Assembly: GCA_003514005.1 (NCBI GenBank)
Contig: DOSJ01000022.1
Span: 13,804-77,803, forward strand
Length of the DNA: 64,000 nucleotides
From: Candidatus Falkowbacteria bacterium
GTDB taxonomy: Bacteria; Patescibacteriota; Patescibacteriia; Patescibacteriales; UBA12075
Direction of reading: 5' to 3'
Part shown: positions 1-64,000 of the stretch, in pieces
Layout of the letters: each line of letters begins with the position of its first letter
Numbering within the stretch: position 1 is the first letter of the stretch
Program-made: the position numbers and the translations under genes
The notes under the pieces: model-generated
Database searches by the model: none
Told to the model about the DNA's origin: nothing
What the model saw: only the letters and a program-made list of their open reading frames with translations

Positions 1-141
1 TCTTGATAAATAAGCATCCGGAGCACAATATGTTTCTGAGTGTTTTTTTCCCAAATTTAAAAGCCAATCTATTCTTTCATTGATAGGCATATTGTATATA
101 TCTGCTTCTCTGGCATCAATATAGCGATTAATATCTTTCAT
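1..141 (-). CDS. hypothetical protein, partial (runs off window start)
   Basis: ATG at 141 on minus strand with open frame to position 1 (MKDINRYIDAREADIYNMPINERIDWLLNLGKKHSETYCAPDAYLS...). No recognised domain. Confidence 0.25.
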   Translation of the reverse strand, partial: MKDINRYIDAREADIYNMPINERIDWLLNLGKKHSETYCAPDAYLSR

Positions 142-161
142 ATATTTTTTAATTAAATAAT

Positions 162-770
162 CTATTTCATCATTTCCCTGACAGCCGGCAAAAGGCAAGC
201 AGTCTGAGCGGCACAATCGTTTGGACGACTGATGGTCGTACGCGCGGTACATAATCGCTCTTCTGTTGTCCATGTTCCGCAGATTTCGAGACAGCTAGCA
301 TAAGCATCGTCCAAATCAGCCAGCGTTACATCATCGCCGTAGCTCGCACAAGTGGCATAGTTGCGGCAAGCCTCGTCGCAACTGCCTGCCGTTTTTTTAT
401 CTACTGCCGCGGGCTCACCCTCCTCTGCCGTTTCCATGCAATAAGGGGCACTACTGAAAAACTGAGCGCATTCATCGGCATCGGTAACACAACCAATAGT
501 CTTCTCATCCCACTCAGCTTCGCACATAAGCTGACAGCTCAGGGGATCCATAATCGATTCGTCCAAACTTTGTCCGGAAACGGTATAATCCTCTATTTCC
601 GTTTTACACAACTCGGGTATTATCCGCTCGCACATAGTACCACATATCTGCGCCTGTGTCGACTCAAAAGCCGGAGCAGACGGCGCGGGTGTCGATATGC
701 CAGGATTCTTTGCGGCACAGCCAGAAAGAGCGGCCGCGCACAAAAACAAAAAGATAATTGATTTTTTCAT
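162..770 (-). CDS. Cys-rich secreted lipoprotein
   Basis: N-terminal signal with lipobox (LSGC). Many Cys in paired patterns. GC-rich relative to neighbours. Confidence 0.5.
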   Translation of the reverse strand: MKKSIIFLFLCAAALSGCAAKNPGISTPAPSAPAFESTQAQICGTMCERIIPELCKTEIEDYTVSGQSLDESIMDPLSCQLMCEAEWDEKTIGCVTDADECAQFFSSAPYCMETAEEGEPAAVDKKTAGSCDEACRNYATCASYGDDVTLADLDDAYASCLEICGTWTTEERLCTARTTISRPNDCAAQTACLLPAVREMMK

Positions 771-819
771 ATTGATTTTAAATTAATTCAACTTTTATTA
801 TTTTGAATTAGTGCAAATC

Positions 820-1278
820 CTAAAATTCAACAATACTATTAACTGCCAAAACCACACCTGCTCCCAAAAGGCATCCGGCCATTTTGCCTACTGCTGATTT
901 TAGCATGGTTCTTTCTTCGGGTATAAATCTTTCTCTTAGTTTTTCGGCCATATGCCCTTCAAATATCCCGGCAATCCCGTCCGTAATCGCATTGCCCACA
1001 ACTCCGCCGATAATCGCACCCGCGACCCCGCCAAAATGTCCGCCAAATATCGCCAAAATCGCCAGGATACCATTATCGATCAATCCGAAAAAAATATCCG
1101 GCAATACTGTTTTTAATTTTACCTTGAATGGAATAAGTGAAGCAAGGCAAAGTCCGGCTAATGCGATCAAAACCAAACCGATCCAATTCGCGTTACTTAC
1201 AAAAAAAATACTGACAGCGGCAATCACAATGCACAATGTCAATACGTTTAACATAGCGATTAAAAATTTTTTGTTCAT
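820..1278 (-). CDS. small glycine-rich integral membrane protein
   Basis: Three predicted TM helices and a GG..GG..G glycine-zipper-like stretch. No known family recognised. Confidence 0.45.
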   Translation of the reverse strand: MNKKFLIAMLNVLTLCIVIAAVSIFFVSNANWIGLVLIALAGLCLASLIPFKVKLKTVLPDIFFGLIDNGILAILAIFGGHFGGVAGAIIGGVVGNAITDGIAGIFEGHMAEKLRERFIPEERTMLKSAVGKMAGCLLGAGVVLAVNSIVEF

Positions 1279-1346
1279 AGGTTGTTTTTATACTTCAATT
1301 AAATTTAATTGTGTAATATATTTTTTTTATCACGCAAAACTGAAAA

Positions 1347-2558
1347 TTATTTAAATAAGCGCCGCAAATTCAGTTTACGATCGTATTCCAATATGCCATA
1401 ACGAAAAGCCTGCGTAGCAATAAAAAGCGAGGCAATACTGCTGACAGCGAGAATGGCCATACCGATCGCAATCTCCCAGGGCAATAAATTGCCAGCGGCA
1501 TTGCGGAGCATAAGCGTAATTGGCGCGCTGAGCGGAAAAAAGCTGAGTACTTTTACGATTAGCTGTGAAGGATCCGTAAAAATCGCTGATGCCGCATAGA
1601 GCGGAATGAACATAAAAAACATGGCAATGCCAAAAAAACTGCTAGCCTCCTTTGCGGTCGGCACTACCGCGCCGATGGTTACAAGCATGCCCGTAAAAAG
1701 CAAAAAAGAAAATATAAACAAACCGGCACCATCCAAAAGGCGGACAGGATCAATTACCAATTCCGCCAAATTGATTTGTGGAAAATTCAATTTGTCCCGA
1801 AAGAATATAAATCCAATCACCACCGGCAAAGACATTACGGAAATTTGCACAACTCCGACCATAACCATCGCCAAAATTTTCCCGATAATCAAACTACCGG
1901 CATCAACCGATGTCAGGATAATTTCTATCACTCGATTTTCCTTTTCTTCTGTCGTACTGGTAAGCATGTGATTGCCGAGCAGTATTATAACAAGATAAAA
2001 AAGCACCAAAAAAGCGCCAGGTACGAAAACCTGTTCAATCCCCTGCGCCTGCGCTCCATCTTTGTAGGCCACGAGTTTGGCCACCGGTTCGGTCTGCAAG
2101 ATAGCCGCAACTTCCGGGGAATTCAATCCGCCGATGATGCTGGATTTTAGAAGCTGACGGGCAAAGCCGGTGTACTTGCTATTCTTGACCAAGCCAACAT
2201 CTCGGCCAAATACTTCGATTGTTTCTGAAGAAGGGTTGCTTGGAAAAAATATGAATGAATCAAGCTCCCCGTCTTTGACCATCCGTATGCCTTCTTCTTT
2301 GTCTTTTAACTGCTGAATCTTGCCGGAATCAAAAATGCTTTTTTCAATAAAACCGGATTCATCCAATACGGCCACGCTAAACTCTTCGGCTTTTGTTTTT
2401 TCCTGATTTTCTGAAGCGGATTTACTGGAAAAATAAATAATCGTAAAGACCAGCGCCACTACGACCGGAACGGCCAAAACGCTTAGCCAAAATGTTTTTT
2501 TCTTGACGGTTCTGACAAATTCAAAAACCATCACAGTTCTCAGATTATGCATAAACAT
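1347..2558 (-). CDS. ABC-2 family transporter permease (NatB-like)
   Basis: N-terminal TM, large extracytoplasmic domain, then a 5-TM ABC-2 core. The track ORF begins at 2621, but an internal Met at 2558/2552 overlaps the stop of the upstream ATPase by a few nt and is the likely true start. Confidence 0.65.
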   Translation of the reverse strand: MFMHNLRTVMVFEFVRTVKKKTFWLSVLAVPVVVALVFTIIYFSSKSASENQEKTKAEEFSVAVLDESGFIEKSIFDSGKIQQLKDKEEGIRMVKDGELDSFIFFPSNPSSETIEVFGRDVGLVKNSKYTGFARQLLKSSIIGGLNSPEVAAILQTEPVAKLVAYKDGAQAQGIEQVFVPGAFLVLFYLVIILLGNHMLTSTTEEKENRVIEIILTSVDAGSLIIGKILAMVMVGVVQISVMSLPVVIGFIFFRDKLNFPQINLAELVIDPVRLLDGAGLFIFSFLLFTGMLVTIGAVVPTAKEASSFFGIAMFFMFIPLYAASAIFTDPSQLIVKVLSFFPLSAPITLMLRNAAGNLLPWEIAIGMAILAVSSIASLFIATQAFRYGILEYDRKLNLRRLFK

Positions 2559-3471
2559 CCTCCTTTCCTTCTTTGCGGTAAATCTGTACAAAAATATCAT
2601 CCAGCTTTGCCTGCTCGACATGAAATCCGCTTACCTTGAGCCCGTCCTGTGCTCCCAGATAAGAAAAAATTTCATCAACGGCTACTCCATCCTTTGGCGC
2701 CAATTCCGCGCTTTGAGACGTATTATTTATAATCGTAAACAAAATATCATTGGGTTTTAACGAACCGGCATACTCCACGATAATACTGTTCTTCCCATAC
2801 TGGCGTTTGATTTCCGGCACGGATCCATACAAGCGGCGTTTGCCATCTTTGAGCAATAGCAGTCGGGTGCAAAGCTTTTCCACTTCCTCCATCTGATGCG
2901 TAACCAAAATTACAGTCGAACCCTTGGCAACTAATTCCTGAATAATATCCATCATCAACCTACGGTTCACAGGGTCAAAGCCTTTGGTTGGCTCATCCAA
3001 AATAAGCAGTTTGGGATCGTTCATAATAGTTACCCCAAGCTGGACTTTTTGCTGTTGTCCGCCCGATAGCTTACCCAAAACCTGCCCCGCGCTATCAATT
3101 AGCTCTACTCTTTCCAGATATTTTTCCGCCCATTCCTTGGCCTCTTTACGACGCAAACCTTTGAGCTGTCCGAAATATACCATTGTATCCAAAACAGTTT
3201 CTTTTTTGTAAAGCCCGCGCTCCTCCGGCAGATACCCCAAAGAACCGGACATTTCCGGCAAAAAGCGTTTGCCGTCAATCAATAGCTCGCCAGCCGTCGG
3301 CTGATAAATATCCAAAAGCGCCCGGATGGTAGTCGTCTTGCCCGACCCATTGGACCCCAAAAGCCCAAAAACCTCGCCTTTTTCCACCTCAAAAGACAAA
3401 TCCTCAATAATGGTTTTTTCCCCAAAGCGCATTTGGAAATTTTTGACTGATACGATTTTTGTATTTTCCAT
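2545..3471 (-). CDS. ABC transporter ATP-binding protein (NatA-like)
   Basis: Walker A GSNGSGKTT, signature LSGGQQQK, Walker B LLILDEPT. Confidence 0.9.
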   Translation of the reverse strand: MENTKIVSVKNFQMRFGEKTIIEDLSFEVEKGEVFGLLGSNGSGKTTTIRALLDIYQPTAGELLIDGKRFLPEMSGSLGYLPEERGLYKKETVLDTMVYFGQLKGLRRKEAKEWAEKYLERVELIDSAGQVLGKLSGGQQQKVQLGVTIMNDPKLLILDEPTKGFDPVNRRLMMDIIQELVAKGSTVILVTHQMEEVEKLCTRLLLLKDGKRRLYGSVPEIKRQYGKNSIIVEYAGSLKPNDILFTIINNTSQSAELAPKDGVAVDEIFSYLGAQDGLKVSGFHVEQAKLDDIFVQIYRKEGKEDVYA

Positions 3472-3600
3472 AATTATATTTTAGCAAAATTTTCTATAAT
3501 AATCCAGTAAAATACGAAAGTAAAAATACTAACTTTTCACTAAACGCAATTTTAGCACTAAAAAAATTACAGCAAATTCGTGCTGTAATTCTTAAATTTA

Positions 3601-3906
3601 CTATTCTTCTTTCACATCGCTCCACATCGATTTCAAGGCGTTTACTAAGGTTTTTTTCGATTCACTATTAATCTCTTTTCTTCTGGCATATTCCTCTACT
3701 ATTTTAGTAACCAATTCATCAAAATCTTCTTTTGTTACGTCATGAAGTTTGTTAAGGTTTTCTTTTAAGCGCCTCGCCATCGGCTCAAGATCTTTTTTTA
3801 ATTTTTTTGCAAGATTTCGCCCTTCTTTGCTAACGCCAAATCCCGCTACAAAAGCGGCAGTTATCAATCCGCCAAGAATAAGGCCTTTTGTAAATTTGTT
3901 ATCCAT
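3601..3906 (-). CDS. YtxH-like small membrane-anchored protein
   Basis: Single N-terminal TM followed by a charged coiled region, typical of YtxH/DUF948-like proteins. Confidence 0.35.
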   Translation of the reverse strand: MDNKFTKGLILGGLITAAFVAGFGVSKEGRNLAKKLKKDLEPMARRLKENLNKLHDVTKEDFDELVTKIVEEYARRKEINSESKKTLVNALKSMWSDVKEE

Positions 3907-4344
3907 ATATATATAATTTAGTTAATAAATAAGCGCGTTTATTTCAATTAAAATTATTAATTTCTATACTATTATCTTACACCTAAATTATTAAGATATT
4001 ATTAAGAATAATTAAAAAAATATATTAATTCGGATTTTTTTGGTTGGAGTTTTTTAAAGAGTGAAAATCACATTGCCTTTTTTAATTTTGTCTAATCTAA
4101 AATCAAATCACCTAATTTTATATCTCAAATATACGCAGTTTTAGCTCAACTTTTATCAAATATTTATCATCTTTGAAAATTAACCTTTCTATTTCCCCTA
4201 ACCGAAACACTTCTGGTTGGTTGTATTTTGTACAGATTATTGCTTTTATTTTATTATAGTGCCTCTGAAAATGTAAAAACCTGAATTGTTAGTTTTCCTT
4301 AGACTACCAGTTCAGTATATCTAGGGCTAATCATTCTACCTTTT

Positions 4345-5319
4345 TCATTTAGACATAGTAATAAAATATTTTTCCGCCCTCTTATTCCACTGTTTATCAT
4401 TAAACACATTTTTATGTGGGTCTCTTATGGTAATAGGCGAATAACCTTTCACACCCAAACTGTTTTTGTCCACGAGGTAAATATAGTATTCATCCCGCTT
4501 GATTCTAGCGACATCTATCTCGTTTCTTGACCAATAAAAACTCGGCTCTCCCGTATAACATTTTACTTCAATAAATCTATTGGGGATACCGGATTCTGGT
4601 GATTCAAATGAGACGATATCATATCCAGCTGATACGTCATAATCAGATATTTTTTCAATTTCCATATTCTTAGATCCACCCAATCTATCCTTTTCAAATT
4701 CTAATACATAATTTTCTGCTAACTCGCCATTTAGTCTCTTTTCTTCAAGTTGATTATGTAAATTATCAAGGCCGATTTTTCTCCCTTTAATTTCGGGTAA
4801 TACCAATAAGTCAAAAAATCTTCTGTATTTTGCATTTACAATCAATTTATTTATCTTCAAATCAGGGTGTGGAAACAATAATCGAAAATCTATCAAAAGC
4901 TGTTTAAAATTTGAATATTTCAATCGAAAAGCAGAATTTTTTATTTGTATATACCTATATACTATATCATATGAAATATTCTCAGATATAAAAATTTCAT
5001 CAAAAGTTGGGTCATATTTTAGCTCTAAAAATAATCGTTCCAGTATTTTACAACAAATATATTCCTCACTTCTTAAGTACTTGGAAAAAGTTTCATCAAA
5101 ACACAATCCGCCTCCTTGCTCCAATTCAATTATTTTTATATATAGAAGGAATGGCAAACATCCATCAAAAACAACCCTGCCGTTAATTAAGCGGTTTTTA
5201 AAATATCCCTCAACTCCCTCGACATTCCATTTTCCTTTTCGCGATTTAAATTGGTCGAACAATTCCCAAAAGTAGTTAGGAGTACCAAGGTTATCATATT
5301 TACTGAGTTCTTTTAGCAT
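4345..5319 (-). CDS. DUF3883 (NO VEIN C-terminal-like, PD-(D/E)xK-like) domain protein
   Basis: C-terminal segment AENYVLEFEKDRL...GYDIVSF...IEVKCY...SRNE...YYIYLV matches the conserved DUF3883 signature. The D...EVK spacing resembles a PD-(D/E)xK nuclease core. The start overlaps the SNF2 gene stop by 20 nt. Confidence 0.6.
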   Translation of the reverse strand: MLKELSKYDNLGTPNYFWELFDQFKSRKGKWNVEGVEGYFKNRLINGRVVFDGCLPFLLYIKIIELEQGGGLCFDETFSKYLRSEEYICCKILERLFLELKYDPTFDEIFISENISYDIVYRYIQIKNSAFRLKYSNFKQLLIDFRLLFPHPDLKINKLIVNAKYRRFFDLLVLPEIKGRKIGLDNLHNQLEEKRLNGELAENYVLEFEKDRLGGSKNMEIEKISDYDVSAGYDIVSFESPESGIPNRFIEVKCYTGEPSFYWSRNEIDVARIKRDEYYIYLVDKNSLGVKGYSPITIRDPHKNVFNDKQWNKRAEKYFITMSK

Positions 5320-7273
5320 AATCGTCCAATAAGGCCTTGATTAAATCCGTTTCATCAGAATCATCTATACGGGAAAAAAGCGGTATCTCCTCATCAATAA
5401 TCCTTTCCATTCTTTCTACTTTAATGTTAAGTTGCTGGTTTATCACATCATCGACCGAATCCTTCGATAATATGTAATAATAATTCGTTACCTGGCCTTC
5501 GGATAATCCTACCCTATGTATCCTATCTTTCGACTGCAAAAAATTAGAACAGTTGTAATCTCTTTCCATATACACCGCATTATGGCAACCTTTATGCAAA
5601 GAAATCGATTCAGCGACTGCGAAAGGATTTGCAATGACTACTTTAAAATCATTATTAGCCTGATCGTTAAATTTTTTTATGACCGCTTCGCGTTCAATTT
5701 GATCGACTTCCCCAATCAATAATCTGGATTCAATTCCCTTACTCGACAAGAAATCTTTAAACTCTTTTGCGTTTTGAACGAATATCGTCCAAATCAAAAC
5801 CTTTTCATTCCGTTTAATTTTCTCTTTCAATAATTCTAAAATACCGATGAATTTGCTCGGAACCTCTGATTTTATGTAGCTTTTTATTTTAGATAATATT
5901 TGTGAATCATCCTGAAATTCTTCTGGCATTAATTTTCCCGAGACGGTTCTTCCGCTATAATCATCAATTTCAAGAGTATCCTCAATCGGTCTCACAAGTA
6001 ATGAGGGGTTTGTTGAGGCTTGGCGGAGTCTTATTAATTTTGCTTTATTCAAAATATCTTTCACGGTAGCGGAACCATTTTTTTGAAAAGATTTTATATA
6101 TTTCGTTTCGATGAAATCATATATCTCCCTTTGCTGTTTTCCCATCTCGAAGTATATCGTTTTCTCATTTACCGGTGGCAATTTTAAATCAGATTTTTTT
6201 ATCCTGATAAAATATGGGGATATATTTTCAGTAAATCTTTTGACTCTTTCGTTATCAGGAGAACTATTTTTTGTCATATCGACGAGATTTCCATAATGAA
6301 ATTTCAAGATGTCCTTAAATTTAAAAGGATATATGAATTGAAACAGGTTGAATAAATCTTCATATCCATTAGGAACGGGTGTGCCCGTTAATATTACCCT
6401 TGACTTTGCTTCTTTTGCTATATTGATAACACTTTTACCCCAAACGCCTTCAGGATTTTTAATCCGATGGGCTTCATCTACAACCACCATGGTTTTATTT
6501 TTTCTTAGAAAATCAACAATCTCGTTTTGCAATCCATCGACCCCTCCATGGTAGATCAATGTAATCTCGGATGGGAAATACAAATGTTGCTCTTTTTGGC
6601 TCCTGGATACACTGCTATCCCCCGAAAGTCTTTGTGCTTCCGCCTTTTTACCAAAACATTCCTGATATTCATTTTCCCAAGGGGCGAATGAAGACAATGG
6701 GCCAATGACCATAAGTTTGTCTACATGCCTCGGATGATTAATGGGTAAATTTTTTAAATATGCGTAAGCTCCATATACTATCGATGTTTTGCCCGCGCCT
6801 GGCACCGCGAAGTTGCATGCGTTCTGCGCGAAGGCCAAATGGTAAGATGATAATAATTGTAATGGATATAATCTCCTGACTAATTTATTCTTTACAACGG
6901 ATTGAAAGTCATCAAAATCCGAAACGAATTCAGGATTATTTTCAAACTCGTTATTCCTTATTTTTTTTGCTTTTTGCGAAAATTCCTCGAAGTGTTCTTG
7001 CTCCCGATGATAACTATCCATGGCTTTTTGTGTATCGACAGACAAGCTCTCCTTTAAACCGAACTTTACAAACAATTCATTTATTTCTTGCAAAACTTCA
7101 ATCTCTCTGCCTTCTTCGTAGGGCACATGCAAAAGTCCATCTTCCGATTTATAATTCAGACGTTTAAACGAAAACAGGAGCCTTCTATTGGTTAAAATAC
7201 CATCGATTCCGCCCCTGATAATATAGCGCAAATTTTCTGCGTCTAAATGTACTTCGATTCTTTTATCATTCAT
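5300..7273 (-). CDS. SNF2-family ATPase/helicase
   Basis: Motif I VPGAGKTS, motif II VVVDEAHRIKN, motif III LTGTPVPN, motif VI QSKDRIHRVGL, C-terminal HELICc-like region. Confidence 0.85.
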   Translation of the reverse strand: MNDKRIEVHLDAENLRYIIRGGIDGILTNRRLLFSFKRLNYKSEDGLLHVPYEEGREIEVLQEINELFVKFGLKESLSVDTQKAMDSYHREQEHFEEFSQKAKKIRNNEFENNPEFVSDFDDFQSVVKNKLVRRLYPLQLLSSYHLAFAQNACNFAVPGAGKTSIVYGAYAYLKNLPINHPRHVDKLMVIGPLSSFAPWENEYQECFGKKAEAQRLSGDSSVSRSQKEQHLYFPSEITLIYHGGVDGLQNEIVDFLRKNKTMVVVDEAHRIKNPEGVWGKSVINIAKEAKSRVILTGTPVPNGYEDLFNLFQFIYPFKFKDILKFHYGNLVDMTKNSSPDNERVKRFTENISPYFIRIKKSDLKLPPVNEKTIYFEMGKQQREIYDFIETKYIKSFQKNGSATVKDILNKAKLIRLRQASTNPSLLVRPIEDTLEIDDYSGRTVSGKLMPEEFQDDSQILSKIKSYIKSEVPSKFIGILELLKEKIKRNEKVLIWTIFVQNAKEFKDFLSSKGIESRLLIGEVDQIEREAVIKKFNDQANNDFKVVIANPFAVAESISLHKGCHNAVYMERDYNCSNFLQSKDRIHRVGLSEGQVTNYYYILSKDSVDDVINQQLNIKVERMERIIDEEIPLFSRIDDSDETDLIKALLDDYAKRTQ

Positions 7274-7279
7274 AATTTT

Positions 7280-8653
7280 CTACCCTCCAAGACCCTTTTT
7301 TATATCAAACAAAATTTTGTTTATATCTCTTATTTTTTCAAGAATTGCATCGGATTGCTTTGATTCTTTTTTGATATTGAGTCTTTCTAACAAATAAATT
7401 ACATGGTCTAACGTGTTCTCCGGAGATTTGTCTCCGAGCATATTAGTGGTCATATTATTTAAATCCAATACCACTTTCATGACTTCCGGTTCTGCAAACG
7501 CTTTATGCCTTTGATTGATTGACTCAAGTGCATTTTTGGCCGAATTCACCAGTTTTGCCGGCTCATCGGCCGCTTGTCTATTTCTAAGTTGTTGTTGGTG
7601 GACTTCGATATTATCATTTAGTAATCCAATGGCTTCTTTCGCATACTTTTCGTCCCTACCATTCAAATGGGCTTCTAACTTCTCTGAATCATAATCAATT
7701 TTTTCTTCTTTCTCTTTTATGGGTTCAACATTTTCAAAATGAAAATCCTTAAAATTTTTCCATATTTTTTCATCTCCAAAAAAATGATTTTTTTTCCGAC
7801 CATAAGCGATGTTCCTGAATTTTTTACCTTCGTACTTTGCCCGAATGTAATCGAAAGAAATCATTATCAAATCATCAACATCACTCGGTTTATACCCGTC
7901 AAAGGCGTCCGCGCTATCTTTCGATCCGTTAGTAAATTTTTTCAGTAAATTCGTAAGATCAACAAACTGCCCCTCTCTGTCGTCCAATTGCGTATATATA
8001 CCGTTATACTCCAAATAATCTAAATAATCATCCATGATTTCCATTATATCAAGCCAACTCTTTACCGTCGGTTCGGTTTCCCCCATCCAGTCGGCAATCT
8101 TATCGATAGAAACCCCGCGCTGACGCAACCCTTTGACTTTAAGATATTTTTCGGTAGCGTTATAAGATAGCTTCTCATCTTCTCCCATCTGAAAAGATGT
8201 TTCGAGCTTTTCAATTTCAATCGGGTTTTCCTCAAGCGTAACAGGCAACACTACCGCCTTAAAATAATCACACTTTGCCACTCGCAACAACATCGCCCTT
8301 CTATTTCCATCGATTATTATCCCGTCCCTGGTGACAATTCCTATTTTTTGTTGTCCTATTTTTTTCAAACTTTCCAAGGTTTTCTTATTCCTCCCTTCGT
8401 TTGACTCTAAAAGCAACTTTTCTATCAATTTGGTTCCCTCTTCAGTTTCTACATTAATCTCATATTTTTTTCTTTCCAACGATTTCGTCCTACTTAATAT
8501 ACGTCCGTTATATTTATTATAGACCAAGCAATCCAAAGGTATCTTAAACACATCCATTGATTCCAGTTTGTCTTGCCATGGAATCTCTTGATTTCCGAAA
8601 GGTTCTTGCTTTATCACCTCCCCAATTTTTTTTATTCGTGTTTCCTTGTCCAT
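7280..8653 (-). CDS. ParB/Srx-like nuclease domain protein
   Basis: IIDGNRRAMLL resembles the ParB N-terminal GxRRxxA motif. Long C-terminal extension without recognised domain. Sits 6-10 nt from both flanking genes (same operon). Confidence 0.55.
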   Translation of the reverse strand: MDKETRIKKIGEVIKQEPFGNQEIPWQDKLESMDVFKIPLDCLVYNKYNGRILSRTKSLERKKYEINVETEEGTKLIEKLLLESNEGRNKKTLESLKKIGQQKIGIVTRDGIIIDGNRRAMLLRVAKCDYFKAVVLPVTLEENPIEIEKLETSFQMGEDEKLSYNATEKYLKVKGLRQRGVSIDKIADWMGETEPTVKSWLDIMEIMDDYLDYLEYNGIYTQLDDREGQFVDLTNLLKKFTNGSKDSADAFDGYKPSDVDDLIMISFDYIRAKYEGKKFRNIAYGRKKNHFFGDEKIWKNFKDFHFENVEPIKEKEEKIDYDSEKLEAHLNGRDEKYAKEAIGLLNDNIEVHQQQLRNRQAADEPAKLVNSAKNALESINQRHKAFAEPEVMKVVLDLNNMTTNMLGDKSPENTLDHVIYLLERLNIKKESKQSDAILEKIRDINKILFDIKKGLGG

Positions 8654-8663
8654 AATTTTTAAA

Positions 8664-10340
8664 TTAATAAACCAATTTTAACAAACCGTACATCGCCATT
8701 ATCTGAGCGAGTGGAACAGTTTCTTTTGGAAAAAATCCATTGGTTTCAATCTCTTTAAAATATTTATCATGGATTTTTATTTTCTCAGCTAAAACTTTTA
8801 CTATTTCTATCGGATTTCCCTTGTCTTTAAAATACAGATCTTCTTCATAGCTTTTTTGAAGATTCTGGCGCTTACTGATTTCATCTACAAATTTTTTATA
8901 AATACTGAACCTGGGAAAATTTTGTGACAAGATTTTTTCTACGATAGGCAATTCTTTCTTTTTTAAAATTTTTACTTTATGATTATCACCTGTCCCAAAA
9001 AATACACCCACATACCATGTTTTGGCGACATCTTGGTCTTTATTCTCCGGATGATAATTCATCAAGTCAACAGTCATATTTCCCAACTTCAATGGGTGTC
9101 TTCTAAAACGAGCATTTATATTTCGTTTTCGCGGATTATCAAACTTATTTTCTTTAAATGTGTTGAGATTATTTACCTTTTTGTAATTATTTGATAATTT
9201 TGAAAAATCTATCCTGTCATGTTTGATCTCCGATATCTGCATTTTTCTCCTGATTGCCTTTGCAAGAGCACTGCCCATATGCGGACAAACTGCGTTTCCA
9301 ATCTGTTTCCATTTAACCCCTTCCGATCCTACAAACTGATATACATAAGGAAACCCCATTAAACAAGCGATTTCTCTTATAGTTGGTGATCTATATTCAC
9401 CATCACCTTTTCTGTCGTATTCAGATCGATAAATTAATGCTTCTCTTGAGCTGGCGGACTTAGTCGCTAGAATGGTCCTGCTTGGCCTGTCTTCATTTTC
9501 AGGAAAAGACATTCGACCCATAAATGGATGGTTTGTTTTTAAATAATCGGCTTTTTCCCACTCGATTTTATATATACCTGAATCATAAAAGTGATCGGAT
9601 ATTTTTTCAGTCTCCAGGGCTATGCTAGGATAATTAGGGTCTTTCCAAACCTTTTTTTTATTAGTTTCATTCGGTTTAGGCATTTTACTTTTAATTTCTC
9701 GCAATTTAACATATTCCACTTGGGTGATTAACGGTTCTAAAAATTCATTTGTAGCTACCCATTCACCCGCAACAAACCTTTTCCTTCCCTGTGGCGCACC
9801 GAAGTCTCTTGCATTATGTATCGCACCGTTTGTAGTTACGGCTATGTCATCCGGTCTCATTTCATTTTCCAGTGCCCATTCCTTAAGGTTTAGATCCATG
9901 AAGCTGTATTGAATTTTTACGTGCGGCCTTGATTGTGGCACATTTTCCATGTACCATGCTTTCAGTACAGATTTTTTTTCATGCTTTTTTACCGCAACAA
10001 CCCTTAGATAAGTTTCAATCAACCTTATACCGTTTGTCTTGTCCGCTTTTCCTGCCTTGTTTGACATAGAGAATGAAACACAAGACGGACTTCCGACTAA
10101 AACTTCTGCCTTCGGCATCTTATTGATTTCAGAAACATCACCCGACGATTTCCCCCAAAAATCTAAAACGTTTTTCGTTGTGTCGTTTAATCCATGATTT
10201 AAATTGTGTGTGTCAATCGCCGGTTGCCAATAATCAAGCCCCATTATCACGTCAAATCCTTGTTGCCTAAATCCTTCAGAAAAACCACCTGCTCCGCAAA
10301 AAAAATCAATAACTCTCAGTTTGGTTATTTTATTTTTCAT
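8664..10340 (-). CDS. DNA (cytosine-5)-methyltransferase with about 200-aa C-terminal extension
   Basis: Motif I FFCGAGGFS, motif IV GSPSCVSFS (PC-like), motif VI ENV, motif VIII QGRKR, motif IX REIACLMGFP, motif X QIGNAV. An extra about 200 aa lies after motif X. Confidence 0.9.
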   Translation of the reverse strand: MKNKITKLRVIDFFCGAGGFSEGFRQQGFDVIMGLDYWQPAIDTHNLNHGLNDTTKNVLDFWGKSSGDVSEINKMPKAEVLVGSPSCVSFSMSNKAGKADKTNGIRLIETYLRVVAVKKHEKKSVLKAWYMENVPQSRPHVKIQYSFMDLNLKEWALENEMRPDDIAVTTNGAIHNARDFGAPQGRKRFVAGEWVATNEFLEPLITQVEYVKLREIKSKMPKPNETNKKKVWKDPNYPSIALETEKISDHFYDSGIYKIEWEKADYLKTNHPFMGRMSFPENEDRPSRTILATKSASSREALIYRSEYDRKGDGEYRSPTIREIACLMGFPYVYQFVGSEGVKWKQIGNAVCPHMGSALAKAIRRKMQISEIKHDRIDFSKLSNNYKKVNNLNTFKENKFDNPRKRNINARFRRHPLKLGNMTVDLMNYHPENKDQDVAKTWYVGVFFGTGDNHKVKILKKKELPIVEKILSQNFPRFSIYKKFVDEISKRQNLQKSYEEDLYFKDKGNPIEIVKVLAEKIKIHDKYFKEIETNGFFPKETVPLAQIMAMYGLLKLVY

Positions 10341-10582
10341 ATATGTTAAACCACAATTTTTTATTATTTTTTTTTCTCAATTAATTCAAAATTTAACATT
10401 TGCCACCTATTTTCTAAATAATCTTATCTAGTAAAGGGTCGTCCGTGAATACTTGTATTTAAATTAACAAAATTTATAAGATTATAATTATATTATAACA
10501 ATATTCTGGTAATAAATCAATAAAATTATTGTTTTTCTTCCTAAAAATATTAAATATTTTCTTCTTTGTTGTGTGATTATCC

Positions 10583-11350
10583 CTACATAAAAACTGCCCC
10601 AATCAAAGGCGTGATTACATGCAGGCAAATGTCTGCTGAGAAATGACTGATCATGGCTGACTCAAGTCCCCTTTTCCAATACAGATAGCCAAAGATAATG
10701 CCGCCGATGCCGTTTAGGACTACCGCGCGGATAACCACGACCGGGGTGATGGCGGTGATGCCGCTGGTGATTGGCAGATGGCCGAGGCCGAAGATGATTG
10801 AGGAGATGATGATTGCTAGCCAAATACCGATGACTGTCGGTTTGTTGTCAGCGGTTTTTTTGATCTTGAATGTTATCCAGACAAACAAGGTCATTAGAAA
10901 TAAGCGGAGCAAAAGCTCTTCTGCTATGCCACCGTAAAAAGAGGCTAGGAAAGATTTCCAGATCTGTACAGTCATTTCTGTTTTTAGAAAATCGAGCGAC
11001 ATCGAACCAAAAGGCAGACTACATAAAACAATCAGTACGCCGGCCAGCACACCCCAACCGATCGACGGGGCTAAAATGGATTTGAATCTTGCGCTCGGCC
11101 TCTCGCCCTTGAGCAGACCCTCCAAAATCGGCAAACCGAAACCGATCCGTTTGGCCAAAAACAAACCGAAAAAAATCACGATCGAAAACATTACAAGGCT
11201 TTGGATAGTGGTCGCCAGCAAAATTAACGGAGTTATGGCCGGCGTCGGTTTTGGCAAAAGCATTAGCGCGTAGGGCAAGACCATCCAGGTCGTAATAACG
11301 CTGGATAAAAGCAGAATAAAAAATAGTTTCCAATTGATTGCGTGTTTCAT
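10583..11350 (-). CDS. CPBP (CAAX/Abi) family intramembrane metalloprotease
   Basis: EELLLR motif, FGLGH motif and a later H residue in polytopic TM context, typical of CPBP/Abi proteases. Confidence 0.7.
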   Translation of the reverse strand: MKHAINWKLFFILLLSSVITTWMVLPYALMLLPKPTPAITPLILLATTIQSLVMFSIVIFFGLFLAKRIGFGLPILEGLLKGERPSARFKSILAPSIGWGVLAGVLIVLCSLPFGSMSLDFLKTEMTVQIWKSFLASFYGGIAEELLLRLFLMTLFVWITFKIKKTADNKPTVIGIWLAIIISSIIFGLGHLPITSGITAITPVVVIRAVVLNGIGGIIFGYLYWKRGLESAMISHFSADICLHVITPLIGAVFM

Positions 11351-11368
11351 AAGATTAGTACATCTAAT

Positions 11369-12088
11369 TTAAAATAAATTTATAAAATACTTAACCAAAT
11401 ACTGCGTATAGTACAATCCGGTAAGAATAAAAACGCTCGCAATTCCGTACCGCATCACCTTTTCTATTTTCTGCATGATATTAAATAGCTTGCCGACTTT
11501 TCCCAGACTGAATGCCAAGAGAAAAGAAAAGATTATTACCGGCAATCCGGTGCCGAGCGCGAACAAGGGCGGAAGCAATAAACCCTCGCCGGAACCTATG
11601 ACCAAAGGCATAAACATTCCAAAAAACAAAACTCCACTATACGGACAAAAGGCCAATGCAAATAATACGCCAAGCAACATTGACCCGATATAGCCTTTGC
11701 GCGACAGCCAATCTTTTACTTTTTCAAAACTCTGATTTTTAAAATTCAAGTTTAACTTGATAACATCAAACATAATCAATCCGATAACAATCAAAACCGG
11801 TCCCAAAACCTTGTCGCCCCAACCTTGAAAAATACGGGAGATTGAAAACGACGAGATGCCAAAATATATTAAAGTCGCCAACAAAGTGTAGCTAATGCCA
11901 CGCCCCAAAGTATAAAACAGTCCATTCAGTAAAGTATTTTTTACTGTTTTTATTTCCCGAGAAATATAAGCAATCGCCGTGATATTCGTAGCGAGCGGAC
12001 AAGGACTGATCGAAGTCAAAAACCCAAGCAGAAACGCGGTTAGCACCGGGATATTATAATTATCGATTAAAGCATTAATTAACTCCAT
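11369..12088 (-). CDS. CcdA/DsbD-like thiol-disulfide transmembrane electron transporter
   Basis: Six TM helices with an SPCPL motif in TM1 and a second Cys (CPYSG) midway, as in the DsbD/CcdA family. Confidence 0.55.
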   Translation of the reverse strand: MELINALIDNYNIPVLTAFLLGFLTSISPCPLATNITAIAYISREIKTVKNTLLNGLFYTLGRGISYTLLATLIYFGISSFSISRIFQGWGDKVLGPVLIVIGLIMFDVIKLNLNFKNQSFEKVKDWLSRKGYIGSMLLGVLFALAFCPYSGVLFFGMFMPLVIGSGEGLLLPPLFALGTGLPVIIFSFLLAFSLGKVGKLFNIMQKIEKVMRYGIASVFILTGLYYTQYLVKYFINLF

Positions 12089-12090
12089 AA

Positions 12091-12603
12091 TTAAATTCCT
12101 AAATAAGAATTAATTTTGTCTTCCAAGTGTTTCTTGAACTTTGCTTCATCACCAAGCAAGCGCCAAACCAGAGTATCCGGTTCGATCGTTTCCTGCCCGT
12201 CTTTTATCCGATTGATATACAAAGATGAACCAGTGGCCTTGAACTTTTTGGCGATTTCTTTATTCTCCGGCAAATCCACATTTATTTCACGATAATCAAT
12301 CTTGCCATTTTTCAGCTGATCATCATATTTATTTAACATTGTTTCATTAACAAATTGCCCGACAGTCTTGCAGGAATAACAGCGCGCAGTCGAATGAAAA
12401 TAATAAACCTCCAGCTTATCCGCCGTGATTTCAGTGCTCGGTTTTGATGAATCATCCCTATTGCCATTTTGGTTGACGCTAGCCGTTTCAGTGGATTGAG
12501 ATTTTAAAGCTGATTGATTGCCGGTTTCTCTTGCCCCCTTGCCGCACCCGGTAATAACGAGTAGCAATAGAATAAATATTGGTAAGATAAAAAAATTTTT
12601 CAT
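12091..12603 (-). CDS. lipoprotein with CxxC motif (thioredoxin-like?)
   Basis: Lipobox LLVITGCG plus a CYSC motif. Adjacent to the CcdA-like gene, suggesting an extracytoplasmic thiol oxidoreductase partner. Confidence 0.35.
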   Translation of the reverse strand: MKNFFILPIFILLLLVITGCGKGARETGNQSALKSQSTETASVNQNGNRDDSSKPSTEITADKLEVYYFHSTARCYSCKTVGQFVNETMLNKYDDQLKNGKIDYREINVDLPENKEIAKKFKATGSSLYINRIKDGQETIEPDTLVWRLLGDEAKFKKHLEDKINSYLGI

Positions 12604-12715
12604 AAATATTTTTTTTAATTCTTCAACATATTTTGCAACTTAGGCCGAAAATAAATAATTGATTTTTGGCCGATACGAACGGGGGTATTCACAAAATAAG
12701 TTAAAGAAATATTTT

Positions 12716-13726
12716 TTAAAAAGTAAAAATATTAAAAAAGTAACCGATAATCATAATCCCAATCATTGTTACGATAATAAATGCGGATAGCAATTTCCAA
12801 TCCATGGCTTTTTTCAAAATCAAAAGCCCGGGAATAGACAAGGTAACGGTTGCCGTCATAAAAGCCAAGGCTGTACCAAGCTCCACGCCTTTGTTGGTCA
12901 TGGCCTCCACAATCGGAATGACACTTACCGAATTCGCATAAAGCGGCGCTCCTAAAATTGTTGCCAAAGGCACGGTCCACCAACTGCCGTTTGCCAAATA
13001 CGCCTCAACAAAACTCCTAGGCACAAAACCATGTATCAACGCACCCAGTCCAACACCCAAAAGCACATAAGGAAAAATGCTTTTTGAAATACGGATGCCG
13101 TCTTTCCACCAAATCACTAAGCGTTTTTTTAAAGGAACTGTTTGCCCGCCGTTTTCAGCTACCGCCTCTTTTTGCGTTTTGAATTTCAAGAACGCCGGGT
13201 TAACACTCTTTTCAAATTTAAGCCGTCCGATTATCATCCCGGCTAAAGCACTGATTGCTATTCCCAAAATATTGTAAACAATAGTCATCTTGATTCCAAA
13301 GATTGATGGAAATATAAACAGCGACGCTTCATTAACCAAAGGCGAAGCAATCAAGAACGCAAAAGTTACGCCCAAGGGAATACCTGCGCCCACGAATCCG
13401 ACAAATAGTGGAATAGATGAACAAGAACAAAACGGCGTAATCACGCCAAGCATGCCGGCCAAAATATAATCAAAGCCATACCATTTGCGGCCAGAAAGGA
13501 TATCGCGCACTTTTTCCACCGGAAAATAATAGCGGGTAATCGCCATAACATAATTTATGAGTAGCAAAAGCAGACCGATTTTGATCGTGTCATAAACAAA
13601 AAAGTTTATCGCATCACCCCAGTATTTATCACTTATACCAAGCCAATTATAAGTAACTAGGTCAGCGAATATTTGTATCGGTTTAAAAATGTCCATGCTT
13701 GTAAATATACAATAATCAATGAACAA
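12716..13726 (-). CDS. UPF0718/ArsP-like permease
   Basis: Polytopic membrane protein with a TPFCSCSSIP motif characteristic of DUF318/ArsP permeases. Confidence 0.6.
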   Translation of the reverse strand: MFIDYCIFTSMDIFKPIQIFADLVTYNWLGISDKYWGDAINFFVYDTIKIGLLLLLINYVMAITRYYFPVEKVRDILSGRKWYGFDYILAGMLGVITPFCSCSSIPLFVGFVGAGIPLGVTFAFLIASPLVNEASLFIFPSIFGIKMTIVYNILGIAISALAGMIIGRLKFEKSVNPAFLKFKTQKEAVAENGGQTVPLKKRLVIWWKDGIRISKSIFPYVLLGVGLGALIHGFVPRSFVEAYLANGSWWTVPLATILGAPLYANSVSVIPIVEAMTNKGVELGTALAFMTATVTLSIPGLLILKKAMDWKLLSAFIIVTMIGIMIIGYFFNIFTF

Positions 13727-13760
13727 TAATCAATTTGAAATATAAAAAATTGTTTTACTT

Positions 13761-13830
13761 GTCATTCCCGCGTAGGCGGGAATCCAGGGTTTATCTCTCG
13801 AATCTGGATTCCCGCCTACGCGGGAATGAC
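13761..13830. repeat. perfect 25-bp inverted repeat (GTCATTCCCGCGTAGGCGGGAATCC / revcomp) with 20-nt spacer
   Basis: Arms 13761-13785 and 13806-13830 are exact reverse complements. Core is ATTCCC-N8-GGGAAT. Same GTCATT...ATGAC family as 28621-28718 and 34660-34777. Confidence 0.9.
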
Positions 13831-13899
13831 AGAAAATGAGTTTTTCTCAAGTCTCAATTTCAAAATTTCTCAACTTCAAACAAGCTGTTTACTCTAAAT

Positions 13900-14148
13900 T
13901 TAATACTTTGACAATACATCTCTAACATCATCCTCACCATGTCCCCCGCCAGTCAAAACCGGCTTACCATTTATAGCGAGTACCGGGCTAGTCATAACTC
14001 CCATTTCAATCATTTTTGTAACATCGGTAATGTATTCGACCTCTGTATCAATTTTTAATTCTGCGGCAATTTTTTTGGTTGTTTCGTATAGCTGTTTACA
14101 GGTTGGGCAACCTGAACCAAGCACTTGGATGCTTTTTATTTTATTCAT
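13900..14148 (-). CDS. thioredoxin-family protein (redox-active disulfide protein 2 type)
   Basis: 82 aa, GSGCPTCK CxxC near N-terminus, thioredoxin-fold length. Classic neighbour of ArsP-like permeases. Confidence 0.7.
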   Translation of the reverse strand: MNKIKSIQVLGSGCPTCKQLYETTKKIAAELKIDTEVEYITDVTKMIEMGVMTSPVLAINGKPVLTGGGHGEDDVRDVLSKY

Positions 14149-14196
14149 AATTTTTTAAAAATTTATTAATAACGAGTTGTATTTTCCGCAAAACGG

Positions 14197-14934
14197 TTAT
14201 TCAATAAACTTTGCGGCGTACATAAGCAAGACGCCAAGAAGAAAGATTAAGAATGATTTAACTGATCGCTTGAAATCAGGCTCTTTTTTTATTTCAGGCA
14301 TCAGGTCGGAGGCGGCGATATAGATAAACCCGCCCGCGGCAAATGGCAAGAGACCGGGAATAATGCTTTCAACTGATGACGAAACAAAAAAACCGACAAC
14401 TCCTCCCAGAACGACAGCCAAAGCAACGAGGTAATTTATCACAAGCGCCTTGACTCGATCAAAGCCCGCGTGTATCAAAACGCCAAAATCACCGATCTCT
14501 TGCGGTATCTCGTGCAGAGCAATGGCAAAGGTGGTAACAAAACCAAGCCTGATATCAATCATAAACGCGCTGGCAATAACCAAGCCGTCAATAAAATTGT
14601 GTACGGAATCCCCTAATAAATTTATATAACCGAATGTATGGATCGAACAATTTTCCTTGTGGCAATGCCGCCAGTGCAAAAGCTTTTCCATAAAGAAAAA
14701 GAAAATAAATGAACAAAGAACAATCATGTACAATCTTTCACCCTCGATCTTTTCCGCCGCTTCCGGCAACAGATGTAAAAAAGCCCCGCCCAAAAAAGAA
14801 CCGGCAGACAATGAAACTAAAAATATAGATATTCTTTGAAGCGTATCTTTTTTCAGGGCAAGCAAAAAAACCGCCACCCAGACGCAGAGGGTAATAAGGA
14901 ATGTGCTGAGAATAATATAGAGAAAAATACTCAT
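14197..14934 (-). CDS. ZIP family metal transporter (ZupT-like)
   Basis: HNFIDGL and HEIPQEIGDF metal-binding motifs in TM helices. Confidence 0.8.
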   Translation of the reverse strand: MSIFLYIILSTFLITLCVWVAVFLLALKKDTLQRISIFLVSLSAGSFLGGAFLHLLPEAAEKIEGERLYMIVLCSFIFFFFMEKLLHWRHCHKENCSIHTFGYINLLGDSVHNFIDGLVIASAFMIDIRLGFVTTFAIALHEIPQEIGDFGVLIHAGFDRVKALVINYLVALAVVLGGVVGFFVSSSVESIIPGLLPFAAGGFIYIAASDLMPEIKKEPDFKRSVKSFLIFLLGVLLMYAAKFIE

Positions 14935-15016
14935 ATATTTTAAAGTAATATTAATATGATATTATAAATATACAAGGTTTGCAATAGAAAGTATAATAAT
15001 TAATTAAAAATCTTTT

Positions 15017-15520
15017 TCATATCCTCCGACTATCATAAGCCCAATGGAGCAATGCCTGCCTTTGTTTCTTTCGACAATCAAAATCACCACGCACGCAGTT
15101 GTTCCTGACGGCTGACCAATGCCGCCGAAACGCGCGCCATCTTTTTATCTGCCTTTCATCATCCTCGTGCCTTCTGCCCAAAAAATATCGACAATACCAT
15201 TGAAACCAACCGCGCGGATCATCCGGATGAATCCAACCATTCGCCTGCCAAACTGACAGCGGTTGGCTGGCATTAACGCCAAAAAAATTCAGCTTGGGGT
15301 CATGAAATTCCAAACACAGCTTTGCCTTTTTAAACCACGCCGCAGGAAACTCTTGCCGGCAATCCGTCATATATTTCCCGCCAAAAACTCCGAGGCCAAG
15401 CATCTCCTCCGGAGTCAGCTCGGGCTTAAACCCGGAATGAAAATTCTTACCGCTTGCTTCACTTAAATAATAACGGTAATTACTCTGCATCTTGTCGTTG
15501 ACAGTGATTTGTTTTTTCAT
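15017..15520 (-). CDS. hypothetical protein (Trp/Arg-rich), elevated GC
   Basis: Clean 167-aa ORF with locally about 50% GC versus about 35% surroundings. No confident family assignment. Confidence 0.4.
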   Translation of the reverse strand: MKKQITVNDKMQSNYRYYLSEASGKNFHSGFKPELTPEEMLGLGVFGGKYMTDCRQEFPAAWFKKAKLCLEFHDPKLNFFGVNASQPLSVWQANGWIHPDDPRGWFQWYCRYFLGRRHEDDERQIKRWRAFRRHWSAVRNNCVRGDFDCRKKQRQALLHWAYDSRRI

Positions 15521-15578
15521 CTGAGTGGAGATTTTGAATTAAAAAGTTTTTATATCATCTTTTTTATCATTCAAAAAA

Positions 15579-16997
15579 TTATGACTTCTTTCTTTTTATA
15601 AATACTAAAAGTACCACAAACACAATCACACAAACAAATATTACCAAAATAATTTTAACACTTTGTCCGGACTTCCCTGTGGGTTCAGCCGAAGACTCTA
15701 CAGATTTCGGCGATTCCAAGCTTCGCGCTTCTTCGCCCTGCTTTATCCATTGCGCTTTTTCTTCTAAATATTTGGTCTCAGCCGCTACTGCGTCAAATGT
15801 ACTCGTAGCTAGCACAATACCGGCGCTAGACTTATACTCTTCACCAGCTTTTACGATCGTTATCTTGCTCTCGTCTTTTCGCGACTTCATTTCTGCGACG
15901 CCTTCTATCACGCGAACAGTTGTGTCATCACCGCTTACCTCTGCCTCAATAGTCGTGCCTTTTATACCCATCACATCATTCGGATAAGTGGTGTCCGAAT
16001 AAATATCTTGGCCGTCCAAAGCCTTTTGGAAATTGGCTTTTATTTTTCCGCCGATAATCTCGACAGCCGATTTGTCCTTTCTGGATGATGAACGAATCAA
16101 TAGCTGTGTCCCTTCTTCGAGACGGTAATCTTTTATCGGCCAAACGATGTAAGCGCTGCTTTCCTCCCCTGTTCGCACAACATCGCCCACGCAAAGAACC
16201 ATATCATATTTGGCAAATTTCCAATCACCGCTTTCAACCTTTTTTATCTCCACTGTTCCGCTTATCGCGCTGAAACGAGCATAGGAATCGACGCAATCTT
16301 CTTTTATGGATTCCCAGTCGCCAAAAGCATTATCATCCAAAGCCACGGCCTCGAATAGGCCGGCGTTATGATAAAATTGTTTTTTACCGGTCGCCGTATT
16401 TGGCGGAATATTCAAAGTAACGGTTTCACCGCCGTCAACATGTCCCCATAACTTATGTCCTTCCTTACTTTTATACGGCTCTTTCTCGAGAAATTCCCCA
16501 TCCGGACCACCGCTGAATATCATATCAAAAACAACCGAATCAAAATCCGGCTCATGCGTAGCCGGCTCCAGCGTAAAGGTCTGCTGTCCCATAAATCCTT
16601 TTCCCTCTGACATAATAGTCCCATTGCCGCCTACTACGTAAGTGGCTGTCAATTTTGCATCAGCATGATTTTTTTTCCAAAGCCAAAATCCGCTCTCACC
16701 ACCGGACTCTCCGACATTCCAAAAACGCAATGTAAAATTTATGCCCTTTATCGGTATTCTTGTCCAATCACCATTTTTGGTTCTACCATCCCCTCTTTCG
16801 ATAGATAAAAACCCAGGCGTGCCATCAGACAATTTATCCACCTCAACCGGCTCATCAAACAGAAAATATTTCTCAACAACTATTTCCTTGGGCGAAATAC
16901 CCATAGGAATTTCTACTGCTCTAGAAACAAAAGGAAGACTTAGAAACAAGAATAATGAGATTGAAAAAATTTTGTGCATAGGTTTTTTATTTTCCAT
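15579..16997 (-). CDS. secreted, C-terminally membrane-anchored protein
   Basis: N-terminal signal peptide, large soluble region, single C-terminal TM followed by KRKKS. Confidence 0.4.
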   Translation of the reverse strand: MENKKPMHKIFSISLFLFLSLPFVSRAVEIPMGISPKEIVVEKYFLFDEPVEVDKLSDGTPGFLSIERGDGRTKNGDWTRIPIKGINFTLRFWNVGESGGESGFWLWKKNHADAKLTATYVVGGNGTIMSEGKGFMGQQTFTLEPATHEPDFDSVVFDMIFSGGPDGEFLEKEPYKSKEGHKLWGHVDGGETVTLNIPPNTATGKKQFYHNAGLFEAVALDDNAFGDWESIKEDCVDSYARFSAISGTVEIKKVESGDWKFAKYDMVLCVGDVVRTGEESSAYIVWPIKDYRLEEGTQLLIRSSSRKDKSAVEIIGGKIKANFQKALDGQDIYSDTTYPNDVMGIKGTTIEAEVSGDDTTVRVIEGVAEMKSRKDESKITIVKAGEEYKSSAGIVLATSTFDAVAAETKYLEEKAQWIKQGEEARSLESPKSVESSAEPTGKSGQSVKIILVIFVCVIVFVVLLVFIKRKKS

Positions 16998-17051
16998 ATT
17001 ATTTTTTTATTTTGATTGTTCATATTTACGAAATTCAATACATCACATTTT

Positions 17052-17987
17052 CTAATCTTCTTCTTCATAATAATAAGAGTAGTCTATTCCTTTCATAAAC
17101 ATTTCACGATTGTTAATTTTATTAGTCAGAGCTTTTTTAAATAAATTTTTTATTTTTATACTATTTCCGGAGCTATGTTTCATTGCATTTATATAATCTT
17201 TTTTACCTATTTTACTCCAATCCACACATTTTTTAAGACGTTTTTTTAGTATTAAATCAAGCCAAATACGAGTACTTCTTCCATTGCCCTCCATAAAAGG
17301 ATGAGCGACATTCATTTCTACATATTTATCGACAATTTGTACGAAATTATTTTCCGGCATCTGTTCAATTTGTTTGAGCGTGTTTTCCAAATACTGTGCC
17401 ATCGCAAATTGAAAACCATTTTTTGAAATATTTTTCTGTCGGATTTTTCCCGCAAAATTATACAAACCGCCAAATAAATAAGCATGAATTTGTTGCAGGC
17501 CTTTGCTTGTGCCAACTTCAATGCTATCAATAAGAGAACTTTCAAACAAAGCGTAAGCTTTGGTTTTGCTTTTTCCATCGATGCTCTCATCGCTGTATGT
17601 AAACCAGTCAATAAATCGATTAGCTTTAGTCCCTGGGAATGTTTTGCCTAGGGCAATAATCCCGTCATGGTCCAACATATCAGTCAGATATCGTTTCCCA
17701 TCACTTGCCAAAAGTTTCAGTTGGGTAGTAGCACTAACCACCTGATTGTTCTCTTTCTTGAGCTTGGCTTTGAGATATTTCCAATAGTTGCGGGTTTTAG
17801 CGTAATCATTCTGGTTTGTGAGAACGGCGATGATGTCTAATACGCTAAACCACCATTTATTATTTTTTTCATCCCAAACGGCACGAACTTCTCGATCGTT
17901 AAAAAAACGAATTGAAATTTTATGATTCATATTTTTTAATAGTTTAAAAGTAGTATATCTGAATTTCCGACATACCCAATATACCAT
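17052..17987 (-). CDS. Bro-N domain / Fic (Fido) domain fusion protein
   Basis: N-terminal Bro-N-like region ([29 protein letters not shown]). C-terminal Fic motif [12 protein letters not shown] (HPFx[DE]GNGR). Confidence 0.75.
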
Positions 17988-18112
17988 TTTACAAGGCGAA
18001 AAGCAATATCTGTTTGCCTGAAATTAGCTTAAAAAAAGAAATAAATATACTGTATTGATAAAAATAAAAAAATAGAATACAATAACAGTACAAAAAATAA
18101 AGGAGAAGAAAT

Positions 18113-18316
18113 ATGAAAATCGAACATTATATTACACCGAATTTTGTAAAATACAAAAAAATAGAAGAAATTGAAAAATTAAAAAAAGACAGAGAACACA
18201 AAGAGGTCATGCCAGATGAAGACAAAAAGAAAAAAGAAAAAAAAGCTGAGCCTGACGGCAAGCAAGACCCAAAAAAATTAGAAACGCAAGAGCACATTAT
18301 CGATATCACCATATAA
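18113..18316 (+). CDS. small Lys-rich hypothetical protein
   Basis: Strong RBS AAAGGAGAA 7 nt upstream of ATG, and an intrinsic terminator immediately downstream. Confidence 0.4.
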   Translation: MKIEHYITPNFVKYKKIEEIEKLKKDREHKEVMPDEDKKKKEKKAEPDGKQDPKKLETQEHIIDITI

Positions 18317-18317
18317 C

Positions 18318-18356
18318 AAACGGATTCACTGGCATGAATCCGTTTTTCATTTTTTC
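18318..18356 (+). terminator. rho-independent terminator
   Basis: 11-bp perfect stem AAACGGATTCA/TGAATCCGTTT with 6-nt loop, followed by a T-run. Confidence 0.8.
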
Positions 18357-18437
18357 AAAAAAATATTATACAAAATAACTTAAAGATTTCAGTTATTTTT
18401 AATTTACATGAAATACCGACTTTCAGCACATAACTAA

Positions 18438-18629
18438 TCAAGATAAAATGAATAATTCTTCAATCGTAGTATTAAATTCTTTTGCAATACTCAAGGCAAG
18501 CTTTAAAGAAGGGCTGTATTTACCTTGTTCCAAAAATACGATAGTTTCTCTTCTGACTCCGACTTTTACTGCTAGTTCATCCTGAGTAAGCCCTGCATCT
18601 TTTCTAAATTGTTTTATATTATTTTTCAT
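18438..18629 (-). CDS. XRE-family helix-turn-helix transcriptional regulator
   Basis: 63 aa with a [18 protein letters not shown] Cro/C1-type HTH. Confidence 0.85.
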
Positions 18630-19199
18630 TTATTTGCATTCTTTGTTCGGAGCCGGATATGACGGATGCCCATGTTCTATCCATTTGCCATTCTCGCACA
18701 TCCAGGAATCTTCGCCCGAAAATACTCTGAGCATAAAAATTGATAAAAACAGAAAAATTATTATTACGCCAATCAAATACAGGCTCCTGCTATTGGTTAA
18801 TTGCATCTTATTATAGTAATAAAAAATCGCGCTATACACCAGCATTAATATACAAGTCGAAAAAGCCAGAGTTAAAGCGACCGCTTCATAATTTGGGTTA
18901 TAACCCTGAAGTGAATACAATAAAAGCATACTGATGACTGCAATCCAAGAGTAGATTTGGATTGCCATCAAGGCAGACTTTCCGCCATTCAAAATGTCTC
19001 TTTCATCGCTGATAACCTGCTCGACTTTTTTTCTTAAAAAAAGAAGGACTAAAAAACTTGCTACCAGAGTTATAGCGGGGATAAAAAAATTCTGATGAAT
19101 GATGGAAGTTGATACGACGATTGAAATTAGCATCGTCAAAAATAATTTTATTCTTTGATAAGTTTTTGTTGTCATATTTTTGTTAGATTTAGTTAACAT
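18630..19199 (-). CDS. membrane protein co-transcribed with the XRE regulator
   Basis: Four TM helices. Its stop abuts the start of the HTH gene, a DUF2178-like membrane/HTH pair arrangement. Confidence 0.45.
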   Translation of the reverse strand: MLTKSNKNMTTKTYQRIKLFLTMLISIVVSTSIIHQNFFIPAITLVASFLVLLFLRKKVEQVISDERDILNGGKSALMAIQIYSWIAVISMLLLYSLQGYNPNYEAVALTLAFSTCILMLVYSAIFYYYNKMQLTNSRSLYLIGVIIIFLFLSIFMLRVFSGEDSWMCENGKWIEHGHPSYPAPNKECK

Positions 19200-19397
19200 A
19201 TTTTTATGTTATATCAATCTAACATTTTTGTCAAGAAGTTTTATCCACAAACAAAATTTTGAGTACAAAATAATTATTTCAATATTTTTATCATCTGACG
19301 AGCAAATTTTACAAAAAAACGGTAGAACTAGTCTACCAAAGAATACCGACATTATTTTATTACCAGACCTTAATGAAGTTGCTATTAAATTCTATAA

Positions 19398-21011
19398 TTA
19401 TAATTCAAACGTTATTCTGTATCTCGGAATCTGCAACGCATCAAATCCGACAACCACTGCCTTACCATTTTCCTGCAAAAACGTATTTAGCTTTTCGATA
19501 CCTGCTGGTTTTTCATAGACTGGAGCTTCTTCGAAATCGACTGCCTCTAGCTCTTGTCTAACTTCTTCCTTGGACGTCCAATTCCCCATTGTCAGCGGGG
19601 TCGCATCAATCCACTTTTTCATCTTGGCAGTCAATTCTATAATATCCAAAATTGACGATTTATCCGGATAAATAATTGCATAAACACCTAACATAAGATT
19701 ATTATAATCCGCTTCTGTTTTATAGACACGCAAGGAATTAATCTCCTTTTTCCCCGAGATCAATTCAAAGTCTTTCTCAATAAGCACAGATGTCTTTTGG
19801 GTTCCCAGATCAGTTATTAATTTTTCCGACGCGCCCCAAAGTTTTCCTTGCTTTTCACTGGACAATGCCCCAATATCCTTGAAAATTGAAAAAAATCCGC
19901 TGCCATCCAAGGAGGCATGCTCTCCGTTTGGATAATAACTAAAGGCTCCTTCCTCTGGAATATAGCAATTAGCAAAATTAGTCCTAACCAAATTTTCGAT
20001 TAACTCTTTTGCTCTAGCCTTATCCTCCTCTAATGCGTACTGCCACACATATCTTGTCAACATATATGTGCCTTTTCCCATTTTCAGCTCCCACTCATGC
20101 CATTCGTCTAAGTCATCGACATCCGGTGCGGGTTCAGACATGACCTCAAGCGCGGTTTTGAACATTTGGCTCCCATATCGCAAAGAAAAGGACGGATTGA
20201 GATTATTTCCATCTTTATCAACAAACGCTTTAATAATTGAAGCCGTGTTGGTTAAATCTTTTTCCAACAATTTATGACCGTCTCTTGATCTTGGCCCCCA
20301 AAATCCTGTTTCCGAATCTTGATTTTCATAAAACCACTGGAGCAAAGCCTGTTTCCATTCGTCAGAAAATTTATAAAAGCCTTTCTCCTCTATTACTCCT
20401 TCGCCATTGGAATAGCTCAGTATACTTCTGGCAAACACATAGGAGGTTTGTGGAAATTTCGTAGAAATCCAACCGACATAAGCAACATCATCTAGAAACA
20501 CTTTTAATTTTTCTGGCGTATTGATTTCATCAAGATATTTCAAAAGGTATTTCAATTTAAGCGTCTGCCCGCTTTCTTTTGTCAGTGTATCCAAGTGATT
20601 TATAATATTTTCCGTAACCTCATTGTAGGTTGCATACGGATAAATATCATCAATAAAAGCTCCTGTTTTTGGATTTTGCAAATTTAGATAAAATTCAATT
20701 TCTTCATCCTTATTAGCAAACTTAGGCATCTTTATTAACCCTTTTTTGGTTTCAAATTGAGTATGTAATTTATTGAGATGCGCCAAAGCACGATAAAATT
20801 CTCCTTTGTCTAACCAGTATAAAATTCCCATCATTTTAAATTCAAAATCACCCATATAGTATCCGGCTTCCTGTAATTCTTTATTCATACGAAAAAGATC
20901 CTTGACCTGAGATTTGGTATTGAGTACTAAAAAAAATCCCGAGATTGCAAACGCTACCAAAACCAAAATAATTATAATGATTGTTTTTTTATATTTCATA
21001 CGAATAATCAT
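19398..21011 (-). CDS. hypothetical protein with N-terminal TM anchor
   Basis: 537-aa ORF, single N-terminal TM. No domain recognised. Confidence 0.4.
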   Translation of the reverse strand: MIIRMKYKKTIIIIILVLVAFAISGFFLVLNTKSQVKDLFRMNKELQEAGYYMGDFEFKMMGILYWLDKGEFYRALAHLNKLHTQFETKKGLIKMPKFANKDEEIEFYLNLQNPKTGAFIDDIYPYATYNEVTENIINHLDTLTKESGQTLKLKYLLKYLDEINTPEKLKVFLDDVAYVGWISTKFPQTSYVFARSILSYSNGEGVIEEKGFYKFSDEWKQALLQWFYENQDSETGFWGPRSRDGHKLLEKDLTNTASIIKAFVDKDGNNLNPSFSLRYGSQMFKTALEVMSEPAPDVDDLDEWHEWELKMGKGTYMLTRYVWQYALEEDKARAKELIENLVRTNFANCYIPEEGAFSYYPNGEHASLDGSGFFSIFKDIGALSSEKQGKLWGASEKLITDLGTQKTSVLIEKDFELISGKKEINSLRVYKTEADYNNLMLGVYAIIYPDKSSILDIIELTAKMKKWIDATPLTMGNWTSKEEVRQELEAVDFEEAPVYEKPAGIEKLNTFLQENGKAVVVGFDALQIPRYRITFEL

Positions 21012-21097
21012 ATTTTAGCAAAGATATGCTGGCAATACGATATTTATTTATATTTAATTTTAAATTGGATTAAATCAATCACCATCAAAATTCAACA

Positions 21098-21631
21098 CTA
21101 AGACAATTTTTCAACAGCCTTTTTTTGAATATGTACTAGATTTTCAAAAAAAGAAGTAAGAACGGCTAATTGTTCTTCATTGTATTGTTCAAGAATTAAA
21201 TTAAAATTCTTACCAAAATCTTCAACAACAGAACGCAATTCCTGTGGCATTTCTCTACCTGTAAACGGGTTAACACGAGATAATTCTTCCGACAATTTTG
21301 GAGGTCTACTTTTGAGTTTTAATATTATTTTTCTTCGGTCATTCTTGTCCGCAACCCGCACGATAAATCCACCCTTTTCCAGACGATCAATTAAGGCGGT
21401 AATGGCACCAGTGGTCAAATCGGTTAATTTCGCCAAATCACCAGCACTTACCTTGTCATTATCCAATAAATATTCAAGGCAAATGTTTTCATTAGCATTA
21501 AACCCGGAAACTCTGGCGATTTTATGCTTAATCCGATTTTCTAGAATATTTTCCTGTTGTAACAAAAAGAATAAATTATTTATCTTGAAAATTTTTTTAA
21601 TATTATTAGCTTCTTTATTAGGTATTTGCAT
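21098..21631 (-). CDS. MarR-family transcriptional regulator
   Basis: wHTH segment LAKLTDLTTGAITALIDRLEKGGFIVRVADKNDRRK, typical of MarR. Confidence 0.8.
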   Translation of the reverse strand: MQIPNKEANNIKKIFKINNLFFLLQQENILENRIKHKIARVSGFNANENICLEYLLDNDKVSAGDLAKLTDLTTGAITALIDRLEKGGFIVRVADKNDRRKIILKLKSRPPKLSEELSRVNPFTGREMPQELRSVVEDFGKNFNLILEQYNEEQLAVLTSFFENLVHIQKKAVEKLS

Positions 21632-21731
21632 AACTTTAGATTTTACTTTATAATTAAGATACTTACTAAGTAAGATAATTATATAATAAATTAATTTTTT
21701 TACAAGCCTAGTACGTCTAGGTCTAAATAAT

Positions 21732-23624
21732 ATGGCAACTAAGAAAAAATATTTAATAATAATTATCGTGGGCTTGTTTGCAATATTATTTTTTATTATA
21801 ACAACAAAAGGGAGACCAAATCAATACGAAACCGTGAAACCACAAAAAGGAGAGATTACTGCCACTGTTTTAGTTAGTGGTGAAACCGAACTTGCCTCCA
21901 GTATTGATCTTAATTTTAAAAACAGTGGTAAGTTAATCGCGCTTAATACCGAAGTCGGACAAATAGTTGGCACCGGTGAAATATTGGCTGAACAAGACGA
22001 CAGGCAACTTAAAGCTGAGATCGATTCTATGCAGGCTGATATAAATCTGCAAGTAACGAGACTTAATCAAGCCCTAGCTGGTGCATCCAAAGAAAGTATT
22101 AAGGTTTCCGAGGTAAACGTGTCCAAGACTAAAACCGCTTATGAATCGGCAATTAATAAACTAGAAAATACAAAAAAAATTTCCGAGGAAAATATTGCGG
22201 AAGCAGAAAAGAGCTACCAGGACATAATTTCTAATACTGACGCGGATATTACTACCTATGAACAGTCAGTGATAACAAACGAAACATCTCTCGAAAATAC
22301 AAAAAAAACTGTGACTCAGACAATAAGCAATAAGCTGTCATCATCTCTAATTCTAATTAAGGAAAAACTGGATTTAGCCGAAGCTGCAAATGATGCCACC
22401 CAGAAGATATTAGATGATGATGTCATTAAGTATAGCTTGAGTGTTAAAAATTTAAGCTACCTTAATTCAACCGAATTAAACCTAAGAATCGCCGGTGAAA
22501 AATTAGATGATGCCATGAGCAAGTTTACTGCAACCAGCGATTCTTCTCAAAGTGTTGACAACATAATTTCCGCCTATGGCGTAACGATTGCCTCGCTCAA
22601 CGCCAGCTATGTAGCTGCATCTGATTGTCTCCATGCCCTGATATATTCCGTAACCAGCTCTAGTTTTACCCAAAGCGACTTGGATGTCTACAAAGCATCT
22701 ATGAATACCCAGAAAGCAAATTTGACCGCCGGCATTACTGCCCTGCAAAACAGCCAACAAACGCTACAAGATGCCCAATTAAGCCAGTTAACCAGTATTT
22801 CTAACGCCGAAAAAACACTGGATCAGTCTAGAGCTAGTCTAAAAAATGCTAAACAGACTTTACTTGATGCCTTTAATCAATCTAAGCTTAAGGCCAAGCA
22901 AGACATTGGTAATGCGCAAGCGGAGGTTGATTCTAATCTGAGTTCACATGAATCTGCCCTTGCTCAATTAGAACAAGCAAAAGCGCCTTCCAGAAAAGTG
23001 GACATCGATGTTTATCGTAGCCAGATCGCCCAGGCAGAAGCATCCAAAAGACAAAAAGAAACGAACCTGGAAGACATGCTGATCCGAGCTACTGCCACCG
23101 GCACGATTTCCCAAATAACAGGCGAGGTTGGGGAAATAATATCTCCCGAAACCAAAATTATTACTTTATTACCAGTCAGTAAAATGCAAGTAAAGGTTGA
23201 TATTTCGGAAAATAATATAGCTGACATAAAAACAGGACAAACAGTTCGGATGTGGCTTGACGCTTTCGGGGAAGAAAAAATATTTTCCGGTAAAATAACG
23301 CGTACCGACCCTTCTGATTCTGTTGTCAGTGGCGCCGTGTATTACAAAACCGTTGTGGTGTTCGAGGACAATGGTGATGAATTAATAAAGCCAGGAATGT
23401 CGGTTAATGTTTATATCGATACTGCTTCAAAAGCCGATGTCTTAACATTGCCGATTAGTGCGATTAAGAATAAAAATGGAAAAAATATTATTCAGACACT
23501 GGAAAACAATCAATCTGTTGAAAAAGAGGTTACTACGGGATTAAAAGATAAAAACGGCCGCATTGAAATCGTTTCAGGTATTACTGAGTCTGATGACGTA
23601 ATCATCGGCAATAAAGCAAAATAA
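21732..23624 (+). CDS. efflux periplasmic adaptor (membrane fusion protein, HlyD/MacA-like)
   Basis: N-terminal TM, very long coiled-coil, C-terminal beta-barrel/MP domain. First gene of an efflux operon. Confidence 0.7.
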   Translation: MATKKKYLIIIIVGLFAILFFIITTKGRPNQYETVKPQKGEITATVLVSGETELASSIDLNFKNSGKLIALNTEVGQIVGTGEILAEQDDRQLKAEIDSMQADINLQVTRLNQALAGASKESIKVSEVNVSKTKTAYESAINKLENTKKISEENIAEAEKSYQDIISNTDADITTYEQSVITNETSLENTKKTVTQTISNKLSSSLILIKEKLDLAEAANDATQKILDDDVIKYSLSVKNLSYLNSTELNLRIAGEKLDDAMSKFTATSDSSQSVDNIISAYGVTIASLNASYVAASDCLHALIYSVTSSSFTQSDLDVYKASMNTQKANLTAGITALQNSQQTLQDAQLSQLTSISNAEKTLDQSRASLKNAKQTLLDAFNQSKLKAKQDIGNAQAEVDSNLSSHESALAQLEQAKAPSRKVDIDVYRSQIAQAEASKRQKETNLEDMLIRATATGTISQITGEVGEIISPETKIITLLPVSKMQVKVDISENNIADIKTGQTVRMWLDAFGEEKIFSGKITRTDPSDSVVSGAVYYKTVVVFEDNGDELIKPGMSVNVYIDTASKADVLTLPISAIKNKNGKNIIQTLENNQSVEKEVTTGLKDKNGRIEIVSGITESDDVIIGNKAK

Positions 23625-23626
23625 TT

Positions 23627-24856
23627 ATGATTACTGACATAAAAACCGCTTTTTTTATCGCGTACAAATCCATCCTCAAAGGCAACCGGTCGACGATGTT
23701 TTTGCTTATTTTTATTTTATCTCTTTCATTTCTAAACTTGATGTTCATTGCCGGTATAATGAAGGGACTGACTTCCGGTATGACCAAAAGCATCATTGAC
23801 ACGTCTCTTGGGCATATTACTATCTCACCGCAAGTTGAACCAACCAAACGCGATTACATAGACAACCAAGACCAGTTAGTAGCTGACATCAAGACGATAC
23901 CGGGAATCGTCGGGGTTACCAGACACTACAAAACAAGCGGCCAGATCAGTTTTGACAAGGAAAAGAACGGCAAATTCGAAACCGTATCCGCTTCAATTGT
24001 CGGCATAGATCCAAATGACGAAAGAAAAGTCCTAACAACTTATCAAAACATTACTTCCGGTAAATTTTTGGATGGCACAGAAACGGATGAAATTGTTATT
24101 TCTTCCAGCATAGCCGGTGGAGGAGAAATTAGCTCACCAGAAGATAATTTAGGTGGTGCTAAAGTTGGCGATCGAGTGATGATAACATTTGCCGGAGGCT
24201 ATGTACGGCATTACAAGATAAAAGGCATATTCGAAGTTTCCATGGGTGGCGCCTCCCAATCTGTATTTGTCAGCTCCAAAGAAGCTGAATCAATTCTAGG
24301 AGTATATAATAATGCCTCGGAAATTGTCGTCAGAGTGGATGAATCTCGGGATACTATTGAAAACTACTATCAAAGGATAAAGGCGATGGCTCCGAACCTA
24401 AAAATACAGCCGTATAGCGACTTGCTTTCCACGATTGGTACCATGCTTTCAGCATTTGATCTAATCGCTACTATTGTCGGAATTATTAGTATTATCGTTG
24501 CGGCAGTTACGATTTTTGTTTTAATTTATGTTAACGCAGTCAACAAAAGAAGACAGATTGGTATCTTGAAAGCAATCGGTATTAAAGAATCCATTATTGA
24601 AATATCATATATTTTTCAATCGGTCTTTTATGCCATATGTAGCGTCGGTATGGGTAGCATTTTAGTGTTCGGAGTGCTTTCGCCTTTACTCAAAGCACAT
24701 CCTATCGCCTTGCCTTTTGGCGATGCCGCACTGGTCTTTACTAATTCTAAAATAATCACATCAGTCGCCAGTATGCTCATCTCTGGATTAGTAGCAGGAT
24801 ATTTGCCTGCCAGAATAGTGGCTAAACAAAGTATTCTGGATGCTATTTGGGGATAA
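23627..24856 (+). CDS. ABC transporter permease (MacB/FtsX-like)
   Basis: N-terminal TM, large periplasmic domain, then a C-terminal FtsX-type 3-TM bundle. Confidence 0.8.
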   Translation: MITDIKTAFFIAYKSILKGNRSTMFLLIFILSLSFLNLMFIAGIMKGLTSGMTKSIIDTSLGHITISPQVEPTKRDYIDNQDQLVADIKTIPGIVGVTRHYKTSGQISFDKEKNGKFETVSASIVGIDPNDERKVLTTYQNITSGKFLDGTETDEIVISSSIAGGGEISSPEDNLGGAKVGDRVMITFAGGYVRHYKIKGIFEVSMGGASQSVFVSSKEAESILGVYNNASEIVVRVDESRDTIENYYQRIKAMAPNLKIQPYSDLLSTIGTMLSAFDLIATIVGIISIIVAAVTIFVLIYVNAVNKRRQIGILKAIGIKESIIEISYIFQSVFYAICSVGMGSILVFGVLSPLLKAHPIALPFGDAALVFTNSKIITSVASMLISGLVAGYLPARIVAKQSILDAIWG

Positions 24857-25550
24857 TTATATGATAAAAGTAAACAAAGTAAAAAAAACATACGAAGGGA
24901 AAGTCCCAACTTATGCTCTAAAAGAAGTATCATTTGAAATAGCTGAAGGGAAATTTGTGGCCCTAATGGGCAGAAGTGGTTCCGGCAAATCAACTCTTCT
25001 CCATCAACTGGGTCTCATTGATACACCGACTTCTGGAAAAATTTATATCAACAACACAGAAGTTACCGCACTTTCGGATATAAAAAAGACCTTTTTCCGC
25101 TTGAAGCATCTCGGTTACGTTTTTCAGGAATATGCGCTTATAGCCGAATTTACAGCCCTTGAGAATGTCCATCTGCCCGCACGCGCCATAGGAAACAAGA
25201 TAAACGAAGGTAGAGCTAAGGAATTACTAGAGTTGGTCGGACTAGGTAACAGATTAAGCCATTATCCTAGTGAAATGTCGGGCGGAGAACAACAACGTGT
25301 CGCCATTGCCCGTTCTCTTATCAATAGCCCCAAAGTACTTTTTGCCGATGAACCGACGGCTAATCTGGATACTGTTTCTTCTGAAACCGTCTTAAAACTT
25401 TTCCAAAAATTAAACCGTGAACTCAAACAAACAATCATTATGGTCACGCATGAACCCGACGACGTTAAATATGTCGACCAGATAATCTGGTTAAAAGACG
25501 GTGGTCTGGAAAAAATTGAGAATAATAACAAAGTTGAATTATTAAAATAG
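24840..25550 (+). CDS. ABC transporter ATP-binding protein (MacB/LolD-type)
   Basis: Walker A GRSGSGKST, signature LSGGEQQR, Walker B LFADEPT. True start is probably the Met at about 24861. Confidence 0.9.
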   Translation: MLFGDNYMIKVNKVKKTYEGKVPTYALKEVSFEIAEGKFVALMGRSGSGKSTLLHQLGLIDTPTSGKIYINNTEVTALSDIKKTFFRLKHLGYVFQEYALIAEFTALENVHLPARAIGNKINEGRAKELLELVGLGNRLSHYPSEMSGGEQQRVAIARSLINSPKVLFADEPTANLDTVSSETVLKLFQKLNRELKQTIIMVTHEPDDVKYVDQIIWLKDGGLEKIENNNKVELLK

Positions 25551-25613
25551 CACTCACTATTTAATCATTTAAATCAAATTTTCTTTTTTTGTTATTGTTC
25601 AGGTACACTTGTA

Positions 25614-26138
25614 TTACAATTTATTACTTTTATTATATTTATTAGCGAAGGCGAGAATCTCATTCATCAAGCCATCGGATGTCTTATAATTTTTTATATC
25701 CAAGGGATCTATCCAAATATAATCCGTATTTTCATCGCTTAAAACAATCTCGCCGCCAGCATAGTCACAAATAAATGTAATTCCGACTTTAAATTCATTT
25801 TTCTCATTTTCAAATGAATAAACATTAAATGGTTCACGCACCTTGACCGACAAATTAGTTTCTTCTTGTATTTCTCGATGTAAAGCCGATTGCGGATTTT
25901 CTTTTTCTTTCATGCCGCCACCGACCGTCTCCCAATAACCAGGCCAAAAACTATCCTGCTCGCTTCTTTTTACGAGTAAAATTTTACCGTCATTGTTTGT
26001 TATTATGCCCTTGACTGTTATTTTGCAATACATATAATTATCACTGTTATAATAATCAAATTTTAGCAAATTAAATTCGAACTCGCAAACTTTTGTATCA
26101 AAAAAATCACAACTTGCTTTTGTTGTGATTTTTTTCAT
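25614..26138 (-). CDS. NUDIX hydrolase
   Basis: Nudix box GGGMKEKENPQSALHREIQEETNL. Confidence 0.7.
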   Translation of the reverse strand: MKKITTKASCDFFDTKVCEFEFNLLKFDYYNSDNYMYCKITVKGIITNNDGKILLVKRSEQDSFWPGYWETVGGGMKEKENPQSALHREIQEETNLSVKVREPFNVYSFENEKNEFKVGITFICDYAGGEIVLSDENTDYIWIDPLDIKNYKTSDGLMNEILAFANKYNKSNKL

Positions 26139-26211
26139 GCACAGGATGCACGAATCAAGCCCATGCAGGAGTTTTTAAAAACCCCCGTACTACCCTTATG
26201 CTAATCCCGAC
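26139..26211 (-). pseudogene. degenerate tRNA-Trp-derived copy (anticodon loop TTTTAAA, nominal anticodon UUA)
   Basis: About 79% identical to the tRNA-Trp at 27041-27111 on the same strand. Mismatches at acceptor 1:72, T-loop changed to CTTGATT and T-stem unpaired, so likely a pseudogene. Confidence 0.4.
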
Positions 26212-26320
26212 CACCTTCCGACACAGCCAGAGCTTCTTGCCTACCAGCAGACAGGTTATTATACAAATTAAAACGGTAACAAATCTTTCGAAATGCCACC
26301 GTTTGAAATGCAAGTTATTG

Positions 26321-26878
26321 TTATGTCATGCCAAAGATAATTTTTTCATGACCTGGCCAAAGATAATCATCGTTGACATACGTTGTTCTCAACAACACCA
26401 TATGACCCCAGTTTTCTAATCTAAATAAATCCGGACATTGAAAAAGATCTTTGTCTTTTTTCACCAGTATAGATACTTGATCGTGTACCGGCTGATCCTG
26501 ATATTGCAGTCTAAGTTGCGGACCAGCTTCAACTTCAACTGGTAAACCACCAATTTTTCCTATACTTTCGAGGAGCTCGATATGAGTTCCTCTTTGACCG
26601 ATAATTTGCTCTACAGTCATCATGCAAAGATTTTTTAAAACTACCTTATTGTCCTGATTAAATTGTTTAAGTTTTAAAAAATGCTCCATATAGACTGAAT
26701 AACTCCATGTTTTTTGTATTGTTTTATTGGCTTCATCGATGTTAGGACAAAGTAGCGTTAAAAAATCACTCAAAGGGCCTCTACAATCGCATTCGATTTT
26801 TGCTAGGGCGCCCAAGAGATCCCTGCTGTTCGAATTGATTAATTCAATTGTTTTCCATATTTTTAAATTTTTAATCAC
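26321..26878 (-). CDS. hypothetical protein between the two tRNA-Trp-like sequences
   Basis: 185-aa ORF preceded by a strong sigma70-like promoter (CTTGACA-17-TATATA). No recognised domain. Confidence 0.35.
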   Translation of the reverse strand: MIKNLKIWKTIELINSNSRDLLGALAKIECDCRGPLSDFLTLLCPNIDEANKTIQKTWSYSVYMEHFLKLKQFNQDNKVVLKNLCMMTVEQIIGQRGTHIELLESIGKIGGLPVEVEAGPQLRLQYQDQPVHDQVSILVKKDKDLFQCPDLFRLENWGHMVLLRTTYVNDDYLWPGHEKIIFGMT

Positions 26879-26930
26879 GTTTCTTCTCCTTTTTCAAAAT
26901 ATATATTTAAGAGCAAAAAACAAATATTTT

Positions 26931-26968
26931 ATATATACTATATAGCATATAAGCTATATTTTGTCAAG
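26931..26968 (-). promoter_or_regulatory. sigma70-like promoter (extended -35 CTTGACAAAAT, -10 TATATA)
   Basis: Reverse complement reads CTTGACA-17nt-TATATA about 60 nt upstream of the ATG at 26878. Confidence 0.5.
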
Positions 26969-27040
26969 TCTATTGACAAGGTTCGATTTCCTTCCTCCCA
27001 CACCAAAAATCACAGCTAATATTAGCCGTGATTATTCTCG

Positions 27041-27111
27041 CACGGGATGTAGGAATCGAACCCACGCTAGAGGTTTTGGAAACCCCTGTACTACCATTAT
27101 ACTAATCCCGC
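27041..27111 (-). tRNA. trnW: tRNA-Trp (anticodon CCA)
   Basis: Reverse complement folds as a cloverleaf: acceptor GCGGGAT/ATCCCGT, D-arm GTAT-AATGGTA-GTAC, anticodon arm GGGGT-TTCCAAA-ACCTC, T-arm GTGGG-TTCGATT-CCTAC. CCA 3' end not encoded. Confidence 0.8.
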
Positions 27112-27134
27112 CCCGCCCTTCGCGAAGGGCGGGG
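27111..27134. repeat. GC-rich perfect palindrome CCCCGCCCTT-CGCG-AAGGGCGGGG abutting tRNA-Trp 5' end
   Basis: 10-bp stem with 4-nt loop. Only strongly GC-rich element in this AT-rich region. Confidence 0.85.
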
Positions 27135-27188
27135 CTGGCCCCGGTCCGACGCAATAAAGGTTTACCCCGCCCCTCACGAGGAGCTGGG

Positions 27189-27467
27189 TTATTTTATTTT
27201 TAATCTTTTTAATAATCCTACGTATGCTGAACCGAATTGTTTTAGTTTTTTTTCTCTCTCAAGGGCTAAATTATTAGTCTGATAAGATTCGTAATATATT
27301 AATTCTAGTGGTCTTCTATGTTTTGTTGATTCAACTAGTCCTTGTTGATGCTGAGCAAATCGCCTAGACAAGTCAGAACTATATCCAATATAAAACTTTT
27401 TATCTCTTCCACTGTGTAATAAATAAACATAATACATAGGAATACCATCTAATTTCAAATATCCCAT
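27189..27467 (-). CDS. GIY-YIG nuclease family protein
   Basis: YYVYLLHS...KFYIGYSSDLSRRFAQH matches the GIY...YIG motif pair in a 92-aa protein. Confidence 0.7.
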   Translation of the reverse strand: MGYLKLDGIPMYYVYLLHSGRDKKFYIGYSSDLSRRFAQHQQGLVESTKHRRPLELIYYESYQTNNLALEREKKLKQFGSAYVGLLKRLKIK

Positions 27468-27499
27468 TCCTATTCCCTAAGTACCTATGCCCTAATTAC

Positions 27500-27889
27500 C
27501 TACTCGCCTATCTTCTCCAAAATATCCGGTGTCTTTTTCAAAATATATTCAAAACGCTCAATTGATTTTCCACTCACTTCATCAAAGAGCGGTGTACCGT
27601 CGGTATAAAAAGTATCCATCGCATCACCATAGCGATTTAGATTGTTATCAGTCAACCATTTCTCGATTTTTTCTTTTTGCTCAGTTGTCAAATCCTCAGC
27701 TCCAGGTGGTGCAACATTAAAACTATTATTTTTGGATTTTGTTGTTGATTCGGTTTCCTGTGAATTTGTTTCCGTATTCGTGCCATCAAAAAAAATCTCA
27801 CCAACCCTTTGATCAAGCCACTTTAATTTTGTGCAACCGGAAACAGAAATCATTAAAATCAAAGCAAATATAAAACGACCAATTTTCAT
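27500..27889 (-). CDS. small lipoprotein
   Basis: Lipobox ISVSGC after an N-terminal signal peptide. Confidence 0.4.
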   Translation of the reverse strand: MKIGRFIFALILMISVSGCTKLKWLDQRVGEIFFDGTNTETNSQETESTTKSKNNSFNVAPPGAEDLTTEQKEKIEKWLTDNNLNRYGDAMDTFYTDGTPLFDEVSGKSIERFEYILKKTPDILEKIGE

Positions 27890-27936
27890 AGCTTAATATA
27901 ATAAATAATATTAAATCGAAAATCCGAAATCGAAAA

Positions 27937-28092
27937 TTACTTAGTTTCCTTATGAAGAGCGTGCTTGTTGCAAAACTTGCAGAACTTGTTCATCTGAAGT
28001 CTTTCTTTCAATGTTTTCTTATTCTTCCGTGAAAAATAATTAACACGCTTGCATTCTGTGCACTCTAATTTTATCATGTTATCTTGTGACAT
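27937..28092 (-). CDS. rpmG: 50S ribosomal protein L33
   Basis: Translation [51 protein letters not shown] has the L33 Cys-x2-Cys...Cys-x2-Cys zinc ribbon and a HKETK C-terminus. Below the 60-aa cutoff of the supplied track. Confidence 0.75.
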
Positions 28093-28221
28093 ACAAACAG
28101 AATATTATAAAACAGACGGATAGTCTGCTTTATATATAATTAATATTTACTCCCATATAATAATATATTCGAGCAAATAAGTCAAATTATTATGATTAGC
28201 TAATATTAAACAAAAAAATCT

Positions 28222-28611
28222 TTATTTTTTCCATAGCCCATGCAGATTGCAATATGCGCGCGCTTCAAAATTTTCCGCTGTAACACAGAATTTTGCCATT
28301 GCTTCTACACCTGGTTTTAGATATTCGCGGTAAACTTTACCGTCGGCAATGATTTCGATCCATTCAATAAAATGCTCCTCTGTCATCGGATGCGCGACTT
28401 CGCCGATTCTAACAGTGTAGCCGCATTCGTTTTTCTCAATTACCGGCACATGTTTTTCATGCGAAGCATCTTCGGTATTTTCGGATCGCAAAATCATTGG
28501 CTGGCCGCAACAGACAAGTTCACCAGCACCTTCGTGCACCATCTCAACGATGTTGCCGCAGATGTTGCATTTGTAGATTTGATTTAGAATAGTCATATTT
28601 TTATAAGCCAC
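28222..28611 (-). CDS. dfx: desulfoferrodoxin (superoxide reductase)
   Basis: N-terminal desulforedoxin-like CxxC...CC site (CNICGN...VCC). C-terminal neelaredoxin-type domain with HVPVI and EHFIEWIE. Confidence 0.8.
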
Positions 28612-28620
28612 GTTCTTTTT

Positions 28621-28718
28621 GTCATTTCGAAGCGAAGCGAGAAATCTATAATACGAGACTAGCAGGTAGACAAAGTATTATAGATCTCTCCACTCCGCTT
28701 CGCTCCGGTCGAGATGAC
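28621..28718. repeat. GTCATT...GAGATGAC imperfect palindromic intergenic element (family member 2)
   Basis: Left arm TGTCATTTCGAAGCGAAGCGAGAAATCTATAATAC pairs with right arm GTATTATAGATCTCTCC...GCTTCGCTCC...GAGATGACA. Confidence 0.8.
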
Positions 28719-28744
28719 AAAAAAGAGTGTGTGCTAAATCTTAA

Positions 28745-29272
28745 TTAATAATTTTCCACAAACAACTCAAAATGATCCACTGGATGCTGACATGTCGGAC
28801 ACATTGCCGGAGCTTCTTCGCCTTCATGAATATGACCGCAGTTGTTGCATTTCCATCTCTTAATTTCATCACGTTTAAATACTTTGCCTGTCTCAATATT
28901 TTCTAATAGCTTTTTGTAACGAGCTTCATGCGCTTTTTCCACGCCTGCTACCATAAGAAATGAACGAGCTAAATCATCGTGCCCTTCTTCTTTAGCCTCA
29001 TTTGCCATTCGCACATACATATCTGTATATTCAAAATGTTCGCCTTCGGCCGCATGCTTAAGATTTTCCTTGGTATCTCCGATTAACCCAAGCGCTTTTG
29101 CCCATAGCTTGGCATGTTCTTTTTCATTCAATGCAGTTTCCATGAATAGATTTTGAATCTGAATGTATCCGTCTTTCTTGGCTTGTGAAGCAAACCAGTC
29201 ATATTTATTTCGCGCCATAGATTCACCGGCAAGTGCTTCTTCGAGATTTTTTTTGGTTTTGGGACCGAGCAT
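28745..29272 (-). CDS. rbr: rubrerythrin
   Basis: Ferritin-like diiron domain with paired ExxH motifs, plus a C-terminal rubredoxin-like CNNCGH...CPTC domain. Confidence 0.85.
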   Translation of the reverse strand: MLGPKTKKNLEEALAGESMARNKYDWFASQAKKDGYIQIQNLFMETALNEKEHAKLWAKALGLIGDTKENLKHAAEGEHFEYTDMYVRMANEAKEEGHDDLARSFLMVAGVEKAHEARYKKLLENIETGKVFKRDEIKRWKCNNCGHIHEGEEAPAMCPTCQHPVDHFELFVENY

Positions 29273-29282
29273 ATTTTTAGGA

Positions 29283-29440
29283 TGGTAGGACTGTAGGCTT
29301 GTAGGCTAGTAGCCTAAGCAAAAAAAATCGTACCAAAAAATTAATTAAAAAATAAAAAAAATAAAACACATCCAACAAACTACCAGCCCACAATCCTACC
29401 CGCCTACAAGCCTACTAGCCTACAAGCCTACCTGCCTACC
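29283..29440. repeat. long inverted repeat of GTAGGCT heptad-like units flanking an A-rich spacer
   Basis: GTAGGCTTGTAGGCTAGTAGGCT at about 29294-29316 and its reverse complement AGCCTACTAGCCTACAAGCCTAC at about 29411-29433, extended by further imperfect CCTAC/GTAGG units. Confidence 0.8.
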
Positions 29441-29443
29441 AGC

Positions 29444-30298
29444 CTAACTCTGACACCCCCCACAATAACTAGTCCCTCTCTGTGTCACTTTTATCTTCTG
29501 AATAATCGCCCCACACCTCCGACACTCCTCTCCTTTCCGTCCATAAACATTCAACATCTTCACAAACTCACCTTTGTTGCCACTCGCATCCACATAATTA
29601 TTAAAAGTCGTACCGCGATTTTGAATCGCTTTTTGTAATACTTGTTTAATGCTCTTGGCAAGCTTTTTTATTTCTATATCGCTTAAGCTAAAAGCCGGAC
29701 GGACGGGACGAATGCCAGCGAGGAACAACGCTTCATCTGCGTAAATATTGCCGATTCCGGCGATTAAGTTTTGGTTTAAAAGCAAAGTCTTAATACTGGC
29801 AGTTTTTGTGCGGATGAAACTTTTTAAGTATTTAAAATCAATCTCCATAGCTTCCAGTCCGAAGTTACCAGTAATTTTTTCAAGCTCATCAATCTCTACA
29901 ATCTGCAAATAACCAAATGTACGCAAATCATTAAACAACAACTTGCTTTTATCAGCAAAACTTATCACAACACGCGTATGCGGATTGGGCTTACAAGCAA
30001 CTTGATTTTTATCACTATGTCCGCCGGCAATAATATTATCTTTTTTGCAATACACCAACTGCCCGGTCATACGCAGATGAATTAAAAGAAAATGTTTTTT
30101 ATCTGCCAACCAAAAAATAATCAGCTTACCCCGCCGTTCAATCTGGATAATTTTATTATACTGCAAAACAGTTAAAAAGTCATTAAACTTACCTTTAACA
30201 ATTCTTTTCAACAAAACCTCAACCTGAACTATTTTTTTACCAATAATCCTATCACGCAAATCGCGCACTATGGTTTCAACTTCAGGAAGCTCTGGCAT
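29444..30298 (-). CDS. mutM: formamidopyrimidine-DNA glycosylase (Fpg/Nei family)
   Basis: N-terminal MPELPEVE catalytic Pro2/Glu3. C-terminal zinc finger CRRCG...CGGCQ. Confidence 0.85.
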   Translation of the reverse strand: MPELPEVETIVRDLRDRIIGKKIVQVEVLLKRIVKGKFNDFLTVLQYNKIIQIERRGKLIIFWLADKKHFLLIHLRMTGQLVYCKKDNIIAGGHSDKNQVACKPNPHTRVVISFADKSKLLFNDLRTFGYLQIVEIDELEKITGNFGLEAMEIDFKYLKSFIRTKTASIKTLLLNQNLIAGIGNIYADEALFLAGIRPVRPAFSLSDIEIKKLAKSIKQVLQKAIQNRGTTFNNYVDASGNKGEFVKMLNVYGRKGEECRRCGAIIQKIKVTQRGTSYCGGCQS

Positions 30299-30340
30299 AT
30301 ATTAAAAATTCGACACTCGGCATTCGACACTCGGCATTCC

Positions 30341-30667
30341 CTACGCTCCATACTTCTTCAACAAATCCATCAACCCTTCTTTCGACTGTAACCCAACCAT
30401 AGTTTCCTTTACTTCTCCATCTTTAAAAATCATAAGCGTAGGAATGCTCATAATTCCAAAATTCATAGCAGTTTGCTGTGCTTCTTCAGTATTTACTTTT
30501 CCAACAATTGCTTTGTCGCCGATCTCATCTGCCAATGTATCAACAATCGGACCCTGGACTTTACATGGACCGCACCATGGCGCGAAAAAATCGACTAATA
30601 CTGGTTTTTGTTTTGAGGCTTCAAGAACCTCTGTGTTAAAATTTGCGTCTGTAAATTGTTTTGACAT
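30341..30667 (-). CDS. trxA: thioredoxin
   Basis: WCGPC active site, 108 aa. Confidence 0.9.
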   Translation of the reverse strand: MSKQFTDANFNTEVLEASKQKPVLVDFFAPWCGPCKVQGPIVDTLADEIGDKAIVGKVNTEEAQQTAMNFGIMSIPTLMIFKDGEVKETMVGLQSKEGLMDLLKKYGA

Positions 30668-30847
30668 ATGGGTGGATATTTGACAGATTTTTGTTCTGTC
30701 AATTTTTAATTAATATTTATAATTTTATTTATCTATCACCAAGGTACTTAGTTGATTAGTTAATTAGGAATTAAATAAATTAGAAATGGCGATTTTAACA
30801 GGCTCCTCTCCCTATTCCCCAATTAACTAATTACCCAATTAACTAAA

Positions 30848-31093
30848 TCAATTATTTTTCGTAAGTTCCAAAACTAATTTCTTTATCATCTCGCTTTTTT
30901 TGCGTGATCCGCAGGAATCAAGGCAACTGACAAAATTTTCTTCGATATATTTGTTTGTCAGCGAATTAAGCGCCGACTTGACTGCTTTCATCTGAACAAT
31001 AACCGAAAAACAATCTTTTTTTTCTTCGATCATTCGATTGATGCCATTCAACTGGCCGATAATATTATTGATTAACTGTTCTTGTGTCTTCAT
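30848..31093 (-). CDS. CsoR/RcnR-family metal-sensing repressor
   Basis: 81-aa helical protein with Cys/His spacing typical of DUF156 metal-sensing repressors. Confidence 0.55.
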   Translation of the reverse strand: MKTQEQLINNIIGQLNGINRMIEEKKDCFSVIVQMKAVKSALNSLTNKYIEENFVSCLDSCGSRKKSEMIKKLVLELTKNN

Positions 31094-31130
31094 ATTTAAA
31101 TTAATTAAATCTCAAATCCTAAATCATATA

Positions 31131-31928
31131 TCATAAATTATTTTCTCTCGCATCACATTCCTTTTTCGCTTTTCGTTTTAACATACATGCATAATACCAC
31201 CAATGCCATGCAAGATGAAAAAATGAAATAATTGCCATTGCAATTCCAGTTTCAACGTGCAACATTAAGAGATCGAATGGCCAATTGACCATGATTCCAT
31301 AATTTATTCGTATGACTAATAATATTCCAGAAATTCCTGACGCAAGAAAAAATAAAGTTAAGGCAAGGTTCCAAATACGTTGTTGAGTTAAAAATGAAAT
31401 CGTTTTCTTTAATGCCAAGATATATGTTATCAAATAAGCAATTAACAAGACAAATAAAACAGGAAAAAAATTATATTTTGGTGTGATTACTTTTTTTGCT
31501 TCATCTGCTGATAAAATCGGTTCAGTCGCGGGTGGGCTGTCTGCTTTTATATTTGCGGCAATACCGGCTGCCACCGTAGCGCAAAGGGCGTTTTCATCAT
31601 GCAAAACCGCCATTGAGTCACTTGTTTTTACAATTATTTTTAAAAATAACCCGAGCTCGCGCGCGTATTCTTCGGCGCTAATATTATATATTTTTGCAAT
31701 CTCTGATACTGTTCTTTTTTTAAATTCCTCTTCGCTTAATTTTGTTGTTTTCTCTGCTGTTGGCACTTCTATCTCGGATAAATCACAAAGATTATTCTTA
31801 TCTTTATCAACATAAGAACCACAGTTGCCAGGGGCGGCATCATTTACCATCCCGATTGGACAATCGGTTTGTGCCAAGGCCGGATTGATAAAAAACAAAA
31901 GTAAAAACAAAGATGTTAAAATTTTCAT
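31131..31928 (-). CDS. membrane protein with Cys-rich periplasmic N-terminal domain
   Basis: Signal peptide, four Cys in N-terminal region, four C-terminal TM helices with HLAWHWWYY. Confidence 0.35.
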   Translation of the reverse strand: MKILTSLFLLLFFINPALAQTDCPIGMVNDAAPGNCGSYVDKDKNNLCDLSEIEVPTAEKTTKLSEEEFKKRTVSEIAKIYNISAEEYARELGLFLKIIVKTSDSMAVLHDENALCATVAAGIAANIKADSPPATEPILSADEAKKVITPKYNFFPVLFVLLIAYLITYILALKKTISFLTQQRIWNLALTLFFLASGISGILLVIRINYGIMVNWPFDLLMLHVETGIAMAIISFFHLAWHWWYYACMLKRKAKKECDARENNL

Positions 31929-32014
31929 AATTATTTTTTTTATTAACTAAGACAAAGTATATCACACACCCCTAGGGGGTGTCAAGGAATTTTTTATTTA
32001 TAAAACAAAAGGTC

Positions 32015-32662
32015 CTAAAAATTCGATTTTTTTGCTTTAACAAAGCGCATGTCATTTTTTATACTTAATAATACAAATACTCCAATAAAGGAAATAACAC
32101 TTGCCAAACCGAATAGATAATTAAAACCAAGCCGATATGCGATAATTCCGCCCAAGGCTGCACCGATTGCTGAGCTTAAATCAGTTACTGTAAAATATGT
32201 CCCCCATTCAATACCTTCGTGTTCGTGATCAATATGGCGAGTAAACACCGCTGTCCAAGATGGAAAAAGGACTGCGGCTGAAACACCTAGCAAAAACTGT
32301 ACAACATAAAGCTGAAAAATAGAATCAATAAAAATATAAAGCAAAGGTGTTAAAGAAAACCAGAATGTTCCGAGGAATATTGCAATAAAATCATCTTGTT
32401 CACCCTTTATCTTATCTATCATAACTGAGACCGGAATCTGCAATAAACTTTTTGAAAGCATATAGATCGTAGTCGCGATACCAACGACTTCCAAATTGCC
32501 GCCTGGTATTTTATCTGTAATATAGAGCGCAAAAATCGGCGCAATAAAACCGAGACGTGTCATAACAACCAAAATATCAGAAAAAATTAGGATTCTTATG
32601 ACTGGGTTAATTTTTTGGAATATAGATATATTCCAAACTGAATTTACGCTTGGATGTTTCAT
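32015..32662 (-). CDS. MFS transporter, C-terminal 6-TM half only (possibly truncated)
   Basis: Sequence resembles MFS TM7-12. No N-terminal half in the short upstream spacer. Confidence 0.45.
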   Translation of the reverse strand: MKHPSVNSVWNISIFQKINPVIRILIFSDILVVMTRLGFIAPIFALYITDKIPGGNLEVVGIATTIYMLSKSLLQIPVSVMIDKIKGEQDDFIAIFLGTFWFSLTPLLYIFIDSIFQLYVVQFLLGVSAAVLFPSWTAVFTRHIDHEHEGIEWGTYFTVTDLSSAIGAALGGIIAYRLGFNYLFGLASVISFIGVFVLLSIKNDMRFVKAKKSNF

Positions 32663-32823
32663 ATTTTTATTATTAACTTATGCTTATTTTACTATTTTTA
32701 TAGAATTTAATCAAACAAAAAAAATCACAACGGGTGAACGACTTATCCACTTGACAATAAAAAAAATCAGAATATAGTAATACCTACACCCTAGGTATAG
32801 GTTAATAAATTATTTATAATCTT

Positions 32824-33096
32824 ATGGATGACAACAAAACAAAAGCATTAATCAATTTTAAAAAAGCCTCTACTCTTCTTAGTCGTATCATAAAAATGAC
32901 CGAAGACAAAGAATATTGCATCGACATAATGCAACAAAATCTAGCCGTGATCGGACTCTTAAAATCAGCACATCAGATGCTAATGGAAAACCATTTGAAT
33001 ACATGTTTCAAAAACGCAATGGCGAGCAAGAATGAAAAGACGAAGCAGGATATGATTGAGGAGATTTTGAAAGTTACAAAGTTGGCTAATAAATAA
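32824..33096 (+). CDS. CsoR-family copper-sensing repressor
   Basis: 90-aa helical protein with conserved Cys (YCIDIM) and a later H/C pair. Directly upstream of copper export genes. Confidence 0.6.
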   Translation: MDDNKTKALINFKKASTLLSRIIKMTEDKEYCIDIMQQNLAVIGLLKSAHQMLMENHLNTCFKNAMASKNEKTKQDMIEEILKVTKLANK

Positions 33097-33185
33097 TTTA
33101 GGTACTTAGGGCATAGGGCTTAGGAGATGTGTATCGAGCTTCATCTTCAATACTCTAGGTACCTAAGTATCCGAGTACCTAAAAT

Positions 33186-34643
33186 ATGTTAAAAAAGACC
33201 ACTCTAACCATTACCGGCATGCATTGTGTCGGTTGTAAAAATCTTATCGAAAGTGAAGTCAGCTCACTCCCCGGCGTCAAGAGTATTGTCTTTGACCATA
33301 AAAATGATAGCGCTGTAATTGAATATGATGAAGAAAAAACAGATCTTGCAAAAATCATTCCCGAGATTGAAAAACTAAACTATAAAGTGAAACACGAAAC
33401 AAACGAACATAAACACGAAATAAACGAAACTAACAACGCAAAAGAAACGAAAAATAGTTTAAGATATTTAATTTTATTTGTTGCGTTTGTCCTGATTGGT
33501 TATTTTATAATCAATCATTTCGGCGGCTTTGAACTGCTGGGCAAATTAAACGAAGGACATGTCGCCTATTCTCTATTATTCATAATCGGTGTTCTTGCCG
33601 GCTTCCACTGTGTCGGTATGTGCGGCGGACTTGTACTGGCCTACTCTACCGCAAATGCAAATAACGAAAAGAAAAAAAGTCTAATCCCACATCTCGAGTA
33701 TAACACGGGCCGGATAATTTCCTACACGATTATCGGTGGAATCTTGGGCGGAATCGGTTCATTCTTTGGCATCAATCCAATTTTTACCGGAGTTATCTTA
33801 ATACTCGCTAGCATATTTATGGTATTGATGGGTTTGTCATTTTTAACCGATTACAAAATCTTAAAAAAAATAAAACTAAACACGCCAGCGTTTATTGCCA
33901 AATATCTTTATCAAAACAAACAAAACAAAAAACCAAAAGGTCCTTTTATAATAGGCCTCTTAACCGGTTTTATGCCCTGCGGACCTTTGCAGGCAATGCA
34001 ACTTTATGCATTGGCACAAGGCGATATGTTACGCGGAGTATTGTCGATGGCGGTTTACGCGCTAGGCACGACAATTGTTATGTTTGCTTTTGGCGCAGTG
34101 ATAAACACGATCAAAACGCAAAATATTTCCAAACTGCTAAAATTCTCAGGTGCTTTCATAATCATTCTTGGAATAATGATGGCAAATCGCGGTCTGGCAA
34201 ATTTTGGAATAAATTTTATGTCTTCTGCAAAAACAGAATCACAAACGATTACGAATGTTGACAATAAAGATTTTCAAGAAATCAAAATGGACTTGACCTA
34301 TTCCGGTTATGTACCGAATACGCTTTATATCAAAAAAGATATTCCCGTACGCTGGATTATAAATGTCAAACAGATGACAGGTTGTACCGATGCTATCATG
34401 ATCGAGTCATTGGGCATAAAAAAAGACCTGCAATATGGCGAAAATATAATCGAATTCACTCCGCCGGCGAATGTTAAGGAAATAAAATTCTCCTGCTGGA
34501 TGCGGATGGTTTGGGGGAAGTTTGTTGTTGGTGACGAAGGGTCTTCTAAACAGCCGGACGAATATAATGAAGCACGAGTTTCTGGGGATACCGGAACGTA
34601 TAATGCGGTTTGCAGTGCTTCGGGGTGTGGGTGTACAAAATAA
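33186..34643 (+). CDS. HMA-domain / DsbD-TauE-like permease fusion with Cys-rich C-terminal domain
   Basis: N-terminal HMA (ITGMHCVGCKN). Membrane core with GFHCVGMCGGL and MPCGPLQAM motifs. C-terminal about 130-aa soluble domain with Cys/Met/His, ending CSASGCGCTK. Confidence 0.55.
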   Translation: MLKKTTLTITGMHCVGCKNLIESEVSSLPGVKSIVFDHKNDSAVIEYDEEKTDLAKIIPEIEKLNYKVKHETNEHKHEINETNNAKETKNSLRYLILFVAFVLIGYFIINHFGGFELLGKLNEGHVAYSLLFIIGVLAGFHCVGMCGGLVLAYSTANANNEKKKSLIPHLEYNTGRIISYTIIGGILGGIGSFFGINPIFTGVILILASIFMVLMGLSFLTDYKILKKIKLNTPAFIAKYLYQNKQNKKPKGPFIIGLLTGFMPCGPLQAMQLYALAQGDMLRGVLSMAVYALGTTIVMFAFGAVINTIKTQNISKLLKFSGAFIIILGIMMANRGLANFGINFMSSAKTESQTITNVDNKDFQEIKMDLTYSGYVPNTLYIKKDIPVRWIINVKQMTGCTDAIMIESLGIKKDLQYGENIIEFTPPANVKEIKFSCWMRMVWGKFVVGDEGSSKQPDEYNEARVSGDTGTYNAVCSASGCGCTK

Positions 34644-34659
34644 TTCACTAATATATTTT

Positions 34660-34777
34660 GTCATTCCGTAGCGAAGCGAAGGAATCCCTTATACTCTTAT
34701 AACATATCTAAATAATTCAAAAAAGATAATATTATTTAAAACCTTTAAGGGATCTCTCCGCTTCGCTGCGAGATGAC
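34660..34777. repeat. GTCATT...GAGATGAC imperfect palindromic intergenic element (family member 3)
   Basis: Left arm GTCATTCCGTAGCGAAGCGAAGGAATCCCTT, right arm AAGGGATCTCTCCGCTTCGCTGCGAGATGAC. Its 3' end supplies the annotated ATG of copA. Confidence 0.8.
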
Positions 34778-36962
34778 AAAAAATTATATGATATCAACAA
34801 AACTAAACATCGCCGGCATGCACTGCGCATCCTGTGCGAGTAATATAAAAATCGCTTTGGAAAAAGAAAAAGCGGTTAAATCGGCAACTGTAAATTTTGC
34901 TTTGAAAAATGCCGAAGTGGTTTATGATGAAAAAAATCTGACACTAGACCAGATAAAAGATATAATTCAAAAAACCGGTTACACAGTAATTGAAAATAAT
35001 GAAATCGAAAAATCGGAAATTCTAGCCGCAAAAGCTGATGCTGCACTAAAATTAAAAACAATCCTCGCTCTAATACTTTCCGCTCCGCTCATAGTCAGTA
35101 TGTTCTGGATGTACAAAATTCCAGGTTCGTTTCTTGGAGTAATGTCAACTCATTGGCTGCATCACAACTTGGCATTCATTGTCGTATTTATCCTTGGCTG
35201 GCAATTTCACGCTAACGCCTGGCGCGCCTTGATGAATAAACAAAGCGATATGGATACGCTTATTTCAGTTGGCACGCTGTCGGCATATTTTTTCAGCGTG
35301 TACGCAATGTTCACAGGCGGTGATATTTATTTTGAAGGCGCGGCCACAATTACTGCTTTAATTCTACTTGGCCGATACATGGAGCTAAAGACAAAAAATC
35401 GCAGTATGTCTGCTTTAAAAAAACTAATGGAACTTGGCGTAAAGTCTGCAACTATCATAAATGAAAATGGCAAAGAAGAAAAAAGAGATCTAAAAGAAAT
35501 AAATATCGGCGATACGCTTCTGATTCGCCCTGGCGACAAAATTCCTTTGGATGGTATCATAACGAGCGGCTCAACTACCATCGACGAATCTATGCTGACC
35601 GGCGAAGCGATCCCTGTCACAAAAGAAAACGGACAAGAGGTTTTTGCCGCCACTATCAATCTGGATGGCATAATTAAAATCAAAGTAAACAAGAATGGCG
35701 AAGATACTGTTTATTCGCAAATAATTAAATCGGTCGAAGATGCGCAAAAATACAAGGCACCGATCCAAAAACTAGCCGACAAGATTGCCGCAATTTTCGT
35801 ACCAGTCGTTATCGTTATTGCCGCACTTACTTTTATCTTTACTTGGCTAGTCGTTGGCGATGTCGGCGTTGCAGTTTTGCGCGCGATTAGCGTCCTTATA
35901 ATATCTTGTCCTTGCGCGCTTGGCATAGCCACACCGATCGCTATTCTTGTGGGTTCAAGCGTAGGCGCAAAGAACGGAATACTCATTAAAAATGGCGAAA
36001 GTTTTGAAAAAGCGCAAAATATTACGACCGCGGTTTTTGACAAGACTGGCACACTGACCCTAGGTAAACCAGAAATCAAGGAAATTATTTCTACAAACGA
36101 CAGTATATACTCCAATGACAAAATATTAAAACTGGCAAAAAGTCTGGCAAAAAATTCCAGCCATCCCCTTTCACAGGCAATAAATAATTATGAAGCTAAA
36201 ATAGAGCTGGCAGAGATTGATAATTTCCTAGAAATCAGCGGACATGGACTGACTGGTACTTGCAAAACGCATGGCACGCAAATCCTGCTCGGAAACTACA
36301 AATTGCTCAAAGAAAAAAGCGTTAGCCGTGAATGGGCCAAAACGCTGGTTGAAAAATACAAAGAATCGGAATACACAATCCTCTTTGTCGGACACGGCAT
36401 AGAAATTGCCGGCGCCATACTCTTGGCTGACAAGATCAAAGAGAATAGCCGCGCCGCGCTCGATGCCATAAAAAATCTTGGAATAAGATCGGTTATTATT
36501 TCCGGCGACAACAAAAATTCAGTAGCAACAGTCGCAAACAATCTCGGCGTTACAGATTATCTGGCTGAAGTATTACCAAACAAAAAGCAAGCAGAAGTAA
36601 AAAAAATCCAATCCCAAAACGAAAAAGTCCTTTTCGCCGGCGATGGCATTAACGACGCTCCGGCACTTGTCCAAGCCGACCTTGGCATCGCTATGGCAAG
36701 CGGCACCGATATTGCCAAAGAGGCAGGCGATATCGTTATTCTAAAAAACGACCCCGAGAAAATCGTCTTTGCCATCCGCCTCTCCCGTCTAACTTTTTCG
36801 ATCATAAAACAAAACCTCTTCTGGGCATTCTTTTACAATACAATCGCAATCCCCTTCGCCGTCTTTGGCCTTGTCAGTCCAATGGTCGCGGCGCTCGCTA
36901 TGGGATTGTCAGATGTGACAGTGATCGGGAATGCACTCCGGATCTATCGGATTAGAAAATAA
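34773..36962 (+). CDS. copA: copper-translocating P1B-type ATPase
   Basis: N-terminal HMA (GMHCASCA), CPC motif in TM6 (SCPCALG), DKTGTLT phosphorylation site, GDGINDAP hinge. True start may be the Met at 34788. Confidence 0.9.
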   Translation: MTKNYMISTKLNIAGMHCASCASNIKIALEKEKAVKSATVNFALKNAEVVYDEKNLTLDQIKDIIQKTGYTVIENNEIEKSEILAAKADAALKLKTILALILSAPLIVSMFWMYKIPGSFLGVMSTHWLHHNLAFIVVFILGWQFHANAWRALMNKQSDMDTLISVGTLSAYFFSVYAMFTGGDIYFEGAATITALILLGRYMELKTKNRSMSALKKLMELGVKSATIINENGKEEKRDLKEINIGDTLLIRPGDKIPLDGIITSGSTTIDESMLTGEAIPVTKENGQEVFAATINLDGIIKIKVNKNGEDTVYSQIIKSVEDAQKYKAPIQKLADKIAAIFVPVVIVIAALTFIFTWLVVGDVGVAVLRAISVLIISCPCALGIATPIAILVGSSVGAKNGILIKNGESFEKAQNITTAVFDKTGTLTLGKPEIKEIISTNDSIYSNDKILKLAKSLAKNSSHPLSQAINNYEAKIELAEIDNFLEISGHGLTGTCKTHGTQILLGNYKLLKEKSVSREWAKTLVEKYKESEYTILFVGHGIEIAGAILLADKIKENSRAALDAIKNLGIRSVIISGDNKNSVATVANNLGVTDYLAEVLPNKKQAEVKKIQSQNEKVLFAGDGINDAPALVQADLGIAMASGTDIAKEAGDIVILKNDPEKIVFAIRLSRLTFSIIKQNLFWAFFYNTIAIPFAVFGLVSPMVAALAMGLSDVTVIGNALRIYRIRK

Positions 36963-37019
36963 ACAAAAAAACACCCGCAACATTGACGTTTTTCCGTCGT
37001 TGTTGCGGGTATACAGCAT

Positions 37020-37472
37020 TTATATTCTCAACCATCCAATCATTATTCCGTCAATAGTATAAATATAATAACCCCTTGTAAAAATAGTTTTCCCAAAATT
37101 ACGCTTTTCCTTGGGTTCCAAACGAGAAATACTTAAAGTCTCTTCTCCAACATCAAGGCCTGAGAATTTAACAACTCTAATCCGAATAGGAAAGCTATTG
37201 GTGTTTTCTATCCAGGAGTCCTCTTTCATTAAAATATCCGGAACAGTAATCTTCACACCTTCAGACTCCACTATATACGGTTTTAATATATCGCTTTTGA
37301 TTTCAACTTTTGTTTTTTCTTCGATATCGGCTGATATTTTTATTTTTTTCATATCATTCATTAGAAAAAATAAAAATGTTGATATTACAAAAAGAATAAA
37401 TATAAATAAAACAAGTACAATATTTATAATCACAGAACCTTTTTGATTGTTAATATAATTTTTCATCTTCAT
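37020..37472 (-). CDS. pilin-like protein with atypical prepilin N-terminus
   Basis: N-terminus QKGSVIINIVLVLFIF resembles a class III signal peptide with Asn at +5. Confidence 0.3.
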   Translation of the reverse strand: MKMKNYINNQKGSVIINIVLVLFIFILFVISTFLFFLMNDMKKIKISADIEEKTKVEIKSDILKPYIVESEGVKITVPDILMKEDSWIENTNSFPIRIRVVKFSGLDVGEETLSISRLEPKEKRNFGKTIFTRGYYIYTIDGIMIGWLRI

Positions 37473-37490
37473 CTCCTTCTGTTAAAAGAT

Positions 37491-37880
37491 TTAATCATTT
37501 TCCAATTCTTGATAATCACCTATTTCTCGCGCCAAAATAGCAATCCGACTTTCCAGTGCCTTTATCTCGTCCGTTGCTTTTGGCGATTCTTTTTTTAATT
37601 TTGCCAACACAGTTTCAAGTATATATTTTTGATTATCCGCCAATACCATTATCAAATTGTTTAGCTTTTCTATCTGTTCATCAGAGCTTAAAAATTGAGA
37701 TATTGCTTGTTCGCTGTCTTCAACTGCGACCTGAGTGTTGATCTCGGTTTTTACTTTATTGTCTTCTCTTGTAAAATGAATATTCGTAGCGACTACTGCC
37801 AACACTATTGAAAAAATTGCCATAATCATCATAACTTGAATAACTGTAATCCCCTTCTGACATCCAATAAAACTTTTCAT
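37491..37880 (-). CDS. pilin-like protein with atypical prepilin N-terminus
   Basis: CQKGITVIQVMMIMAIFSIV resembles a class III signal (G-I-T-V-I-Q, Gln at +5). Coiled-coil C-terminal region. Confidence 0.3.
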   Translation of the reverse strand: MKSFIGCQKGITVIQVMMIMAIFSIVLAVVATNIHFTREDNKVKTEINTQVAVEDSEQAISQFLSSDEQIEKLNNLIMVLADNQKYILETVLAKLKKESPKATDEIKALESRIAILAREIGDYQELEND

Positions 37881-38051
37881 CTTTTTTCTCCTTGTTTAGT
37901 TAAAATTTTTGTCAAAGACCGATTTAAAAATATTTATAAGAAATTAGCACATTTTTTGTTTGGTGTCAAGGGGGTTTTACTTACATTAAACAAAAAAAGC
38001 CCCATCACAAGAATAATCTCGCAACAGGGCGTTTTATAAATTTAATACAAG

Positions 38052-38747
38052 TTATTTCTCACTCTCCAACCAAGCCTTCAAGAGAAATATTGTTTCTGTT
38101 TGCAATTTTGCTCGCGCCCAATCTTTTTGCGACTCGGAAAGTACCTCACCAAGTCCATCAAGAATGTGGCGATTTTCCATTTTTTCCAAAAGTTTTATAC
38201 ATTTTAACAAAACGTCTTTGAATGGCATCTTGGCGCGACCCTCAACCAATTCTCTATTTATCGGCCAATTATTTTTTGCAAAAAAATATACATCATAAAC
38301 ATCACGGCTTGTTTTACCTATTCTTTCATACATAGCCATCAGTTTGTTGGCAAACATATCCTCCTGGATCATTACCCGCATTGAAATGCCCAGCAAAGTT
38401 TTTATTTCATATCTAGAACCAAAATCGCGGCGATTAACTTCTATTTTTATATTCTGAGATTTTATATCGTATGAAATTACTGTTACAAGATTGAAACGCT
38501 TGATTCTTGAATCAACAACTTCGCCATAGCCCATGGCTATTTTTTGAATTTTTTCAAACACTTCTTGTTCTTTGGTTTCATCCAAAAGATCTAGGTCAAT
38601 ATCGACAGAATTTCTAGTCAAATCATAAAACATCATGGCGGCTGTTCCACCCTTAAAACCCAGATAAGGCGAAAGCGAAGAATCGGAAAATATATCTTTC
38701 AAAATTTGCAATAATATATTCTTGTGTTTCGGATAATCTAAAGTCAT
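38052..38747 (-). CDS. AbiEii/DUF1814-family nucleotidyltransferase toxin
   Basis: GFKGGTAAMMFYDLTRNSVDIDLD nucleotidyltransferase motif. Confidence 0.65.
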   Translation of the reverse strand: MTLDYPKHKNILLQILKDIFSDSSLSPYLGFKGGTAAMMFYDLTRNSVDIDLDLLDETKEQEVFEKIQKIAMGYGEVVDSRIKRFNLVTVISYDIKSQNIKIEVNRRDFGSRYEIKTLLGISMRVMIQEDMFANKLMAMYERIGKTSRDVYDVYFFAKNNWPINRELVEGRAKMPFKDVLLKCIKLLEKMENRHILDGLGEVLSESQKDWARAKLQTETIFLLKAWLESEK

Positions 38748-39358
38748 ATATTTTTATTTTCTAATTTGTTATCTTGATAATGTTTATAATACATTCGAAC
38801 TTTTTTATCCATTCTCTTATTACGATATATCGGCAAAATTTCAAAAACCTTATCCCAATCCAAAACGTCCATGTGATCAAAATGATATTCCTTGCTAATA
38901 TATATCCGATCCAAAAATGCCCGCTCTTTTGTAGCGATTGAAATATCATTAACGTGCTCTATACCGATAGTATTGCTTAATACATAATCTTTTAATCTTA
39001 CGAAGGATATTTTTTGACCATCAACTTCAATTTCTCTAGTAACATAAGAAGCAACAAAAATATTTCCATAGTATTGAAAATTTATTCCAGCCCGAGTCAA
39101 TACGGTTTCAAAACTGACATACGCAGGCGTATATATGCGCGTAGCCAATTCAAAACGATCATAATTTTTGTCTTTTGCATAAATACCACGATGCACTCTG
39201 ATTAATTTCCCGGTTTTTACATAATTATTTAACCGAACTCTAACATTGTTTTCTGCTTGTTCACCCCATAACAAAACAATGTCTTTTGTGGAAAATACAG
39301 TCTTTGATGATTTTAATAAAATGTCGAAATATTGACCTTTTTTAGAAATATTTTTCAT
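38744..39358 (-). CDS. AbiEi-type antitoxin / transcriptional regulator
   Basis: N-terminal wHTH-like region with KTGKLIRVHRGIYA, characteristic of AbiEi. Confidence 0.55.
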   Translation of the reverse strand: MKNISKKGQYFDILLKSSKTVFSTKDIVLLWGEQAENNVRVRLNNYVKTGKLIRVHRGIYAKDKNYDRFELATRIYTPAYVSFETVLTRAGINFQYYGNIFVASYVTREIEVDGQKISFVRLKDYVLSNTIGIEHVNDISIATKERAFLDRIYISKEYHFDHMDVLDWDKVFEILPIYRNKRMDKKVRMYYKHYQDNKLENKNI

Positions 39359-39495
39359 ATATTTACTGGGGGTTAGCTTAAAACTAACTTCCAGTACAAT
39401 TATATGCTATTTTGTTAAAAATTGCAAGGGGATAAAATTAATCAAGCAAAAAAAGCCCCATCGCAAGAATAATCTGGCGACAGGGCGTTTGCATT

Positions 39496-39885
39496 TTATT
39501 GAAGGAACAAATACATGATAATGATATGAAGGGCATTATCAACCTCTTTGTAAACAATGCAGGAAAAAATTAAGTCGATTTGGTGATATTTGTCGGCAGA
39601 ATTAAAGGCTTTAACTATATTTCTTCCCTTAATCATGTCTAACCATTTTTGCCCAAGCGACCAATAATCAATCGGAAAATGACTTAGAAAAATTACACCA
39701 ACAGTATACAAATCAAAGCGCTGTAAAAATAGACACACACTCACGGTATAGATAGCGCAATGAAGAAAACATATAGTTACACCTCTAAATGATTTTTCTG
39801 ATTTAGTAAGCGCCATTAAACGACTTTGTGTTAAATAATCACCTAACCAACTGCCCATCATTATGTTCGCGAATAGACAATCCAT
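39496..39885 (-). CDS. small membrane protein (DUF3307-like?)
   Basis: Three to four TM helices with His/Asp residues at helix ends. Immediately downstream of the NMNAT-kinase gene. Confidence 0.3.
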   Translation of the reverse strand: MDCLFANIMMGSWLGDYLTQSRLMALTKSEKSFRGVTICFLHCAIYTVSVCLFLQRFDLYTVGVIFLSHFPIDYWSLGQKWLDMIKGRNIVKAFNSADKYHQIDLIFSCIVYKEVDNALHIIIMYLFLQ

Positions 39886-39911
39886 TGTGTACCTCCTTTT
39901 ATTGAAAAATA

Positions 39912-40943
39912 CTATTCTAACTCATCGGCGAATCGCTTCGCCACCTCCCTAGTTTTTTCCAAATCACCGCTCGTTACAATTTTTCGAATCATCAAGTTCT
40001 CTGCTTTGGCGATTTTCTTACTCTCGCTCCAACCAGGAATACGACGGATGAACGGCAACATATGTTCAGTGTTTCTACCGTTTACCCGTTTAGCATTTTC
40101 GTTGACACTGTCACAGCCCAGATAAAGCACCTTGCCTCCGACAAAATTGTACATCGGCTTATCCGGTTGCAGGCCGTAGGCAATTTCAACAAATACATGC
40201 GAATTTGCCGGAACGTTGAGAAGTGACTGCTTCAAAAGATTAATCCAAGGAATCCCGATGACTTGCTTCAGTTCCTCTTCGCGTTCCAACGCTACTTTGA
40301 TTAAATCTTCTTCACCAAAATGTGCTTTGAGTAATGGCTTTAATTCTTTATTAAAGCCATCGGTATTAATATGGACAATGTCATCTCTACCCTCTTTGAG
40401 CATATTAAGAAAAGTGCTTTTGCCAGAACCAGGACGACCGACTACGAGAAAAATGTTTTTTAGATTTAGCCGTTTTTCGATCAAGGCAGAAATCACTCCG
40501 GGCGAAACAAATTCTTTCAAACCTTCCAGCTCCAGATTTTGCATCATCGTTCTGACTTTGGTCGCAGATATTCCTTCAAATCCGCAAGTGCTAAAAAAAT
40601 AGATGAATTTATCCACGCCGTATTGTTCTTTATTTAGCTTCATTACTATTTTTTCTTCTTGAAAATCTTCATAACTCCGAAGACCGCGAACCATCACGAT
40701 TTTTTTTCGATTAATGCCAAGCTTGCCCATTTCTTCAAAAGTCGTCAGCGTCACATTTTTCGGCAGATCATAGCTTCGCCACAATTCTTTGCTTTCCTCT
40801 GTTGAAAAGATGTCTTGTTTAAGCGGATTAGTTGAACAAACCACATACACATGCGGCAGACTTTTTGCCGCGCTTTTTACGAGTTCAAAATGTCCTTTTG
40901 TCGGCGGTGAAAAACGTCCCGGATACACATAATAAACTTTCAT
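39912..40943 (-). CDS. NadR-like bifunctional NMN adenylyltransferase / P-loop (ribosylnicotinamide) kinase, no HTH
   Basis: N-terminal cytidylyltransferase motif GRFSPPTKGH (HxGH class). C-terminal Walker A GRPGSGKST. Confidence 0.6.
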   Translation of the reverse strand: MKVYYVYPGRFSPPTKGHFELVKSAAKSLPHVYVVCSTNPLKQDIFSTEESKELWRSYDLPKNVTLTTFEEMGKLGINRKKIVMVRGLRSYEDFQEEKIVMKLNKEQYGVDKFIYFFSTCGFEGISATKVRTMMQNLELEGLKEFVSPGVISALIEKRLNLKNIFLVVGRPGSGKSTFLNMLKEGRDDIVHINTDGFNKELKPLLKAHFGEEDLIKVALEREEELKQVIGIPWINLLKQSLLNVPANSHVFVEIAYGLQPDKPMYNFVGGKVLYLGCDSVNENAKRVNGRNTEHMLPFIRRIPGWSESKKIAKAENLMIRKIVTSGDLEKTREVAKRFADELE

Positions 40944-41081
40944 GGCTTCCTCCTTGTTATTTGGTTGTCAATGATCATATTTGTATTATGGAGGAAAAAA
41001 GATTTTTTGAATTAAAAAAACATGCCACATATTGACATAATTATTATTTTTTGCTATCTTTAAATAAAATAAAAAAATAAA

Positions 41082-41873
41082 TTGTCGAAAAAAATCGACA
41101 ACAATATAAAAAATATGAATAACGAAATCAAAAACAGTTTAAAAAACCTTGGCTTTCGCAATAACGAAATCAAGGTTTATATGGCACTAACCAGTCTGGG
41201 CGAGGCCAATGCGGCAGAGATTGCCAAAAAAGCTGATTTGCCACGGACGACTGCTATTAGTATTTTGGAAAAATTAAAAGAAGATAATTATTTAACCACG
41301 CATAAATATCGCGGCACTACCAGCTATTGGATTGAATCACCACAAACGCTAGTAAACATTTTTGAACACAAAATCGATATCGCAAATTCTCTTGGCGAAC
41401 TCTTGAACAAAGAATATCGCCAAGAAGCGCACTTCCCTTTTGCGGAAACTTATGATACAAAAACAGGCATCCGGCAGTATATTGAAAAATTTTTATGTAA
41501 GCTAAATAAAAATTCCACTATCTACACAATCGATTCTCCCAAAAGCGGAAATTATGCAAAGATTTTTTCTGATAAGATTAGCGAGGTGATTTTAATCAGC
41601 AAGAAAAAAAGAAATATCTCAACAAAATCTTTGATTCCCTTTGGAACTTATGATGATGATATGATCAAAAAAACTCAAGCGCAAAATATTGAAATCCGCG
41701 AACTGCCAAAAGAAATCACATTCAGTGCTTCACTCTGGCTAACAAACGACACACTTACCCATTTCTCTGGTAACCCCCCGTTCTTGGCTGTAGTCCAGCA
41801 CAAACTGATCGTTGCTAGCATGAAAAGTATTTACGATTTTTTCTGGAGCATTTCTAATAGCCCAAAAAAATAA
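41082..41873 (+). CDS. TrmB-like wHTH transcriptional regulator
   Basis: N-terminal wHTH IKVYMALTSLGEANAAEIAKKADLPRTTAISILEKL. Confidence 0.45.
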   Translation: MSKKIDNNIKNMNNEIKNSLKNLGFRNNEIKVYMALTSLGEANAAEIAKKADLPRTTAISILEKLKEDNYLTTHKYRGTTSYWIESPQTLVNIFEHKIDIANSLGELLNKEYRQEAHFPFAETYDTKTGIRQYIEKFLCKLNKNSTIYTIDSPKSGNYAKIFSDKISEVILISKKKRNISTKSLIPFGTYDDDMIKKTQAQNIEIRELPKEITFSASLWLTNDTLTHFSGNPPFLAVVQHKLIVASMKSIYDFFWSISNSPKK

Positions 41874-41874
41874 A

Positions 41875-41910
41875 AAACCCGTTACCTGCTTTCTCGCAAG
41901 TAACGGGTAT
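41875..41910. terminator. bidirectional intrinsic terminator
   Basis: 9-bp stem ACCCGTTAC/GTAACGGGT with A-run on one side and T-run on the other (strong TTTTTTATTTTTTT when read on the minus strand). Sits between convergent genes. Confidence 0.7.
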
Positions 41911-41914
41911 CTCA

Positions 41915-42130
41915 TTAAAAATTTTGTTGTAAAAAAGAATTAAGCTCTTTTTTTTCAACTAGGAACAATGAATTGTATGATGATTTATTGCGCTCAACAA
42001 TTGGCTTTATAATTTCGTGGATAATTTCTCCAGACAAAATTGCAGCTTCTTTTTTGCTGTTTTTTTCAAATTCAAAAATATATACATAGTCATTTGTCGC
42101 CGCAATCCTAAATAATAGACACCATTTCAT
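41915..42130 (-). CDS. small hypothetical protein
   Basis: 71-aa ORF with terminator downstream. No domain recognised. Confidence 0.3.
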   Translation of the reverse strand: MKWCLLFRIAATNDYVYIFEFEKNSKKEAAILSGEIIHEIIKPIVERNKSSYNSLFLVEKKELNSFLQQNF

Positions 42131-42144
42131 TCATATTTTCTCCT

Positions 42145-43062
42145 TCATCTTATTTTATCATTAATTAAAGTAATTTTCGGTTGTGCAGGACTCAACAAGC
42201 TGGCTTTTTTCAAGGCAATCTCATGTCTCCTAAGAATATCTTCCAATAGGTTTTGTGGAGAATCAAATTTTGGATTTTGAAATTTGAGATTGTATTCCTT
42301 GATTTGTTCTTTAGCAAAACTCAAAAGACTATTAGATTCAATAATTTCTTCATAAGAAAAATCCTGCTTTAATGCCTCTTGCACCATCTCAATGATTTCA
42401 TATCTATAGCCCAGATCACCAAAATCTGTTTGACCTAATTCAAGCCCAGCGGTCGGTTCGCGATATGCCAAATCACCAAGACCGACATATGACGCCATTA
42501 TTTTAACCAGTCTTTTTGACAAACCGGCAATCGGGCTAATATGAACAGCCCCATCACCGAATAACGTATAGTAACCGATACCAAAATCTTCATCACTATT
42601 TCCTGTGCCGATGACAAGTTTATTTTCAGTCGCGGCTTTGCCGTGCAATACAACAGCACGAATTTCAGAGGTTAAGTTGCCTTTATGGAATTGATTTTCC
42701 ATCGCTTCCTTATTCGTTGACTTAAACGCATCAACTAATTCGCTAATGTCATGTATTCCGTAACGGATTTTAAGTTTTAAAACAACCCGAATTGCATCAT
42801 GCATATCTTGCTCGTTATTAGTGCTTGATGGCAACATATAAGCTACCAATTCCAGCTTTTGTTTCGGTAAAGTGGCATTATACTTATCAAACGCATGTTT
42901 TGTTATCGCGGCCGTAAGTGTTGAGTCAACACCTCCAGACAACCCGATAACACCACCAGTCTTTCCCAATGAAAGAACTTGACTAACAATAAAATCTCCA
43001 ATTTCATTTAGTACTTCTTGCGGATTAATTTTTGGTAAATAAATTCTTTTATCATTTATCAT
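42145..43062 (-). CDS. nadE: NH3-dependent NAD+ synthetase
   Basis: PP-loop GLSGGVDST and overall NadE length/organisation. Confidence 0.85.
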   Translation of the reverse strand: MINDKRIYLPKINPQEVLNEIGDFIVSQVLSLGKTGGVIGLSGGVDSTLTAAITKHAFDKYNATLPKQKLELVAYMLPSSTNNEQDMHDAIRVVLKLKIRYGIHDISELVDAFKSTNKEAMENQFHKGNLTSEIRAVVLHGKAATENKLVIGTGNSDEDFGIGYYTLFGDGAVHISPIAGLSKRLVKIMASYVGLGDLAYREPTAGLELGQTDFGDLGYRYEIIEMVQEALKQDFSYEEIIESNSLLSFAKEQIKEYNLKFQNPKFDSPQNLLEDILRRHEIALKKASLLSPAQPKITLINDKIR

Positions 43063-43088
43063 GACTTTTCTCCTTTGTTATTTTCGCG

Positions 43089-43982
43089 TTATGCGATTTG
43101 TTTTTTTAATTTCTTCAAAAAGTCTTTTAACTCAGCATCTGAATAATTTTCTAGATGCGAAATTTCGAGTACAATCGGCGTCCGGTGACGGCGAAAATAT
43201 TGCGGATACTTTTTGTAACCGCTGACATTTCCGGGCCGAGGCAACAGATGTTCGTCGTCGCTCCAGTCATTCGGATTAAAAACTCCGCCATTTCCATTAA
43301 AATGAAAATTGAAAATTGGAATGCCCAGTGCCAGATAATTAGCAAAATCAGCTTTGGTGGCCAAGCGTAAATGCCCGGTATCAATCGTCAAGCCAAAAGT
43401 CCGCGTATCACACAGCATTTTTTTAAAATGATTCGGTTGATACCCAAGATTGCCGGCCTTGACTTTTGGATGCGTCATGTTTTCTATGGCAATTTTGGTC
43501 CTGTACCCATACTTGATGCGAATACCATCCAGTTTCATAAAAAAACGCTTTGCTTTTTTCAGCGCATACTTTTCTGAAAATATCTCATTGTTGTTTTCAG
43601 AAAAAACTGGCGGATGCCAAGTTAGTACTGAGCCTAGCCTGTATTTCCGATAAATCCTTTCAAACATAACTAGCCAATCCAAGATTATGTCTTGATGTTC
43701 TTTCACACAAACATTTAGCCCTTTTTCAATGTTAATTGAAACGGTCGTTTCTGTCGGCAGATGAATTTGCACGACTACGCCTTTTAACAAGTTTTTTAAA
43801 TACGTTAAGTTAATACCGTTTGGCACAAAAGAACGGTTTTCATAACTGTACAATGGGAAACCAGATTGTGCCATGCAATGAGGATTTATTTCCATCATAT
43901 TTACGCCAAATTTCATTACTCGATTTATCTCATCAAGATTTTTTACGGAAAATCCAATTAACTGATTATCTTTCCACGCCAT
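43089..43982 (-). CDS. TIM-barrel sugar phosphate isomerase/epimerase-like protein
   Basis: Conserved acidic/His positions (..IENM..., ...IDTGHL...) resembling xylose-isomerase-like TIM barrels. Confidence 0.3.
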   Translation of the reverse strand: MAWKDNQLIGFSVKNLDEINRVMKFGVNMMEINPHCMAQSGFPLYSYENRSFVPNGINLTYLKNLLKGVVVQIHLPTETTVSINIEKGLNVCVKEHQDIILDWLVMFERIYRKYRLGSVLTWHPPVFSENNNEIFSEKYALKKAKRFFMKLDGIRIKYGYRTKIAIENMTHPKVKAGNLGYQPNHFKKMLCDTRTFGLTIDTGHLRLATKADFANYLALGIPIFNFHFNGNGGVFNPNDWSDDEHLLPRPGNVSGYKKYPQYFRRHRTPIVLEISHLENYSDAELKDFLKKLKKQIA

Positions 43983-44126
43983 AACACTACCTCCGTTTTT
44001 AATTGTTTTCTATTATTAATTTTTCAAAGATCATTTCTCCTTGCTGAAATAAACTATACTTATAATTTATTTTAGTAAAGATGGCAGGGAAGGAATTTTT
44101 TTCACTTCCCTGCCGTGTTTTGAATA

Positions 44127-44924
44127 TTATCCCCTAAAACCCTTTTTTGTCTGTAGAGCGAGAAAAAAATTACTGTTTTCCAGTACAACAATCTTTAATT
44201 TTACTGGGTGTTTTTTAACAATAATCATGCCACCGTCGCGAACAACGTCTAGTTTTTGACCATCACCAAATAATAAGGCACTACCGGGCGGACGGCAAGG
44301 TGCTACTTCAATTTTTATGATTGAATTATCAGACACAATCAATGGTCGAGTATTACAAACGGTCGGGCAAATCGTTGTTATTATAAATATTGACTGCACA
44401 TCGGGTTCGCAAATAGGACCTCCAGCGCCTTGATTATAGCCAGTTGAGCCAGTTGGAGTGCTAACAATTACACCATTTGCCTTTAAACTATCATGCACTA
44501 GAATATCATTTTTCCAAATAGTATAATATGGAACACCTTCGGAACCTTCAAAATATACGTCATTGACTAGCGGCCCAAATTCTTTACCGCCATATTTAAG
44601 CATGAGGCCAAGGCGTTCTTCGATTCTAAAATTCCCTTGCAAAAATTCCGATATTGGCTTTTCCCAATCCGTAATATGACCATAGGTTAAAAAACCAACA
44701 TTTCCCGCATTAATCGATAAAACTGGGATACCAAGTTTTGAACACGCCGATGCAGTCCTCATTAAATTAGAATCTCCGCCAAAAGTAATTTCATATTCCG
44801 GCTTGTCTTCCCTTTTAACAATATCATCTCCGTGTTTTTTCAACCAAATCTTAATATCATTAAAAATTTGCAAATTATTTCCTTCTTGTGCCTTATACGG
44901 ATCAATGCTCATTGAAATTCTCAT
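44127..44924 (-). CDS. nadK: NAD+ kinase
   Basis: GGDG-type motif region (FGGDSN), NVGFLT motif, C-terminal STPTGSTGYNQGAGGPI. Confidence 0.8.
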   Translation of the reverse strand: MRISMSIDPYKAQEGNNLQIFNDIKIWLKKHGDDIVKREDKPEYEITFGGDSNLMRTASACSKLGIPVLSINAGNVGFLTYGHITDWEKPISEFLQGNFRIEERLGLMLKYGGKEFGPLVNDVYFEGSEGVPYYTIWKNDILVHDSLKANGVIVSTPTGSTGYNQGAGGPICEPDVQSIFIITTICPTVCNTRPLIVSDNSIIKIEVAPCRPPGSALLFGDGQKLDVVRDGGMIIVKKHPVKLKIVVLENSNFFLALQTKKGFRG

Positions 44925-45060
44925 ATTCTCTCCTTTATTAATTGTTATTCAATTGTTAAAAATTCCCTCCCTTAATAAAAATATCTTACTCTAAAAATAT
45001 TTTTAGTAAAGGCCGGTAAAGAAAGCTGGGTTTAGCTTTCTTTACCGGGGTATTGATAGA

Positions 45061-46644
45061 TTACCTCACCTGTTTCAAGGCTTCTTCTCTGATTTTACTT
45101 CTCTTTTGACGCAAGGCCTTTGTCATGGCAATACCGGTTTTGTTTTCACCAATATCTCTAGTAAAATCAGGTCCAAGCGTTTTTCGCTGTAAACTTGATC
45201 TTTCCACGCCATTTTGAATTGCTAATGACCGCGCTAATGATTCATGTGTATACTCGGGATTGAAAAATGGTTTTCCAGGATTTGTTAATCCGTCGTACAA
45301 TAACACTTTTTGACTTGAATAGTTTGGCGGTGCGCTTTCTCCTTTTTCTCCCAGAATGTAAACGCCGGTATCATTATTTATAAACCATTCAACACGGCCA
45401 GGGACAGATTGTTTCATTGTGTCATCGAGACATATTTTCATTGTCTCAACTGTGTCAATTGGTTCTTTTGGAGTACCGTCATGGAATAAACAAGCTTTAT
45501 TGGCCACTTCAAGCGCTCTCCTTGGTCCAATGAATGCACCACCGGCTCCATGAATTGCACGCTCTTTGGAAAGGCCATACTGCTTACGTTTTTTCTCTGC
45601 CTCCAGCACGTCCAAGGGTTTGTGTCCATCTTCAAAAACAACATTAATCATTTTTCCCTCGTCTTGCAGAACTGTTAAATCATGCATTCCGAGTTTTAAT
45701 GTATCTCCGCTGTCCGGACGTTCCGCAAACGGTGCCGGATAACCTTCTCCTAACAGTTGCTGTAAATCTTTAAACCCATAATCATGCTTGATAATATCAA
45801 GTAGCACAGTGCAGTATGGTCCGAGTTCAGAGCCTAATAAAGCCCGCAATGAATCAATGAATTTTTTCCATTGCTGATAAAAGCAATGTCCCGTGGTGCC
45901 CGCACTCTTGAATGGAGCGCCATTGATAAACGCACCAAGATCATTTGACGTGGAAATAATACCACCACCAATCAACATCGCCAAAAGCATATCGTCACTA
46001 AACTCACAATTCTGCAAAGCACGGAAAGCGACTTCAATAAATCGCCAAGGATCGCCTAGTACTTCGGCAAATTGCGCGGCAATGGTTGCCACATGGGTTA
46101 ATTGCCCAATCTGAATATACATTGGTTCATTTACCCATACCGCCGGTTTTTCACCATATATTTCCGCAATCGGAAATGGTACGCCGGTAAATACAGCCCC
46201 TTCTCCAACACATTCAATCCGTATCGGCAAGTAGCCATCAAAATCATCAACAACATGGTGCCAGTATTCAGCATTAAACTGCCGAGGATGACCATTGTGT
46301 TTACCGGATTGAAAATCAGCGACCAAGTCAACTTCATTATGCGTAATCTGATGACTCAAAAATTCCAACCATTTCCAGAATCCAGCCGCAACCGTAAACC
46401 CACCAAGCTGTTTTCGAACTAACACGTGATGCGCCGCATATTTTTTTCCCGGCAAGCAAGCCATAAAATGCTCATAGTTATCACTTAACACCAATGGAAT
46501 GTTTTTGGCAATCATCTTTCTCAGCCATTGCGGAATTTTCATAAAATCTTCGTATCTACTCGGTAACTTACCGTACCCAAAATGCTTTAGAAGTAAATTG
46601 TTTGCCTCTGACATGTCCTTTCCATAATTTATGTATGAACTCAT
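45061..46644 (-). CDS. nicotinamide/nicotinate phosphoribosyltransferase family protein (NAMPT-like)
   Basis: About 527 aa from the Met at 46644. The longer track ORF to 46803 would overlap the upstream GNAT gene by 143 nt. Type II PRTase-like length and motifs in an NAD-salvage neighbourhood. Confidence 0.5.
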   Translation of the reverse strand: MSSYINYGKDMSEANNLLLKHFGYGKLPSRYEDFMKIPQWLRKMIAKNIPLVLSDNYEHFMACLPGKKYAAHHVLVRKQLGGFTVAAGFWKWLEFLSHQITHNEVDLVADFQSGKHNGHPRQFNAEYWHHVVDDFDGYLPIRIECVGEGAVFTGVPFPIAEIYGEKPAVWVNEPMYIQIGQLTHVATIAAQFAEVLGDPWRFIEVAFRALQNCEFSDDMLLAMLIGGGIISTSNDLGAFINGAPFKSAGTTGHCFYQQWKKFIDSLRALLGSELGPYCTVLLDIIKHDYGFKDLQQLLGEGYPAPFAERPDSGDTLKLGMHDLTVLQDEGKMINVVFEDGHKPLDVLEAEKKRKQYGLSKERAIHGAGGAFIGPRRALEVANKACLFHDGTPKEPIDTVETMKICLDDTMKQSVPGRVEWFINNDTGVYILGEKGESAPPNYSSQKVLLYDGLTNPGKPFFNPEYTHESLARSLAIQNGVERSSLQRKTLGPDFTRDIGENKTGIAMTKALRQKRSKIREEALKQVR

Positions 46645-46660
46645 TTTTATGTTCTCCTTT

Positions 46661-47176
46661 TCAACTTGGTTTAACCGCAGAAAATACCAATAAATCATAA
46701 AATTGTTTTGCCAACTTGTAGCGTCCGCGCAAAATGCCGTCACAGTTAAAATCGGACAGGCTTTTGCATACTTCAACCATATACTCATCACACTCTGGTA
46801 CATTTATATAGACTGTGTTTAACTTTAATTCAGCAAATGCTATTTTTAACAAAACATTTATTGCCGATTTTTCAAAAACCATATTTTGAAAAGCCGGAAA
46901 TATCATAATTCCCAATCTGGCATTTTCCATAATAGTATCAATCTCATGAAGTCCGATTGTTCCAATCGCATCACCAGATGTATACTGGCGTATTATAAAC
47001 AGTTTATCGGTTTCACTTTGACACATTTTTTTCAAATATGCTTGTTCAGATTGTAGACCAAATGGCTCTGAGAAAAAAGCAATATTTGCTCCTACTCCAC
47101 CATTTATGCCATCCAGTATTTCTTCTGCATGACAGGCTTCTGCCCTTGATAAAAAAATCCTCCTTTCATCAGACAT
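46661..47176 (-). CDS. GNAT-like acetyltransferase
   Basis: 171 aa with GNAT-like beta/alpha pattern. Confidence 0.35.
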   Translation of the reverse strand: MSDERRIFLSRAEACHAEEILDGINGGVGANIAFFSEPFGLQSEQAYLKKMCQSETDKLFIIRQYTSGDAIGTIGLHEIDTIMENARLGIMIFPAFQNMVFEKSAINVLLKIAFAELKLNTVYINVPECDEYMVEVCKSLSDFNCDGILRGRYKLAKQFYDLLVFSAVKPS

Positions 47177-47206
47177 TTCAAATCCCCCTTCTATTAAATT
47201 GTTATG

Positions 47207-47319
47207 TAAAGATCATCCGGCTTATTTAGTTTTTTAAATAAGCCGAGAAAGCTTTATCCAAATATCTTTTGGGTAAAATTTTCTATTGGGCAGTAGTGAG
47301 TTTTTTCACTACTGCCCAG
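47207..47319. repeat. about 110-bp direct repeat copy 1 (two hairpins)
   Basis: Near-identical to 48715-48816. Contains hairpins CGGCTTATTT-AGTTTTTT-AAATAAGCCG and GGGCAGTAGTGA-GTTTTTT-CACTACTGCCC. Confidence 0.9.
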
Positions 47320-47335
47320 TTTTTTGTTTATTGCT

Positions 47336-48214
47336 CTACGAGAAAAAATTAAAGGCTTTTTTATAAATTTCCTTATGGTGATCGATACCAAACTTAGGAA
47401 CACCTTTCTCAGTATCCCAGACAAAAATATCATCAGCATCACTACCGGCTTGGAACATCTTCTTTAAAAGCTCTTCTGACAATACCCCTTCGTAAGGAAT
47501 AACGGCAGTAATCGCAGTTGTTTCATTAACCCTTTTTTTATTCAGGTGTTTGATTTTTTCATCTTCACCCGTTACAAATTCGCCAAGGGAGAAAAGTTCA
47601 GTATTGATGATCCTACCCCCAAGCTGAATCACAACTCTTTTGTTCATTAAGTTCGGATTGTCCATATCTTCAGTTGTAACTGGCAATATTTTTATCGCCG
47701 CTTCATCCAGTGATTCATGGAGCAAAGCTTCAAACGGTGTCTGAAATTTATAACCAACAACATCACGATGACCGCCGATAAATGCTGGTTTCCCTTTCCC
47801 AGGATCATCTTTGCGGATAATACCGACAAAAAAAGTTTTCAAATTAATATCCTCAAAAAACGGAACAAAATCAACAGTCAGCACCGGCAATGGATACTCG
47901 ATGTTTCCCATTAATGCTATGTAATAATAATCATAATTATCACCTTCTCGGCTTTTAACAACCGATATTACATCTCCATAAGGTCCGAATAGCCCCCAAT
48001 AATTATAATGCGGAGTTATTAATTTTTCCACATACGCTAATTCCGCCTCAGGCGTTCTGTCATCCGATTTTTTGCAATCAATATAATTCATAAAAAAATC
48101 CTCTGGTCTCACACTTATTCTGTCTTTTGCAAGACTCTTTATCTCTTCATTATTATGAACGTGCGTTACAGAGATAATTTTCCCCATTTTTCCAAACACC
48201 AAATAATGAAACAT
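47336..48214 (-). CDS. hypothetical protein with degenerate Nudix-like segment
   Basis: 292-aa ORF. GGHRDVVGYKFQTPFEALLHESLDEAAI loosely resembles a Nudix box. Confidence 0.3.
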   Translation of the reverse strand: MFHYLVFGKMGKIISVTHVHNNEEIKSLAKDRISVRPEDFFMNYIDCKKSDDRTPEAELAYVEKLITPHYNYWGLFGPYGDVISVVKSREGDNYDYYYIALMGNIEYPLPVLTVDFVPFFEDINLKTFFVGIIRKDDPGKGKPAFIGGHRDVVGYKFQTPFEALLHESLDEAAIKILPVTTEDMDNPNLMNKRVVIQLGGRIINTELFSLGEFVTGEDEKIKHLNKKRVNETTAITAVIPYEGVLSEELLKKMFQAGSDADDIFVWDTEKGVPKFGIDHHKEIYKKAFNFFS

Positions 48215-48223
48215 GCTTCCTCC

Positions 48224-48676
48224 TTATCGTTTTTTAGTTAATCTTGATTTTCTCAAAACATCATTAACAATTCGATTATTATTTTTCCAAACCTTTTTTC
48301 GTATCCGCTTCGTCTGCTTTTTACTCTTGCCAAATATACCAAGCTCATTTTCATCCACTATTTTCGGTAATTCATCAATCCTAAATGTCTTCATGATTGG
48401 AAAGATGTCATCCGCAATGCAATTGAATAAATCCAAATCATTCTCTACGTCTCCAAAAACGATACTGCCTGGTCTGAGAACTGGATTAGCACCTGCCCCT
48501 ATTACCAAAATTCCAGAACAATGTCCGATTGAGCTTGTCATCAACTTTTCTTCTTCGCATTTACTTTTGACGAATTCAACAATCCCGCGTATATCGTCTT
48601 CGGTTAATAAAAAATACTGATCCAAAGCGCAATGTTTGTATCGCTCTAAAATTTCATCAACAATCCGATCGTTCAT
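48224..48676 (-). CDS. hypothetical protein with basic C-terminal tail
   Basis: 150-aa ORF, C-terminal KKQTKRIRKKVWKNNNRIV. Confidence 0.3.
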   Translation of the reverse strand: MNDRIVDEILERYKHCALDQYFLLTEDDIRGIVEFVKSKCEEEKLMTSSIGHCSGILVIGAGANPVLRPGSIVFGDVENDLDLFNCIADDIFPIMKTFRIDELPKIVDENELGIFGKSKKQTKRIRKKVWKNNNRIVNDVLRKSRLTKKR

Positions 48677-48714
48677 ATTCGCTCCTTTGTCATTTAGATA
48701 ATTTATTTTAATTT

Positions 48715-48816
48715 AAAGATCGTCCGGCTTATTTAGTTTTTTAAATAAGCCGAGAAAGCTTTATCCAAATTAGCTTTGGGTAAAATTTTCTTTGGGCAGT
48801 AGTGAGTTTTTTTTCA
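48715..48816. repeat. about 110-bp direct repeat copy 2 (two hairpins)
   Basis: Same two hairpins as copy 1. Together the copies bracket the 47336-48676 two-gene unit. Confidence 0.9.
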
Positions 48817-48994
48817 CTACTGCCCGACTATTACTACATGCAGAGTATTACACATTCTTGGTCCGGTATTCCGGAGCTTAAGACTCTATCAAACTGCAAA
48901 TCAAATGTAGAAGAAAAGTTTTCTGAATCAGTTAAAACAAATCTTTTATCTGAATCAACAATCTTCGGTACTATTTCCTCGACAATCTCAATCT

Positions 48995-50755
48995 TTATGC
49001 CACCATTTTTTTTGTGCATAATCGCTCCTTTGGATCAGTTAAATTTAATGATTCTATTTCTTTTTTCATTTCCTTATACACATGTTTTTTTAATTCAAGA
49101 AAAAATTCCAGTGTGTTGAAATGCGGAATATTACTTCCGATATTCCTGTGGCAACGCAAAGGCAGTACATCATCATCTGCTGTAAACCCTAGTCTTTCGT
49201 CAATTAACCGTGCAGACAAATACACTCTGCGTGCCGCCTGAAAAAGCTCCTCTTCGTTTATTTCGCCATATACTTGCTCATACAAACCGGCAATGGCGCC
49301 GAGGCTGGGCTTGGCAAATTTGCAAAGGCCAATCAGATCATACAAGATAATATTGCTACCGCGTTTGCAATTTTCCGCCCATTCTTCCAGACTGTTTTCC
49401 GCGTCCGGATACCACGCACGATTGTAGGTGTCCATGCTCATGTGTAGGCCGGCAACCGCAAAGGCATAACCGGGATTCACATTCCCTAAATAGCCAGGGA
49501 GTTCCAGGCCTTTTACATGCAGGGCATACGAATGGTCATAACCGCTAACCCGCATAACACCTTCACTCAAAGTGTCCTTTCCCTCTCCGATTTTTTTTGC
49601 CAATGAATAAGCATACGCAAAATCGCCGAAACGATTATCTCTTTCCATGGCAAACGCAATCGCGCCGCCAAGTGAAATCGTGTCCATGCCCATCTCATCG
49701 CCAATTGTTATCAACTGCATAATTTGCCGCAGATCAAATATTCCGATATTCGGCCCGAGCAGAGCGCCCGGCTCATAATCAATCTTGCCCAGGATATTTT
49801 CCTTTTCACAAACCTCTTTCCAGCACTTAATCGTACAACCGGTGCAACCCTTGGTTTTTACTGTTAGGCCGTCTTCTGCCACTTTCTCGGAATAAAGCTT
49901 TTCCACTCTTTCCCTATACAAAGGTGTATTGGATTTTGTGAAGTTATCAAACAACCCAAGACCCAATAATGGCAGCCCCTCTATATTCGAAGCAAAAGTT
50001 CCTTTTTCAGTATATTTTTTTGATTTTGGCGAAGCAACAATCTCTTTGTTAATCGCCTTGGCATCAAGCTTGTGCTTCCCTCCTCCACGCTTGACTACAA
50101 TTCCCAGTAAATTTTTACTGCCCAAAACAGCACCAAATCCACCTCGGCCAAGAAAGCGCATATGACCGCTTTTACCTTTGATATCGTCGCTTGTACTAAT
50201 AGCGACATTGGCAAAACGCACTTTGTTTTCTCCGGCTGTTCCGATAACAGCAAACGCCGCGTTTTGATAAATTTCAGACAGAACCCGAATTTTATCTTTT
50301 GTTGTTTTGCCGATTAATCCTTTTGCCGGTAAAATCCTGACACCATCTTCACCTATCTCCAGAAACATCGGCTCGTTCGCCTTGCCTGTGATAAGCAAGG
50401 AATCAATGCCCGTACTTTTTAAATACGGACCAAAATCACCACTGGCTGCGGAATAATAGATTCCGTTACTGCCACTGCGACTGGTTTTTAAGGGACTGAG
50501 TCCGCTTAAAAAAACGCGACGAGCAGATATCACCGAACTTCCGGTAATAAATCCCAGATCAAACGACAGCATACTTCTTGTGTCATAAGCATCGTCCAAA
50601 TCAGAATGATTAAAAAGTTGCTGACCCACAGCATTTATCCCCCTGGAAACACCACCAAGCCTTTCTTCAACTGACGTGTTTTTCAAATCAACATCTGTTC
50701 TTTTAATATTTCCGGAACACAAGTTGATTGCTATGCGCTGATAACCATCCATCAC
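48995..50755 (-). CDS. aldehyde:ferredoxin oxidoreductase family protein
   Basis: About 590 aa, N-terminal AOR_N-like region, Gly-rich GRGGFGAVLGSKNL motif and C-terminal domain typical of tungsten/molybdopterin AORs. Confidence 0.65.
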   Translation of the reverse strand: MMDGYQRIAINLCSGNIKRTDVDLKNTSVEERLGGVSRGINAVGQQLFNHSDLDDAYDTRSMLSFDLGFITGSSVISARRVFLSGLSPLKTSRSGSNGIYYSAASGDFGPYLKSTGIDSLLITGKANEPMFLEIGEDGVRILPAKGLIGKTTKDKIRVLSEIYQNAAFAVIGTAGENKVRFANVAISTSDDIKGKSGHMRFLGRGGFGAVLGSKNLLGIVVKRGGGKHKLDAKAINKEIVASPKSKKYTEKGTFASNIEGLPLLGLGLFDNFTKSNTPLYRERVEKLYSEKVAEDGLTVKTKGCTGCTIKCWKEVCEKENILGKIDYEPGALLGPNIGIFDLRQIMQLITIGDEMGMDTISLGGAIAFAMERDNRFGDFAYAYSLAKKIGEGKDTLSEGVMRVSGYDHSYALHVKGLELPGYLGNVNPGYAFAVAGLHMSMDTYNRAWYPDAENSLEEWAENCKRGSNIILYDLIGLCKFAKPSLGAIAGLYEQVYGEINEEELFQAARRVYLSARLIDERLGFTADDDVLPLRCHRNIGSNIPHFNTLEFFLELKKHVYKEMKKEIESLNLTDPKERLCTKKMVA

Positions 50756-50939
50756 ATTCTCCTTTATAATTTTGTTTTTCTTATATTATTTAAAGATCCA
50801 GACCTCAAACAAAACCGCTTAAGGCCAAAAATTTTTCTCTAAAGTTATTTAGGGAAAAGTTTTTTAAGAAAATACGAGAAAGGTTTAATAGTTTTTTTAT
50901 TAAACCTTTCTCGTTAATATTTTTTTCGATTTTCAATTA

Positions 50940-51698
50940 CTAATACTTAAAACTAAAAACATCTTCTGAGGTTGTAAATTTTGCTCCGGCTTTTGCCATT
51001 CGTGCCAATGCCTTTATGCCAAACCCCATATCCACGTTACCTTCAAAATCAATATTTACCTCCTCAATTGCATCCGTAACAACATATACATCAAAATCAA
51101 GATTATATTTTTTCTTGATTGCCAGCATCGCAAGTACAGCCGCAAGAACGCAATAGTCGGTCGCAAAACCGTAAACAATCATTATTCTAAGACCCTGTTC
51201 AACAAACATCTTGAAAGCCATTTCAAAATTCGGATTTGTCGCAACATCATATGTTTGTTTTTCAAAAATCAATTGCATTCCAGAGTTAATAAACATCTGT
51301 ATTTCTGCCATCGTATAAATCCGTGTGCCAAGCAAGGGACCTTCTTTTGACTTGATATAAATATCTTTTTGAGGTTCAAGAAAATCAAGCCTCAATTGCC
51401 CTTTGGTTCCATTCATTGCATGATCAATAAACGAGCCGCCTTTATTTCTGATCAATTCAGCATCTTCGTAAAAATGCCGATCAACAGAACCAAATATTGA
51501 CCAACCATTTGCCTGAGCAAACTCATGTATACTACAAATTATCGGAAGAACGGCTTCAGCGCCGTAATATCCCGGCTTTTTTACTTTTTGTCCATAAACA
51601 AAAAGTTCACCATTTCTAAATGAAAAACATCCTTGCACATCTGTTTCGTATGCCCCAATATGAAAAATTGCCATTTTTTTTCCTTTCATTTTTGTCAA
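50940..51698 (-). CDS. isochorismatase-family hydrolase (nicotinamidase-like)
   Basis: Catalytic-region pattern MIVYGFATDYCVLAAVLA with conserved Cys. NAD-salvage neighbourhood. Confidence 0.6.
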   Translation of the reverse strand: MTKMKGKKMAIFHIGAYETDVQGCFSFRNGELFVYGQKVKKPGYYGAEAVLPIICSIHEFAQANGWSIFGSVDRHFYEDAELIRNKGGSFIDHAMNGTKGQLRLDFLEPQKDIYIKSKEGPLLGTRIYTMAEIQMFINSGMQLIFEKQTYDVATNPNFEMAFKMFVEQGLRIMIVYGFATDYCVLAAVLAMLAIKKKYNLDFDVYVVTDAIEEVNIDFEGNVDMGFGIKALARMAKAGAKFTTSEDVFSFKY

Positions 51699-51704
51699 AA
51701 CACG

Positions 51705-52331
51705 TTAACTTTTCCACTCATACCCTTTCCACCCATACAATTTATCCCAAACAATAACGCGAGCCACATCCTCGCATACCATATCACAGAAGCTTTCATC
51801 ACCGGCTTTTATCCGTCTCCGAATTTCCGTACTAGAGCCGAATATTCCTTCTAGTGGCAGGTAGACACTACCAAAAGGTAAATCATCAGGTTCATATTCT
51901 TTGCACGGACGTCCGCCGACTAAAAAATGCAATTGATTGTAGTCGGTTTCTTTTCTCGCCCAATGCTTGTGAATATACGAACTTCCTTTTGCGCCGCCGG
52001 CAATAATTTCTGCTCCGACAAAATGAAGAACTTTGCCCTGTTTAGAATATATATCACCCAAAACATGCGTTGGTCGGAAACAATTTTTTTCCAAATCATA
52101 CACATCAATCTCTATAAGGCCGTCTTCTTCCAGCTGTCCGAACGCGCTGTAAACCATTTCAATGCGTTGGTCTAAAGTGGTTCCTTGACTGGGCTTATCC
52201 TTTCTCGGTCCGCAAGGAACTACAATGATCCGCGCGTTGTTAAAACGATTGCAAATCCGCTCAAGTACTTGAACGTGGTGATTCCCCGGCGGATCGAATG
52301 AACCGCCAACTAAAATTATTCCTTGTAACAT
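51705..52331 (-). CDS. NMN/NaMN adenylyltransferase-like cytidylyltransferase
   Basis: N-terminal GGSFDPPGNHH (GxFxPxHxxH) motif. Confidence 0.6.
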   Translation of the reverse strand: MLQGIILVGGSFDPPGNHHVQVLERICNRFNNARIIVVPCGPRKDKPSQGTTLDQRIEMVYSAFGQLEEDGLIEIDVYDLEKNCFRPTHVLGDIYSKQGKVLHFVGAEIIAGGAKGSSYIHKHWARKETDYNQLHFLVGGRPCKEYEPDDLPFGSVYLPLEGIFGSSTEIRRRIKAGDESFCDMVCEDVARVIVWDKLYGWKGYEWKS

Positions 52332-52357
52332 ATCAAACCTCCCTATTCAATTTAATT

Positions 52358-53422
52358 TCACAGTCCAAGACTGTCGCAAAAATCCGAAGCCGTTTTCTCA
52401 ACTTCTTCCCTGTTCCATAATCCATCCAAAAGATATTTGGGAATTATCTTGGTGCCATTGTATGCGCCGAGCAAAGACCCGACCATCGCGCCGTTCGTAT
52501 CCGTATCGCCACCGGCATTTATCGTCTCAAAAAGCGTTTCAATACTGTATGAATTCCGCAAAAACATAGCATAGGTAAAAGGCAACGAATTATATACATA
52601 GCAAGTTGCGCCGTCGGTTGCAGACAATAACTCATCAACGGTCATTTTCATATAAGCATCATCCTGAAAAAGATTTTTAAAGCGCTCACTAAGCTTATCG
52701 ATCATGCCATCGTTTATTAAATAAGCCTCTCCTTTTTCTGCGGCATTTATAACCATTGCAGTAAAATAATTATTCACAGAGCCAAGGTCTAAATATGTAT
52801 CAAAACAAGTAAGAACAGCTCCGACTTGCGCAAAACCGGAGGCAATACCCATGCGCGTACAATGAGTCATTTGAGCGATTTCTGCAATGCAATCTAAATA
52901 TATATCTTCGCGTTTAGAAACAAATTCTTTATACTCACAATATTCCAGACTTTTAGCCGCATTTTCTATTTCTTCTGCGAATACAGCTCCCACCGGTGCG
53001 ATTTTCATGGAGATGCCGTTACCCGCGCCTGTCGGATTACCCATCTCAGAAATATTACAATTCGGATAAACACCTTTAATCCTTTTTAATGATTCAATCG
53101 TGCTTCCACCCCAACCGGCAGTGCTTCGTTCCATTTCTTTGACATGTTCAAGAAAAACATGTTCGATAGTAAATGATTTTTCGATAATATACGCCCGTGC
53201 GATTGCTAAAGTTAATTGCGTGTCATCCGTCCATTGTCCTTTCACAAAACCTTTGCACCATTTATGGTCCGGACGCGCAGGCAGATAGTCCCGGATATAA
53301 CCGAAAGGTTCTTGAATTTCTTTTTTGGTTAATACTTCAACCGGCATACCTAGGGCATCGCCGATTGCTCCCAGCAAAAACATCGCCATAATCTTGTCGC
53401 GCATAATTTCTTTATGCTCCAT
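52358..53422 (-). CDS. ADP-ribosylglycohydrolase family protein
   Basis: N-terminal GAIGDALGMPVE motif and length typical of DraG/ARH-type enzymes. Confidence 0.8.
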   Translation of the reverse strand: MEHKEIMRDKIMAMFLLGAIGDALGMPVEVLTKKEIQEPFGYIRDYLPARPDHKWCKGFVKGQWTDDTQLTLAIARAYIIEKSFTIEHVFLEHVKEMERSTAGWGGSTIESLKRIKGVYPNCNISEMGNPTGAGNGISMKIAPVGAVFAEEIENAAKSLEYCEYKEFVSKREDIYLDCIAEIAQMTHCTRMGIASGFAQVGAVLTCFDTYLDLGSVNNYFTAMVINAAEKGEAYLINDGMIDKLSERFKNLFQDDAYMKMTVDELLSATDGATCYVYNSLPFTYAMFLRNSYSIETLFETINAGGDTDTNGAMVGSLLGAYNGTKIIPKYLLDGLWNREEVEKTASDFCDSLGL

Positions 53423-53710
53423 TGCCTCCTCCTTTTTAGCTTATTGTTTTTATCAAAGATCAATGCCCGAAAAAACTTTTTCAGACAATAATTAATGATA
53501 AAAATCCTTTTAAATTAGCATAATTCTATTATTTTGTCAAGATTGCAATATTTACTTAGTGTATATATAACACTATATTATACTTATTTTATTTTCTTGT
53601 CAAGAAAAAAGAAACTCATTATTATTTTTACTAATATTAAATATTTTTTGTAAATAAAAACTCTATAACCTTTTTTAGGAGGTTATAGAGTTAATGGGGT
53701 TAATTGGTTT

Positions 53711-55807
53711 TTAATTATCCACCGGTTTACATTCATAAAAAATAATTTCATCATCACCACAAATTTCAATATATTGGTAGATGAAAAAATATTTTTTATT
53801 ATTTAAAAGAACAACTGTGTCCCTGGAGTAATGGTCCAAGACATCTGCCTGATTCCCGGTTTGTCGAAGCTGTATTATTAAACACTCGACTGGGTTTAAA
53901 TAACGAAAGATTCGCGTTCTAGCTAATTCTCTTTTATTCTCCACAAGACAAACTCTGACAACTCCTTTAACAAATTCAACAACCGGCTTAGCGTAAGCGT
54001 TTTGCAATTCAGAAAATGACAGTATTTTAAGAACACCGGACGCGGCATACTTCAAAAAAATTTGGTAATCTGAATGTTTTACGGAACTGCGTAAAATCTC
54101 GCCCCAGCTTAAATCTTCGTAACCCTCCCCCTCTTTTCCAAATACGGTTTTTTGATTAAAAACATCTGACTCAGGAAAAATTTTTCTAATACCCGGATTA
54201 CTGGAAGCGATTCCTATGACATCGGACATTCCCGGCATCATTGCAAAATGCATCTTCATTTCATCTGCTGTACGATAAAAAGGTGTAAGAAAAATACTAA
54301 AATGATTCAATGTAAATCCCTTATCAAAGAGCGACTGTGCTACCATTTTTGCTACCAACCATTTTGGAATCGGATCCCTGTCGGTCAAGGTATAGCTTCG
54401 TTGGATTGATATTGCTACATGATAACCGATATTGATTAATCGAGAAATATACTCGATATGACCACGATGCGGAATGCCCATTCTTGCGGGAAATAGCAAT
54501 GAATTAATTTTTTTCTCGCAAACTATTTTTCTTGTTGATGGTTTTGATTTTGTTAATGAGCTATCCGTTTTTAATGTCTGGATAATTTCATAAATTGTCG
54601 GGCGCTCTTTTGGGTTTTTTGCCAACATTCTCGCTATCAACATAATTCGCTTATCACTATTTGCATTTAATTTTTTTTCCTCAAAAGAAAGAGAAACGAT
54701 CGGCCAAAAATATTTTAGTATTTCACTTTCCCGATTATCAGTTTCCTGAATATTCGGATTTACCATAAACGGGTGTTCACCGGTCAACAGTTCATAGAAA
54801 ATCATACCTAATTGAAAGACGTCAGAAGCATAGCTTGCTCTCAGACATCTGCCTTCTTCCGGTGAACCATAACGCGGACTAGCTAAATATACATCAGCTT
54901 TATTCCCATCAGTTATGCGCGATACGCCAAAATCAATCAATTCAATTTCGTCTTCACCACAAATACAATGCTCGGGCTTTAAATCGTGATACAAAATGCA
55001 GGCTTCGTGCATTTCTTTTATTTTCTCTGCAATTTTCAAAATTTGCGCGCTGGCTTCATCAAACGAAACGCAATCGCCTTTGGTTATTTTCTCAGAAAGT
55101 GGTTGTCCAAACTTGTAGGCTGTTTTTAAAAAAATTATCCCCTGGCCAATATCCACCTTGCCATAATACCCATGCGCGTATCCGCGGTCAGATAACTCTT
55201 CATAAATTTCATCTTCATTGTTAAAGAATTTTCCAAGACGACTCTGCTTATAATCAATCATCTCCTTAAATATTTTTACAATTCCATCTGAATCAAACAC
55301 CAGATAAACAAAACTGGAACGACGAATTTCGTTTACACCACTTTGAATTTTTCTTAAAATCTTAATGCCGTTTTTTTTGCAGTATTCACGAAACAAATTA
55401 TCAATATTCGGCTGTAACAATTTTATTTTTCTCTTTGCCAATATGCTTACTTCCCACATATCATATTCAGAAAAAATCAAATCAGAAACATCTTCTTTTT
55501 CTCCAATTTTCATCAACATTTTAACTGCAGGAATGTTTTTATAAAGCTTAACTAGTCGAAATAATTCAATTAAAGCATTGTAATTTTTTGCTTTTTGAAA
55601 ATATTGAATGGCATATATAGCATTTTCAGCATCAAGATTAAAACATGCCATGTGCGCTTCGGCCAACAGATTAAATGCGATATTTTTTTCTTCTTTGGCA
55701 AATTTAATTCTACGAAATGCGTTACGCAAATTAACAAGCGATAATGCGTTTTCAGAGCTTAAAGCTTTGACAATAATTTTTTCCATTGCCACCTTCTTAT
55801 TAATCAT
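53711..55807 (-). CDS. Ser/Thr protein kinase fused to C-terminal NMNAT-like nucleotidyltransferase domain
   Basis: Kinase catalytic loop YHDLKPEH and DFG (LIDFGVS). C-terminal LLFPARMGIPHRGHIEYI...DPIPKW matches the archaeal-type NMNAT/cytidylyltransferase HxGH signature. Confidence 0.65.
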   Translation of the reverse strand: MINKKVAMEKIIVKALSSENALSLVNLRNAFRRIKFAKEEKNIAFNLLAEAHMACFNLDAENAIYAIQYFQKAKNYNALIELFRLVKLYKNIPAVKMLMKIGEKEDVSDLIFSEYDMWEVSILAKRKIKLLQPNIDNLFREYCKKNGIKILRKIQSGVNEIRRSSFVYLVFDSDGIVKIFKEMIDYKQSRLGKFFNNEDEIYEELSDRGYAHGYYGKVDIGQGIIFLKTAYKFGQPLSEKITKGDCVSFDEASAQILKIAEKIKEMHEACILYHDLKPEHCICGEDEIELIDFGVSRITDGNKADVYLASPRYGSPEEGRCLRASYASDVFQLGMIFYELLTGEHPFMVNPNIQETDNRESEILKYFWPIVSLSFEEKKLNANSDKRIMLIARMLAKNPKERPTIYEIIQTLKTDSSLTKSKPSTRKIVCEKKINSLLFPARMGIPHRGHIEYISRLINIGYHVAISIQRSYTLTDRDPIPKWLVAKMVAQSLFDKGFTLNHFSIFLTPFYRTADEMKMHFAMMPGMSDVIGIASSNPGIRKIFPESDVFNQKTVFGKEGEGYEDLSWGEILRSSVKHSDYQIFLKYAASGVLKILSFSELQNAYAKPVVEFVKGVVRVCLVENKRELARTRIFRYLNPVECLIIQLRQTGNQADVLDHYSRDTVVLLNNKKYFFIYQYIEICGDDEIIFYECKPVDN

Positions 55808-55884
55808 TTACTCACCTCCTCTCATTTAAAAAAAATGGCTCCAACTTAACGTAGGAGCCATTACTAATTTTCAAGAACATACTG

Positions 55885-56943
55885 TCATACGAAGATTTTA
55901 TCCATCATCCGATCTTTTTCTTCTTCAGAAATATCCAAATATTTTGCAAATCGTTTTATAGCTGCACGGGCGTTTATATCTGTATTCTCACCAAAAACCG
56001 GGTCGCTAAGCCATTTTTCATACAGCGAGCTTAAAAATAACTCTACTGCTTGCAGGCCGCGATGTCTGGCAACCAGAAATAAAATAGCATTGGCAACAAT
56101 TCCAAGCCGATGTCTATGTTCTCTGATTCCTGAAAGATCAATAAAATCAAATGCAACCTTATCAGGAGAAAGAAACTGCTTTTGTAATTCACCGACTTTT
56201 GGTAAATCACCGCAACCAACAACTTCAAAGGTTGTAAATGTTTCCATTACCTTTTTCACTGAATCACGCCAATTGCGTTGATTTGGACAACCGTTATCCG
56301 AATCCATTCCCATACCGTGCGCAACAACATCGCTGACAAGGTAAAGATGCTTTTCGGTAACATCTCCAAAATCAATATTACAGACATCCCACAATACACA
56401 TTCAATGGCTTCAGCGGCATCACCACCATCGGCTGGAAAAATATTTTTTACAGTTGAAAAAAGTATTTTATCGCCGGTTTTATCCGGAGAAATAAAATCT
56501 ACAACTTGTGAAATTCTAATTCCATCGCAATGGTCCGAAAAATAATTAAAAGCAAACTGGGATTCGGGATCAATTACATTTAATACCGCTGACAAATAAC
56601 CGGATCCCTCTCTTAAATTCGCGGCAATTGCTTTATTCGAGCCGGAGTTATCAATCAAGATAATATGCACACGCCTTATTCCTTTTGCCGGATGAGTAAA
56701 GCCAAGCTTAACCAGATTTTCATCATAAAGTTCCTCGGTTTTTCTTTCTTCTCTGGCTTTTTTTTCTCCTGTTGTTGCGCGAGCATTCCGAATTCTTTCG
56801 GCATAATCATCATCGGCCTTCTTCCTTGTTCCTTCATCTGAGGAATGCCTTTTTGATGAACTTCTAAAACTACTGCTATAACTTTCATATGTATTTCCCG
56901 ACATCTTCTTGTCTCCTTTTTCTGAAAAAAAATTGAGGGGCAA
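55885..56943 (-). CDS. von Willebrand factor A (TerY-like) domain protein
   Basis: MIDAS DNSGS (DxSxS), Ser-rich low-complexity N-terminus, additional C-terminal helical region. Confidence 0.65.
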   Translation of the reverse strand: MPLNFFSEKGDKKMSGNTYESYSSSFRSSSKRHSSDEGTRKKADDDYAERIRNARATTGEKKAREERKTEELYDENLVKLGFTHPAKGIRRVHIILIDNSGSNKAIAANLREGSGYLSAVLNVIDPESQFAFNYFSDHCDGIRISQVVDFISPDKTGDKILFSTVKNIFPADGGDAAEAIECVLWDVCNIDFGDVTEKHLYLVSDVVAHGMGMDSDNGCPNQRNWRDSVKKVMETFTTFEVVGCGDLPKVGELQKQFLSPDKVAFDFIDLSGIREHRHRLGIVANAILFLVARHRGLQAVELFLSSLYEKWLSDPVFGENTDINARAAIKRFAKYLDISEEEKDRMMDKIFV

Positions 56944-56975
56944 ATTGGTTTTGCCCCTCGAGGTTAAGGTTGATA

Positions 56976-58196
56976 TTAGAACTTTTCGAATTTGTCTTTG
57001 GATCTTACTTTCCCGCTAATGAGCGTATCCCAGGGAATGGATATGCCGAGCTGAAGCATTGCACCAAGGTACGCATATTCGGATTGACCGGAAGAAATAT
57101 TCTGATATTCCATCACGGAAAGAATATATTTTGTCACATTTCTTTCCAGTCTAACATAGTCAGCAGACACGTTTGTTTTCAGCATCTTCAGCATCTGCTC
57201 ACGATTGGCTGCGCCGAGCATACTCGGCAACCTGTCATCGGCAAGAATCTTTTTGATTTCCTGGGCATCATACGCCAGCGCACGGGCAACCGGAATTCCG
57301 GTACCAGCAAAAACGCGATTAATATTGTTAATCACTCCTTCGGCTGCGTCTCTCAAACCGGACGTATCCGGGGGTTGAAGCATACCCGGGGGCATACCAG
57401 AATTTCGACCGGACATCGCCATGGTAAACATCGTTGCCATCATTCCGGGGTTGGATGCACCGGACATCCATTGCTCCTGCCATCCTTTGACCAGGGTATT
57501 GAATGAAGAGATCGATTCCCAAAAACCGGATTCAAGTTTGTTCAGTAATTCGTCTTTCCGCTTTGCACTCATCCTGATCGTTCCTTCAATATCAAGAGCT
57601 TTTAAAATATCAGCATAGGCACGTTTGGAAATAATTTTCTGAATTTCATAATACGCGGGCGGACATGGTTCATCAAGGCCTTCGGCATATTTTTCCATGG
57701 CTTCAATTATTTTATCGGGTAGATCATACAGACCGACACGATTTGCCAAGGCCGCACGTGTTGCGGACATCACTTCGGTTTTTCCGATCTTAAGTTCTCC
57801 ACCCGTTTTTAACAGAACCAAAAAGCTGTCATCATCCGGAATCTGCGGAAGAACATCTGTCGCCACTCCGGTTCCAAAAGTTTCAGTTGGTGCAACAAGT
57901 GCCGAATCATTAATGGCCGGCTTCGGACCACGTAAAAGACTGACATTTTTCTTGAATACTGCACTCGGAATCTTGAGGAGGATGTCCATCTCCGCTTTAA
58001 TTTCTTCATCTGTGGCGGAGGCCGGGTCAGACAAAAGAGCAAGCGCGTCTTCGCTCGGTATGCCAACAACATTTGCAAGCGCGTTTACAATCACTTCTGT
58101 TGTCGCAGCTGTTTTTACAGAAAACTCTGCCATTCTTTTTTCCCATTCAATCTGCCATTCGGGCTTTTCTATTGGTGTTGCTGTTACATCTGCCAT
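56976..58196 (-). CDS. hypothetical protein (Ala/Gly/Met-rich)
   Basis: 406-aa ORF in the same transcription direction inside the kinase/vWA cluster. Confidence 0.3.
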   Translation of the reverse strand: MADVTATPIEKPEWQIEWEKRMAEFSVKTAATTEVIVNALANVVGIPSEDALALLSDPASATDEEIKAEMDILLKIPSAVFKKNVSLLRGPKPAINDSALVAPTETFGTGVATDVLPQIPDDDSFLVLLKTGGELKIGKTEVMSATRAALANRVGLYDLPDKIIEAMEKYAEGLDEPCPPAYYEIQKIISKRAYADILKALDIEGTIRMSAKRKDELLNKLESGFWESISSFNTLVKGWQEQWMSGASNPGMMATMFTMAMSGRNSGMPPGMLQPPDTSGLRDAAEGVINNINRVFAGTGIPVARALAYDAQEIKKILADDRLPSMLGAANREQMLKMLKTNVSADYVRLERNVTKYILSVMEYQNISSGQSEYAYLGAMLQLGISIPWDTLISGKVRSKDKFEKF

Positions 58197-58260
58197 GTTT
58201 TTTCTCCTTTTGTAGGGGTTTTATTTTTCAATGTCCAATTCTCAAAAAAAATCAAGAATC

Positions 58261-58300
58261 AGATTACACTAACTTAATTTTACGATTTTGTCAAGCTACA
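58261..58300 (-). promoter_or_regulatory. putative sigma70-like promoter with extended -35 CTTGACAAAAT
   Basis: Reverse complement reads CTTGACA-17nt-TAGTGT upstream of the 406-aa gene. The same CTTGACAAAAT motif recurs upstream of other minus-strand genes. Confidence 0.35.
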
Positions 58301-59684
58301 TCCAGACCTTGTCTTCATGGGTTGGCCCAAAAGATGCAATGCTGACGGGTATACTTGTTTTTTCTTCAATATAGGCTAAAAAACTTTTTACTTCCTTTTG
58401 TACTTTGCTTATTTTATTTATTTTACCATTTACAGTCCAGCCCTTAAATATTTTCCAGCTTGCTGGTCGGCACTGCTTAAGCAAATTTGCCAATACTTCG
58501 CCCCCCTCCTTTCCGATATGCTTGATTCTTGAAATAAGCACTTTTCCGTTTGTCTTTCTTTCAAAATCAAAATACTTTTCCAGATCATTTCTTTTTTCAC
58601 CGCAATATTCATAGGCAGTAACAATTTTCACCTGATTTAACCCTGATAATCGATCAACGCATGTAATAGCTAATGAATCAATTTTTCCAGATACTTCAAG
58701 CGCATATTTTGTAGTAACAAGATCAAACCAACCGATTCTAAATTTTCCTTGCCATTCATTACTGCTATTGTGCAAATCAGGAATTAAAGACGACAATCTT
58801 TTGTTCTCTGTAACAAACGGGCCATTGCCATGTCTAGTGGCATACGCTCGCAGAATACCTATTATTTTTGCTTGCGACAAACCGATTATTTCTTTTGCGT
58901 TTTGCGGAGTTGTACATGAATAAGTGTTGTATGGTGCAAAACCATATTTTTCATCAAGCAACACTCCCTGCGCTCCTTCAAAAATTACGGGACCTAGCGT
59001 ATCGCGCATAACATCTGCTGTTTTGCGAATATTCAAGCGATGATCAACAAACATTTTTTCATAAGCCGTTGCCAATAACTCAACATAATTTCTGGTGCTT
59101 AACTTATTAAAAATATTTGTAATTTTTTCATCTGCACCGTCAGCGATTAGCGGTTCAGCTTGGTCTATTTTATAGCGCCAAAGATAATCCAGTTTTTTTC
59201 TTAATTCATCGGGATAAAAAATATCCTGCAAAATAATTCCAACACCATTCCGTCCATCACGCACTGCTTCGCCAACACCCAATCCGCAACTGCCATGCCG
59301 ATTTTTTCCACGAGCAATTTCCCGCATCTGATTCATGTGTATTTGAAATGGAGTAATTAGCCGACAATTCGAATCAATGCTCAGCATGGAATATGGATCT
59401 TGAATGCTATTAGTTTCCAATACTTCTGCTTCCACCTCTAGATGCAATAGATTGATCAACATATGCGCGGAAAGGTGTGTATTCGCTCCGGCAAAAATTC
59501 CTGAACCGAATTGAGAACATTTATGATGCCGTCCTCCCGGCTCTACAATATTATGTACTGCTTGATTTGCTCCAGTATAGCGGATAACTGTTTCAGCTTT
59601 ATATTCACGGGCAAGAAAATCAACAATTGATCCCTTGCCCTGATCGCCAAGTCCTAGATCAACTGTAATGATATTCTCTGTCAT
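58296..59684 (-). CDS. adenylosuccinate synthetase (PurA) family paralog
   Basis: N-terminal GDQGKGSIVD (PurA GDEGKGKIVD) and RAYATRHGNGPFVTEN (PurA RAYTTRVGxGPFPTE). The NAGHT region diverges to NQAVHN. Confidence 0.75.
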   Translation of the reverse strand: MTENIITVDLGLGDQGKGSIVDFLAREYKAETVIRYTGANQAVHNIVEPGGRHHKCSQFGSGIFAGANTHLSAHMLINLLHLEVEAEVLETNSIQDPYSMLSIDSNCRLITPFQIHMNQMREIARGKNRHGSCGLGVGEAVRDGRNGVGIILQDIFYPDELRKKLDYLWRYKIDQAEPLIADGADEKITNIFNKLSTRNYVELLATAYEKMFVDHRLNIRKTADVMRDTLGPVIFEGAQGVLLDEKYGFAPYNTYSCTTPQNAKEIIGLSQAKIIGILRAYATRHGNGPFVTENKRLSSLIPDLHNSSNEWQGKFRIGWFDLVTTKYALEVSGKIDSLAITCVDRLSGLNQVKIVTAYEYCGEKRNDLEKYFDFERKTNGKVLISRIKHIGKEGGEVLANLLKQCRPASWKIFKGWTVNGKINKISKVQKEVKSFLAYIEEKTSIPVSIASFGPTHEDKVWM

Positions 59685-59714
59685 TATTCCTCCATTTTAT
59701 TGACTGTTAAACGT

Positions 59715-60626
59715 CTATTCTGTTAGATAGGCTTGGAAAAAATCCATTGCCATTCCAAATGCTTCTTTGTTAGCGCATATTCCATCACTTAGCATAAAAT
59801 TCTTATACCCAAACAATTCCATCAAATACACATCTTCAAGATCTGCCAGGGAAATGGAATCGGAATGCGTTAGTGATTCAAGCAATCTTGAAGCAACAAT
59901 TGCATTCGTGTCAATTTTGATAATTGTTTTTAACGCATCAATAATGTTTTTACTCTTTTGCATTTCAAGAACCAAATCATCTCGAGCCGCTACAATTGAT
60001 ACATCAAATCCATATTCAGCAAAATCAGGACTGCCAATAAAATTAATCCCAGGTAAAGATTCAATTTTAATATGCGCCTTGGCTTTTGGGTCTATATCAT
60101 ATACATCATCGATATCCTGACCGCACTCAACATAAGACAACATGTAATCATGGATTCCTAGTTTACGCGAAGCCTGGATGTACTCTTCATCAAGCCGGGT
60201 TAAATATTTCCCCTTTATTTTCAGATTATTCCCAATAACATTTGCCGCTTGTCCGGCACCTGTCGCATATTGCGGATTTGTTTGAGTAAAAACTTTACTT
60301 CCCTTGATTTCTGCAATGACCAAGGGGTTATTTTCTCCTCGCAACCAAAGCTGTGCCGGTAAATCTACTTCGATTTTACGATTCAGAACAATCGCACCGT
60401 GGAGTGGATTCGACCATCGATTAACGCGCAATTGCCGTCCTTTCAAATCTATATACAGCCTTTTACCATCCATAAGTCTTTGCAGTTGCTCTAGATTTTC
60501 AAAAGGACTGCAGGATGTTTTTCCATGCGACCCGGTATTGAAACGCGCTTCAGCAACCAAAGGATGCTTGGCAACATTATAACAATTTTCATTTACCGGA
60601 GGCGGGATCGTTGCAATAATTTTCAT
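59715..60626 (-). CDS. pyruvate-kinase-like TIM-barrel (PEP/pyruvate-binding) domain protein
   Basis: N-terminal KIIATIPPP resembles PK K(T)KIVCTIGP. IVAARDDLVLEM resembles PK MVARGDLGIE. Only barrel-sized (303 aa). Confidence 0.3.
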   Translation of the reverse strand: MKIIATIPPPVNENCYNVAKHPLVAEARFNTGSHGKTSCSPFENLEQLQRLMDGKRLYIDLKGRQLRVNRWSNPLHGAIVLNRKIEVDLPAQLWLRGENNPLVIAEIKGSKVFTQTNPQYATGAGQAANVIGNNLKIKGKYLTRLDEEYIQASRKLGIHDYMLSYVECGQDIDDVYDIDPKAKAHIKIESLPGINFIGSPDFAEYGFDVSIVAARDDLVLEMQKSKNIIDALKTIIKIDTNAIVASRLLESLTHSDSISLADLEDVYLMELFGYKNFMLSDGICANKEAFGMAMDFFQAYLTE

Positions 60627-60694
60627 GCCAATCTCCTTTTTTTGAAAAAAGGGAGAGGAAATTCTTACCTCCTCTCCCTTCTGAATTTTACCTT

Positions 60695-62176
60695 TTACTT
60701 CTTTTTCTTTTTGGGCAATTTTGCCGCATCCAATTTTACTGCTTTTGACCCGACCAAAGAAAGTCTTTCCAAGGCACCCCTCACTCCTGTGCGTCGAGCA
60801 TCAGACTGTTCACGGCTTTCAAGGTCTTTGTCATATTCATCAATTGTTCGTCGTTCTTCGGTAATTGCAATCGCGCCGAGCATTAGATCGCCAATCGCTT
60901 TAGGTTCTTTTGTAACCAGAATATTTTCTTCGGGCAAAACCGTCCGCCACTGGTCAAGTATCTTGTCGTCATTATAGGCCGCATAAGGATCGGATGGAAT
61001 TTCCACCTGTTTTTTTACCCGCGGATCATAATCAAAGTCAAAGCAAATCACATCACTTTCACGTCCGGTTGTATTTTTCGCTATTGTGCCTTCAAATTGT
61101 TGGTATTCACCATCAATTTCCAGCTCAACTTTAAAAGGAATTTCTCCTCTCTTGGTTTCCGGATCATGGTAGGCAAAATTACGAACAAATACCTGATATC
61201 GGCCTTTCTGCGCTTTGCCTTTTGGCCAACGAGTATTTTCCACAGCTTTCCTGGTTTGGCAACCACCAGCATTGGTATCAACATCCAATTCTCCGCCACA
61301 TCTTGAGCGTTTGCTGCTAAAATATATTTCTTCACCCGCTGGAGTAAACACATGAAGATCTAGGTCGTCACAAGTATCCCACATCAACGATGCCCGCACG
61401 CTAACACCGACAAACATTCCACCTCTTTCTTGCAGACGTTTTCTTATCTCGGCATCAATCCCTTCTTTTCTTTTTTTCGCATCTTTCAGGATGTAGATAA
61501 AGAAAACATGGTACTTTTCCTGAACCTCGGCAAAAATCTTTTCCGAAGGAATATCTTCTTTAACATCAACCCCATAAATCTGCTTGATTTCAGATTTTGT
61601 CACAACAGGATAAAAACCTTCGTCACCAAGAATGAATAAATATCCCTTTTTTCCTCGTGCATTGCAATCAAGATGTGAATAACGCGCATAACCAAACAAT
61701 GCCGTTGCGTATGACTCTACTCCGTTGCCACCACCGCCTTCTTCAATGTTTAATTCCGTCTTTAAATTTCGATCAATTTTGAGGTCTGATTCAAAATCTC
61801 CAATTTGTACAGGAAACCGATCATATTGATAATCACCAACACCGCATATGCTTACTTGTGGATCATCTGCATAATTCCTCATTACTATTTGACCAAACAG
61901 TAATGGTATTTTATCATATGCGTCCAAAACGTCTTCTCCACGTGTTAATGTCAGATCAGACATAATTACAATTGGCGTGATACGATCAGATACTCCTGGC
62001 ACTTCTCGACATTCCCAACCATTGCGCATAGCTTTTTTAGGATCAAGATGTTTACTTATTCGTTTTTCTTTCAAAATCTCTGGCTTAATATCTTTTGAAA
62101 AATTAAAATCACTCCGCGTTGATCTTGAATTTGGAACAACATCCCTATCAAAACCTCTTCCACTTGGTCCGCCCAT
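60695..62176 (-). CDS. vWA-like (DxTxT MIDAS variant) plus TerD-like domain fusion protein
   Basis: Central IVIMSDLTLTRGED MIDAS-like motif. C-terminal LMWDTCDDLDLHVF...EIYFSS...GGELDVDTNAGG parallels the TerD LGWD...DFDLDASAFLL...FIFYNN...GDNRTGEGDGDDE calcium-binding signature. Confidence 0.45.
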   Translation of the reverse strand: MGGPSGRGFDRDVVPNSRSTRSDFNFSKDIKPEILKEKRISKHLDPKKAMRNGWECREVPGVSDRITPIVIMSDLTLTRGEDVLDAYDKIPLLFGQIVMRNYADDPQVSICGVGDYQYDRFPVQIGDFESDLKIDRNLKTELNIEEGGGGNGVESYATALFGYARYSHLDCNARGKKGYLFILGDEGFYPVVTKSEIKQIYGVDVKEDIPSEKIFAEVQEKYHVFFIYILKDAKKRKEGIDAEIRKRLQERGGMFVGVSVRASLMWDTCDDLDLHVFTPAGEEIYFSSKRSRCGGELDVDTNAGGCQTRKAVENTRWPKGKAQKGRYQVFVRNFAYHDPETKRGEIPFKVELEIDGEYQQFEGTIAKNTTGRESDVICFDFDYDPRVKKQVEIPSDPYAAYNDDKILDQWRTVLPEENILVTKEPKAIGDLMLGAIAITEERRTIDEYDKDLESREQSDARRTGVRGALERLSLVGSKAVKLDAAKLPKKKKK

Positions 62177-62178
62177 AA

Positions 62179-62295
62179 TTATTCTCCTTCCTCTTTTTTA
62201 ATTTCCTGGTTTAATTCTTTTGTCACTTCTTCCGTTAATATTTCAATTAATGTTTCAATTACATCTCTTGAATACTCATCTGGTGGTTGGCCCAT
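62179..62295 (-). CDS. small acidic ORF (38 aa) translationally coupled to the vWA-TerD gene
   Basis: MGQPPDEYSRDVIETLIEILTEEVTKELNQEIKKEEGE. Its GGAGAATAATTATG end supplies the RBS and overlapping start of the downstream gene. Confidence 0.25.
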   Translation of the reverse strand: MGQPPDEYSRDVIETLIEILTEEVTKELNQEIKKEEGE

Positions 62296-62334
62296 AACAC
62301 ACTCCTTTGTTTATATAATTTCTTTATATCAGCG

Positions 62335-63516
62335 TTATTTATTATACATAGAAAACTTTAAAAACTTTCTTTTCCCCCAAAGATCTTCGACAAGCTCAAT
62401 TAATTCACCATGAGTTTTCCAGGCATCACTGACTCTTTGCCACTTACTTTCCATAACAAATGCCTTGAGAAAGTTTTGTATTCTTGGGTCAACACTATCC
62501 GGCATTTCATTTGTTTCCGGATTACCACCCAAAATGTAAATCATTAACTTGCCGATTGCAAACAAATCTGATGACGGCAATATTTTATCACCGGTTTTTA
62601 GTTCCGATGGATAAAAATATTCGTCTTTATCGCCAACAAACTCTAACCCCGAATTAACATGCGCATTCAATATCGCTTGATCCCAATTTGTAAAAACCAG
62701 ATTATGATCACGCGGTCGAATTATAACATTTTGCGGATTCAGATTCCGGTGGATAGTATTTCGTGAATGGGCGTAACCAATCCCGCTTAAGGCTCGATTA
62801 AGCATCCAAACCATATGCTTTTCCGGAATGCCGTTTTTCCACTTCTCTGAATCTTTCACTTCTTCAAGACTATAAAAATCCGCATGGTATTCCATAACCA
62901 AGCCCAGCCTTCCGTCCGACATCTTAAATGTCTTATTTTCAGGCGGGTAATGCTTTACTTGGCTTTTCTGTTCCTCGGACAATATTCGCAATACTCTGAT
63001 TTCATTTTCAAGATAACGATTGTTTTCTTTTTTGCTGGCAATTTTCGCAATAACTTTTTTACCATATTTACCATTTATCAGAATGCTTCCCGCGTAAACC
63101 TCAGCTGTTTCTGTATCCAGTAAATATTTTCTCAGTTCGATTTCATCGCCACCAATATTAATACGAAAATCCGAACTTAAATCAGATCCATAATCTCCGG
63201 TTTCGATTCTTTCAATTCCTTCATTAAATAATCGATAAAGCATTTGTATTGCCTCTTCGCTGTATACATCGGAATATTTACCGGAAAAAATACTTGGATC
63301 ACATTTTCTCTTCCATTCTTTTAATACTCGCGACAAAGCCTCCTTTTCTTCGGCGCTTGTTTCGGCAACTCGTTCACCATCATCATCGTCATTGATAAAT
63401 AATTTTTTGCCAAAGACATCTTCTGGAAAAACCGCACTTGCAATAAGTCTATGTATTTCCAGCAGCTTAGGCTCAACATCAATCATTTCCATTTTCTTCT
63501 CCTTTATATTATTCAA
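62335..63516 (-). CDS. protein-kinase-like protein, probable pseudokinase
   Basis: Catalytic loop HRNLNPQN (HRD Asp replaced by Asn), DFG replaced by TNWDQA. VAIK-like VIAKIASK present. Confidence 0.5.
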   Translation of the reverse strand: MNNIKEKKMEMIDVEPKLLEIHRLIASAVFPEDVFGKKLFINDDDDGERVAETSAEEKEALSRVLKEWKRKCDPSIFSGKYSDVYSEEAIQMLYRLFNEGIERIETGDYGSDLSSDFRINIGGDEIELRKYLLDTETAEVYAGSILINGKYGKKVIAKIASKKENNRYLENEIRVLRILSEEQKSQVKHYPPENKTFKMSDGRLGLVMEYHADFYSLEEVKDSEKWKNGIPEKHMVWMLNRALSGIGYAHSRNTIHRNLNPQNVIIRPRDHNLVFTNWDQAILNAHVNSGLEFVGDKDEYFYPSELKTGDKILPSSDLFAIGKLMIYILGGNPETNEMPDSVDPRIQNFLKAFVMESKWQRVSDAWKTHGELIELVEDLWGKRKFLKFSMYNK

Positions 63517-63685
63517 TTGTAAAGATCAATTAAATTTTTACAATCTGTATTTATTTATATAAACACAAAATAATAAAAATTTTCCTATTTTAATTTCAAA
63601 AATTAGCAGAATTTAATACAAATGTCAAGTTTCGACATAATTTCTTTATTTGTGTAAAAACAACACTATCAAAACCCAAAAATTT

Positions 63686-64000
63686 TTACAATATCTCCAC
63701 ATTCACAACCCCTTCATGCTTCGCCGTACAAACGTTTGCCGGACGATGCGCCTGCCCTGTTGTCTTTTTGTCCAATTTTTTTACCAAATCCAGCGCCAAA
63801 ATCTTTTTTTGAAAATTTCTTTTATCAAGCTTTTCACCGCGAATTATTTCATAGGCTGTTTGCAGTTCATTCATGGTAAACTCTTTGCTCAGCAATTGGA
63901 AAACAATATTCGTATATTCAAGTTTGGCTGACAGGCGGCTAACCGCGGTTTTTACGATTTTCTCATGGTCATAGGCCAAAACCGGCAAATCTTTTACATC
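63686..64000 (-). CDS. NrtR-like (Nudix-related) transcriptional regulator, C-terminal part; N-terminus beyond window
   Basis: C-terminal wHTH-like segment FTMNELQTAYEIIRGEKLDKRNFQKKI resembles the NrtR DNA-binding domain. Confidence 0.4.
   Translation of the reverse strand, partial: DVKDLPVLAYDHEKIVKTAVSRLSAKLEYTNIVFQLLSKEFTMNELQTAYEIIRGEKLDKRNFQKKILALDLVKKLDKKTTGQAHRPANVCTAKHEGVVNVEIL

Follow-up and report, generated by a model that had tools for sequence, protein, structure and literature searches.

Repressors of the NrtR family control ordinary metabolic regulons in many bacteria, such as nrtR-pncA-pncB-nadD-nadE in Clostridium acetobutylicum and nrtR-prs-nadV in Shewanella; they bind a palindromic operator of 21 bp whose core is GT-N7-AC, and ADP-ribose (ADPR) acts as the anti-repressor (Rodionov et al. 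2008, PMC2330246). Two further groups of described systems share components with the locus analyzed here. The phage NAD reconstitution pathways NARP1 (Adps and Namat) and NARP2 (NAMPT and NMNAT) rebuild NAD from nicotinamide and ADP-ribose breakdown products via a NAMPT-fold enzyme and an adenylyltransferase, and Namat is marked by the signature motif GSX-Phi-X-Phi-X-Phi-TRD (PMC12774641). TerY-P triads, in turn, consist of a vWA protein, a PP2C phosphatase, and a Ser/Thr kinase (Anantharaman et al. 2012, in the summary given in PMC11090510).

The stretch of DNA analyzed here (64,000 nucleotides; hereafter, the window) comes from the genome of Candidatus Falkowbacteria, an ultra-small bacterium of the candidate phyla radiation (CPR), and represents a chromosomal setting. 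CPR bacteria have reduced biosynthetic capacities and depend on salvage, and the host would, given its lineage, be expected to rely on NAD salvage. All genes between 39.9 and 64 kb are encoded on the minus strand, except for a TrmB-like gene, and the base composition of the cluster (GC content and skew) is the same as that of its flanks. We consider it likely that this region is a chromosomal NrtR regulon that reaches from nrtR, which crosses the 64-kb end, as far as NadE (42.1 kb) or beyond and that recycles nicotinamide and ADP-ribose into NAD(P).

The 3' part of nrtR (63686-64000) encodes the C-terminal winged-helix DNA-binding domain (PF21906 NrtR_WHD, 78.7 bits), in agreement with the NrtR-like regulator noted at this position in the initial annotation. 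The gene runs past the window end and is complete on the source contig, where it encodes a 224-aa protein with Nudix and WHD_NrtR domains (L024, 7817-8491). The palindrome TAGTGT-N7-ACACTA, with the GT-N7-AC core published for NrtR, is present at both main promoters of the window. Upstream of the ADP-ribosylglycohydrolase (ARH) gene, a perfect NrtR-type palindrome (TAGTGTATATATAACACTA, 53557-53575) directly follows a TTGACA-N17-TATAAT promoter, an arrangement matching that of the nrtR promoters in L024 and L006. A copy with one mismatch (TTGTGTAAAAACAACACTA on the plus strand, 63650-63668) is located between the nrtR stop codon and the TTGACA-N17-TGCTAATTT promoter of the adjacent kinase gene, and a further copy lies at the nrtR promoter, just beyond the window. 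Search for this palindrome with at most one mismatch yielded three matches compared to 0.06 expected, a count reached in none of 100 shuffles. The same palindrome flanks nrtR in about seven to eight other CPR loci (L006, L008, L009, L027, L029, L030, L032, and L036). Because this conserved palindrome occurs at both window promoters and at nrtR, we assign the cluster to an NrtR regulon with these sites as candidate operators. Numerous intergenic terminator-like hairpins and internal promoters are scattered across the block, which is therefore not a single operon. A two-hairpin leader element ending in GAUCUUUA was identified upstream of the GNAT gene (47201-47284), in a near-identical copy upstream of the gene for a 150-aa protein (48708-48791), and upstream of the aldehyde:ferredoxin oxidoreductase (AOR) gene (50785-50865), all on the minus strand; the leader motif is found in 6 of the 20 cluster leaders compared to 0 of the 39 other leaders (p = 8.6e-4).

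Within this region, profile searches largely bore out the dense set of NAD and ADP-ribose genes proposed in the initial annotation, with a span from nicotinamide salvage to NADP synthesis and ADP-ribose handling. The NH3-dependent NAD synthetase NadE (42145-43062; PF02540, 164.9 bits; TIGR00552, 150.9 bits vs a cut-off of 63.65) and the NAD kinase NadK (44127-44924; PF20143, 75 bits, and PF01513, 39 bits) were readily identified, as were an ARH of the DraG family (52358-53422; PF03747, 157.2 bits) and a GNAT acetyltransferase (46661-47176; PF13302, 35.8 bits), a homologue of which occupies the equivalent position in L008. An isochorismatase-family protein (50940-51698; PF00857, 36.5 bits vs a cut-off of 27) is probably a nicotinamidase (PncA), judging from its top NCBIfam match, PRK11609 nicotinamidase, at a score far under the cut-off of that model, and from the catalytic-Cys motif ATDYCV and the metal motif D-x-H...H-x-x-x-G-T-x-G, both read by eye. 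The adjacent gene encodes a NadD/NMNAT-type nicotinate/nicotinamide mononucleotide adenylyltransferase (51705-52331; PF01467, 42.9 bits; TIGR00482, 49.1 bits, under cut-off). The protein encoded at 47336-48214 gave no Pfam match with its own sequence; its family profile (130 representatives, with PF00293 matched by 13 of 40 members) matched Nudix structures (2fml, 7e-10; NadM-Nudix 2qjt, 3e-6), and all family members retain the Nudix-box glutamates E167 and E171. By these profile comparisons, the nearest relatives of this divergent Nudix-fold protein appear to be the Nudix domains that bind ADP-ribose in NrtR-like and NadM-Nudix proteins. A canonical Nudix hydrolase (25614-26138, minus strand; PF00293, 66.2 bits) is encoded outside the cluster, as also noted initially. 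The part of the original assignment that did not hold is the NadR-like NMNAT-kinase at 39912-40943: this protein is a phosphopantetheine adenylyltransferase (PPAT, CoaD)-like domain fused to a P-loop kinase, with all 34 significant PDB matches of the N-terminal domain being PPATs and CoaD the top NCBIfam match (TIGR01510, 73 bits).

Several genes of the block have no obvious role in NAD metabolism and are not conserved elsewhere. Besides the PPAT-kinase, these encode AOR (48995-50755; AFOR_N, 129 bits; AFOR_C, 152 bits), which is inserted specifically in this window, bears the leader element of the cluster, and is missing from L006, L008, L009, L019, and L021; the 150-aa protein (48224-48676), which yielded no match in profile searches; a window-specific xylose-isomerase-like TIM barrel (43089-43982; PF01261, 28 bits, under the cut-off of 31.1); and a window-specific TrmB-type HTH regulator (41082-41873, plus strand; PF01978, 47.4 bits).

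The type II phosphoribosyltransferase (PRTase, 45061-46644) is highly divergent and falls outside the curated models of both nicotinamide (NAMPT, NadV) and nicotinate (NaPRT, PncB) PRTases, with scores of 19.5 vs 25 for NAMPT_N and 36.9 vs 405 for NF006629 and no match to NAPRTase in the Pfam search. It combines features of both enzymes in mosaic fashion. In its fold and in the sequence of both termini, the protein resembles NAMPT, to which the overall similarity leans: the family profile strongly matched only NAMPT in the PDB (E = 4.5e-10), and all of the top 50 Foldseek matches are NAMPT. The sequence identity of the PRTase to human NAMPT is 16%. The central motifs, E..R..Q, TSN, and GT..H (GTxxH), are those of NaPRT, a resemblance based on a weak hhalign match (probability 11%) and on reading by eye. 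The phosphoribosyl-site motifs RPDSG, EDG, and GxG are present. The family is small, with about 66 clusters confined to CPR and Desulfobacterales. The substrate may be nicotinate and possibly also nicotinamide. Since the active-site motifs are NaPRT-like rather than NAMPT-like, and PncA and NadE accompany the PRTase, the PncA-PRTase-NadD-NadE set reads as a putative Preiss-Handler route, not as the NAMPT plus NMNAT logic that had been proposed for this locus.

The second block of the predicted regulon comprises seven genes. It starts with a 385-aa Ser/Thr protein kinase (62335-63492; PF00069, 48 bits), the start of which we moved to the ATG at 63492, preceded by an AAGGAG ribosome-binding site; orthologues occupy the equivalent position in L006 and L021. 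The next gene encodes a 493-aa protein consisting of a vWA domain and a beta-sandwich (60695-62176; AF2 pLDDT 81, with integrin beta-I, SpaC, and Ku80 vWA domains among the Foldseek matches). This protein belongs to a large cross-phylum family, with more than 1,000 homologues at about 45% identity, in which a kinase always adjoins. It is followed by a 303-aa pyruvate-kinase (PK)-like TIM barrel (59715-60626; PF00224, 29.4 bits, slightly under the cut-off of 30; NCBIfam pyruvate kinase, 37.5 bits) that lacks the other PK domains, contains the motifs KGxxxR, KIE, and ARDDL (by eye), and is conserved in L006 and L021. The adjacent PurA-like paralog (58296-59684; PF00709, 240 bits; NCBIfam, 210 vs a cut-off of 402) adopts the adenylosuccinate synthetase fold and has altered aspartate and IMP sites, with WQGKFRIGW replacing the canonical TTGRxRR in all six triad-linked homologues. 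Two further proteins follow, both with positional equivalents in L021 (395 and 338 aa, respectively): a 406-aa helical protein (56976-58196) without matches in Pfam, NCBIfam, or PADLOC and a 352-aa protein (55885-56943) without matches in Pfam or PDB searches, which is possibly a TerY-like vWA domain given a MIDAS-like DNSGS motif detected by eye. The block ends with a 698-aa Ser/Thr kinase (53711-55807; PF00069, 95.9 bits) that carries, as a C-terminal fusion, a nucleotidyltransferase domain resembling archaeal NMNATs; the only PDB matches of the profile of this domain (A4) are archaeal NMNATs, with weak scores (E = 0.29-1.4) and an alignment that spans PHRGH, RDP, and SSNP, and a SWGEILR motif was recognized by eye. 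The TerD domain that had been reported in this cluster was not detected anywhere across 53.7-63.5 kb.

The gene set is clustered, not scattered, in independent CPR contigs, around orthologous and even non-orthologous PRTases. The gene order in L006 is NrtR-NMNAT-kinase-vWA-PKlike-PurAlike-ARH-PncA-Nudix-PRTase-NadK-NadE, with similar arrangements in L019, L008, and L009; in L021, the same seven-gene module adjoins ARH, canonical NaPRT, Prs, and NadE. Among the PRTase neighbors in 23 loci are NrtR (7), NMNAT (7, with the L013 copy fused to NadK), NadE (6), ARH (5), PncA (4), and Nudix (4). This clustering is well beyond chance expectation. The juxtaposition of the kinase/vWA and NAD genes, rightly singled out in the initial annotation, is not incidental, given that it recurs in other CPR genomes and both blocks lie behind candidate NrtR operators. 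A fortuitous grouping of unrelated housekeeping genes might be envisaged in a compact, gene-dense, and mostly co-directional CPR genome, and several non-NAD genes are indeed interspersed; however, the conserved synteny, along with the operators and leader element common to the blocks, effectively refutes this explanation.

Compared with the described NrtR regulons, the present cluster has the same Nudix-wHTH repressor at its head, palindromic promoter operators and nrtR autoregulation (here predicted), and PncA-, PRTase-, NadD-, and NadE-type targets. It differs in its much larger size, with eight NAD/ADPR genes, among them those for NadK, ARH, and a further Nudix-fold protein, in the PRTase that lies beyond the curated models, in the addition of two Ser/Thr kinases, vWA proteins, the PK-like barrel, and the PurA-like paralog, and in its CPR host. 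The resemblance to NARP1 and NARP2, in which the locus had been read as matching phage counter-defense logic, is confined to the encoded NAMPT-fold PRTase and NMN/NaMN adenylyltransferase, to a PRPP-synthetase-like gene that follows the PRTase in L008, L009, and L036, as in Adps-Namat pairs, and to the existence of bacterial NARP1 homologues (PMC12774641). That the cluster is a phage or mobile-element cassette counteracting NAD-depleting immunity is nevertheless highly improbable: the PRTase family has no relatives among 2.9 million viral contigs (IMG/VR) and only remote, partial matches (24-33%) to phage NAMPTs; reading by eye, the Namat selectivity-clamp signature is replaced by GAGSAFxGPRRALE; neither a Prs/Adps gene in the window nor phage or integrase genes around the cluster were found; the composition matches the flanks; and a cellular repressor with conserved candidate operators heads the cluster. 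Furthermore, the presence of PncA and NadE indicates a deamidated route.

The comparison with TerY-P triads bears on another reading, a conflict island in which the module senses attack or NAD depletion, or makes a nucleotide signal, and the salvage genes refill NAD after NADase-type abortive infection or host-symbiont conflict. The vWA-Ser/Thr kinase pairing is shared with these signaling triads, some of which are stand-alone defense systems (PMC11090510), and PP2C phosphatases are encoded in the related NrtR-headed loci L008, L009, and L036. Defense-type genes abound in the window: AbiEi/AbiEii directly adjoin the cluster, the genes at 4.3-10.3 kb include those for an SNF2 helicase, a C5 methylase, and a protein of the NOV_C type, and a Fic/Bro-N protein is also encoded. 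The module is conserved across phyla at sites distant from NAD genes, and an NMNAT-like domain forms part of one of its kinases. The window lacks PP2C and TerD, however, and its vWA protein bears a DUF2135-like beta-sandwich. Triads of the Ter type described by Anantharaman and colleagues are reportedly associated with nucleotide-type biosynthetic enzymes; the partners here are the PurA-like paralog and the PK-like barrel, not ATP-grasp and PRTase enzymes, and the kinase fusion involves the NMNAT-like domain instead of a zinc ribbon or OB fold. The scores of the kinases against the PD-T4-6, MADS6, and PglW models reflect generic kinase-domain matches far under the family cut-offs, PADLOC models matched none of the vWA, PurA-like, PK-like, ARH, Nudix, and PRTase proteins, and the window encodes no NADase effector (SIR2, TIR, SEFIR, or RES). 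Considering also that NrtR regulons are metabolic in many bacteria (PMC2330246), we regard a defense or stress island as unlikely, albeit less so than a phage-type cassette.

Under the favored NrtR regulon scenario, NrtR would repress its own promoter and those of the kinase/vWA and ARH blocks via the TAGTGT-N7-ACACTA operators. ADP-ribose, a by-product of NAD consumption that ARH could also free from modified targets, would lift this repression, by analogy with NrtR in other bacteria. The PncA-like nicotinamidase would then convert nicotinamide to nicotinate, the divergent PRTase would combine nicotinate (and possibly nicotinamide) with PRPP into the mononucleotide, the NadD-type adenylyltransferase would produce the dinucleotide, and NadE and NadK would yield NAD and NADP, respectively, with the Nudix-fold protein acting on ADP-ribose. 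The conserved module of kinase, vWA protein, PK-like barrel, PurA-like paralog, two additional proteins, and kinase-NMNAT-like fusion would be co-regulated with this pathway. The type of system is known, and its form in Candidatus Falkowbacteria is unusually complete, with an odd PRTase and an uncharacterized kinase/vWA/PurA-like module in the same regulon.

The region between about 39.9 and 64 kb is best explained as a chromosomal, NrtR-controlled regulon for NAD(P) salvage and ADP-ribose recycling in a putatively salvage-dependent Candidatus Falkowbacteria bacterium of the Candidate Phyla Radiation (CPR/Patescibacteria). The initial annotation had described a dense set of NAD salvage and ADP-ribose processing genes here, and this observation is confirmed, with corrections: ORF listing together with Pfam and NCBIfam scans recovered most of the named genes where they had been placed. 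Pfam models detected NadE (164.9 bits), NadK (75 + 39 bits), an ADP-ribosylglycohydrolase (ARH, 157 bits), a NadD/NMNAT-type adenylyltransferase (42.9 bits), an isochorismatase-family protein (36.5 bits), and a GNAT protein. The isochorismatase-family protein, inspected by eye, contains an ATDYCV catalytic-cysteine motif and a D-x-H...H-x-x-x-G-T-x-G metal motif in the nicotinamidase style. A separate Nudix hydrolase (66 bits) is encoded at 25.6 kb.

The "Nudix-like" label of a 292-aa protein is valid at the level of the family, which comprises 130 representatives in an exhaustive HMMER search. By itself, this protein has no Pfam match; the label is justified because the family profile matches Nudix structures (NrtR-like 2fml, 7e-10; NadM-Nudix 2qjt, 3e-6), 13 of 40 family members match PF00293, and two Nudix-box glutamates are invariant. 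Its relationship to the Nudix protein of a related locus, L019, likewise required profiles, BLASTP giving no match. A different assignment had to be made for the protein encoded at 39912-40943, previously taken for a NadR-like NMNAT-kinase: its N-terminal domain matches only PPAT/CoaD (34 PDB matches; TIGR01510, 73 bits), CoaD being the best NCBIfam model, and its C-terminal domain yields only generic P-loop matches. This protein has no conserved counterpart in the related loci and may belong to CoA rather than NAD metabolism.

The evidence for common control comes from the regulator and its operators. The final 104 codons before the window end encode an NrtR winged-helix domain (PF21906, 78.7 bits), and the full nrtR gene, which runs past the window end, carries NUDIX and WHD_NrtR domains. 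A perfect palindrome, TAGTGTATATATAACACTA, lies at 53557-53575, directly after a TTGACA-N17-TATAAT promoter that precedes the ARH gene, and a copy with one mismatch lies at 63650-63668, in the gap that separates the nrtR stop codon from the promoter of the following gene; the nrtR promoter just beyond the window shows the same promoter-plus-palindrome arrangement. Allowing at most one mismatch, the window contains three copies against 0.06 expected, a number reached in none of 100 shuffles. The same palindrome, with the consensus TAGTGT-N7-ACACTA and sometimes in tandem, adjoins nrtR in eight other loci (L006/L011, L008/L018, L009, L027, L029, L030, L032, and L036). Published NrtR operators are 21-bp palindromes with a GT-N7-AC core, NrtR is released from DNA by ADP-ribose, and the regulons described include nrtR-pncA-pncB-nadD-nadE and nrtR-prs-nadV types (PMC2330246). 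The locus studied here shares with these regulons both the architecture of the regulator, a Nudix-like N-terminal and a winged-helix C-terminal domain, and the placement of GT-N7-AC palindromes upstream of targets and of nrtR itself. By analogy, ADP-ribose is predicted to relieve DNA binding by this NrtR as well.

In related genomes, the NAD genes are clustered rather than scattered, and the gene set recurs in L006, L008, L009, L019, and L036. The array of L006 (Parcubacteria), in the order NrtR, NMNAT, kinase, vWA, PK-like, PurA-like, ARH, isochorismatase, Nudix-like, phosphoribosyltransferase (PRTase), NadK, and NadE, corresponds to the window cluster minus the insertions of the latter. The other arrangements are NrtR...NMNAT-GNAT-Nudix-PRTase-Prs-NadE in L008, NrtR-PP2C-...-ARH-PRTase-Prs-like-NadE in L009 and L036, and vWA-PurA-like...PncA-NMNAT-ARH-Nudix-PRTase-NadE in L019; in Desulfococcaceae, the PRTase is preceded by an NMNAT::NadK fusion. 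Among 23 PRTase loci, of which many are short, the neighbors include NrtR (7), NMNAT (7), NadE (6), ARH (5), PncA (4), Nudix (4), and Prs-like proteins (3). Specific to the present genome are an aldehyde:ferredoxin oxidoreductase (AOR), a 150-aa protein, a xylose-isomerase-like barrel, TrmB, and the PPAT-kinase. The AOR, of the tungsten type (48995-50755, minus strand), is a mid-cluster insertion that is missing from the orthologous clusters and carries the leader element of the cluster described below.

The GC content (0.37-0.39) and strand skew over 40-64 kb are the same as in the flanks, and there is no sign of a foreign insert. The remaining window genes are ordinary cellular ones (ABC transporters, metal transporters, a P-type ATPase, and one tRNA), along with several defence-type genes. 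On the minus strand, the genes at 4345-10340 may form a restriction or DISARM-like defence set, their products being a NOV_C-domain protein, a SNF2-family helicase, a 457-aa protein, and a C5 cytosine methyltransferase of 558 aa. Also on this strand, a protein with Bro-N and Fic/DOC domains is encoded at 17052-17987, and two small proteins whose hydrophobic N-termini resemble those of type IV pilins at 37020-37880. An AbiEi/AbiEii toxin-antitoxin pair (38052-39358, minus strand) is located directly beside the cluster, followed by a DUF3307 membrane protein (39496-39885).

The salvage route most likely is the Preiss-Handler pathway (PncA-PRTase-NadD-NadE), running through an unusual type II PRTase (45061-46644, 527 aa). 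The family of this enzyme is small (66 clusters, 58-77% identity) and is represented in Parcubacteria-type CPR genomes and some Desulfobacterales; the enzyme had been described as NAMPT-like. The description holds for the fold: the enzyme shares the type II PRTase fold of NAMPT, which is its nearest structure. The family profile matches NAMPT in the PDB (E = 4.5e-10) in two stretches, 118-198 and 299-438, and the 50 top Foldseek matches of the AlphaFold model (pLDDT 77, poor at residues 177-232) are all NAMPTs at E of about 4e-12, with a TM score of only about 0.34 and 16% identity. Human NaPRT (4yub) reaches only E = 0.046 against the same profile, but over the central stretch 143-259. The description appears not to extend to the active site, and it does not extend to curated family membership. 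The protein falls below every curated cut-off (PF18127, 19.5 vs 25; NF006629, 36.9 vs 405), and the NAPRTase models PF04095 and PF17767 do not match it either. When the phage Mx1 NAMPT and the canonical NaPRT from L021, a locus of another Falkowbacteria genome, were used as active-site references, the central family motifs IEVAFRALQ, STSND, and GTTGHC matched LEFGIRRAQ, GTSNV, and GTHAHS of NaPRT rather than HDFGSRGVS, GSDTV, and AAEHS of NAMPT. The amide preference of NAMPT stems from Asp219 (human numbering), which is replaced by serine in nicotinate enzymes. Hhalign and motif comparison put Ser233 of STSND in this position, as in GTSN of NaPRT, in a part of the model with low confidence; an invariant Asp235 follows two residues later. 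Taken together, the motifs lean towards nicotinate as the substrate, and we keep the call at that level because the hhalign alignment with the L021 NaPRT is weak (probability 11%). Genomic context points the same way: in the window, L006, and L019, the PRTase is found together with PncA-like, NadD-like, and NadE genes, the same association with pncA, nadD, and nadE that is known for NaPRT (PncB), and the corresponding position in L021 is taken by a canonical NaPRT.

The resemblance to phage NAD reconstitution proposed in the initial annotation did not hold up. The NARP1 pathway (Adps plus Namat) is encoded by phages and mobile elements, unlike the PRTase family of the window, which has no relative among IMG/VR viral contigs; annotated phage NAMPTs give only remote, partial matches to it. 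The Namat selectivity-clamp motif, GSX-Phi-X-Phi-X-Phi-TRD (PMC12774641), is absent, the family consensus compared by eye being YGAGSAFxGPRRALE, and the window contains no Adps/Prs gene, so that the adjacent PRPP-synthetase-like Adps of NARP1 is without a counterpart here. Prs-like genes do directly follow the PRTase in three related loci (L008, 11753-12706; L009, 11883-12818, divergent; L036, from 11802), where they precede a long NadE (648-676 aa); this is the gene pairing of phage Adps-Namat and of classical prs-nadV operons.

Thus far, the system is of a known kind, although unusually complete and extended, and the real novelty, if any, lies in the extension. Behind the nrtR-proximal operator are seven genes, encoding a Ser/Thr kinase, a 493-aa protein, a PK-like TIM barrel, a PurA-like protein, a 406-aa protein, a 352-aa protein with a DNSGS motif, and a 698-aa kinase. 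L021 contains matching gene types in the same order, beside ARH, canonical NaPRT, Prs, a Nudix-like protein, and NadE. The 493-aa protein, a vWA domain joined to a beta-sandwich, belongs to a family of more than 1,000 members at about 45% identity across phyla; PDB sequence searches with its vWA profile, and with the 352-aa protein, gave no match. In relatives from Planctomycetes, Myxococcota, and a further 4.7-Mb contig, a kinase always comes before the vWA gene and a PurA-like gene often comes after it.

The PurA-like proteins of this triad retain the GTP P-loop and the catalytic histidine, whereas the aspartate-binding TTGRxRR motif of adenylosuccinate synthetase (PurA) is replaced by WQG(K/R)FR(I/V)GW in all six module-linked homologs (window, 58296-59684; L006, 5422-6846; L019, 1082-2476; L021, 12522-13886; L020, 9483-10877; L023, 9473-10735). 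The window protein scores 210 bits against the NCBIfam equivalog cut-off of 402, the triad proteins in general reaching half of that cut-off, and these paralogs are always encoded downstream of a Ser/Thr kinase and a vWA plus beta-sandwich protein, in CPR, Planctomycetes, and other phyla. Judged by sequence, they form a distinct paralog family rather than being housekeeping PurA. The C-terminal domain of the 698-aa kinase (53711-54520) has archaeal NMNATs as the only PDB matches of its profile; these are weak (E = 0.29-1.4), with an alignment spanning the PHRGH, RDP, and SSNP motifs. As a single sequence, the domain gave only noise against the PDB, and BLASTP found no match to the L006 NMNAT, so that profiles were needed. 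The family of this domain is small (16 matches, one annotated as NMNAT by JGI); the window domain itself shows the archaeal-NMNAT signatures ARMGIPHRGH, RDP, and SWGEILR.

Several CPR genomes link the module to NAD genes, and in the window, it sits behind an NrtR-type operator. It may conceivably act in stress or conflict, because the window holds AbiE, a SNF2/methylase set, and a Fic protein and because PP2C phosphatases adjoin the kinases in related loci; PADLOC, however, returned only generic kinase-domain matches, and no known defence system could be assigned. Of the components of TerY-P/Ter systems, vWA and kinases are present, but neither PP2C nor TerD was found within the window. The TerD previously placed in the neighboring kinase/vWA block was not detected by domain scans, and the PP2C of the TerY-P triad is seen, next to kinases, only in loci related to that of the window. 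A literature search on CPR NAD metabolism and the kinase-vWA-PurA triad found nothing specific.

Besides the operator, many cluster leaders share a structured element 25-50 nt upstream of the start codon, in which (R)(Y)CUUU(R)(M)A (GAUCUUUA) comes after a single hairpin or a pair of hairpins. The two-hairpin form occurs at 47201-47284, 48708-48791, and 50785-50865 (minus strand) and a short form at 44023-44032, 53454-53462, 63518-63527, and 40969-40977; two-hairpin elements are present also at orthologous leaders of other CPR loci, in L006 (6925-7020, 8918-8999, and 11630-11720), L019 (9022-9135), L028 (344-422), and L029 (2519-2597). The short motif is found in 6 of 20 cluster leaders compared to 0 of 39 other leaders (Fisher p = 8.6e-4), and GATCTTTRMA occurs five times against 1.2 expected, each time in a cluster leader. 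RNAalifold predicted 13 pairs, 8 with compensatory changes, and the ARH leaders of the window and L006 have AUGAUCUUUGAUAAAAA in common, after a hairpin that also shows compensatory changes. The Rfam gathering scan of the whole window detected tRNA-Trp only, and a permissive scan of 39.9-64 kb gave nothing credible, including no NAD-I/II riboswitch and no family match for the leader element. We consider the element a candidate new cis-regulatory RNA, whose UCUUU might base-pair with the Shine-Dalgarno sequence further downstream. It stays a candidate because the covariance model recovers only the training sites and, in front of an NMNAT gene, a single weak new one. No hits of this model were found in non-NAD loci. 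Two other explanations of the leader sequences were dropped. A leader peptide covering the ATGATCTTT motif was abandoned because the would-be start codon varies (ATG, TTG, ACG, TGG, or AAG), and TrmB as the regulator acting on the leader motif because it is missing from L006 and L021, both of which have the motif. An intergenic segment of about 110 nt, made up of a terminator-like hairpin (GGGCAGTAGTG..CACTACTGCCC) and the leader element, is duplicated upstream of two different genes (47177-47335 and 48677-48994).

CPR bacteria are thought to scavenge cofactors and nucleotides; to our knowledge, their NAD supply is poorly documented. The cluster offers a concrete picture, with a full nicotinamide-to-NADP route, a predicted ADP-ribose-responsive repressor, and clear operators. 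A more far-reaching interpretation, to which we assign a low probability as a whole, is that the CPR NrtR regulon extends beyond salvage and couples NAD turnover to the kinase/vWA/PK-like/PurA-like module, a new PRTase lineage, and a leader RNA. Under this speculative joint reading, the conserved cross-phylum module would make or sense a nucleotide derivative, one kinase would read NAD-pathway nucleotides via its fused NMNAT-like domain, the PRTase would represent a previously undescribed lineage intermediate between NAMPT and NaPRT, and the cluster-specific leader RNA could be a new NAD-pathway riboswitch or a protein-binding attenuator. Four components fall outside current databases: a PRTase lineage in which features of NAMPT and NaPRT are mixed, a PurA-like paralog family with a replaced aspartate site that, across phyla, always travels with vWA and kinase genes, a kinase with a fused NMNAT-like domain, and a leader RNA element that recurs. 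Should a tie between the module and NAD or ADP-ribose status be established, NrtR-type control would reach from metabolism into signaling.

Follow-up and report, generated by a model that had tools for sequence, protein, structure and literature searches.

A pair of near-identical direct repeats, each with strong hairpins, flanks two genes in a member of Candidatus Falkowbacteria, and the question is whether these repeats end transcripts, move genes, or act as parts of an RNA. A sequence-only reading of the window (the whole stretch of DNA that was analysed, 64,000 nucleotides) had proposed all three. To our knowledge, pure cultures of bacteria of the CPR (candidate phyla radiation) are not attainable, and post-transcriptional gene regulation is almost unknown in them. 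The locus offers a compact and testable case: an NAD-salvage operon, apparently controlled by NrtR, whose cistrons are parted by conserved multi-hairpin modules absent from Rfam, one of which has recently been duplicated beside lineage-specific genes. The explanation that we favour, with moderate confidence, is that the repeats are paralogous intercistronic structured RNA modules within one long NrtR-controlled NAD-salvage operon on the chromosome of this CPR bacterium, serving as RNA-level operon punctuation.

The repeats and their operon

A repeat search and blastn placed the two direct copies at 47198-47319 (copy 1) and 48705-48825 (copy 2) of the window, with 122 nt aligned at 91% identity (E 1e-43) and a spacing of 1507 nt; a block of 44 nt, read directly, is identical in both. 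The earlier estimate of more than 90% identity therefore holds, while the ends proposed with it (47207 and 48816) were slightly short, the outer hairpin of copy 2 reaching 48825. As had been described, the copies flank the open reading frames at 48224-48676 and 47336-48214, both on the minus strand. Because the local genes are all on the minus strand, each repeat is an intercistronic spacer. Copy 1 (RNA fold z -7.2) separates a 292-aa Nudix-like gene (47336-48214) from a GNAT acetyltransferase gene (46661-47176), and copy 2 (z -7.7) separates a 61-aa ORF, which overlaps the preceding gene for aldehyde ferredoxin oxidoreductase (AFOR; 48834-50755 for the two together), from a 150-aa ORFan (48224-48676) without relatives beyond itself.

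The minus strand carries all genes from 53422 down to 42145. Two canonical sigma-70 promoters on this strand, TTGACA-N17-TATAAT and TTGACA-N14-TGCTAATTT, lie with an NrtR box at 53512-53603 and, from their sequences, are likely to be the start of the transcription unit that holds the repeats. The core of this box (53559-53573) fits the 21-bp palindrome with core GT-N7-AC that has been described as the NrtR operator upstream of NAD genes (PMC2330246). A second textbook promoter with an NrtR box is present at 63600-63666 (box 63652-63666), and the nrtR gene itself is located just past the end of the window. Further along the minus strand, the GNAT gene overlaps the start of a gene assigned to a NAMPT-like phosphoribosyltransferase (45061-46698), which is followed by an NAD kinase gene with two structured spacers (43983-45060). 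The contig is chromosomal, because it carries the genes for GroEL, CTP synthase and ribosomal protein L27; a phage DNA collection gave no match, and the gene order is colinear in the independent assemblies that cross each repeat.

The repeats share palindromic DNA and the context of an NrtR-regulated NAD cluster with NrtR operators. However, a motif scan found no NrtR box in the repeats, the boxes being those at 53559-53573 and 63652-63666, and the inner palindrome of the repeats (hp2, below) does not fit the motif. An operator role of hp2 for NrtR or another transcription factor was rejected for this wrong motif, and because a diverged third copy (IGR_A, described below) keeps the pairing through G-U pairs without keeping the sequence.

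Hairpins and transcription signals

Read on the minus strand, each module consists of a first hairpin (hp1, 12 bp), a middle hairpin (hpM, 5-1-5-1-5 bp), a last hairpin (hp2, 11 bp) that directly abuts hpM, and a single-stranded tail with the sequence YGRUCUUUA, which is some 40 nt away from the following start codon. In copy 1, hp1 (47288-47317) is a perfect 12-bp stem with the loop AAAAAC, 18 nt past the stop codon of the 292-aa gene; hpM (47246-47284) has two 1x1 A/C mismatches and shows compensatory changes relative to IGR_A; hp2 (47218-47245) is an 11-bp stem; and the tail (47196-47217) carries the motif UGAUCUUUA at 47207-47215, with the start codon of GNAT 38 nt further on. In copy 2, hp1 (48794-48825) has the 12-bp stem of copy 1 and a loop longer by 2 nt, 8 nt past the stop codon of the 61-aa ORF; hpM (48753-48791) has stems identical to those of copy 1, with four of five loop bases different; hp2 (48725-48752) is again an 11-bp stem; and the tail (48703-48724) carries CGAUCUUUA at 48714-48722, and the 150-aa gene has its start codon 45 nt further on. 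All of these features are on the minus strand. The 5' edge of the repeat is exactly the first base of hp1, and about 25-30 nt separate the other end from the ribosome-binding site.

The outer and inner hairpins had been recognised correctly in both copies; they are the exact palindromes GGGCAGTAGTGA/TCACTACTGCCC (4 matches against 0.04 expected) and CGGCTTATTTA/TAAATAAGCCG (2 matches against 0 expected). The third hairpin between them, hpM, had been overlooked. The tail motif occurs 9 times against 5.7 expected, so that its total count is without enrichment and its position alone is enriched. Two other roles were considered for the tail. A mini-ORF start (AUG AUC UUU) is unlikely, since ACG takes the place of AUG in copy 2 and IGR_A lacks a start codon, and a -10 box was rejected, since the motif is found downstream of canonical promoters in three 5' untranslated regions.

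Either copies 1 and 2 arose recently by duplication within the genome, or gene conversion has homogenised them. They differ at 8-10 positions, all of them among the approximately 42 unpaired nucleotides and none among the 76 paired ones; by arithmetic from these counts, the probability that the differences would avoid the stems in this way is P ~3e-4 to 6e-3. In other words, since their duplication or homogenisation the two copies have been altered only at unpaired positions.

The sequence-only reading took the hairpins for a dual terminator, with a T-run after each. This was not supported: the T-runs are mostly hairpin loops. On the plus strand, the outer hairpin is followed by a T-run in copy 1 (AGTTTTTTGTTT) and by GACTATTAC in copy 2, and the inner hairpin by GAGAAAGCTTTATCC in both. 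On the minus strand, which is the coding one, AAUAGAAAAUUUU or AAAGAAAAUUUU comes after hp1 and GAUGAUCUUUA or GACGAUCUUUA after hp2, and no hairpin of either copy has an adjacent U-tract; the repeats thus lack the combination of a stem-loop and a U-tract on the transcribed strand that defines an intrinsic (Rho-independent) terminator. Promoters are equally absent. A sigma-70-type scan found no promoter-like site in either repeat or in IGR_A, and the minus strand from 53512 to 39641 contains no TTGACA-N16-18-TAnnnT, even with one mismatch allowed in TTGACA; an alternative sigma factor may still have a promoter here. Lacking such promoters themselves, the downstream genes depend on read-through.

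These observations bear on the view that the repeat is a transcriptional insulator, in which a terminator of the upstream gene (hp1, perhaps also hp2) and an internal promoter of the downstream gene were duplicated together with a gene insertion. The position of hp1, 8-18 nt past the upstream stop codons, agrees with it; the distance from the repeat end to the ribosome-binding site roughly fits a transcription start, hp2 was scored as weakly terminator-like on the minus strand, and one of the flanked genes is an ORFan, as in the PeSL cassettes of phages (PMC2839356). On the contrary, the promoters of this locus are near-consensus (TTGACA-N14-TGnTAATTT) and nothing similar to sigma-70 sites is found in the repeats or IGR_A, the tail is excluded as a -10 box by its location downstream of the locus promoters, hp1 and hp2 of both copies lack the sense-strand U-tract, and the compensatory changes and G-U pairs argue that hpM and hp2 are transcribed. 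We consider the insulator unlikely on balance.

The PeSL cassettes of T4-type phages combine a consensus sigma-70 early promoter with a working terminator stem-loop (PMC2839356, PMC4122927). The likeness lies in a repeated intergenic module of approximately 100 nt with a stable stem-loop, in its location beside ORFans, here the 150-aa gene (the 292-aa gene is, however, conserved), in the modular gain and loss of genes, and in the fact that recombination between neighbouring copies could remove the genes between them. Unlike PeSLs, the repeats contain neither a near-consensus sigma-70 promoter, nor any promoter-like site, nor a U-tract, and they belong to the chromosome of a bacterium. The independent assemblies examined showed no mini-circle or deletion variant.

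It might also be asked whether the repeat is a feature of the plus strand that encodes or terminates an antisense small RNA. There, copy 1 has a textbook terminator in its hp1 (16 pairs plus TTTTTGTTTA), and the edge of copy 2 has a promoter-like site, TTGTCA-N16-TAATTT, at 48687-48714. But the terminator tail belongs to copy 1 only and the promoter-like site to copy 2 only, the G-U pairs of IGR_A and of the element in the closest relative would become C-A mismatches, and the nearest plus-strand gene that was found, a TrmB-family gene at 41082-41873, is about 5 kb away. A plus-strand role is thus extremely improbable.

Structured modules in the operon and in related genomes

A covariance model built from copies 1 and 2 alone found the third, diverged paralogue, IGR_A (50780-50866, minus strand; 37.4 bits, E 1e-6), upstream of the AFOR gene, and an element at the corresponding locus of the closest relative, L019 (30.6 bits, E 6.5e-5). 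IGR_A was folded independently and consists of hpM, hp2 and the tail GGAUCUUUAAAU; its hp2 contains four G-U pairs, which can form on the sense strand only. Its hp1 (50874-50914, minus strand) follows an isochorismatase-family gene and has a 17-bp stem and then UAUUUUCUU; with this U-tract, it could terminate transcription, judging from the sequence. The module therefore stands three times in the operon, ahead of AFOR, of the 150-aa/292-aa pair, and of the GNAT/NAMPT-like pair, and no more than these three copies, all in the one operon, were found within approximately 84 kb of the contig.

Independent single-sequence folds gave the layout hp1-hpM-hp2 in six spacers (copies 1 and 2, IGR_A, L019, L015, and L032), with z values of -4.4 to -7.7 and an hpM of 15-17 bp abutting an hp2 of 10-13 bp. 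Three of these spacers come from other CPR genomes, where the layout is located ahead of the orthologous gene unit: upstream of a 304-aa/NAMPT-like pair in L019, of a NAPRTase gene in L015, and of a GNAT-Nudix-NAMPT-like unit in L032. Weaker further members (L019 6908, L015 8548, and L032 8817; 25-35 bits) are not individually significant, because reverse-strand matches at the same loci score about 30 bits. In an alignment of four sequences, 99% of the cells are paired over 26 pairs, 8 of the 26 pairs have changed on both sides, and sliding the pair partners lowers the pairing to 28-62%; this covariation represents approximately three independent sequences in an alignment fitted to the model, MAFFT shifts the 5' arm of IGR_A by one column, and AT-rich spacers form hairpins easily. 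The G-U pairs place the predicted structure on the sense-strand RNA.

The modules are not the only structured spacers of the operon. All five of its long spacers have z values of -6.6 to -11, and most other spacers have values of 0 to -2.5. The two beside the NAD kinase gene (44925-45060 and 43983-44126) each contain an hp1 and a long imperfect hairpin, and the latter also has a tail, AUGAUCUUUG. In searches for the elements elsewhere, the hp1 pattern had no match in metagenome and viral collections, and the matches to the hp2 pattern in genome and metagenome collections proved by blastn to be unrelated chance hairpins. No Rfam 15 family, the NAD+ riboswitch classes included, accounts for the repeats: tRNA-Trp alone reaches its gathering score, and an E-value scan of 47100-48900 gave only chance matches below threshold.

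Stem-loops that stabilise or process a message between its cistrons are known from the REP in the malE-malF spacer of E. coli, the RNase III sites between the early genes of phage T7, and the hairpins of the puf operon. Like these elements, the modules are stable, irregular and promoterless hairpins between the cistrons of one predicted transcript, located directly behind a stop codon and ahead of the following ribosome-binding site, with structure kept over sequence. They differ in having no sequence or Rfam relationship to them, in consisting of three consecutive hairpins with a conserved single-stranded tail, and in occurring, as far as seen, in one CPR NAD-salvage operon and not dispersed. 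The irregular hairpin of some 20 bp or more that characterises RNase III-type sites and REP-type stabilisers has its counterpart in the abutting hpM and hp2 of the six spacers, with no promoter between the cistrons; cleavage of the modules, or protection of the upstream mRNA by them, is a prediction.

The idea of riboregulatory 3' elements put forward earlier was close in one respect, as the repeats probably act at the level of RNA, and not supported in placing them at 3' ends, since they are intercistronic spacers or 5' leaders. Within the reading as operon punctuation, transcription would start at the promoters at approximately 53.5 kb and read through the modules, whose role is probably in the control of mRNA processing, stability or translation. 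The stacked hairpins may be barriers to 3' exonucleases, substrates of double-strand RNases, or both, and the tail may be a processing or recognition site, so that the modules would uncouple the stability or translation of the adjoining cistrons. If the modules do set differential mRNA stability or translation, this would be a case of a minimal genome tuning the stoichiometry of a salvage pathway on which it probably depends.

The location of the element ahead of a NAMPT-like or NAPRTase unit in four CPR genomes could also mean that it is a regulated leader, in which hpM, hp2 and the tail sense a ligand or protein (as a riboswitch-like element, an attenuator, or the site of an RNA-binding regulator) and tune the phosphoribosyltransferase units to NAD-related metabolites. 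The covarying stems and the conserved tail sequence are consistent with this, and the tail may pair weakly with the downstream Shine-Dalgarno (SD) sequence in some members. But that duplex has just -3 to -5 kcal/mol, mostly no better than shuffled tails; loops and internal mismatches vary even between the near-identical copies; the long near-perfect stems have no conserved junction nucleotides, unlike known aptamers; the spacers differ in the number and shape of their hairpins; Rfam, with its NAD+ riboswitch classes, gave no match; and the element is also found ahead of AFOR and an ORFan. We regard such a leader as rather improbable. Similarly doubtful is the bolder proposal that hpM, hp2 and the tail make up an undescribed class of cis-regulatory RNA in the NAD-salvage operons of Patescibacteria (CPR), recognised by a protein or metabolite, setting NAMPT-like/NAPRTase expression, and doubling as a portable junction for gene gain and loss.

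Gene gain and loss around the repeats

The remaining question is whether the repeats brought in the genes between them. The sequence-only reading had suggested a terminator region duplicated by the insertion of a two-gene cassette. Regulatory DNA was indeed duplicated, but terminators were not supported, as described above, and neither was a foreign two-gene cassette. In the NAD clusters of relatives, the 292-aa gene has been retained beside the NAMPT-like or NAPRTase gene; it is ancestral to the cluster. Just 13 nt separate the NAMPT-like gene of L019 from the orthologous 304-aa gene upstream of it, so that the corresponding pair in the window has been split by copy 1 and the GNAT gene. The L019 locus has no AFOR, 61-aa ORF, 150-aa ORFan or GNAT, and AFOR and the 61-aa ORF are missing from the NAD loci of the relatives; in L032, GNAT likewise stands ahead of the NAMPT-like gene. 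That the cassette might be conserved in all relatives, and the repeats a generic terminator family found throughout the genome, had been named as what would speak against an insertion; of these, the first holds for the 292-aa gene, which is conserved, and the second does not hold as judged from 84 kb.

A more direct role in recombination would make the repeats the borders of a cassette that could move or be excised (attC-like, MITE-like, or homologous sites), with their significance mainly in the gain and loss of the two genes. It can be argued for this that direct repeats of 122 nt (91% identity, with the 44-nt identical block) flank 1.4 kb including an ORFan, that the gene content of the cluster is mosaic between lineages, and that a module copy stands ahead of each lineage-specific gene block. 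Nevertheless, no deletion junction, excision, deletion variant or mini-circle was seen in the independent assemblies examined. A Logan contig of 1519 nt, present in 18 samples, was considered as a circular excision product and rejected as a de Bruijn graph artefact: its ends are the final 30 nt and the initial 30 nt of the identical 44-nt block, and because it is bounded by exactly 30 nt of repeat (k-1 = 30), it is a k=31 unitig artefact.

The repeat ends themselves, which read ATTGTTATGT / ATTTTAATTT and ...CTGCCCAGTT / ...CTGCCCGACT, point the same way. Although the repeats resemble integron attC sites (the VCR of Vibrio) as dyad-symmetric repeats of approximately 120 nt that bracket promoterless genes in the same orientation, direct reading found no attC core sites (RYYYAAC ... 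GTTRRRY; R''/R') at these ends, there are three separate hairpins in place of one bulged attC-type hairpin, neither an integrase gene nor an array was noticed nearby, and one of the flanked genes is ancestral to the locus. The repeat ends show neither a terminal inverted repeat nor a target-site duplication, and three copies in approximately 84 kb, confined to one operon, do not make a MITE or a REP-like dispersed repeat. Furthermore, the selection on the stems after duplication implies another function. Excision or mobility as the main role is thus very unlikely. In the favoured reading, as punctuation of the operon, duplication of a module may have provided a ready-made junction for a lineage-specific gene arrangement. 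As a side effect, homologous recombination between the two copies could delete the 1.5-kb segment that separates them. If the modules also guide recombination, this would help to explain the mosaic NAD clusters.

The 292-aa protein deserves mention in its own right. It has a degenerate Nudix fold, its profile matching 2fml_A (E 9e-8) and also the NadM-Nudix protein 2qjt in the PDB, and it belongs to a small family found only in NAD-salvage clusters. This uncharacterised Nudix-fold family of approximately 300 aa, always located beside a nicotinamide or nicotinate phosphoribosyltransferase gene, is a candidate for a role in NAD metabolism.

A repeated structured module between genes

A repeat search and blastn recovered two direct copies, copy 1 at 47198-47319 and copy 2 at 48705-48825, which align over 122 nt with 91% identity (E 1e-43), start 1507 nt apart and share an identical block of 44 nt. 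These repeats are real and non-random. The sequence-only reading had recognized the near-identical pair at the right location, although two of its end coordinates fell a few bases short, and its two palindromes are exact in both copies and absent elsewhere in the window. Apart from a diverged third copy described below, further copies, which it had suggested seeking in the rest of the genome, were found neither in the window nor in an added 20 kb of the contig.

Because all the neighboring genes lie on the minus strand, we read the repeats as reverse complements, that is, as spacers between genes; the spacers were folded individually as single sequences on the coding strand. Each copy begins with hp1, a perfect 12-bp stem starting 8-18 nt past the upstream stop codon, followed after 2 nt by hpM, a hairpin of 5-1-5-1-5 bp that had previously been overlooked, and by hp2, an 11-bp stem that abuts hpM directly. 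The tail past hp2 reads GGA(U/C)GAUCUUUA(C/A)AU, and a start codon led by a Shine-Dalgarno (SD) sequence follows 38-45 nt further on. The fold z-scores of the two copies are -7.2 and -7.7. The 5' edge of the repeat is the first base of hp1, and the 3' edge fades about 10-15 nt past the tail motif, ahead of the SD. The repeat edges thus show that what was duplicated is the structured module rather than some arbitrary stretch of DNA.

The copies show 8-10 differences, none of them at the 76 paired positions. Two are indels, of 2 nt within the hp1 loop and of 1 nt within the linker between hp1 and hpM; the others are substitutions, of which four lie in the loop of hpM, one directly past hp2, and one to three in the tail. 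Assuming a uniform spread over 118 nt, the chance of sparing the stems is about 3e-4 for 8 events and 6e-3 for 5. Therefore, the stems have been constrained since the copies separated.

The repeats had been taken for dual terminators, with a T-run after each hairpin. The plus strand carries only one such run, at the outer hairpin of copy 1, and the others are loops of the hairpins themselves; on the coding strand, neither hp1 nor hp2 has an adjacent U-tract in either copy. A consensus scan also found no promoter inside the repeats, and a terminator-plus-promoter module is therefore unlikely. On the plus strand, a promoter-like TTGTCA-N16-TAATTT at 48687-48714 points antisense into copy 2 and has no counterpart at copy 1. 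Rfam 15 at gathering thresholds returned only tRNA-Trp, and only sub-threshold chance matches in the repeat region. This tRNA gene (27040-27111) lies in about 1.9 kb (26879-28744) that holds no ORF of at least 150 aa.

The probable NAD-salvage operon

Exact protein matches put the window on contig DMOD01000009.1 of GCA_003453605.1, and the 292-aa protein is recorded from Candidatus Falkowbacteria bacterium GW2011_GWC2_38_22. The source bacterium belongs to the candidate phyla radiation (CPR), and the contig carries GroES/GroEL, CTP synthase, and ribosomal protein L27, and is therefore chromosomal. In the coding direction, Pfam assigns an ADP-ribosylglycohydrolase, an NMN adenylyltransferase-like protein, and an isochorismatase family protein, followed by spacer IGR_A; then AFOR (aldehyde ferredoxin oxidoreductase) and a 61-aa ORF, followed by copy 2; the 150-aa and 292-aa genes, followed by copy 1; and finally GNAT, a NAMPT-like gene, NAD kinase, a 297-aa TIM-barrel protein, and NAD synthetase.

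Near-consensus extended -10 promoters of the form TTGACA-N14-TGCTAATTT occur at 53540-53512 and 63628-63600, and a TTGACA-N17-TATAAT promoter at 53603-53575; promoters of the former type also occur in L019, the locus from the closest related genome (GCA_030630485.1; NAMPT-like protein 77% identical). In a motif scan, each such promoter lies near a palindrome, TTAGTGTA-N5-(A/T)ACACTA. The operator of NrtR, the NAD-regulon repressor, is a 21-bp palindrome with the core GT-N7-AC (PMC2330246), and our palindrome fits it as a putative NrtR box. Such boxes are located at 53559-53573 and 63652-63666 in the window, at 41-55 and 772-786 in L019, and, in two further comparison loci, at 5211-5225 (L015) and 7207-7244 (L022). 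The nrtR gene itself lies just past the window end. No comparable promoter was found on the minus strand across 53512-39641. In the simplest reading, one NrtR-repressed transcription unit of about 11 kb would run from the ADP-ribosylglycohydrolase to NAD synthetase, and the repeats would be intercistronic spacers within it.

Strong structure is predicted in all five long spacers of this NAD unit (z -6.6 to -11), whereas most other spacers in the window have z-scores of 0 to -2.5. The two spacers flanking the NAD kinase gene consist of hp1 and one long imperfect hairpin, and one of them ends, once again, in AUGAUCUUUG. The hp1 past the NAMPT-like gene (CCGGTAAAGAAAGC...) is nearly identical in the window and L019. 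A second recurrent spacer hairpin is seen at 43983-44126 and 44925-45060, at 2466-2615 and 4504-4700 in L014 (another comparison locus), and at 11591-11725 in L019; its base is conserved as YCUUUACU...AGYAAGGAG, which places an SD-like sequence within the 3' arm. Elsewhere, spacer 29273-29443 is strongly structured (z -7.9) and contains short tandem repeats (…gaatgccgagtgtcgaatgccgagtgtcgaa…).

The wider NAD-metabolism supercluster is unusually large (39912-63492, and 9133-9807 in L033). Its genes include three or four that are NMN-adenylyltransferase-like, of which one is fused to a protein kinase and another to a P-loop kinase, together with NAMPT-like, nicotinamidase, NAD kinase, NadE, ADP-ribosylglycohydrolase, adenylosuccinate synthetase, and pyruvate-kinase-like genes, and AFOR is embedded within it. 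An AbiEi/AbiEii toxin-antitoxin pair lies at the cluster edge (38052-39358).

A third copy, relatives, and the flanked genes

Folded independently, IGR_A (50756-50939), upstream of AFOR, has the same layout (z -6.2): a 17-bp hp1 with a U-tract, a 5-1-5-1-5 hpM, an abutting 11-bp hp2, and the tail UGGAUCUUUAAAU. From copies 1 and 2 alone, we trained a covariance model, which matched IGR_A (37.4 bits, E 1e-6) and a spacer of L019 (30.6 bits, E 6.5e-5) at the orthologous site, with the isochorismatase gene on one side and the 304-aa/NAMPT-like pair on the other. In the four-sequence alignment, 99% of cells hold standard pairs, versus 28-62% in slid-partner controls, and 8 of the 26 pairs changed on both sides, figures that come from about three independent sequences, an alignment fitted to the model, and AT-rich spacers that form hairpins easily. 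All 11 pairs of hp2 are kept in IGR_A, four of them as G-U; because these would be C-A mismatches on the opposite strand, the conserved structure is that of the sense-strand RNA.

In two more distant CPR loci, the same hp1/hpM/abutting hp2 layout was obtained by independent folding, upstream of NAPRTase in L015 (z -7.6) and upstream of GNAT-Nudix-NAMPT-like in the Pacebacteria locus L032 (z -4.4), with an hpM of 16-17 bp and one 1x1 mismatch. Reverse-strand matches at such loci score at least as high under the model as these two (31 and 25 bits), and these putative equivalents are supportive rather than proven. Copies 1 and 2 are 91% identical to each other but roughly 60% identical to IGR_A, which marks their duplication or homogenization as recent. 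Relative to L019, a single ancestral module has become three, each before a block containing lineage-specific genes.

Only five relatives of the 292-aa protein occur in the databases, and those with a readable context all lie in NAD-salvage clusters, beside NAPRTase or a NAMPT-like gene. Its earlier label, "Nudix-like", agrees with family-profile matches to Nudix structures (2fml_A, E 9e-8; also the Nudix half of NadM-Nudix). In this small family of about 300 aa (window 47336-48214; P0002-P0005; L019 9073-9987; L014 5692-6570), the Nudix box is degenerate, with HE..EE instead of RE..EE; the family is an uncharacterized, apparently NAD-linked one with a Nudix fold. In L019, the orthologue lies 13 nt upstream of the NAMPT-like gene, a pairing interrupted in the window by copy 1 and GNAT. 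Among 5.8 billion clusters, the 150-aa protein matched nothing but itself, and an exhaustive HMMER search yielded one additional weak partial match; it is an ORFan. Of the supposed two-gene cassette, the 292-aa gene recurs in the NAD clusters of relatives, whereas the 150-aa gene, like AFOR, the 61-aa ORF, and GNAT, is absent from L014, L015, L019, and L022; in L032, GNAT does precede the NAMPT-like gene.

Mobility, the tail motif, and possible function

The sequence-only reading also proposed a substrate for recombinational excision. Assemblies made independently from other samples run through both repeats, colinear with the window (99.7-100% identity), and none of those examined contains a 61-aa/GNAT deletion junction. 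A 1519-nt Logan contig (SRR6488252_97; 18 samples) holds exactly the two genes between repeat stretches, but each of its ends consists of exactly 30 nt from the identical 44-nt block, as expected of a k=31 assembly graph at a repeat, so it is no evidence for an excised circle. No attC core sites, terminal inverted repeats, or target duplication were found at the repeats. Homologous deletion between the copies is possible, as a side effect and not a purpose.

The tail motif YGRUCUUUR is not enriched in number in the window (9 observed versus 5.7 expected). Six of the nine sites, and the IGR_A variant, fall in sense-strand spacers or 5' UTRs of the 37-64 kb genes (minus strand; 37913, 44025, 47207, 48714, 50788, 53454, 63520), and for the six measured (five YGRUCUUUR sites and the IGR_A variant), an SD-led start codon follows 35-50 nt downstream. 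L019 and L014 carry the motif at equivalent positions. A -10 box is ruled out by three sites downstream of canonical promoters. Several sites read AUG AUC UUU, but a leader peptide is unlikely because copy 2 has ACG and IGR_A lacks a start codon. Pairing between tail and SD is weak. The tail is a candidate processing or recognition site.

Intercistronic stabilizer and processing hairpins include REP in malE-malF and the T7 RNase III sites, and the predicted modules share their structural features. Similarly, PeSL cassettes of T4-type phages combine a promoter with a repeated stem-loop module adjoining ORFans (PMC2839356); our repeats resemble these in placing such a module beside ORFans, but lack the defining promoter. 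We regard the module as a new family of an already known type of element. The explanation we favor for the repeats is a structured RNA module that lies between cistrons of a CPR NAD-salvage operon and was duplicated recently. We have fair confidence that the repeats are paralogous intercistronic elements whose structure is constrained and which have equivalents in relatives; with less confidence, we infer that they act through mRNA processing, stabilization, or translational insulation. Their interest lies mainly in CPR gene regulation and in the uncharacterized NAD-linked Nudix family.

It should be mentioned that genes at 1-36000 mostly lack an SD and have promoters near the ATG, in a leaderless-like arrangement, whereas from about 37 kb (37000-64000) almost all genes have strong AAGGAGG sites. 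Two regimes of translation initiation could underlie this contrast, or the NAD island may have been acquired horizontally.

Follow-up and report, generated by a model that had tools for sequence, protein, structure and literature searches.

The stretch of DNA analysed here, referred to as the window, is 64,000 nucleotides long and contains a gene (53711..55807, a single open reading frame of 698 aa with its stop codon at 53711-53713) in which a protein kinase is fused to a nucleotidyltransferase. The parts of the protein are, in order, a variable N-terminal region, a Hanks-type Ser/Thr kinase, an HxGH nucleotidyltransferase (NTase) and a small beta-rich tail. Its upstream neighbour on the same strand encodes a vWA-domain protein (55885..56904), and beyond it lies the gene of a 406-aa protein that matches no known family (56976..58196). 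These three genes, the motifs within them and the signals around them are all on the reverse (-) strand.

An earlier note, made from the DNA alone, had proposed the fusion of a kinase and a nucleotidyltransferase. This is borne out: the gene is a single ORF, the motifs quoted in the note are present, and about 69 full-length homologues (34-48% identity) share the architecture. As these homologues come from independent assemblies, the fusion is not an assembly artefact. An exhaustive search of 1.84 billion proteins gave about 100 representatives of the family, with this architecture in common, from CPR bacteria and phage-like contigs. NCBI and UniRef name the exact protein just "Serine/threonine protein kinase", and all family members seen among the about 100 representatives are annotated as "protein kinase" only; the link to NAD is therefore invisible in the databases. 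Conservation within the fusion is counted below in an alignment of 62 homologues.

The N-terminal region and the kinase domain

The variable N-terminal region (aa 1-145; 55373..55807) belongs to no recognised family, and searches of Pfam and NCBIfam gave no match for it. The short interdomain linker aside, it is the least conserved part of the fusion, with a mean identity of 26%, no invariant columns, and absence from 14 of the 62 members. The non-kinase N-terminus had been put at about 240 aa earlier, but it has only about 145 aa, as the beta3 lysine and the alphaC glutamate of the kinase are K181 and E198.

The Hanks-type Ser/Thr protein kinase domain (aa ~146-415; 54563..55372) is recognised by Pfam Pkinase and by the PADLOC kinase models. 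The Pfam match covers aa 227-410 (E 3.6e-27, 95.9 bits versus a cut-off of 31.7) and positions 75-259 of the 263 in the profile, including the C-lobe subdomains; a match through the C-lobe is typical of protein kinases. The match to the PADLOC models begins at aa 177, i.e., N-terminal of the Pfam match. Both core motifs described earlier, the catalytic loop YHDLKPEH (54968-54991) and DFG (54926-54934), are found in the sequence, and the APE motif is represented by P316-E317. K181, E198, the catalytic aspartate D275 and the DFG aspartate D292 are invariant (62/62). Position 280, the catalytic-loop asparagine, is N in 57 of the 62 sequences and H in the other five, among them the window copy. 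The Gly-rich loop GxGxxG is degenerate, with the family consensus LQxG....S.VY and a single glycine (42/62).

An adenylyltransferase of the NadM lineage

The domain that follows (aa 435-608; 53984..54505) is an HxGH nucleotidyltransferase of the NadM (archaeal-type NMNAT) lineage in the HIGH superfamily, as seen from both fold and profile comparisons. The AF2 model of the C-terminal domain has a pLDDT of 90.9, and its best Foldseek matches are the NadM-Nudix structures 2qjo and 2qjt (E about 4e-8). All structures at ranks 1-19 are NadM or NadM-Nudix, the best NadM NMNATs having a TM of 0.78-0.82; for the M. thermoautotrophicum and M. jannaschii NMNATs, which are archaeal, the TM is 0.77-0.82 and the rmsd 2.5-3.7 A at 17-18% identity. 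PPAT appears from rank 20 on (TM 0.56-0.59), and both PPAT and ATP sulfurylase score much more poorly than the NadM structures.

Searches with the C-terminal domain against PDB sequences, using the single sequence or a 29-sequence profile, found nothing meaningful, and the link to NadM therefore needed the fold search and an intermediate outgroup. This outgroup consists of NTase+NUDIX proteins that the C-terminal profile reaches with library-wide E-values of 2e-19 to 1e-5. Their best NCBIfam models are archaeal NMNAT and bifunctional NMNAT/ADPR pyrophosphatase, and they match the solved NadM structures 2qjt, 1ej2, 1f9a and 2qjo at E 7e-21 to 8e-16. The hhalign alignment between the C-terminal domain and the NadM-Nudix-like proteins covers 249 columns (99.8% probability, E 9e-30). 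The curated cut-offs tried for the domain were those of NCBIfam PRK01153/TIGR01527 and Pfam CTP_transf_like: the best of the NCBIfam NMNAT models, PRK01153, scores 12.9 bits (E 0.063) versus a cut-off of 127, and CTP_transf_like gives no match at E<=1. The NMNAT-like domain of the earlier note is supported, and Foldseek and hhalign narrow it to the NadM lineage. A kinship to the NadD-like and CoaD-like proteins of the window was considered as well and rejected, since hhalign found only local motif matches at low probability.

The nucleotidyltransferase motif HRGH is part of FPARMGIPHRGH (54458-54493), which holds R442, H447, G449 and H450, and the ISxxxxR-type motif is SWGEILR (54089-54109; S567-W-G569-E-I-L-R573). 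Further key elements are D478-P479 and N537. R442, H447 and H450 are invariant (62/62), as are D478-P479 and, in the SWGEILR motif, G569 and R573; G449 is a glycine in 61 of 62 sequences and N537 is kept in 61 of 62. The equivalents in M.th NMNAT are R11 (R442), H16 (H447), H19 (H450), D48-P49 (D478-P479), N105 (N537) and R136 (R573). R442 and the HxGH motif align with both the NadM-like proteins and M.th NMNAT, and the R573 column is invariant in the alignment with the NadM-like proteins. PDB has entries for R11, H19 and R136 mutants of the M.th enzyme.

With a mean identity of 56% and 16 invariant columns among the 62 homologues, the NTase is the best-conserved domain of the fusion. The earlier note had set beforehand that its claim would fall if the HxGH and ISxxxxR-type motifs were lacking or if the domain were a non-catalytic Rossmann remnant. 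However, H447, H450 and R573 are present in every sequence, and the position of the NTase as the most conserved domain of the protein argues against a remnant.

One element of the NadM enzymes is altered. D80...W87 is conserved in M.th, F. tularensis and part of the outgroup (the pattern is found in 3/8), while in the fusion family D80 is replaced by F/Y/L at aa 510 and W87 by M/L/H/T at aa 517. This region instead contains a family-specific, well-conserved TPFYxT...HF motif. Saridakis et al. are said to have described D80 and W87 in 2001 as part of the nicotinamide/NMN pocket. With the element replaced, the acceptor substrate is uncertain and NMN is not assured.

A degenerate Nudix domain at the C-terminus

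The tail of the fusion (aa 609-698; 53714..53983) corresponds to a degenerate, shortened Nudix domain, according to hhalign and the AF2 model. The hhalign alignment runs on from the NTase via the "FVPG" and the Nudix-box helix of the NadM-Nudix proteins into the next strands, and the tail is modelled as beta-beta-alpha-beta4. The Nudix box GX5EX7REUXEEXGU was searched for in the 62 members, and no conserved glutamate was found at aa 645-649, the equivalent of REUxEE; a perfect Nudix box is kept by 3/8 outgroup proteins. The remnant has no invariant columns, yet it is kept in all members. This domain had gone unnoticed in the earlier note.

These profile alignments show that the C-terminal 270 aa descend from NadM-Nudix (NMN adenylyltransferase/ADP-ribose pyrophosphatase), and the Nudix remnant behind the NTase indicates that the whole enzyme was captured. 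The Nudix half has decayed and is now a small appendage, clearly without catalysis. The NTase is the most conserved domain while the remnant lacks both invariant columns and the glutamates, and this difference argues that selection has upheld catalysis, beyond a conservation of the general kind.

The vWA partner and the transcription unit

The vWA protein contains an intact MIDAS motif, D98xS100xS102. Its AF2 model has a pLDDT of 89.7, and the best 50 Foldseek matches in PDB are all vWA domains. Each of 40 sequences has D98, S100, S102 and M14. Translation probably begins at M14 of the ORF as listed, which gives 339 aa; the database protein that is 100% identical to the partner also has 339 aa. 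The family is an orphan family, restricted to CPR and with extra helical extensions, and it has no match among the PADLOC models.

The vWA gene lies directly upstream of the fusion, on the same strand, in all loci that have upstream DNA (28/28). In one locus, L030, the stop codon of the vWA gene overlaps the start of the fusion. The earlier note had spoken of a PurA-like/vWA/TerD cluster. Of this cluster the vWA gene stands, as an obligate partner, while the PurA-like gene is separable (present in 7-12/31 loci) and TerD has to be dropped. The vWA gene was named there as a cluster member only, and the obligate pairing was not seen.

Three signals, each recognised as a consensus match only, frame the pair. 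A terminator-like hairpin with a 13-bp stem and a T-run (53659..53692) lies 19 nt past the stop codon of the fusion, and after it, ahead of the ARH gene, comes a promoter-like TTGACA-17-TAATAT (53603-53575). Another terminator-like hairpin (56935..56959; 10-bp stem, 6 GC pairs, T-run) separates the 406-aa gene from the vWA gene. The position of this hairpin upstream of the vWA gene suggests that the vWA gene and the fusion may form a separate bicistronic unit of their own.

The genomic neighbourhood

A frequent third component is the 406-aa protein, whose gene adjoins the vWA-fusion pair in 21/31 loci, either upstream or directly downstream. Its family has more than 254 homologues, all annotated as "hypothetical" and with no Pfam domain, and no matches were found in PDB sequences, Pfam or PHROGs. 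Homologues also occur without the fusion, beside PurA-like genes, in other phyla. TerD was looked for and seen in none of the neighbours, and the 406-aa and 493-aa proteins and their homologues matched neither TerD nor any other Pfam family at the thresholds used. The 493-aa protein was also considered as a second vWA protein, paralogous to the partner; this was a motif-level impression only, as the hhalign probability is 0.2%.

The PurA-like/mini-pyruvate-kinase module, referred to as module A, accompanies the pair in 7-12/31 loci and is present without it in other phyla. Its PurA-like protein is divergent, with 210 bits versus the PurA cut-off of 402 and the C-terminal quarter unmatched.

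Genes of NAD and ADP-ribose metabolism are adjacent in a minority of the loci only, and the vWA protein is the sole universal partner. An NrtR(-like) gene flanks the cluster in five loci (the window, at its edge, L001, L019, L025 and L029); the contig of L025 has 1.24 Mb. Several loci have NadD-like, NadE, PncA, PncB and PRK-like genes, with PRK-like kinases in four. ARH lies just downstream of the fusion in the window and in L003, a WGR-PARP gene is found about 4-5 kb upstream in L030, and in L032 NadE and PncB adjoin the pair, with no NadD-type gene among the called genes. The window itself also encodes a NadD-like enzyme according to NCBIfam, and a housekeeping NMNAT role of the fusion would therefore be redundant here. 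The ORF at 39912-40943, a candidate for a NadR-like protein, is shown by NCBIfam to be CoaD (PPAT)-like with a P-loop domain. PP2C is absent among the neighbours in the window and in L001, L003, L028, L031 and L033, and PP2C_2 is found only at the edge of L029 and in L032, about 7 kb off and on the opposite strand. As PP2C is not consistently present, a reversible switch is unproven.

Proposed function and alternatives

We suggest, tentatively and with slightly less than even confidence, that a vWA/kinase switch is coupled to NAD-type adenylyl transfer by the captured NadM domain. In this reading, a signalling protein kinase gained an entire NadM-Nudix enzyme as its C-terminal part, of which the adenylyltransferase half retained its catalytic residues while the Nudix half decayed. 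The fusion would then work with the upstream vWA (MIDAS) protein as a two-gene unit in a TerY-P-like manner, the vWA partner and the kinase being the sensing or switching part and the NadM domain the enzymatic part. The NadM domain would adenylylate a mononucleotide at its phosphate, with ATP as the donor of AMP; the likeliest acceptors, NMN and NaMN, would yield NAD and NaAD. Phosphorylation signalling and the synthesis of NAD-type dinucleotides would in this way control each other. The setting would be CPR cells and phage-like elements in which NAD and ADP-ribose turnover are at stake. The NTase activity and NMN or NaMN as acceptor are predictions from the sequence, and we also infer which of kinase and NTase controls the other and what the vWA protein does.

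It is conceivable, if rather unlikely, that the NadM(-Nudix) module only binds ATP, NAD, NMN or ADP-ribose and thereby toggles the kinase, with no synthesis; the output might then be a phosphorylated vWA partner or 406-aa protein, in parallel to NrtR, whose Nudix domain is catalytically dead and senses ADP-ribose (PMC9503650). The presence of the non-catalytic Nudix half in every member would fit such a sensor, as in the NrtR type (PMC9503650), and so would the altered D...W element, the kinase-vWA pairing as the universal feature of the loci, and the C-terminal domain of TerY-P-like kinases, thought to bind a ligand (PMC10542128). However, the putative sensor, the Nudix remnant, has no invariant columns, while the NTase is the most constrained domain and conserves the NadM catalytic residues in all 62 sequences (the N105 equivalent in 61), and it is rare for mere ligand binding to keep a complete set of catalytic residues together at 34-48% identity. 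If the domain is catalytic, its acceptor could still be another one. A phosphorylated small molecule besides NMN/NaMN, possibly a nucleotide from module A or a riboside phosphate from a PRK-like kinase, might be adenylylated to an unusual dinucleotide or signal molecule, which we find improbable. The family-specific and well-conserved TPFYxT...HF in place of D...W speaks for it, as do the low PurA score (210 bits versus 402) and the co-occurrence of module A with the pair in 7-12/31 loci and of PRK-like kinases in four. Against it, module A is missing from most loci with the pair, and the NTase therefore cannot generally depend on it; in addition, module A occurs without the pair in other phyla, a terminator-like hairpin parts the two modules in the window, and the chemistry is not deducible from sequence. 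This reading is close to what was suggested in the earlier note.

The phage-like contexts raise another alternative, to which we give a low probability: a mobile device by which huge phages and epibiotic CPR bacteria might restore or guard NAD when an opponent depletes it, the vWA/kinase part releasing the NadM activity only under attack, by analogy with the phage systems NARP2 and NARP3. Short forms of the fusion do occur on large contigs of 302-589 kb, among them a 416-kb IMG/VR viral contig, near rIIB, Mom, homing endonucleases, PARP, NadE and PncB. NAD reconstitution by phages via NMNAT-containing pathways is established (bioRxiv 10.1101/2024.02.11.579819; PMC13464706), and phage NadM/NadV salvage has been described (PMC9503650). 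However, only their classification in IMG/VR and the flavour of their genes mark the large contigs as viral, most members have ordinary CPR chromosomal contexts, the NTase domain, the vWA partner and the 406-aa protein have no match among the PHROG families, and there is no close relative in BFVD. Finally, it is very improbable that the two activities modify a protein one after the other, with the kinase phosphorylating a Ser/Thr of the vWA or 406-aa protein and the NadM domain adding AMP to this phosphate, which would give a protein-linked ADP. The NadM-derived domain, without D...W, keeps every residue for activating the alpha-phosphate of ATP. In the HIGH-family transferases, the nucleophile is to our knowledge always a phosphate oxygen, and a phospho-amino acid is therefore a chemically legitimate acceptor. 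We know of no precedent for pyrophosphate-linked adenylylation of a protein as a post-translational modification.

NAD is a central battlefield among bacteria, phages and parasites, and CPR bacteria rely on their hosts for nucleotides. The NAD-restoring devices that we know of are plain metabolic enzymes. If the proposed coupling of a vWA/kinase switch to NAD-type adenylyl transfer is right, the fusion would instead be a regulated, signal-coupled module for NAD-type synthesis or sensing, and the arrangement may tie NAD supply to phosphorylation signalling. It is found in CPR bacteria and huge-phage-like contigs, near PARP, ARH, NrtR and NAD salvage genes. It would be the first NadM-type adenylyltransferase with a direct connection to a Hanks kinase and a vWA metal-site protein; no report of a kinase-NadM fusion beside a vWA partner was found in the literature searched. 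The family also shows a bifunctional NadM-Nudix enzyme that was captured whole and then remodelled unevenly, as its NTase half was kept and its Nudix half decayed, and the two-gene unit may be an entry point to how TerY-P-like vWA-kinase switches address an enzymatic output.

Comparison with known systems

The closest relatives of the C-terminal part are the NadM-Nudix enzymes. They have the same order of NTase and Nudix domain and the R, HxGH, DP, N and R site residues in common with the fusion; they are the best Foldseek matches, and the profile-profile alignment spans both halves. However, in the window protein this unit hangs on the C-terminus of a Hanks kinase, its Nudix domain is shorter by about 20 aa plus the C-terminal half and lacks the REUxEE glutamates, the D...W element is absent, and the score is far under the curated family cut-offs. 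The archaeal NMNATs (MTH150, PDB 1ej2/1hyb/4yp5; MJ0541, PDB 1f9a) share the Rossmann-type fold, and R11, H16, H19 and R136 of the M.th enzyme have invariant counterparts in the fusion family. The archaeal enzymes stand alone, with about 170 aa, whereas the fusion has its own motifs QRSYTxT, TPFY...HF and SWG and an altered D80/W87 region.

A "kinase" and an HxGH NMNAT-type adenylyltransferase are also found in one polypeptide in NadR and in the phage NARP3 enzyme Bas30_86, where an NMNAT is joined with a P-loop nicotinamide riboside kinase in NAD salvage (PMC13464706). The kinase of NadR is a P-loop small-molecule kinase that makes the substrate of the NMNAT, whereas that of the fusion is Hanks-type, and the NTase of the fusion is of the NadM and not the NadR lineage. 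NARP3 is thus NadR-like (PMC13464706) and not the same fusion. NrtR shows that a Nudix domain can lose its catalysis and stay on as a ligand-binding module, but it is a DNA-binding repressor without kinase or NTase, and the remnant in the fusion is much shorter and poorly conserved. The ARG-centred anti-ADP-ribosylation system (Iyer et al. 2022), which has NrtR-like transcription factors, vWA and ARH, was also considered and set aside, as it has no kinase-NadM component.

In the TerY-P triad, as given in PMC10542128 after Anantharaman 2012 and Gao 2020, a TerY vWA protein is combined with a PP2C phosphatase and a Ser/Thr kinase that carries a zinc ribbon or OB fold at its C-terminus. The loci of the fusion differ in having no consistent PP2C, in a C-terminal domain that is NadM with a degenerate Nudix rather than a zinc ribbon or OB fold, and in a vWA partner from a CPR-restricted orphan family with helical extensions. 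What they share with TerY-P is a vWA/MIDAS gene that adjoins a Ser/Thr kinase with an extra C-terminal domain, and the coupling is tight, 28 of 28 loci.

A conserved family of kinase-nucleotidyltransferase fusions

The fusion is encoded by a single ORF of 698 aa in the window (53711-55807, minus strand), and its translation contains the motifs quoted earlier, i.e., YHDLKPEH, DFG, FPARMGIPHRGH and SWGEILR. Its sole Pfam domain is a protein kinase (aa 227-410, E 3.6e-27), and NCBIfam adds a marginal match of aa 438-553 to the archaeal-type NMNAT (E 0.063, far under the cut-off). An identical protein from a Candidatus Falkowbacteria MAG is named 'Serine/threonine protein kinase' in NCBI and UniRef. 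The product of a neighbouring gene shares 100% identity with a protein of 'Candidatus Falkowbacteria bacterium GW2011_GWC2_38_2..', which places the window in a CPR/Patescibacteria genome. A word-indexed search finds about 69 homologues of full length (34-48% identity), named as kinases or not at all; Pfam assigns no domain to the C-terminal part of any of them. When the C-terminal 270 aa were used as a profile in an exhaustive search against 1.84 billion representatives, just 130 matches were obtained, and in about 100 of these the domain lies at the C-terminal end of a 500-790-aa protein. Among species-representative genomes, the fusion is present in 23, essentially all Patescibacteria. The kinase-nucleotidyltransferase architecture is a genuine, conserved fusion family.

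A NadM-Nudix enzyme captured as the C-terminal half

Searching PDB sequences directly with the C-terminal domain gave nothing meaningful. The AlphaFold2 model of aa 428-698 (pLDDT 90.9, pTM 0.90) has its best Foldseek matches in the NadM-Nudix proteins of Synechocystis and Francisella and the NMNATs of M. thermoautotrophicum (M.th) and M. jannaschii (TM 0.77-0.82, rmsd 2.5-3.7 Å); PPAT and ATP sulfurylase rank behind these structures with far poorer scores. At its weak end, the exhaustive search picked up ~365-aa proteins with CTP_transf_like and NUDIX domains, for which the top NCBIfam models are the archaeal NMNAT and the bifunctional NMNAT/ADP-ribose pyrophosphatase. Eight of these proteins served as an outgroup. 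A profile comparison aligns the fusion domain with the outgroup over 249 columns (99.8% probability, E 9e-30), running past the end of the nucleotidyltransferase through 'FVPG' and the Nudix-box helix, in agreement with a MAFFT alignment. The outgroup in turn matches solved NadM structures at E 7e-21 to 8e-16, which closes the chain of homology from the fusion to NadM and provides the M.th numbering.

Over an alignment of 62 fusion members, R442 (M.th R11), H447 (H16), H450 (H19), D478-P479 (D48-P49) and R573 (R136) are invariant, N537 (N105) is kept in 61, and R477 (R47) is Arg in 43. Mutant structures of R11, H19 and R136 exist in PDB, marking them as studied catalytic residues. Measured against the window copy, mean identity is 56% in the nucleotidyltransferase (16 of 174 columns invariant), 35% in the kinase (7/270), 29% in the Nudix remnant (0/90) and 26% in the N-terminus (0/145). 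The adenylyltransferase is therefore the domain under the strongest constraint and keeps the full catalytic set; it is not the dead Rossmann remnant that the earlier note had considered as the alternative. Its former partner, judged from the alignment, is a Nudix domain turned non-catalytic: no conserved Glu is found at positions equivalent to the Nudix-box REUxEE across the 62 fusions, and about 20 residues ahead of the box as well as the C-terminal half of the fold are absent. A perfect Nudix box is retained in three of the eight outgroup proteins.

One element of the putative acceptor site differs from solved NadM enzymes. A D...W element (D80 and W87 in M.th), located at the nicotinamide/NMN site in M.th NMNAT-NAD structures, is common to the solved enzymes and the outgroup, where its pattern is matched in 3/8 proteins. 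The fusion family has its own conserved motif, TPFYxT...HF, in its place, with F/Y/L at the D80 position and M/L/H/T at that of W87. Thus, 'NMNAT-like' holds for the fold, the ancestry and the phosphotransfer chemistry, and NMN would be the presumed acceptor.

The kinase domain

The kinase residues K181, E198, D275 and D292 are invariant in the 62 aligned members, and P316-E317 of the APE motif and Arg R402 of subdomain XI are conserved. The catalytic-loop Asn is found in 57 and replaced by His in five, including the window copy, and the Gly-rich loop is degenerate. The C-lobe separates protein kinases from small-molecule kinases of the same fold; since the Pfam match extends to profile position 259 of 263, the fusion kinase includes a C-lobe of the protein-kinase type. 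The kinase starts near aa 146, so the helical N-terminus of ~240 aa described earlier was an overestimate. The region before aa 146 is variable, with no invariant column, and is absent in 14/62 members.

A vWA protein is the constant partner

A vWA protein of 339-352 aa is encoded directly upstream of the fusion on the same strand in all 28 loci with upstream DNA, out of 31 non-redundant loci. The ~128 members of its family come from CPR only and carry the annotation 'hypothetical'. Pfam vWA matches among the members are weak and scattered; D98xS100xS102 is invariant, and the top-50 Foldseek PDB matches of the AlphaFold2 model (pLDDT 89.7) are vWA domains without exception. In locus L030 the vWA stop codon overlaps the start codon of the fusion. 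The two genes of the window are bracketed by terminator-like hairpins (consensus matches only), one immediately before the vWA gene and the other 19 nt past the fusion stop, which suggests that the pair forms one bicistronic unit.

The vWA ORF is listed as 352 aa with a TTG start (55885-56943, minus strand). Translation probably begins instead at 56904, given that every family member has M14, that a database entry of 100% identity has a length of 339 aa, and that the first 13 codons of the listed ORF overlap a terminator-like hairpin.

A separable PurA-like module

The earlier note placed the fusion next to a PurA-like/vWA/TerD cluster. The vWA part stands, the PurA-like part does not define the context (7-12 of 31 loci), and no TerD domain was found among the neighbour proteins. 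A 406-aa protein accompanies the pair in 21/31 loci, upstream in long-form CPR loci (fusions with the N-terminal region) and directly downstream in short-form loci. Its family is larger and taxonomically broader (>254 matches). In Schekmanbacteria-like and Omnitrophota contigs, its gene stands beside PurA-like genes without the vWA-fusion pair, and the Schekmanbacteria-like ones have the complete kinase/unknown/PurA-like block. The PurA-like cluster thus makes up a module of its own (A), next to which the pair (module B) is often docked.

Module A comprises a pseudokinase, a 493-aa protein, a minimal pyruvate-kinase barrel and a divergent PurA-like protein. Together with the 406-aa gene these form a separable, conserved five-gene module (window 56976-63516, minus strand, as are its genes below), seen also in L001, L010, L012, L013, L014, L029, L034 and L035, which seems undescribed so far. 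The second 'kinase' of the cluster (62335-63516) is a conserved pseudokinase because the catalytic Asp is absent in all eight orthologues examined, where HRD is replaced by HRN, KRN, HNN (twice), HCN, HGN and HGG (twice); phrog_3043, a phage family labelled 'kinase', matches it at E 6e-21. The 493-aa protein (60695-62176) has no match in Pfam or PDB. Its halves match phage families of unknown function, phrog_2971 (E 9e-39) and phrog_1735 (E 9e-30), and its N-terminal half has MIDAS-like motifs (DLTLT, GGGG, GDEG); hhalign against the vWA partner was not significant. The 303-aa protein (59715-60626) is truly homologous, in minimal form, to the A-domain barrel of pyruvate kinase (E 9e-14 to solved pyruvate kinases, aligning to the barrel part only), and its gene always adjoins the PurA-like gene. 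The PurA-like protein (58296-59684) scores 210 bits against an NCBIfam PurA cut-off of 402, with its C-terminal quarter unmatched, and matches the phage adenylosuccinate-synthetase-like phrog_1211 from end to end (E 3e-72); it is unlikely to be a housekeeping PurA.

NAD-related and phage-like neighbourhoods

A NAD/ADP-ribose theme is recurrent across loci, although not universal. Next to module A, NrtR-like regulators are encoded in the window, L001, L019, L025 and L029. The window copy (Nudix plus winged-helix NAD regulator; 63689-63997, minus strand, cut by the window end) is directly upstream of the pseudokinase and matches the L029 NrtR (tblastn E 8e-30); a promoter-like site lies between the two genes (63599-63570). 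NadD-like genes are found in the window, L001, L010, L012 and L013, PRK-like kinases in L010, L012, L013 and L029, and NadE, PncA and PncB in several loci. An ARH gene follows the fusion in the window and L003. Downstream of the fusion, a dense NAD-related run (42145-53422, minus strand) holds an ADP-ribosylglycohydrolase, a NadD-like nucleotidyltransferase, an isochorismatase/PncA-like protein, NAD kinase, NAD synthetase and a 580-aa protein with a weak NAMPT/NAPRT-like match, interrupted by aldehyde:ferredoxin oxidoreductase and GNAT genes. Further along, a 343-aa protein (39912-40943, minus strand) with a CoaD (PPAT)-like cytidylyltransferase and a P-loop domain may be a fused PPAT/dephospho-CoA-kinase-type enzyme; L032 has a similar CTP_transf_like+CoaE gene.

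Short forms (520-674 aa, without the N-terminal region) occur in phage-like neighbourhoods in L028, L031, L032 and the contig of the homologue P0047. These contigs (66-589 kb, many small ORFs) may be huge phages, and carry HNH, LAGLIDADG and GIY-YIG homing endonucleases, Mom-like and T4 rIIB-like genes and an MVP-shoulder protein; in L032 the pair is beside NadE, PncB and the T4 rIIB-like gene, and in others among homing endonucleases and Mom-like genes. The short-form pair of L030 is on a 416-kb IMG/VR contig (classed viral, GC ~30%), ~4-5 kb downstream of a gene for a complete WGR-PARP_reg-PARP catalytic protein (L030 2939-4387); a gene for a eukaryotic-type topoisomerase IB also precedes the pair by a few kb.

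Possible function and relation to known systems

In the best supported model, which we put forward tentatively, the vWA protein and the kinase would form a TerY-P-like switch, the kinase would carry an active NadM-type adenylyltransferase, and phosphorylation signalling would thereby be coupled to the synthesis of NAD, NaAD or a close analogue. That the NadM-Nudix module serves as a ligand sensor is unlikely. Given the replaced D...W element, the nucleotidyltransferase may, with a rather low probability, use an acceptor other than NMN, for which module A is a possible source. Similarly doubtful is that the pair is a mobile, NAD-restoring counter-defence device, a proposal that overlaps the coupled-switch model. 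Tandem phosphorylation and adenylylation of a protein by the fusion is very improbable.

Full-text literature searches returned no description of a Hanks-kinase-NadM fusion or its vWA partner; by the searched literature, they would be a novel arrangement of kinds already known. Among published systems, the closest are the NadM-Nudix enzyme, NadR and NARP3 (NMNAT joined to a P-loop NR kinase), the ARG/NrtR/vWA systems described by Iyer et al. (2022), and TerY-P. The last is defined as a vWA/kinase switch in which the kinase bears a zinc ribbon or OB fold (PMC10542128), whereas the fusion kinase bears a NadM-type nucleotidyltransferase in their place.
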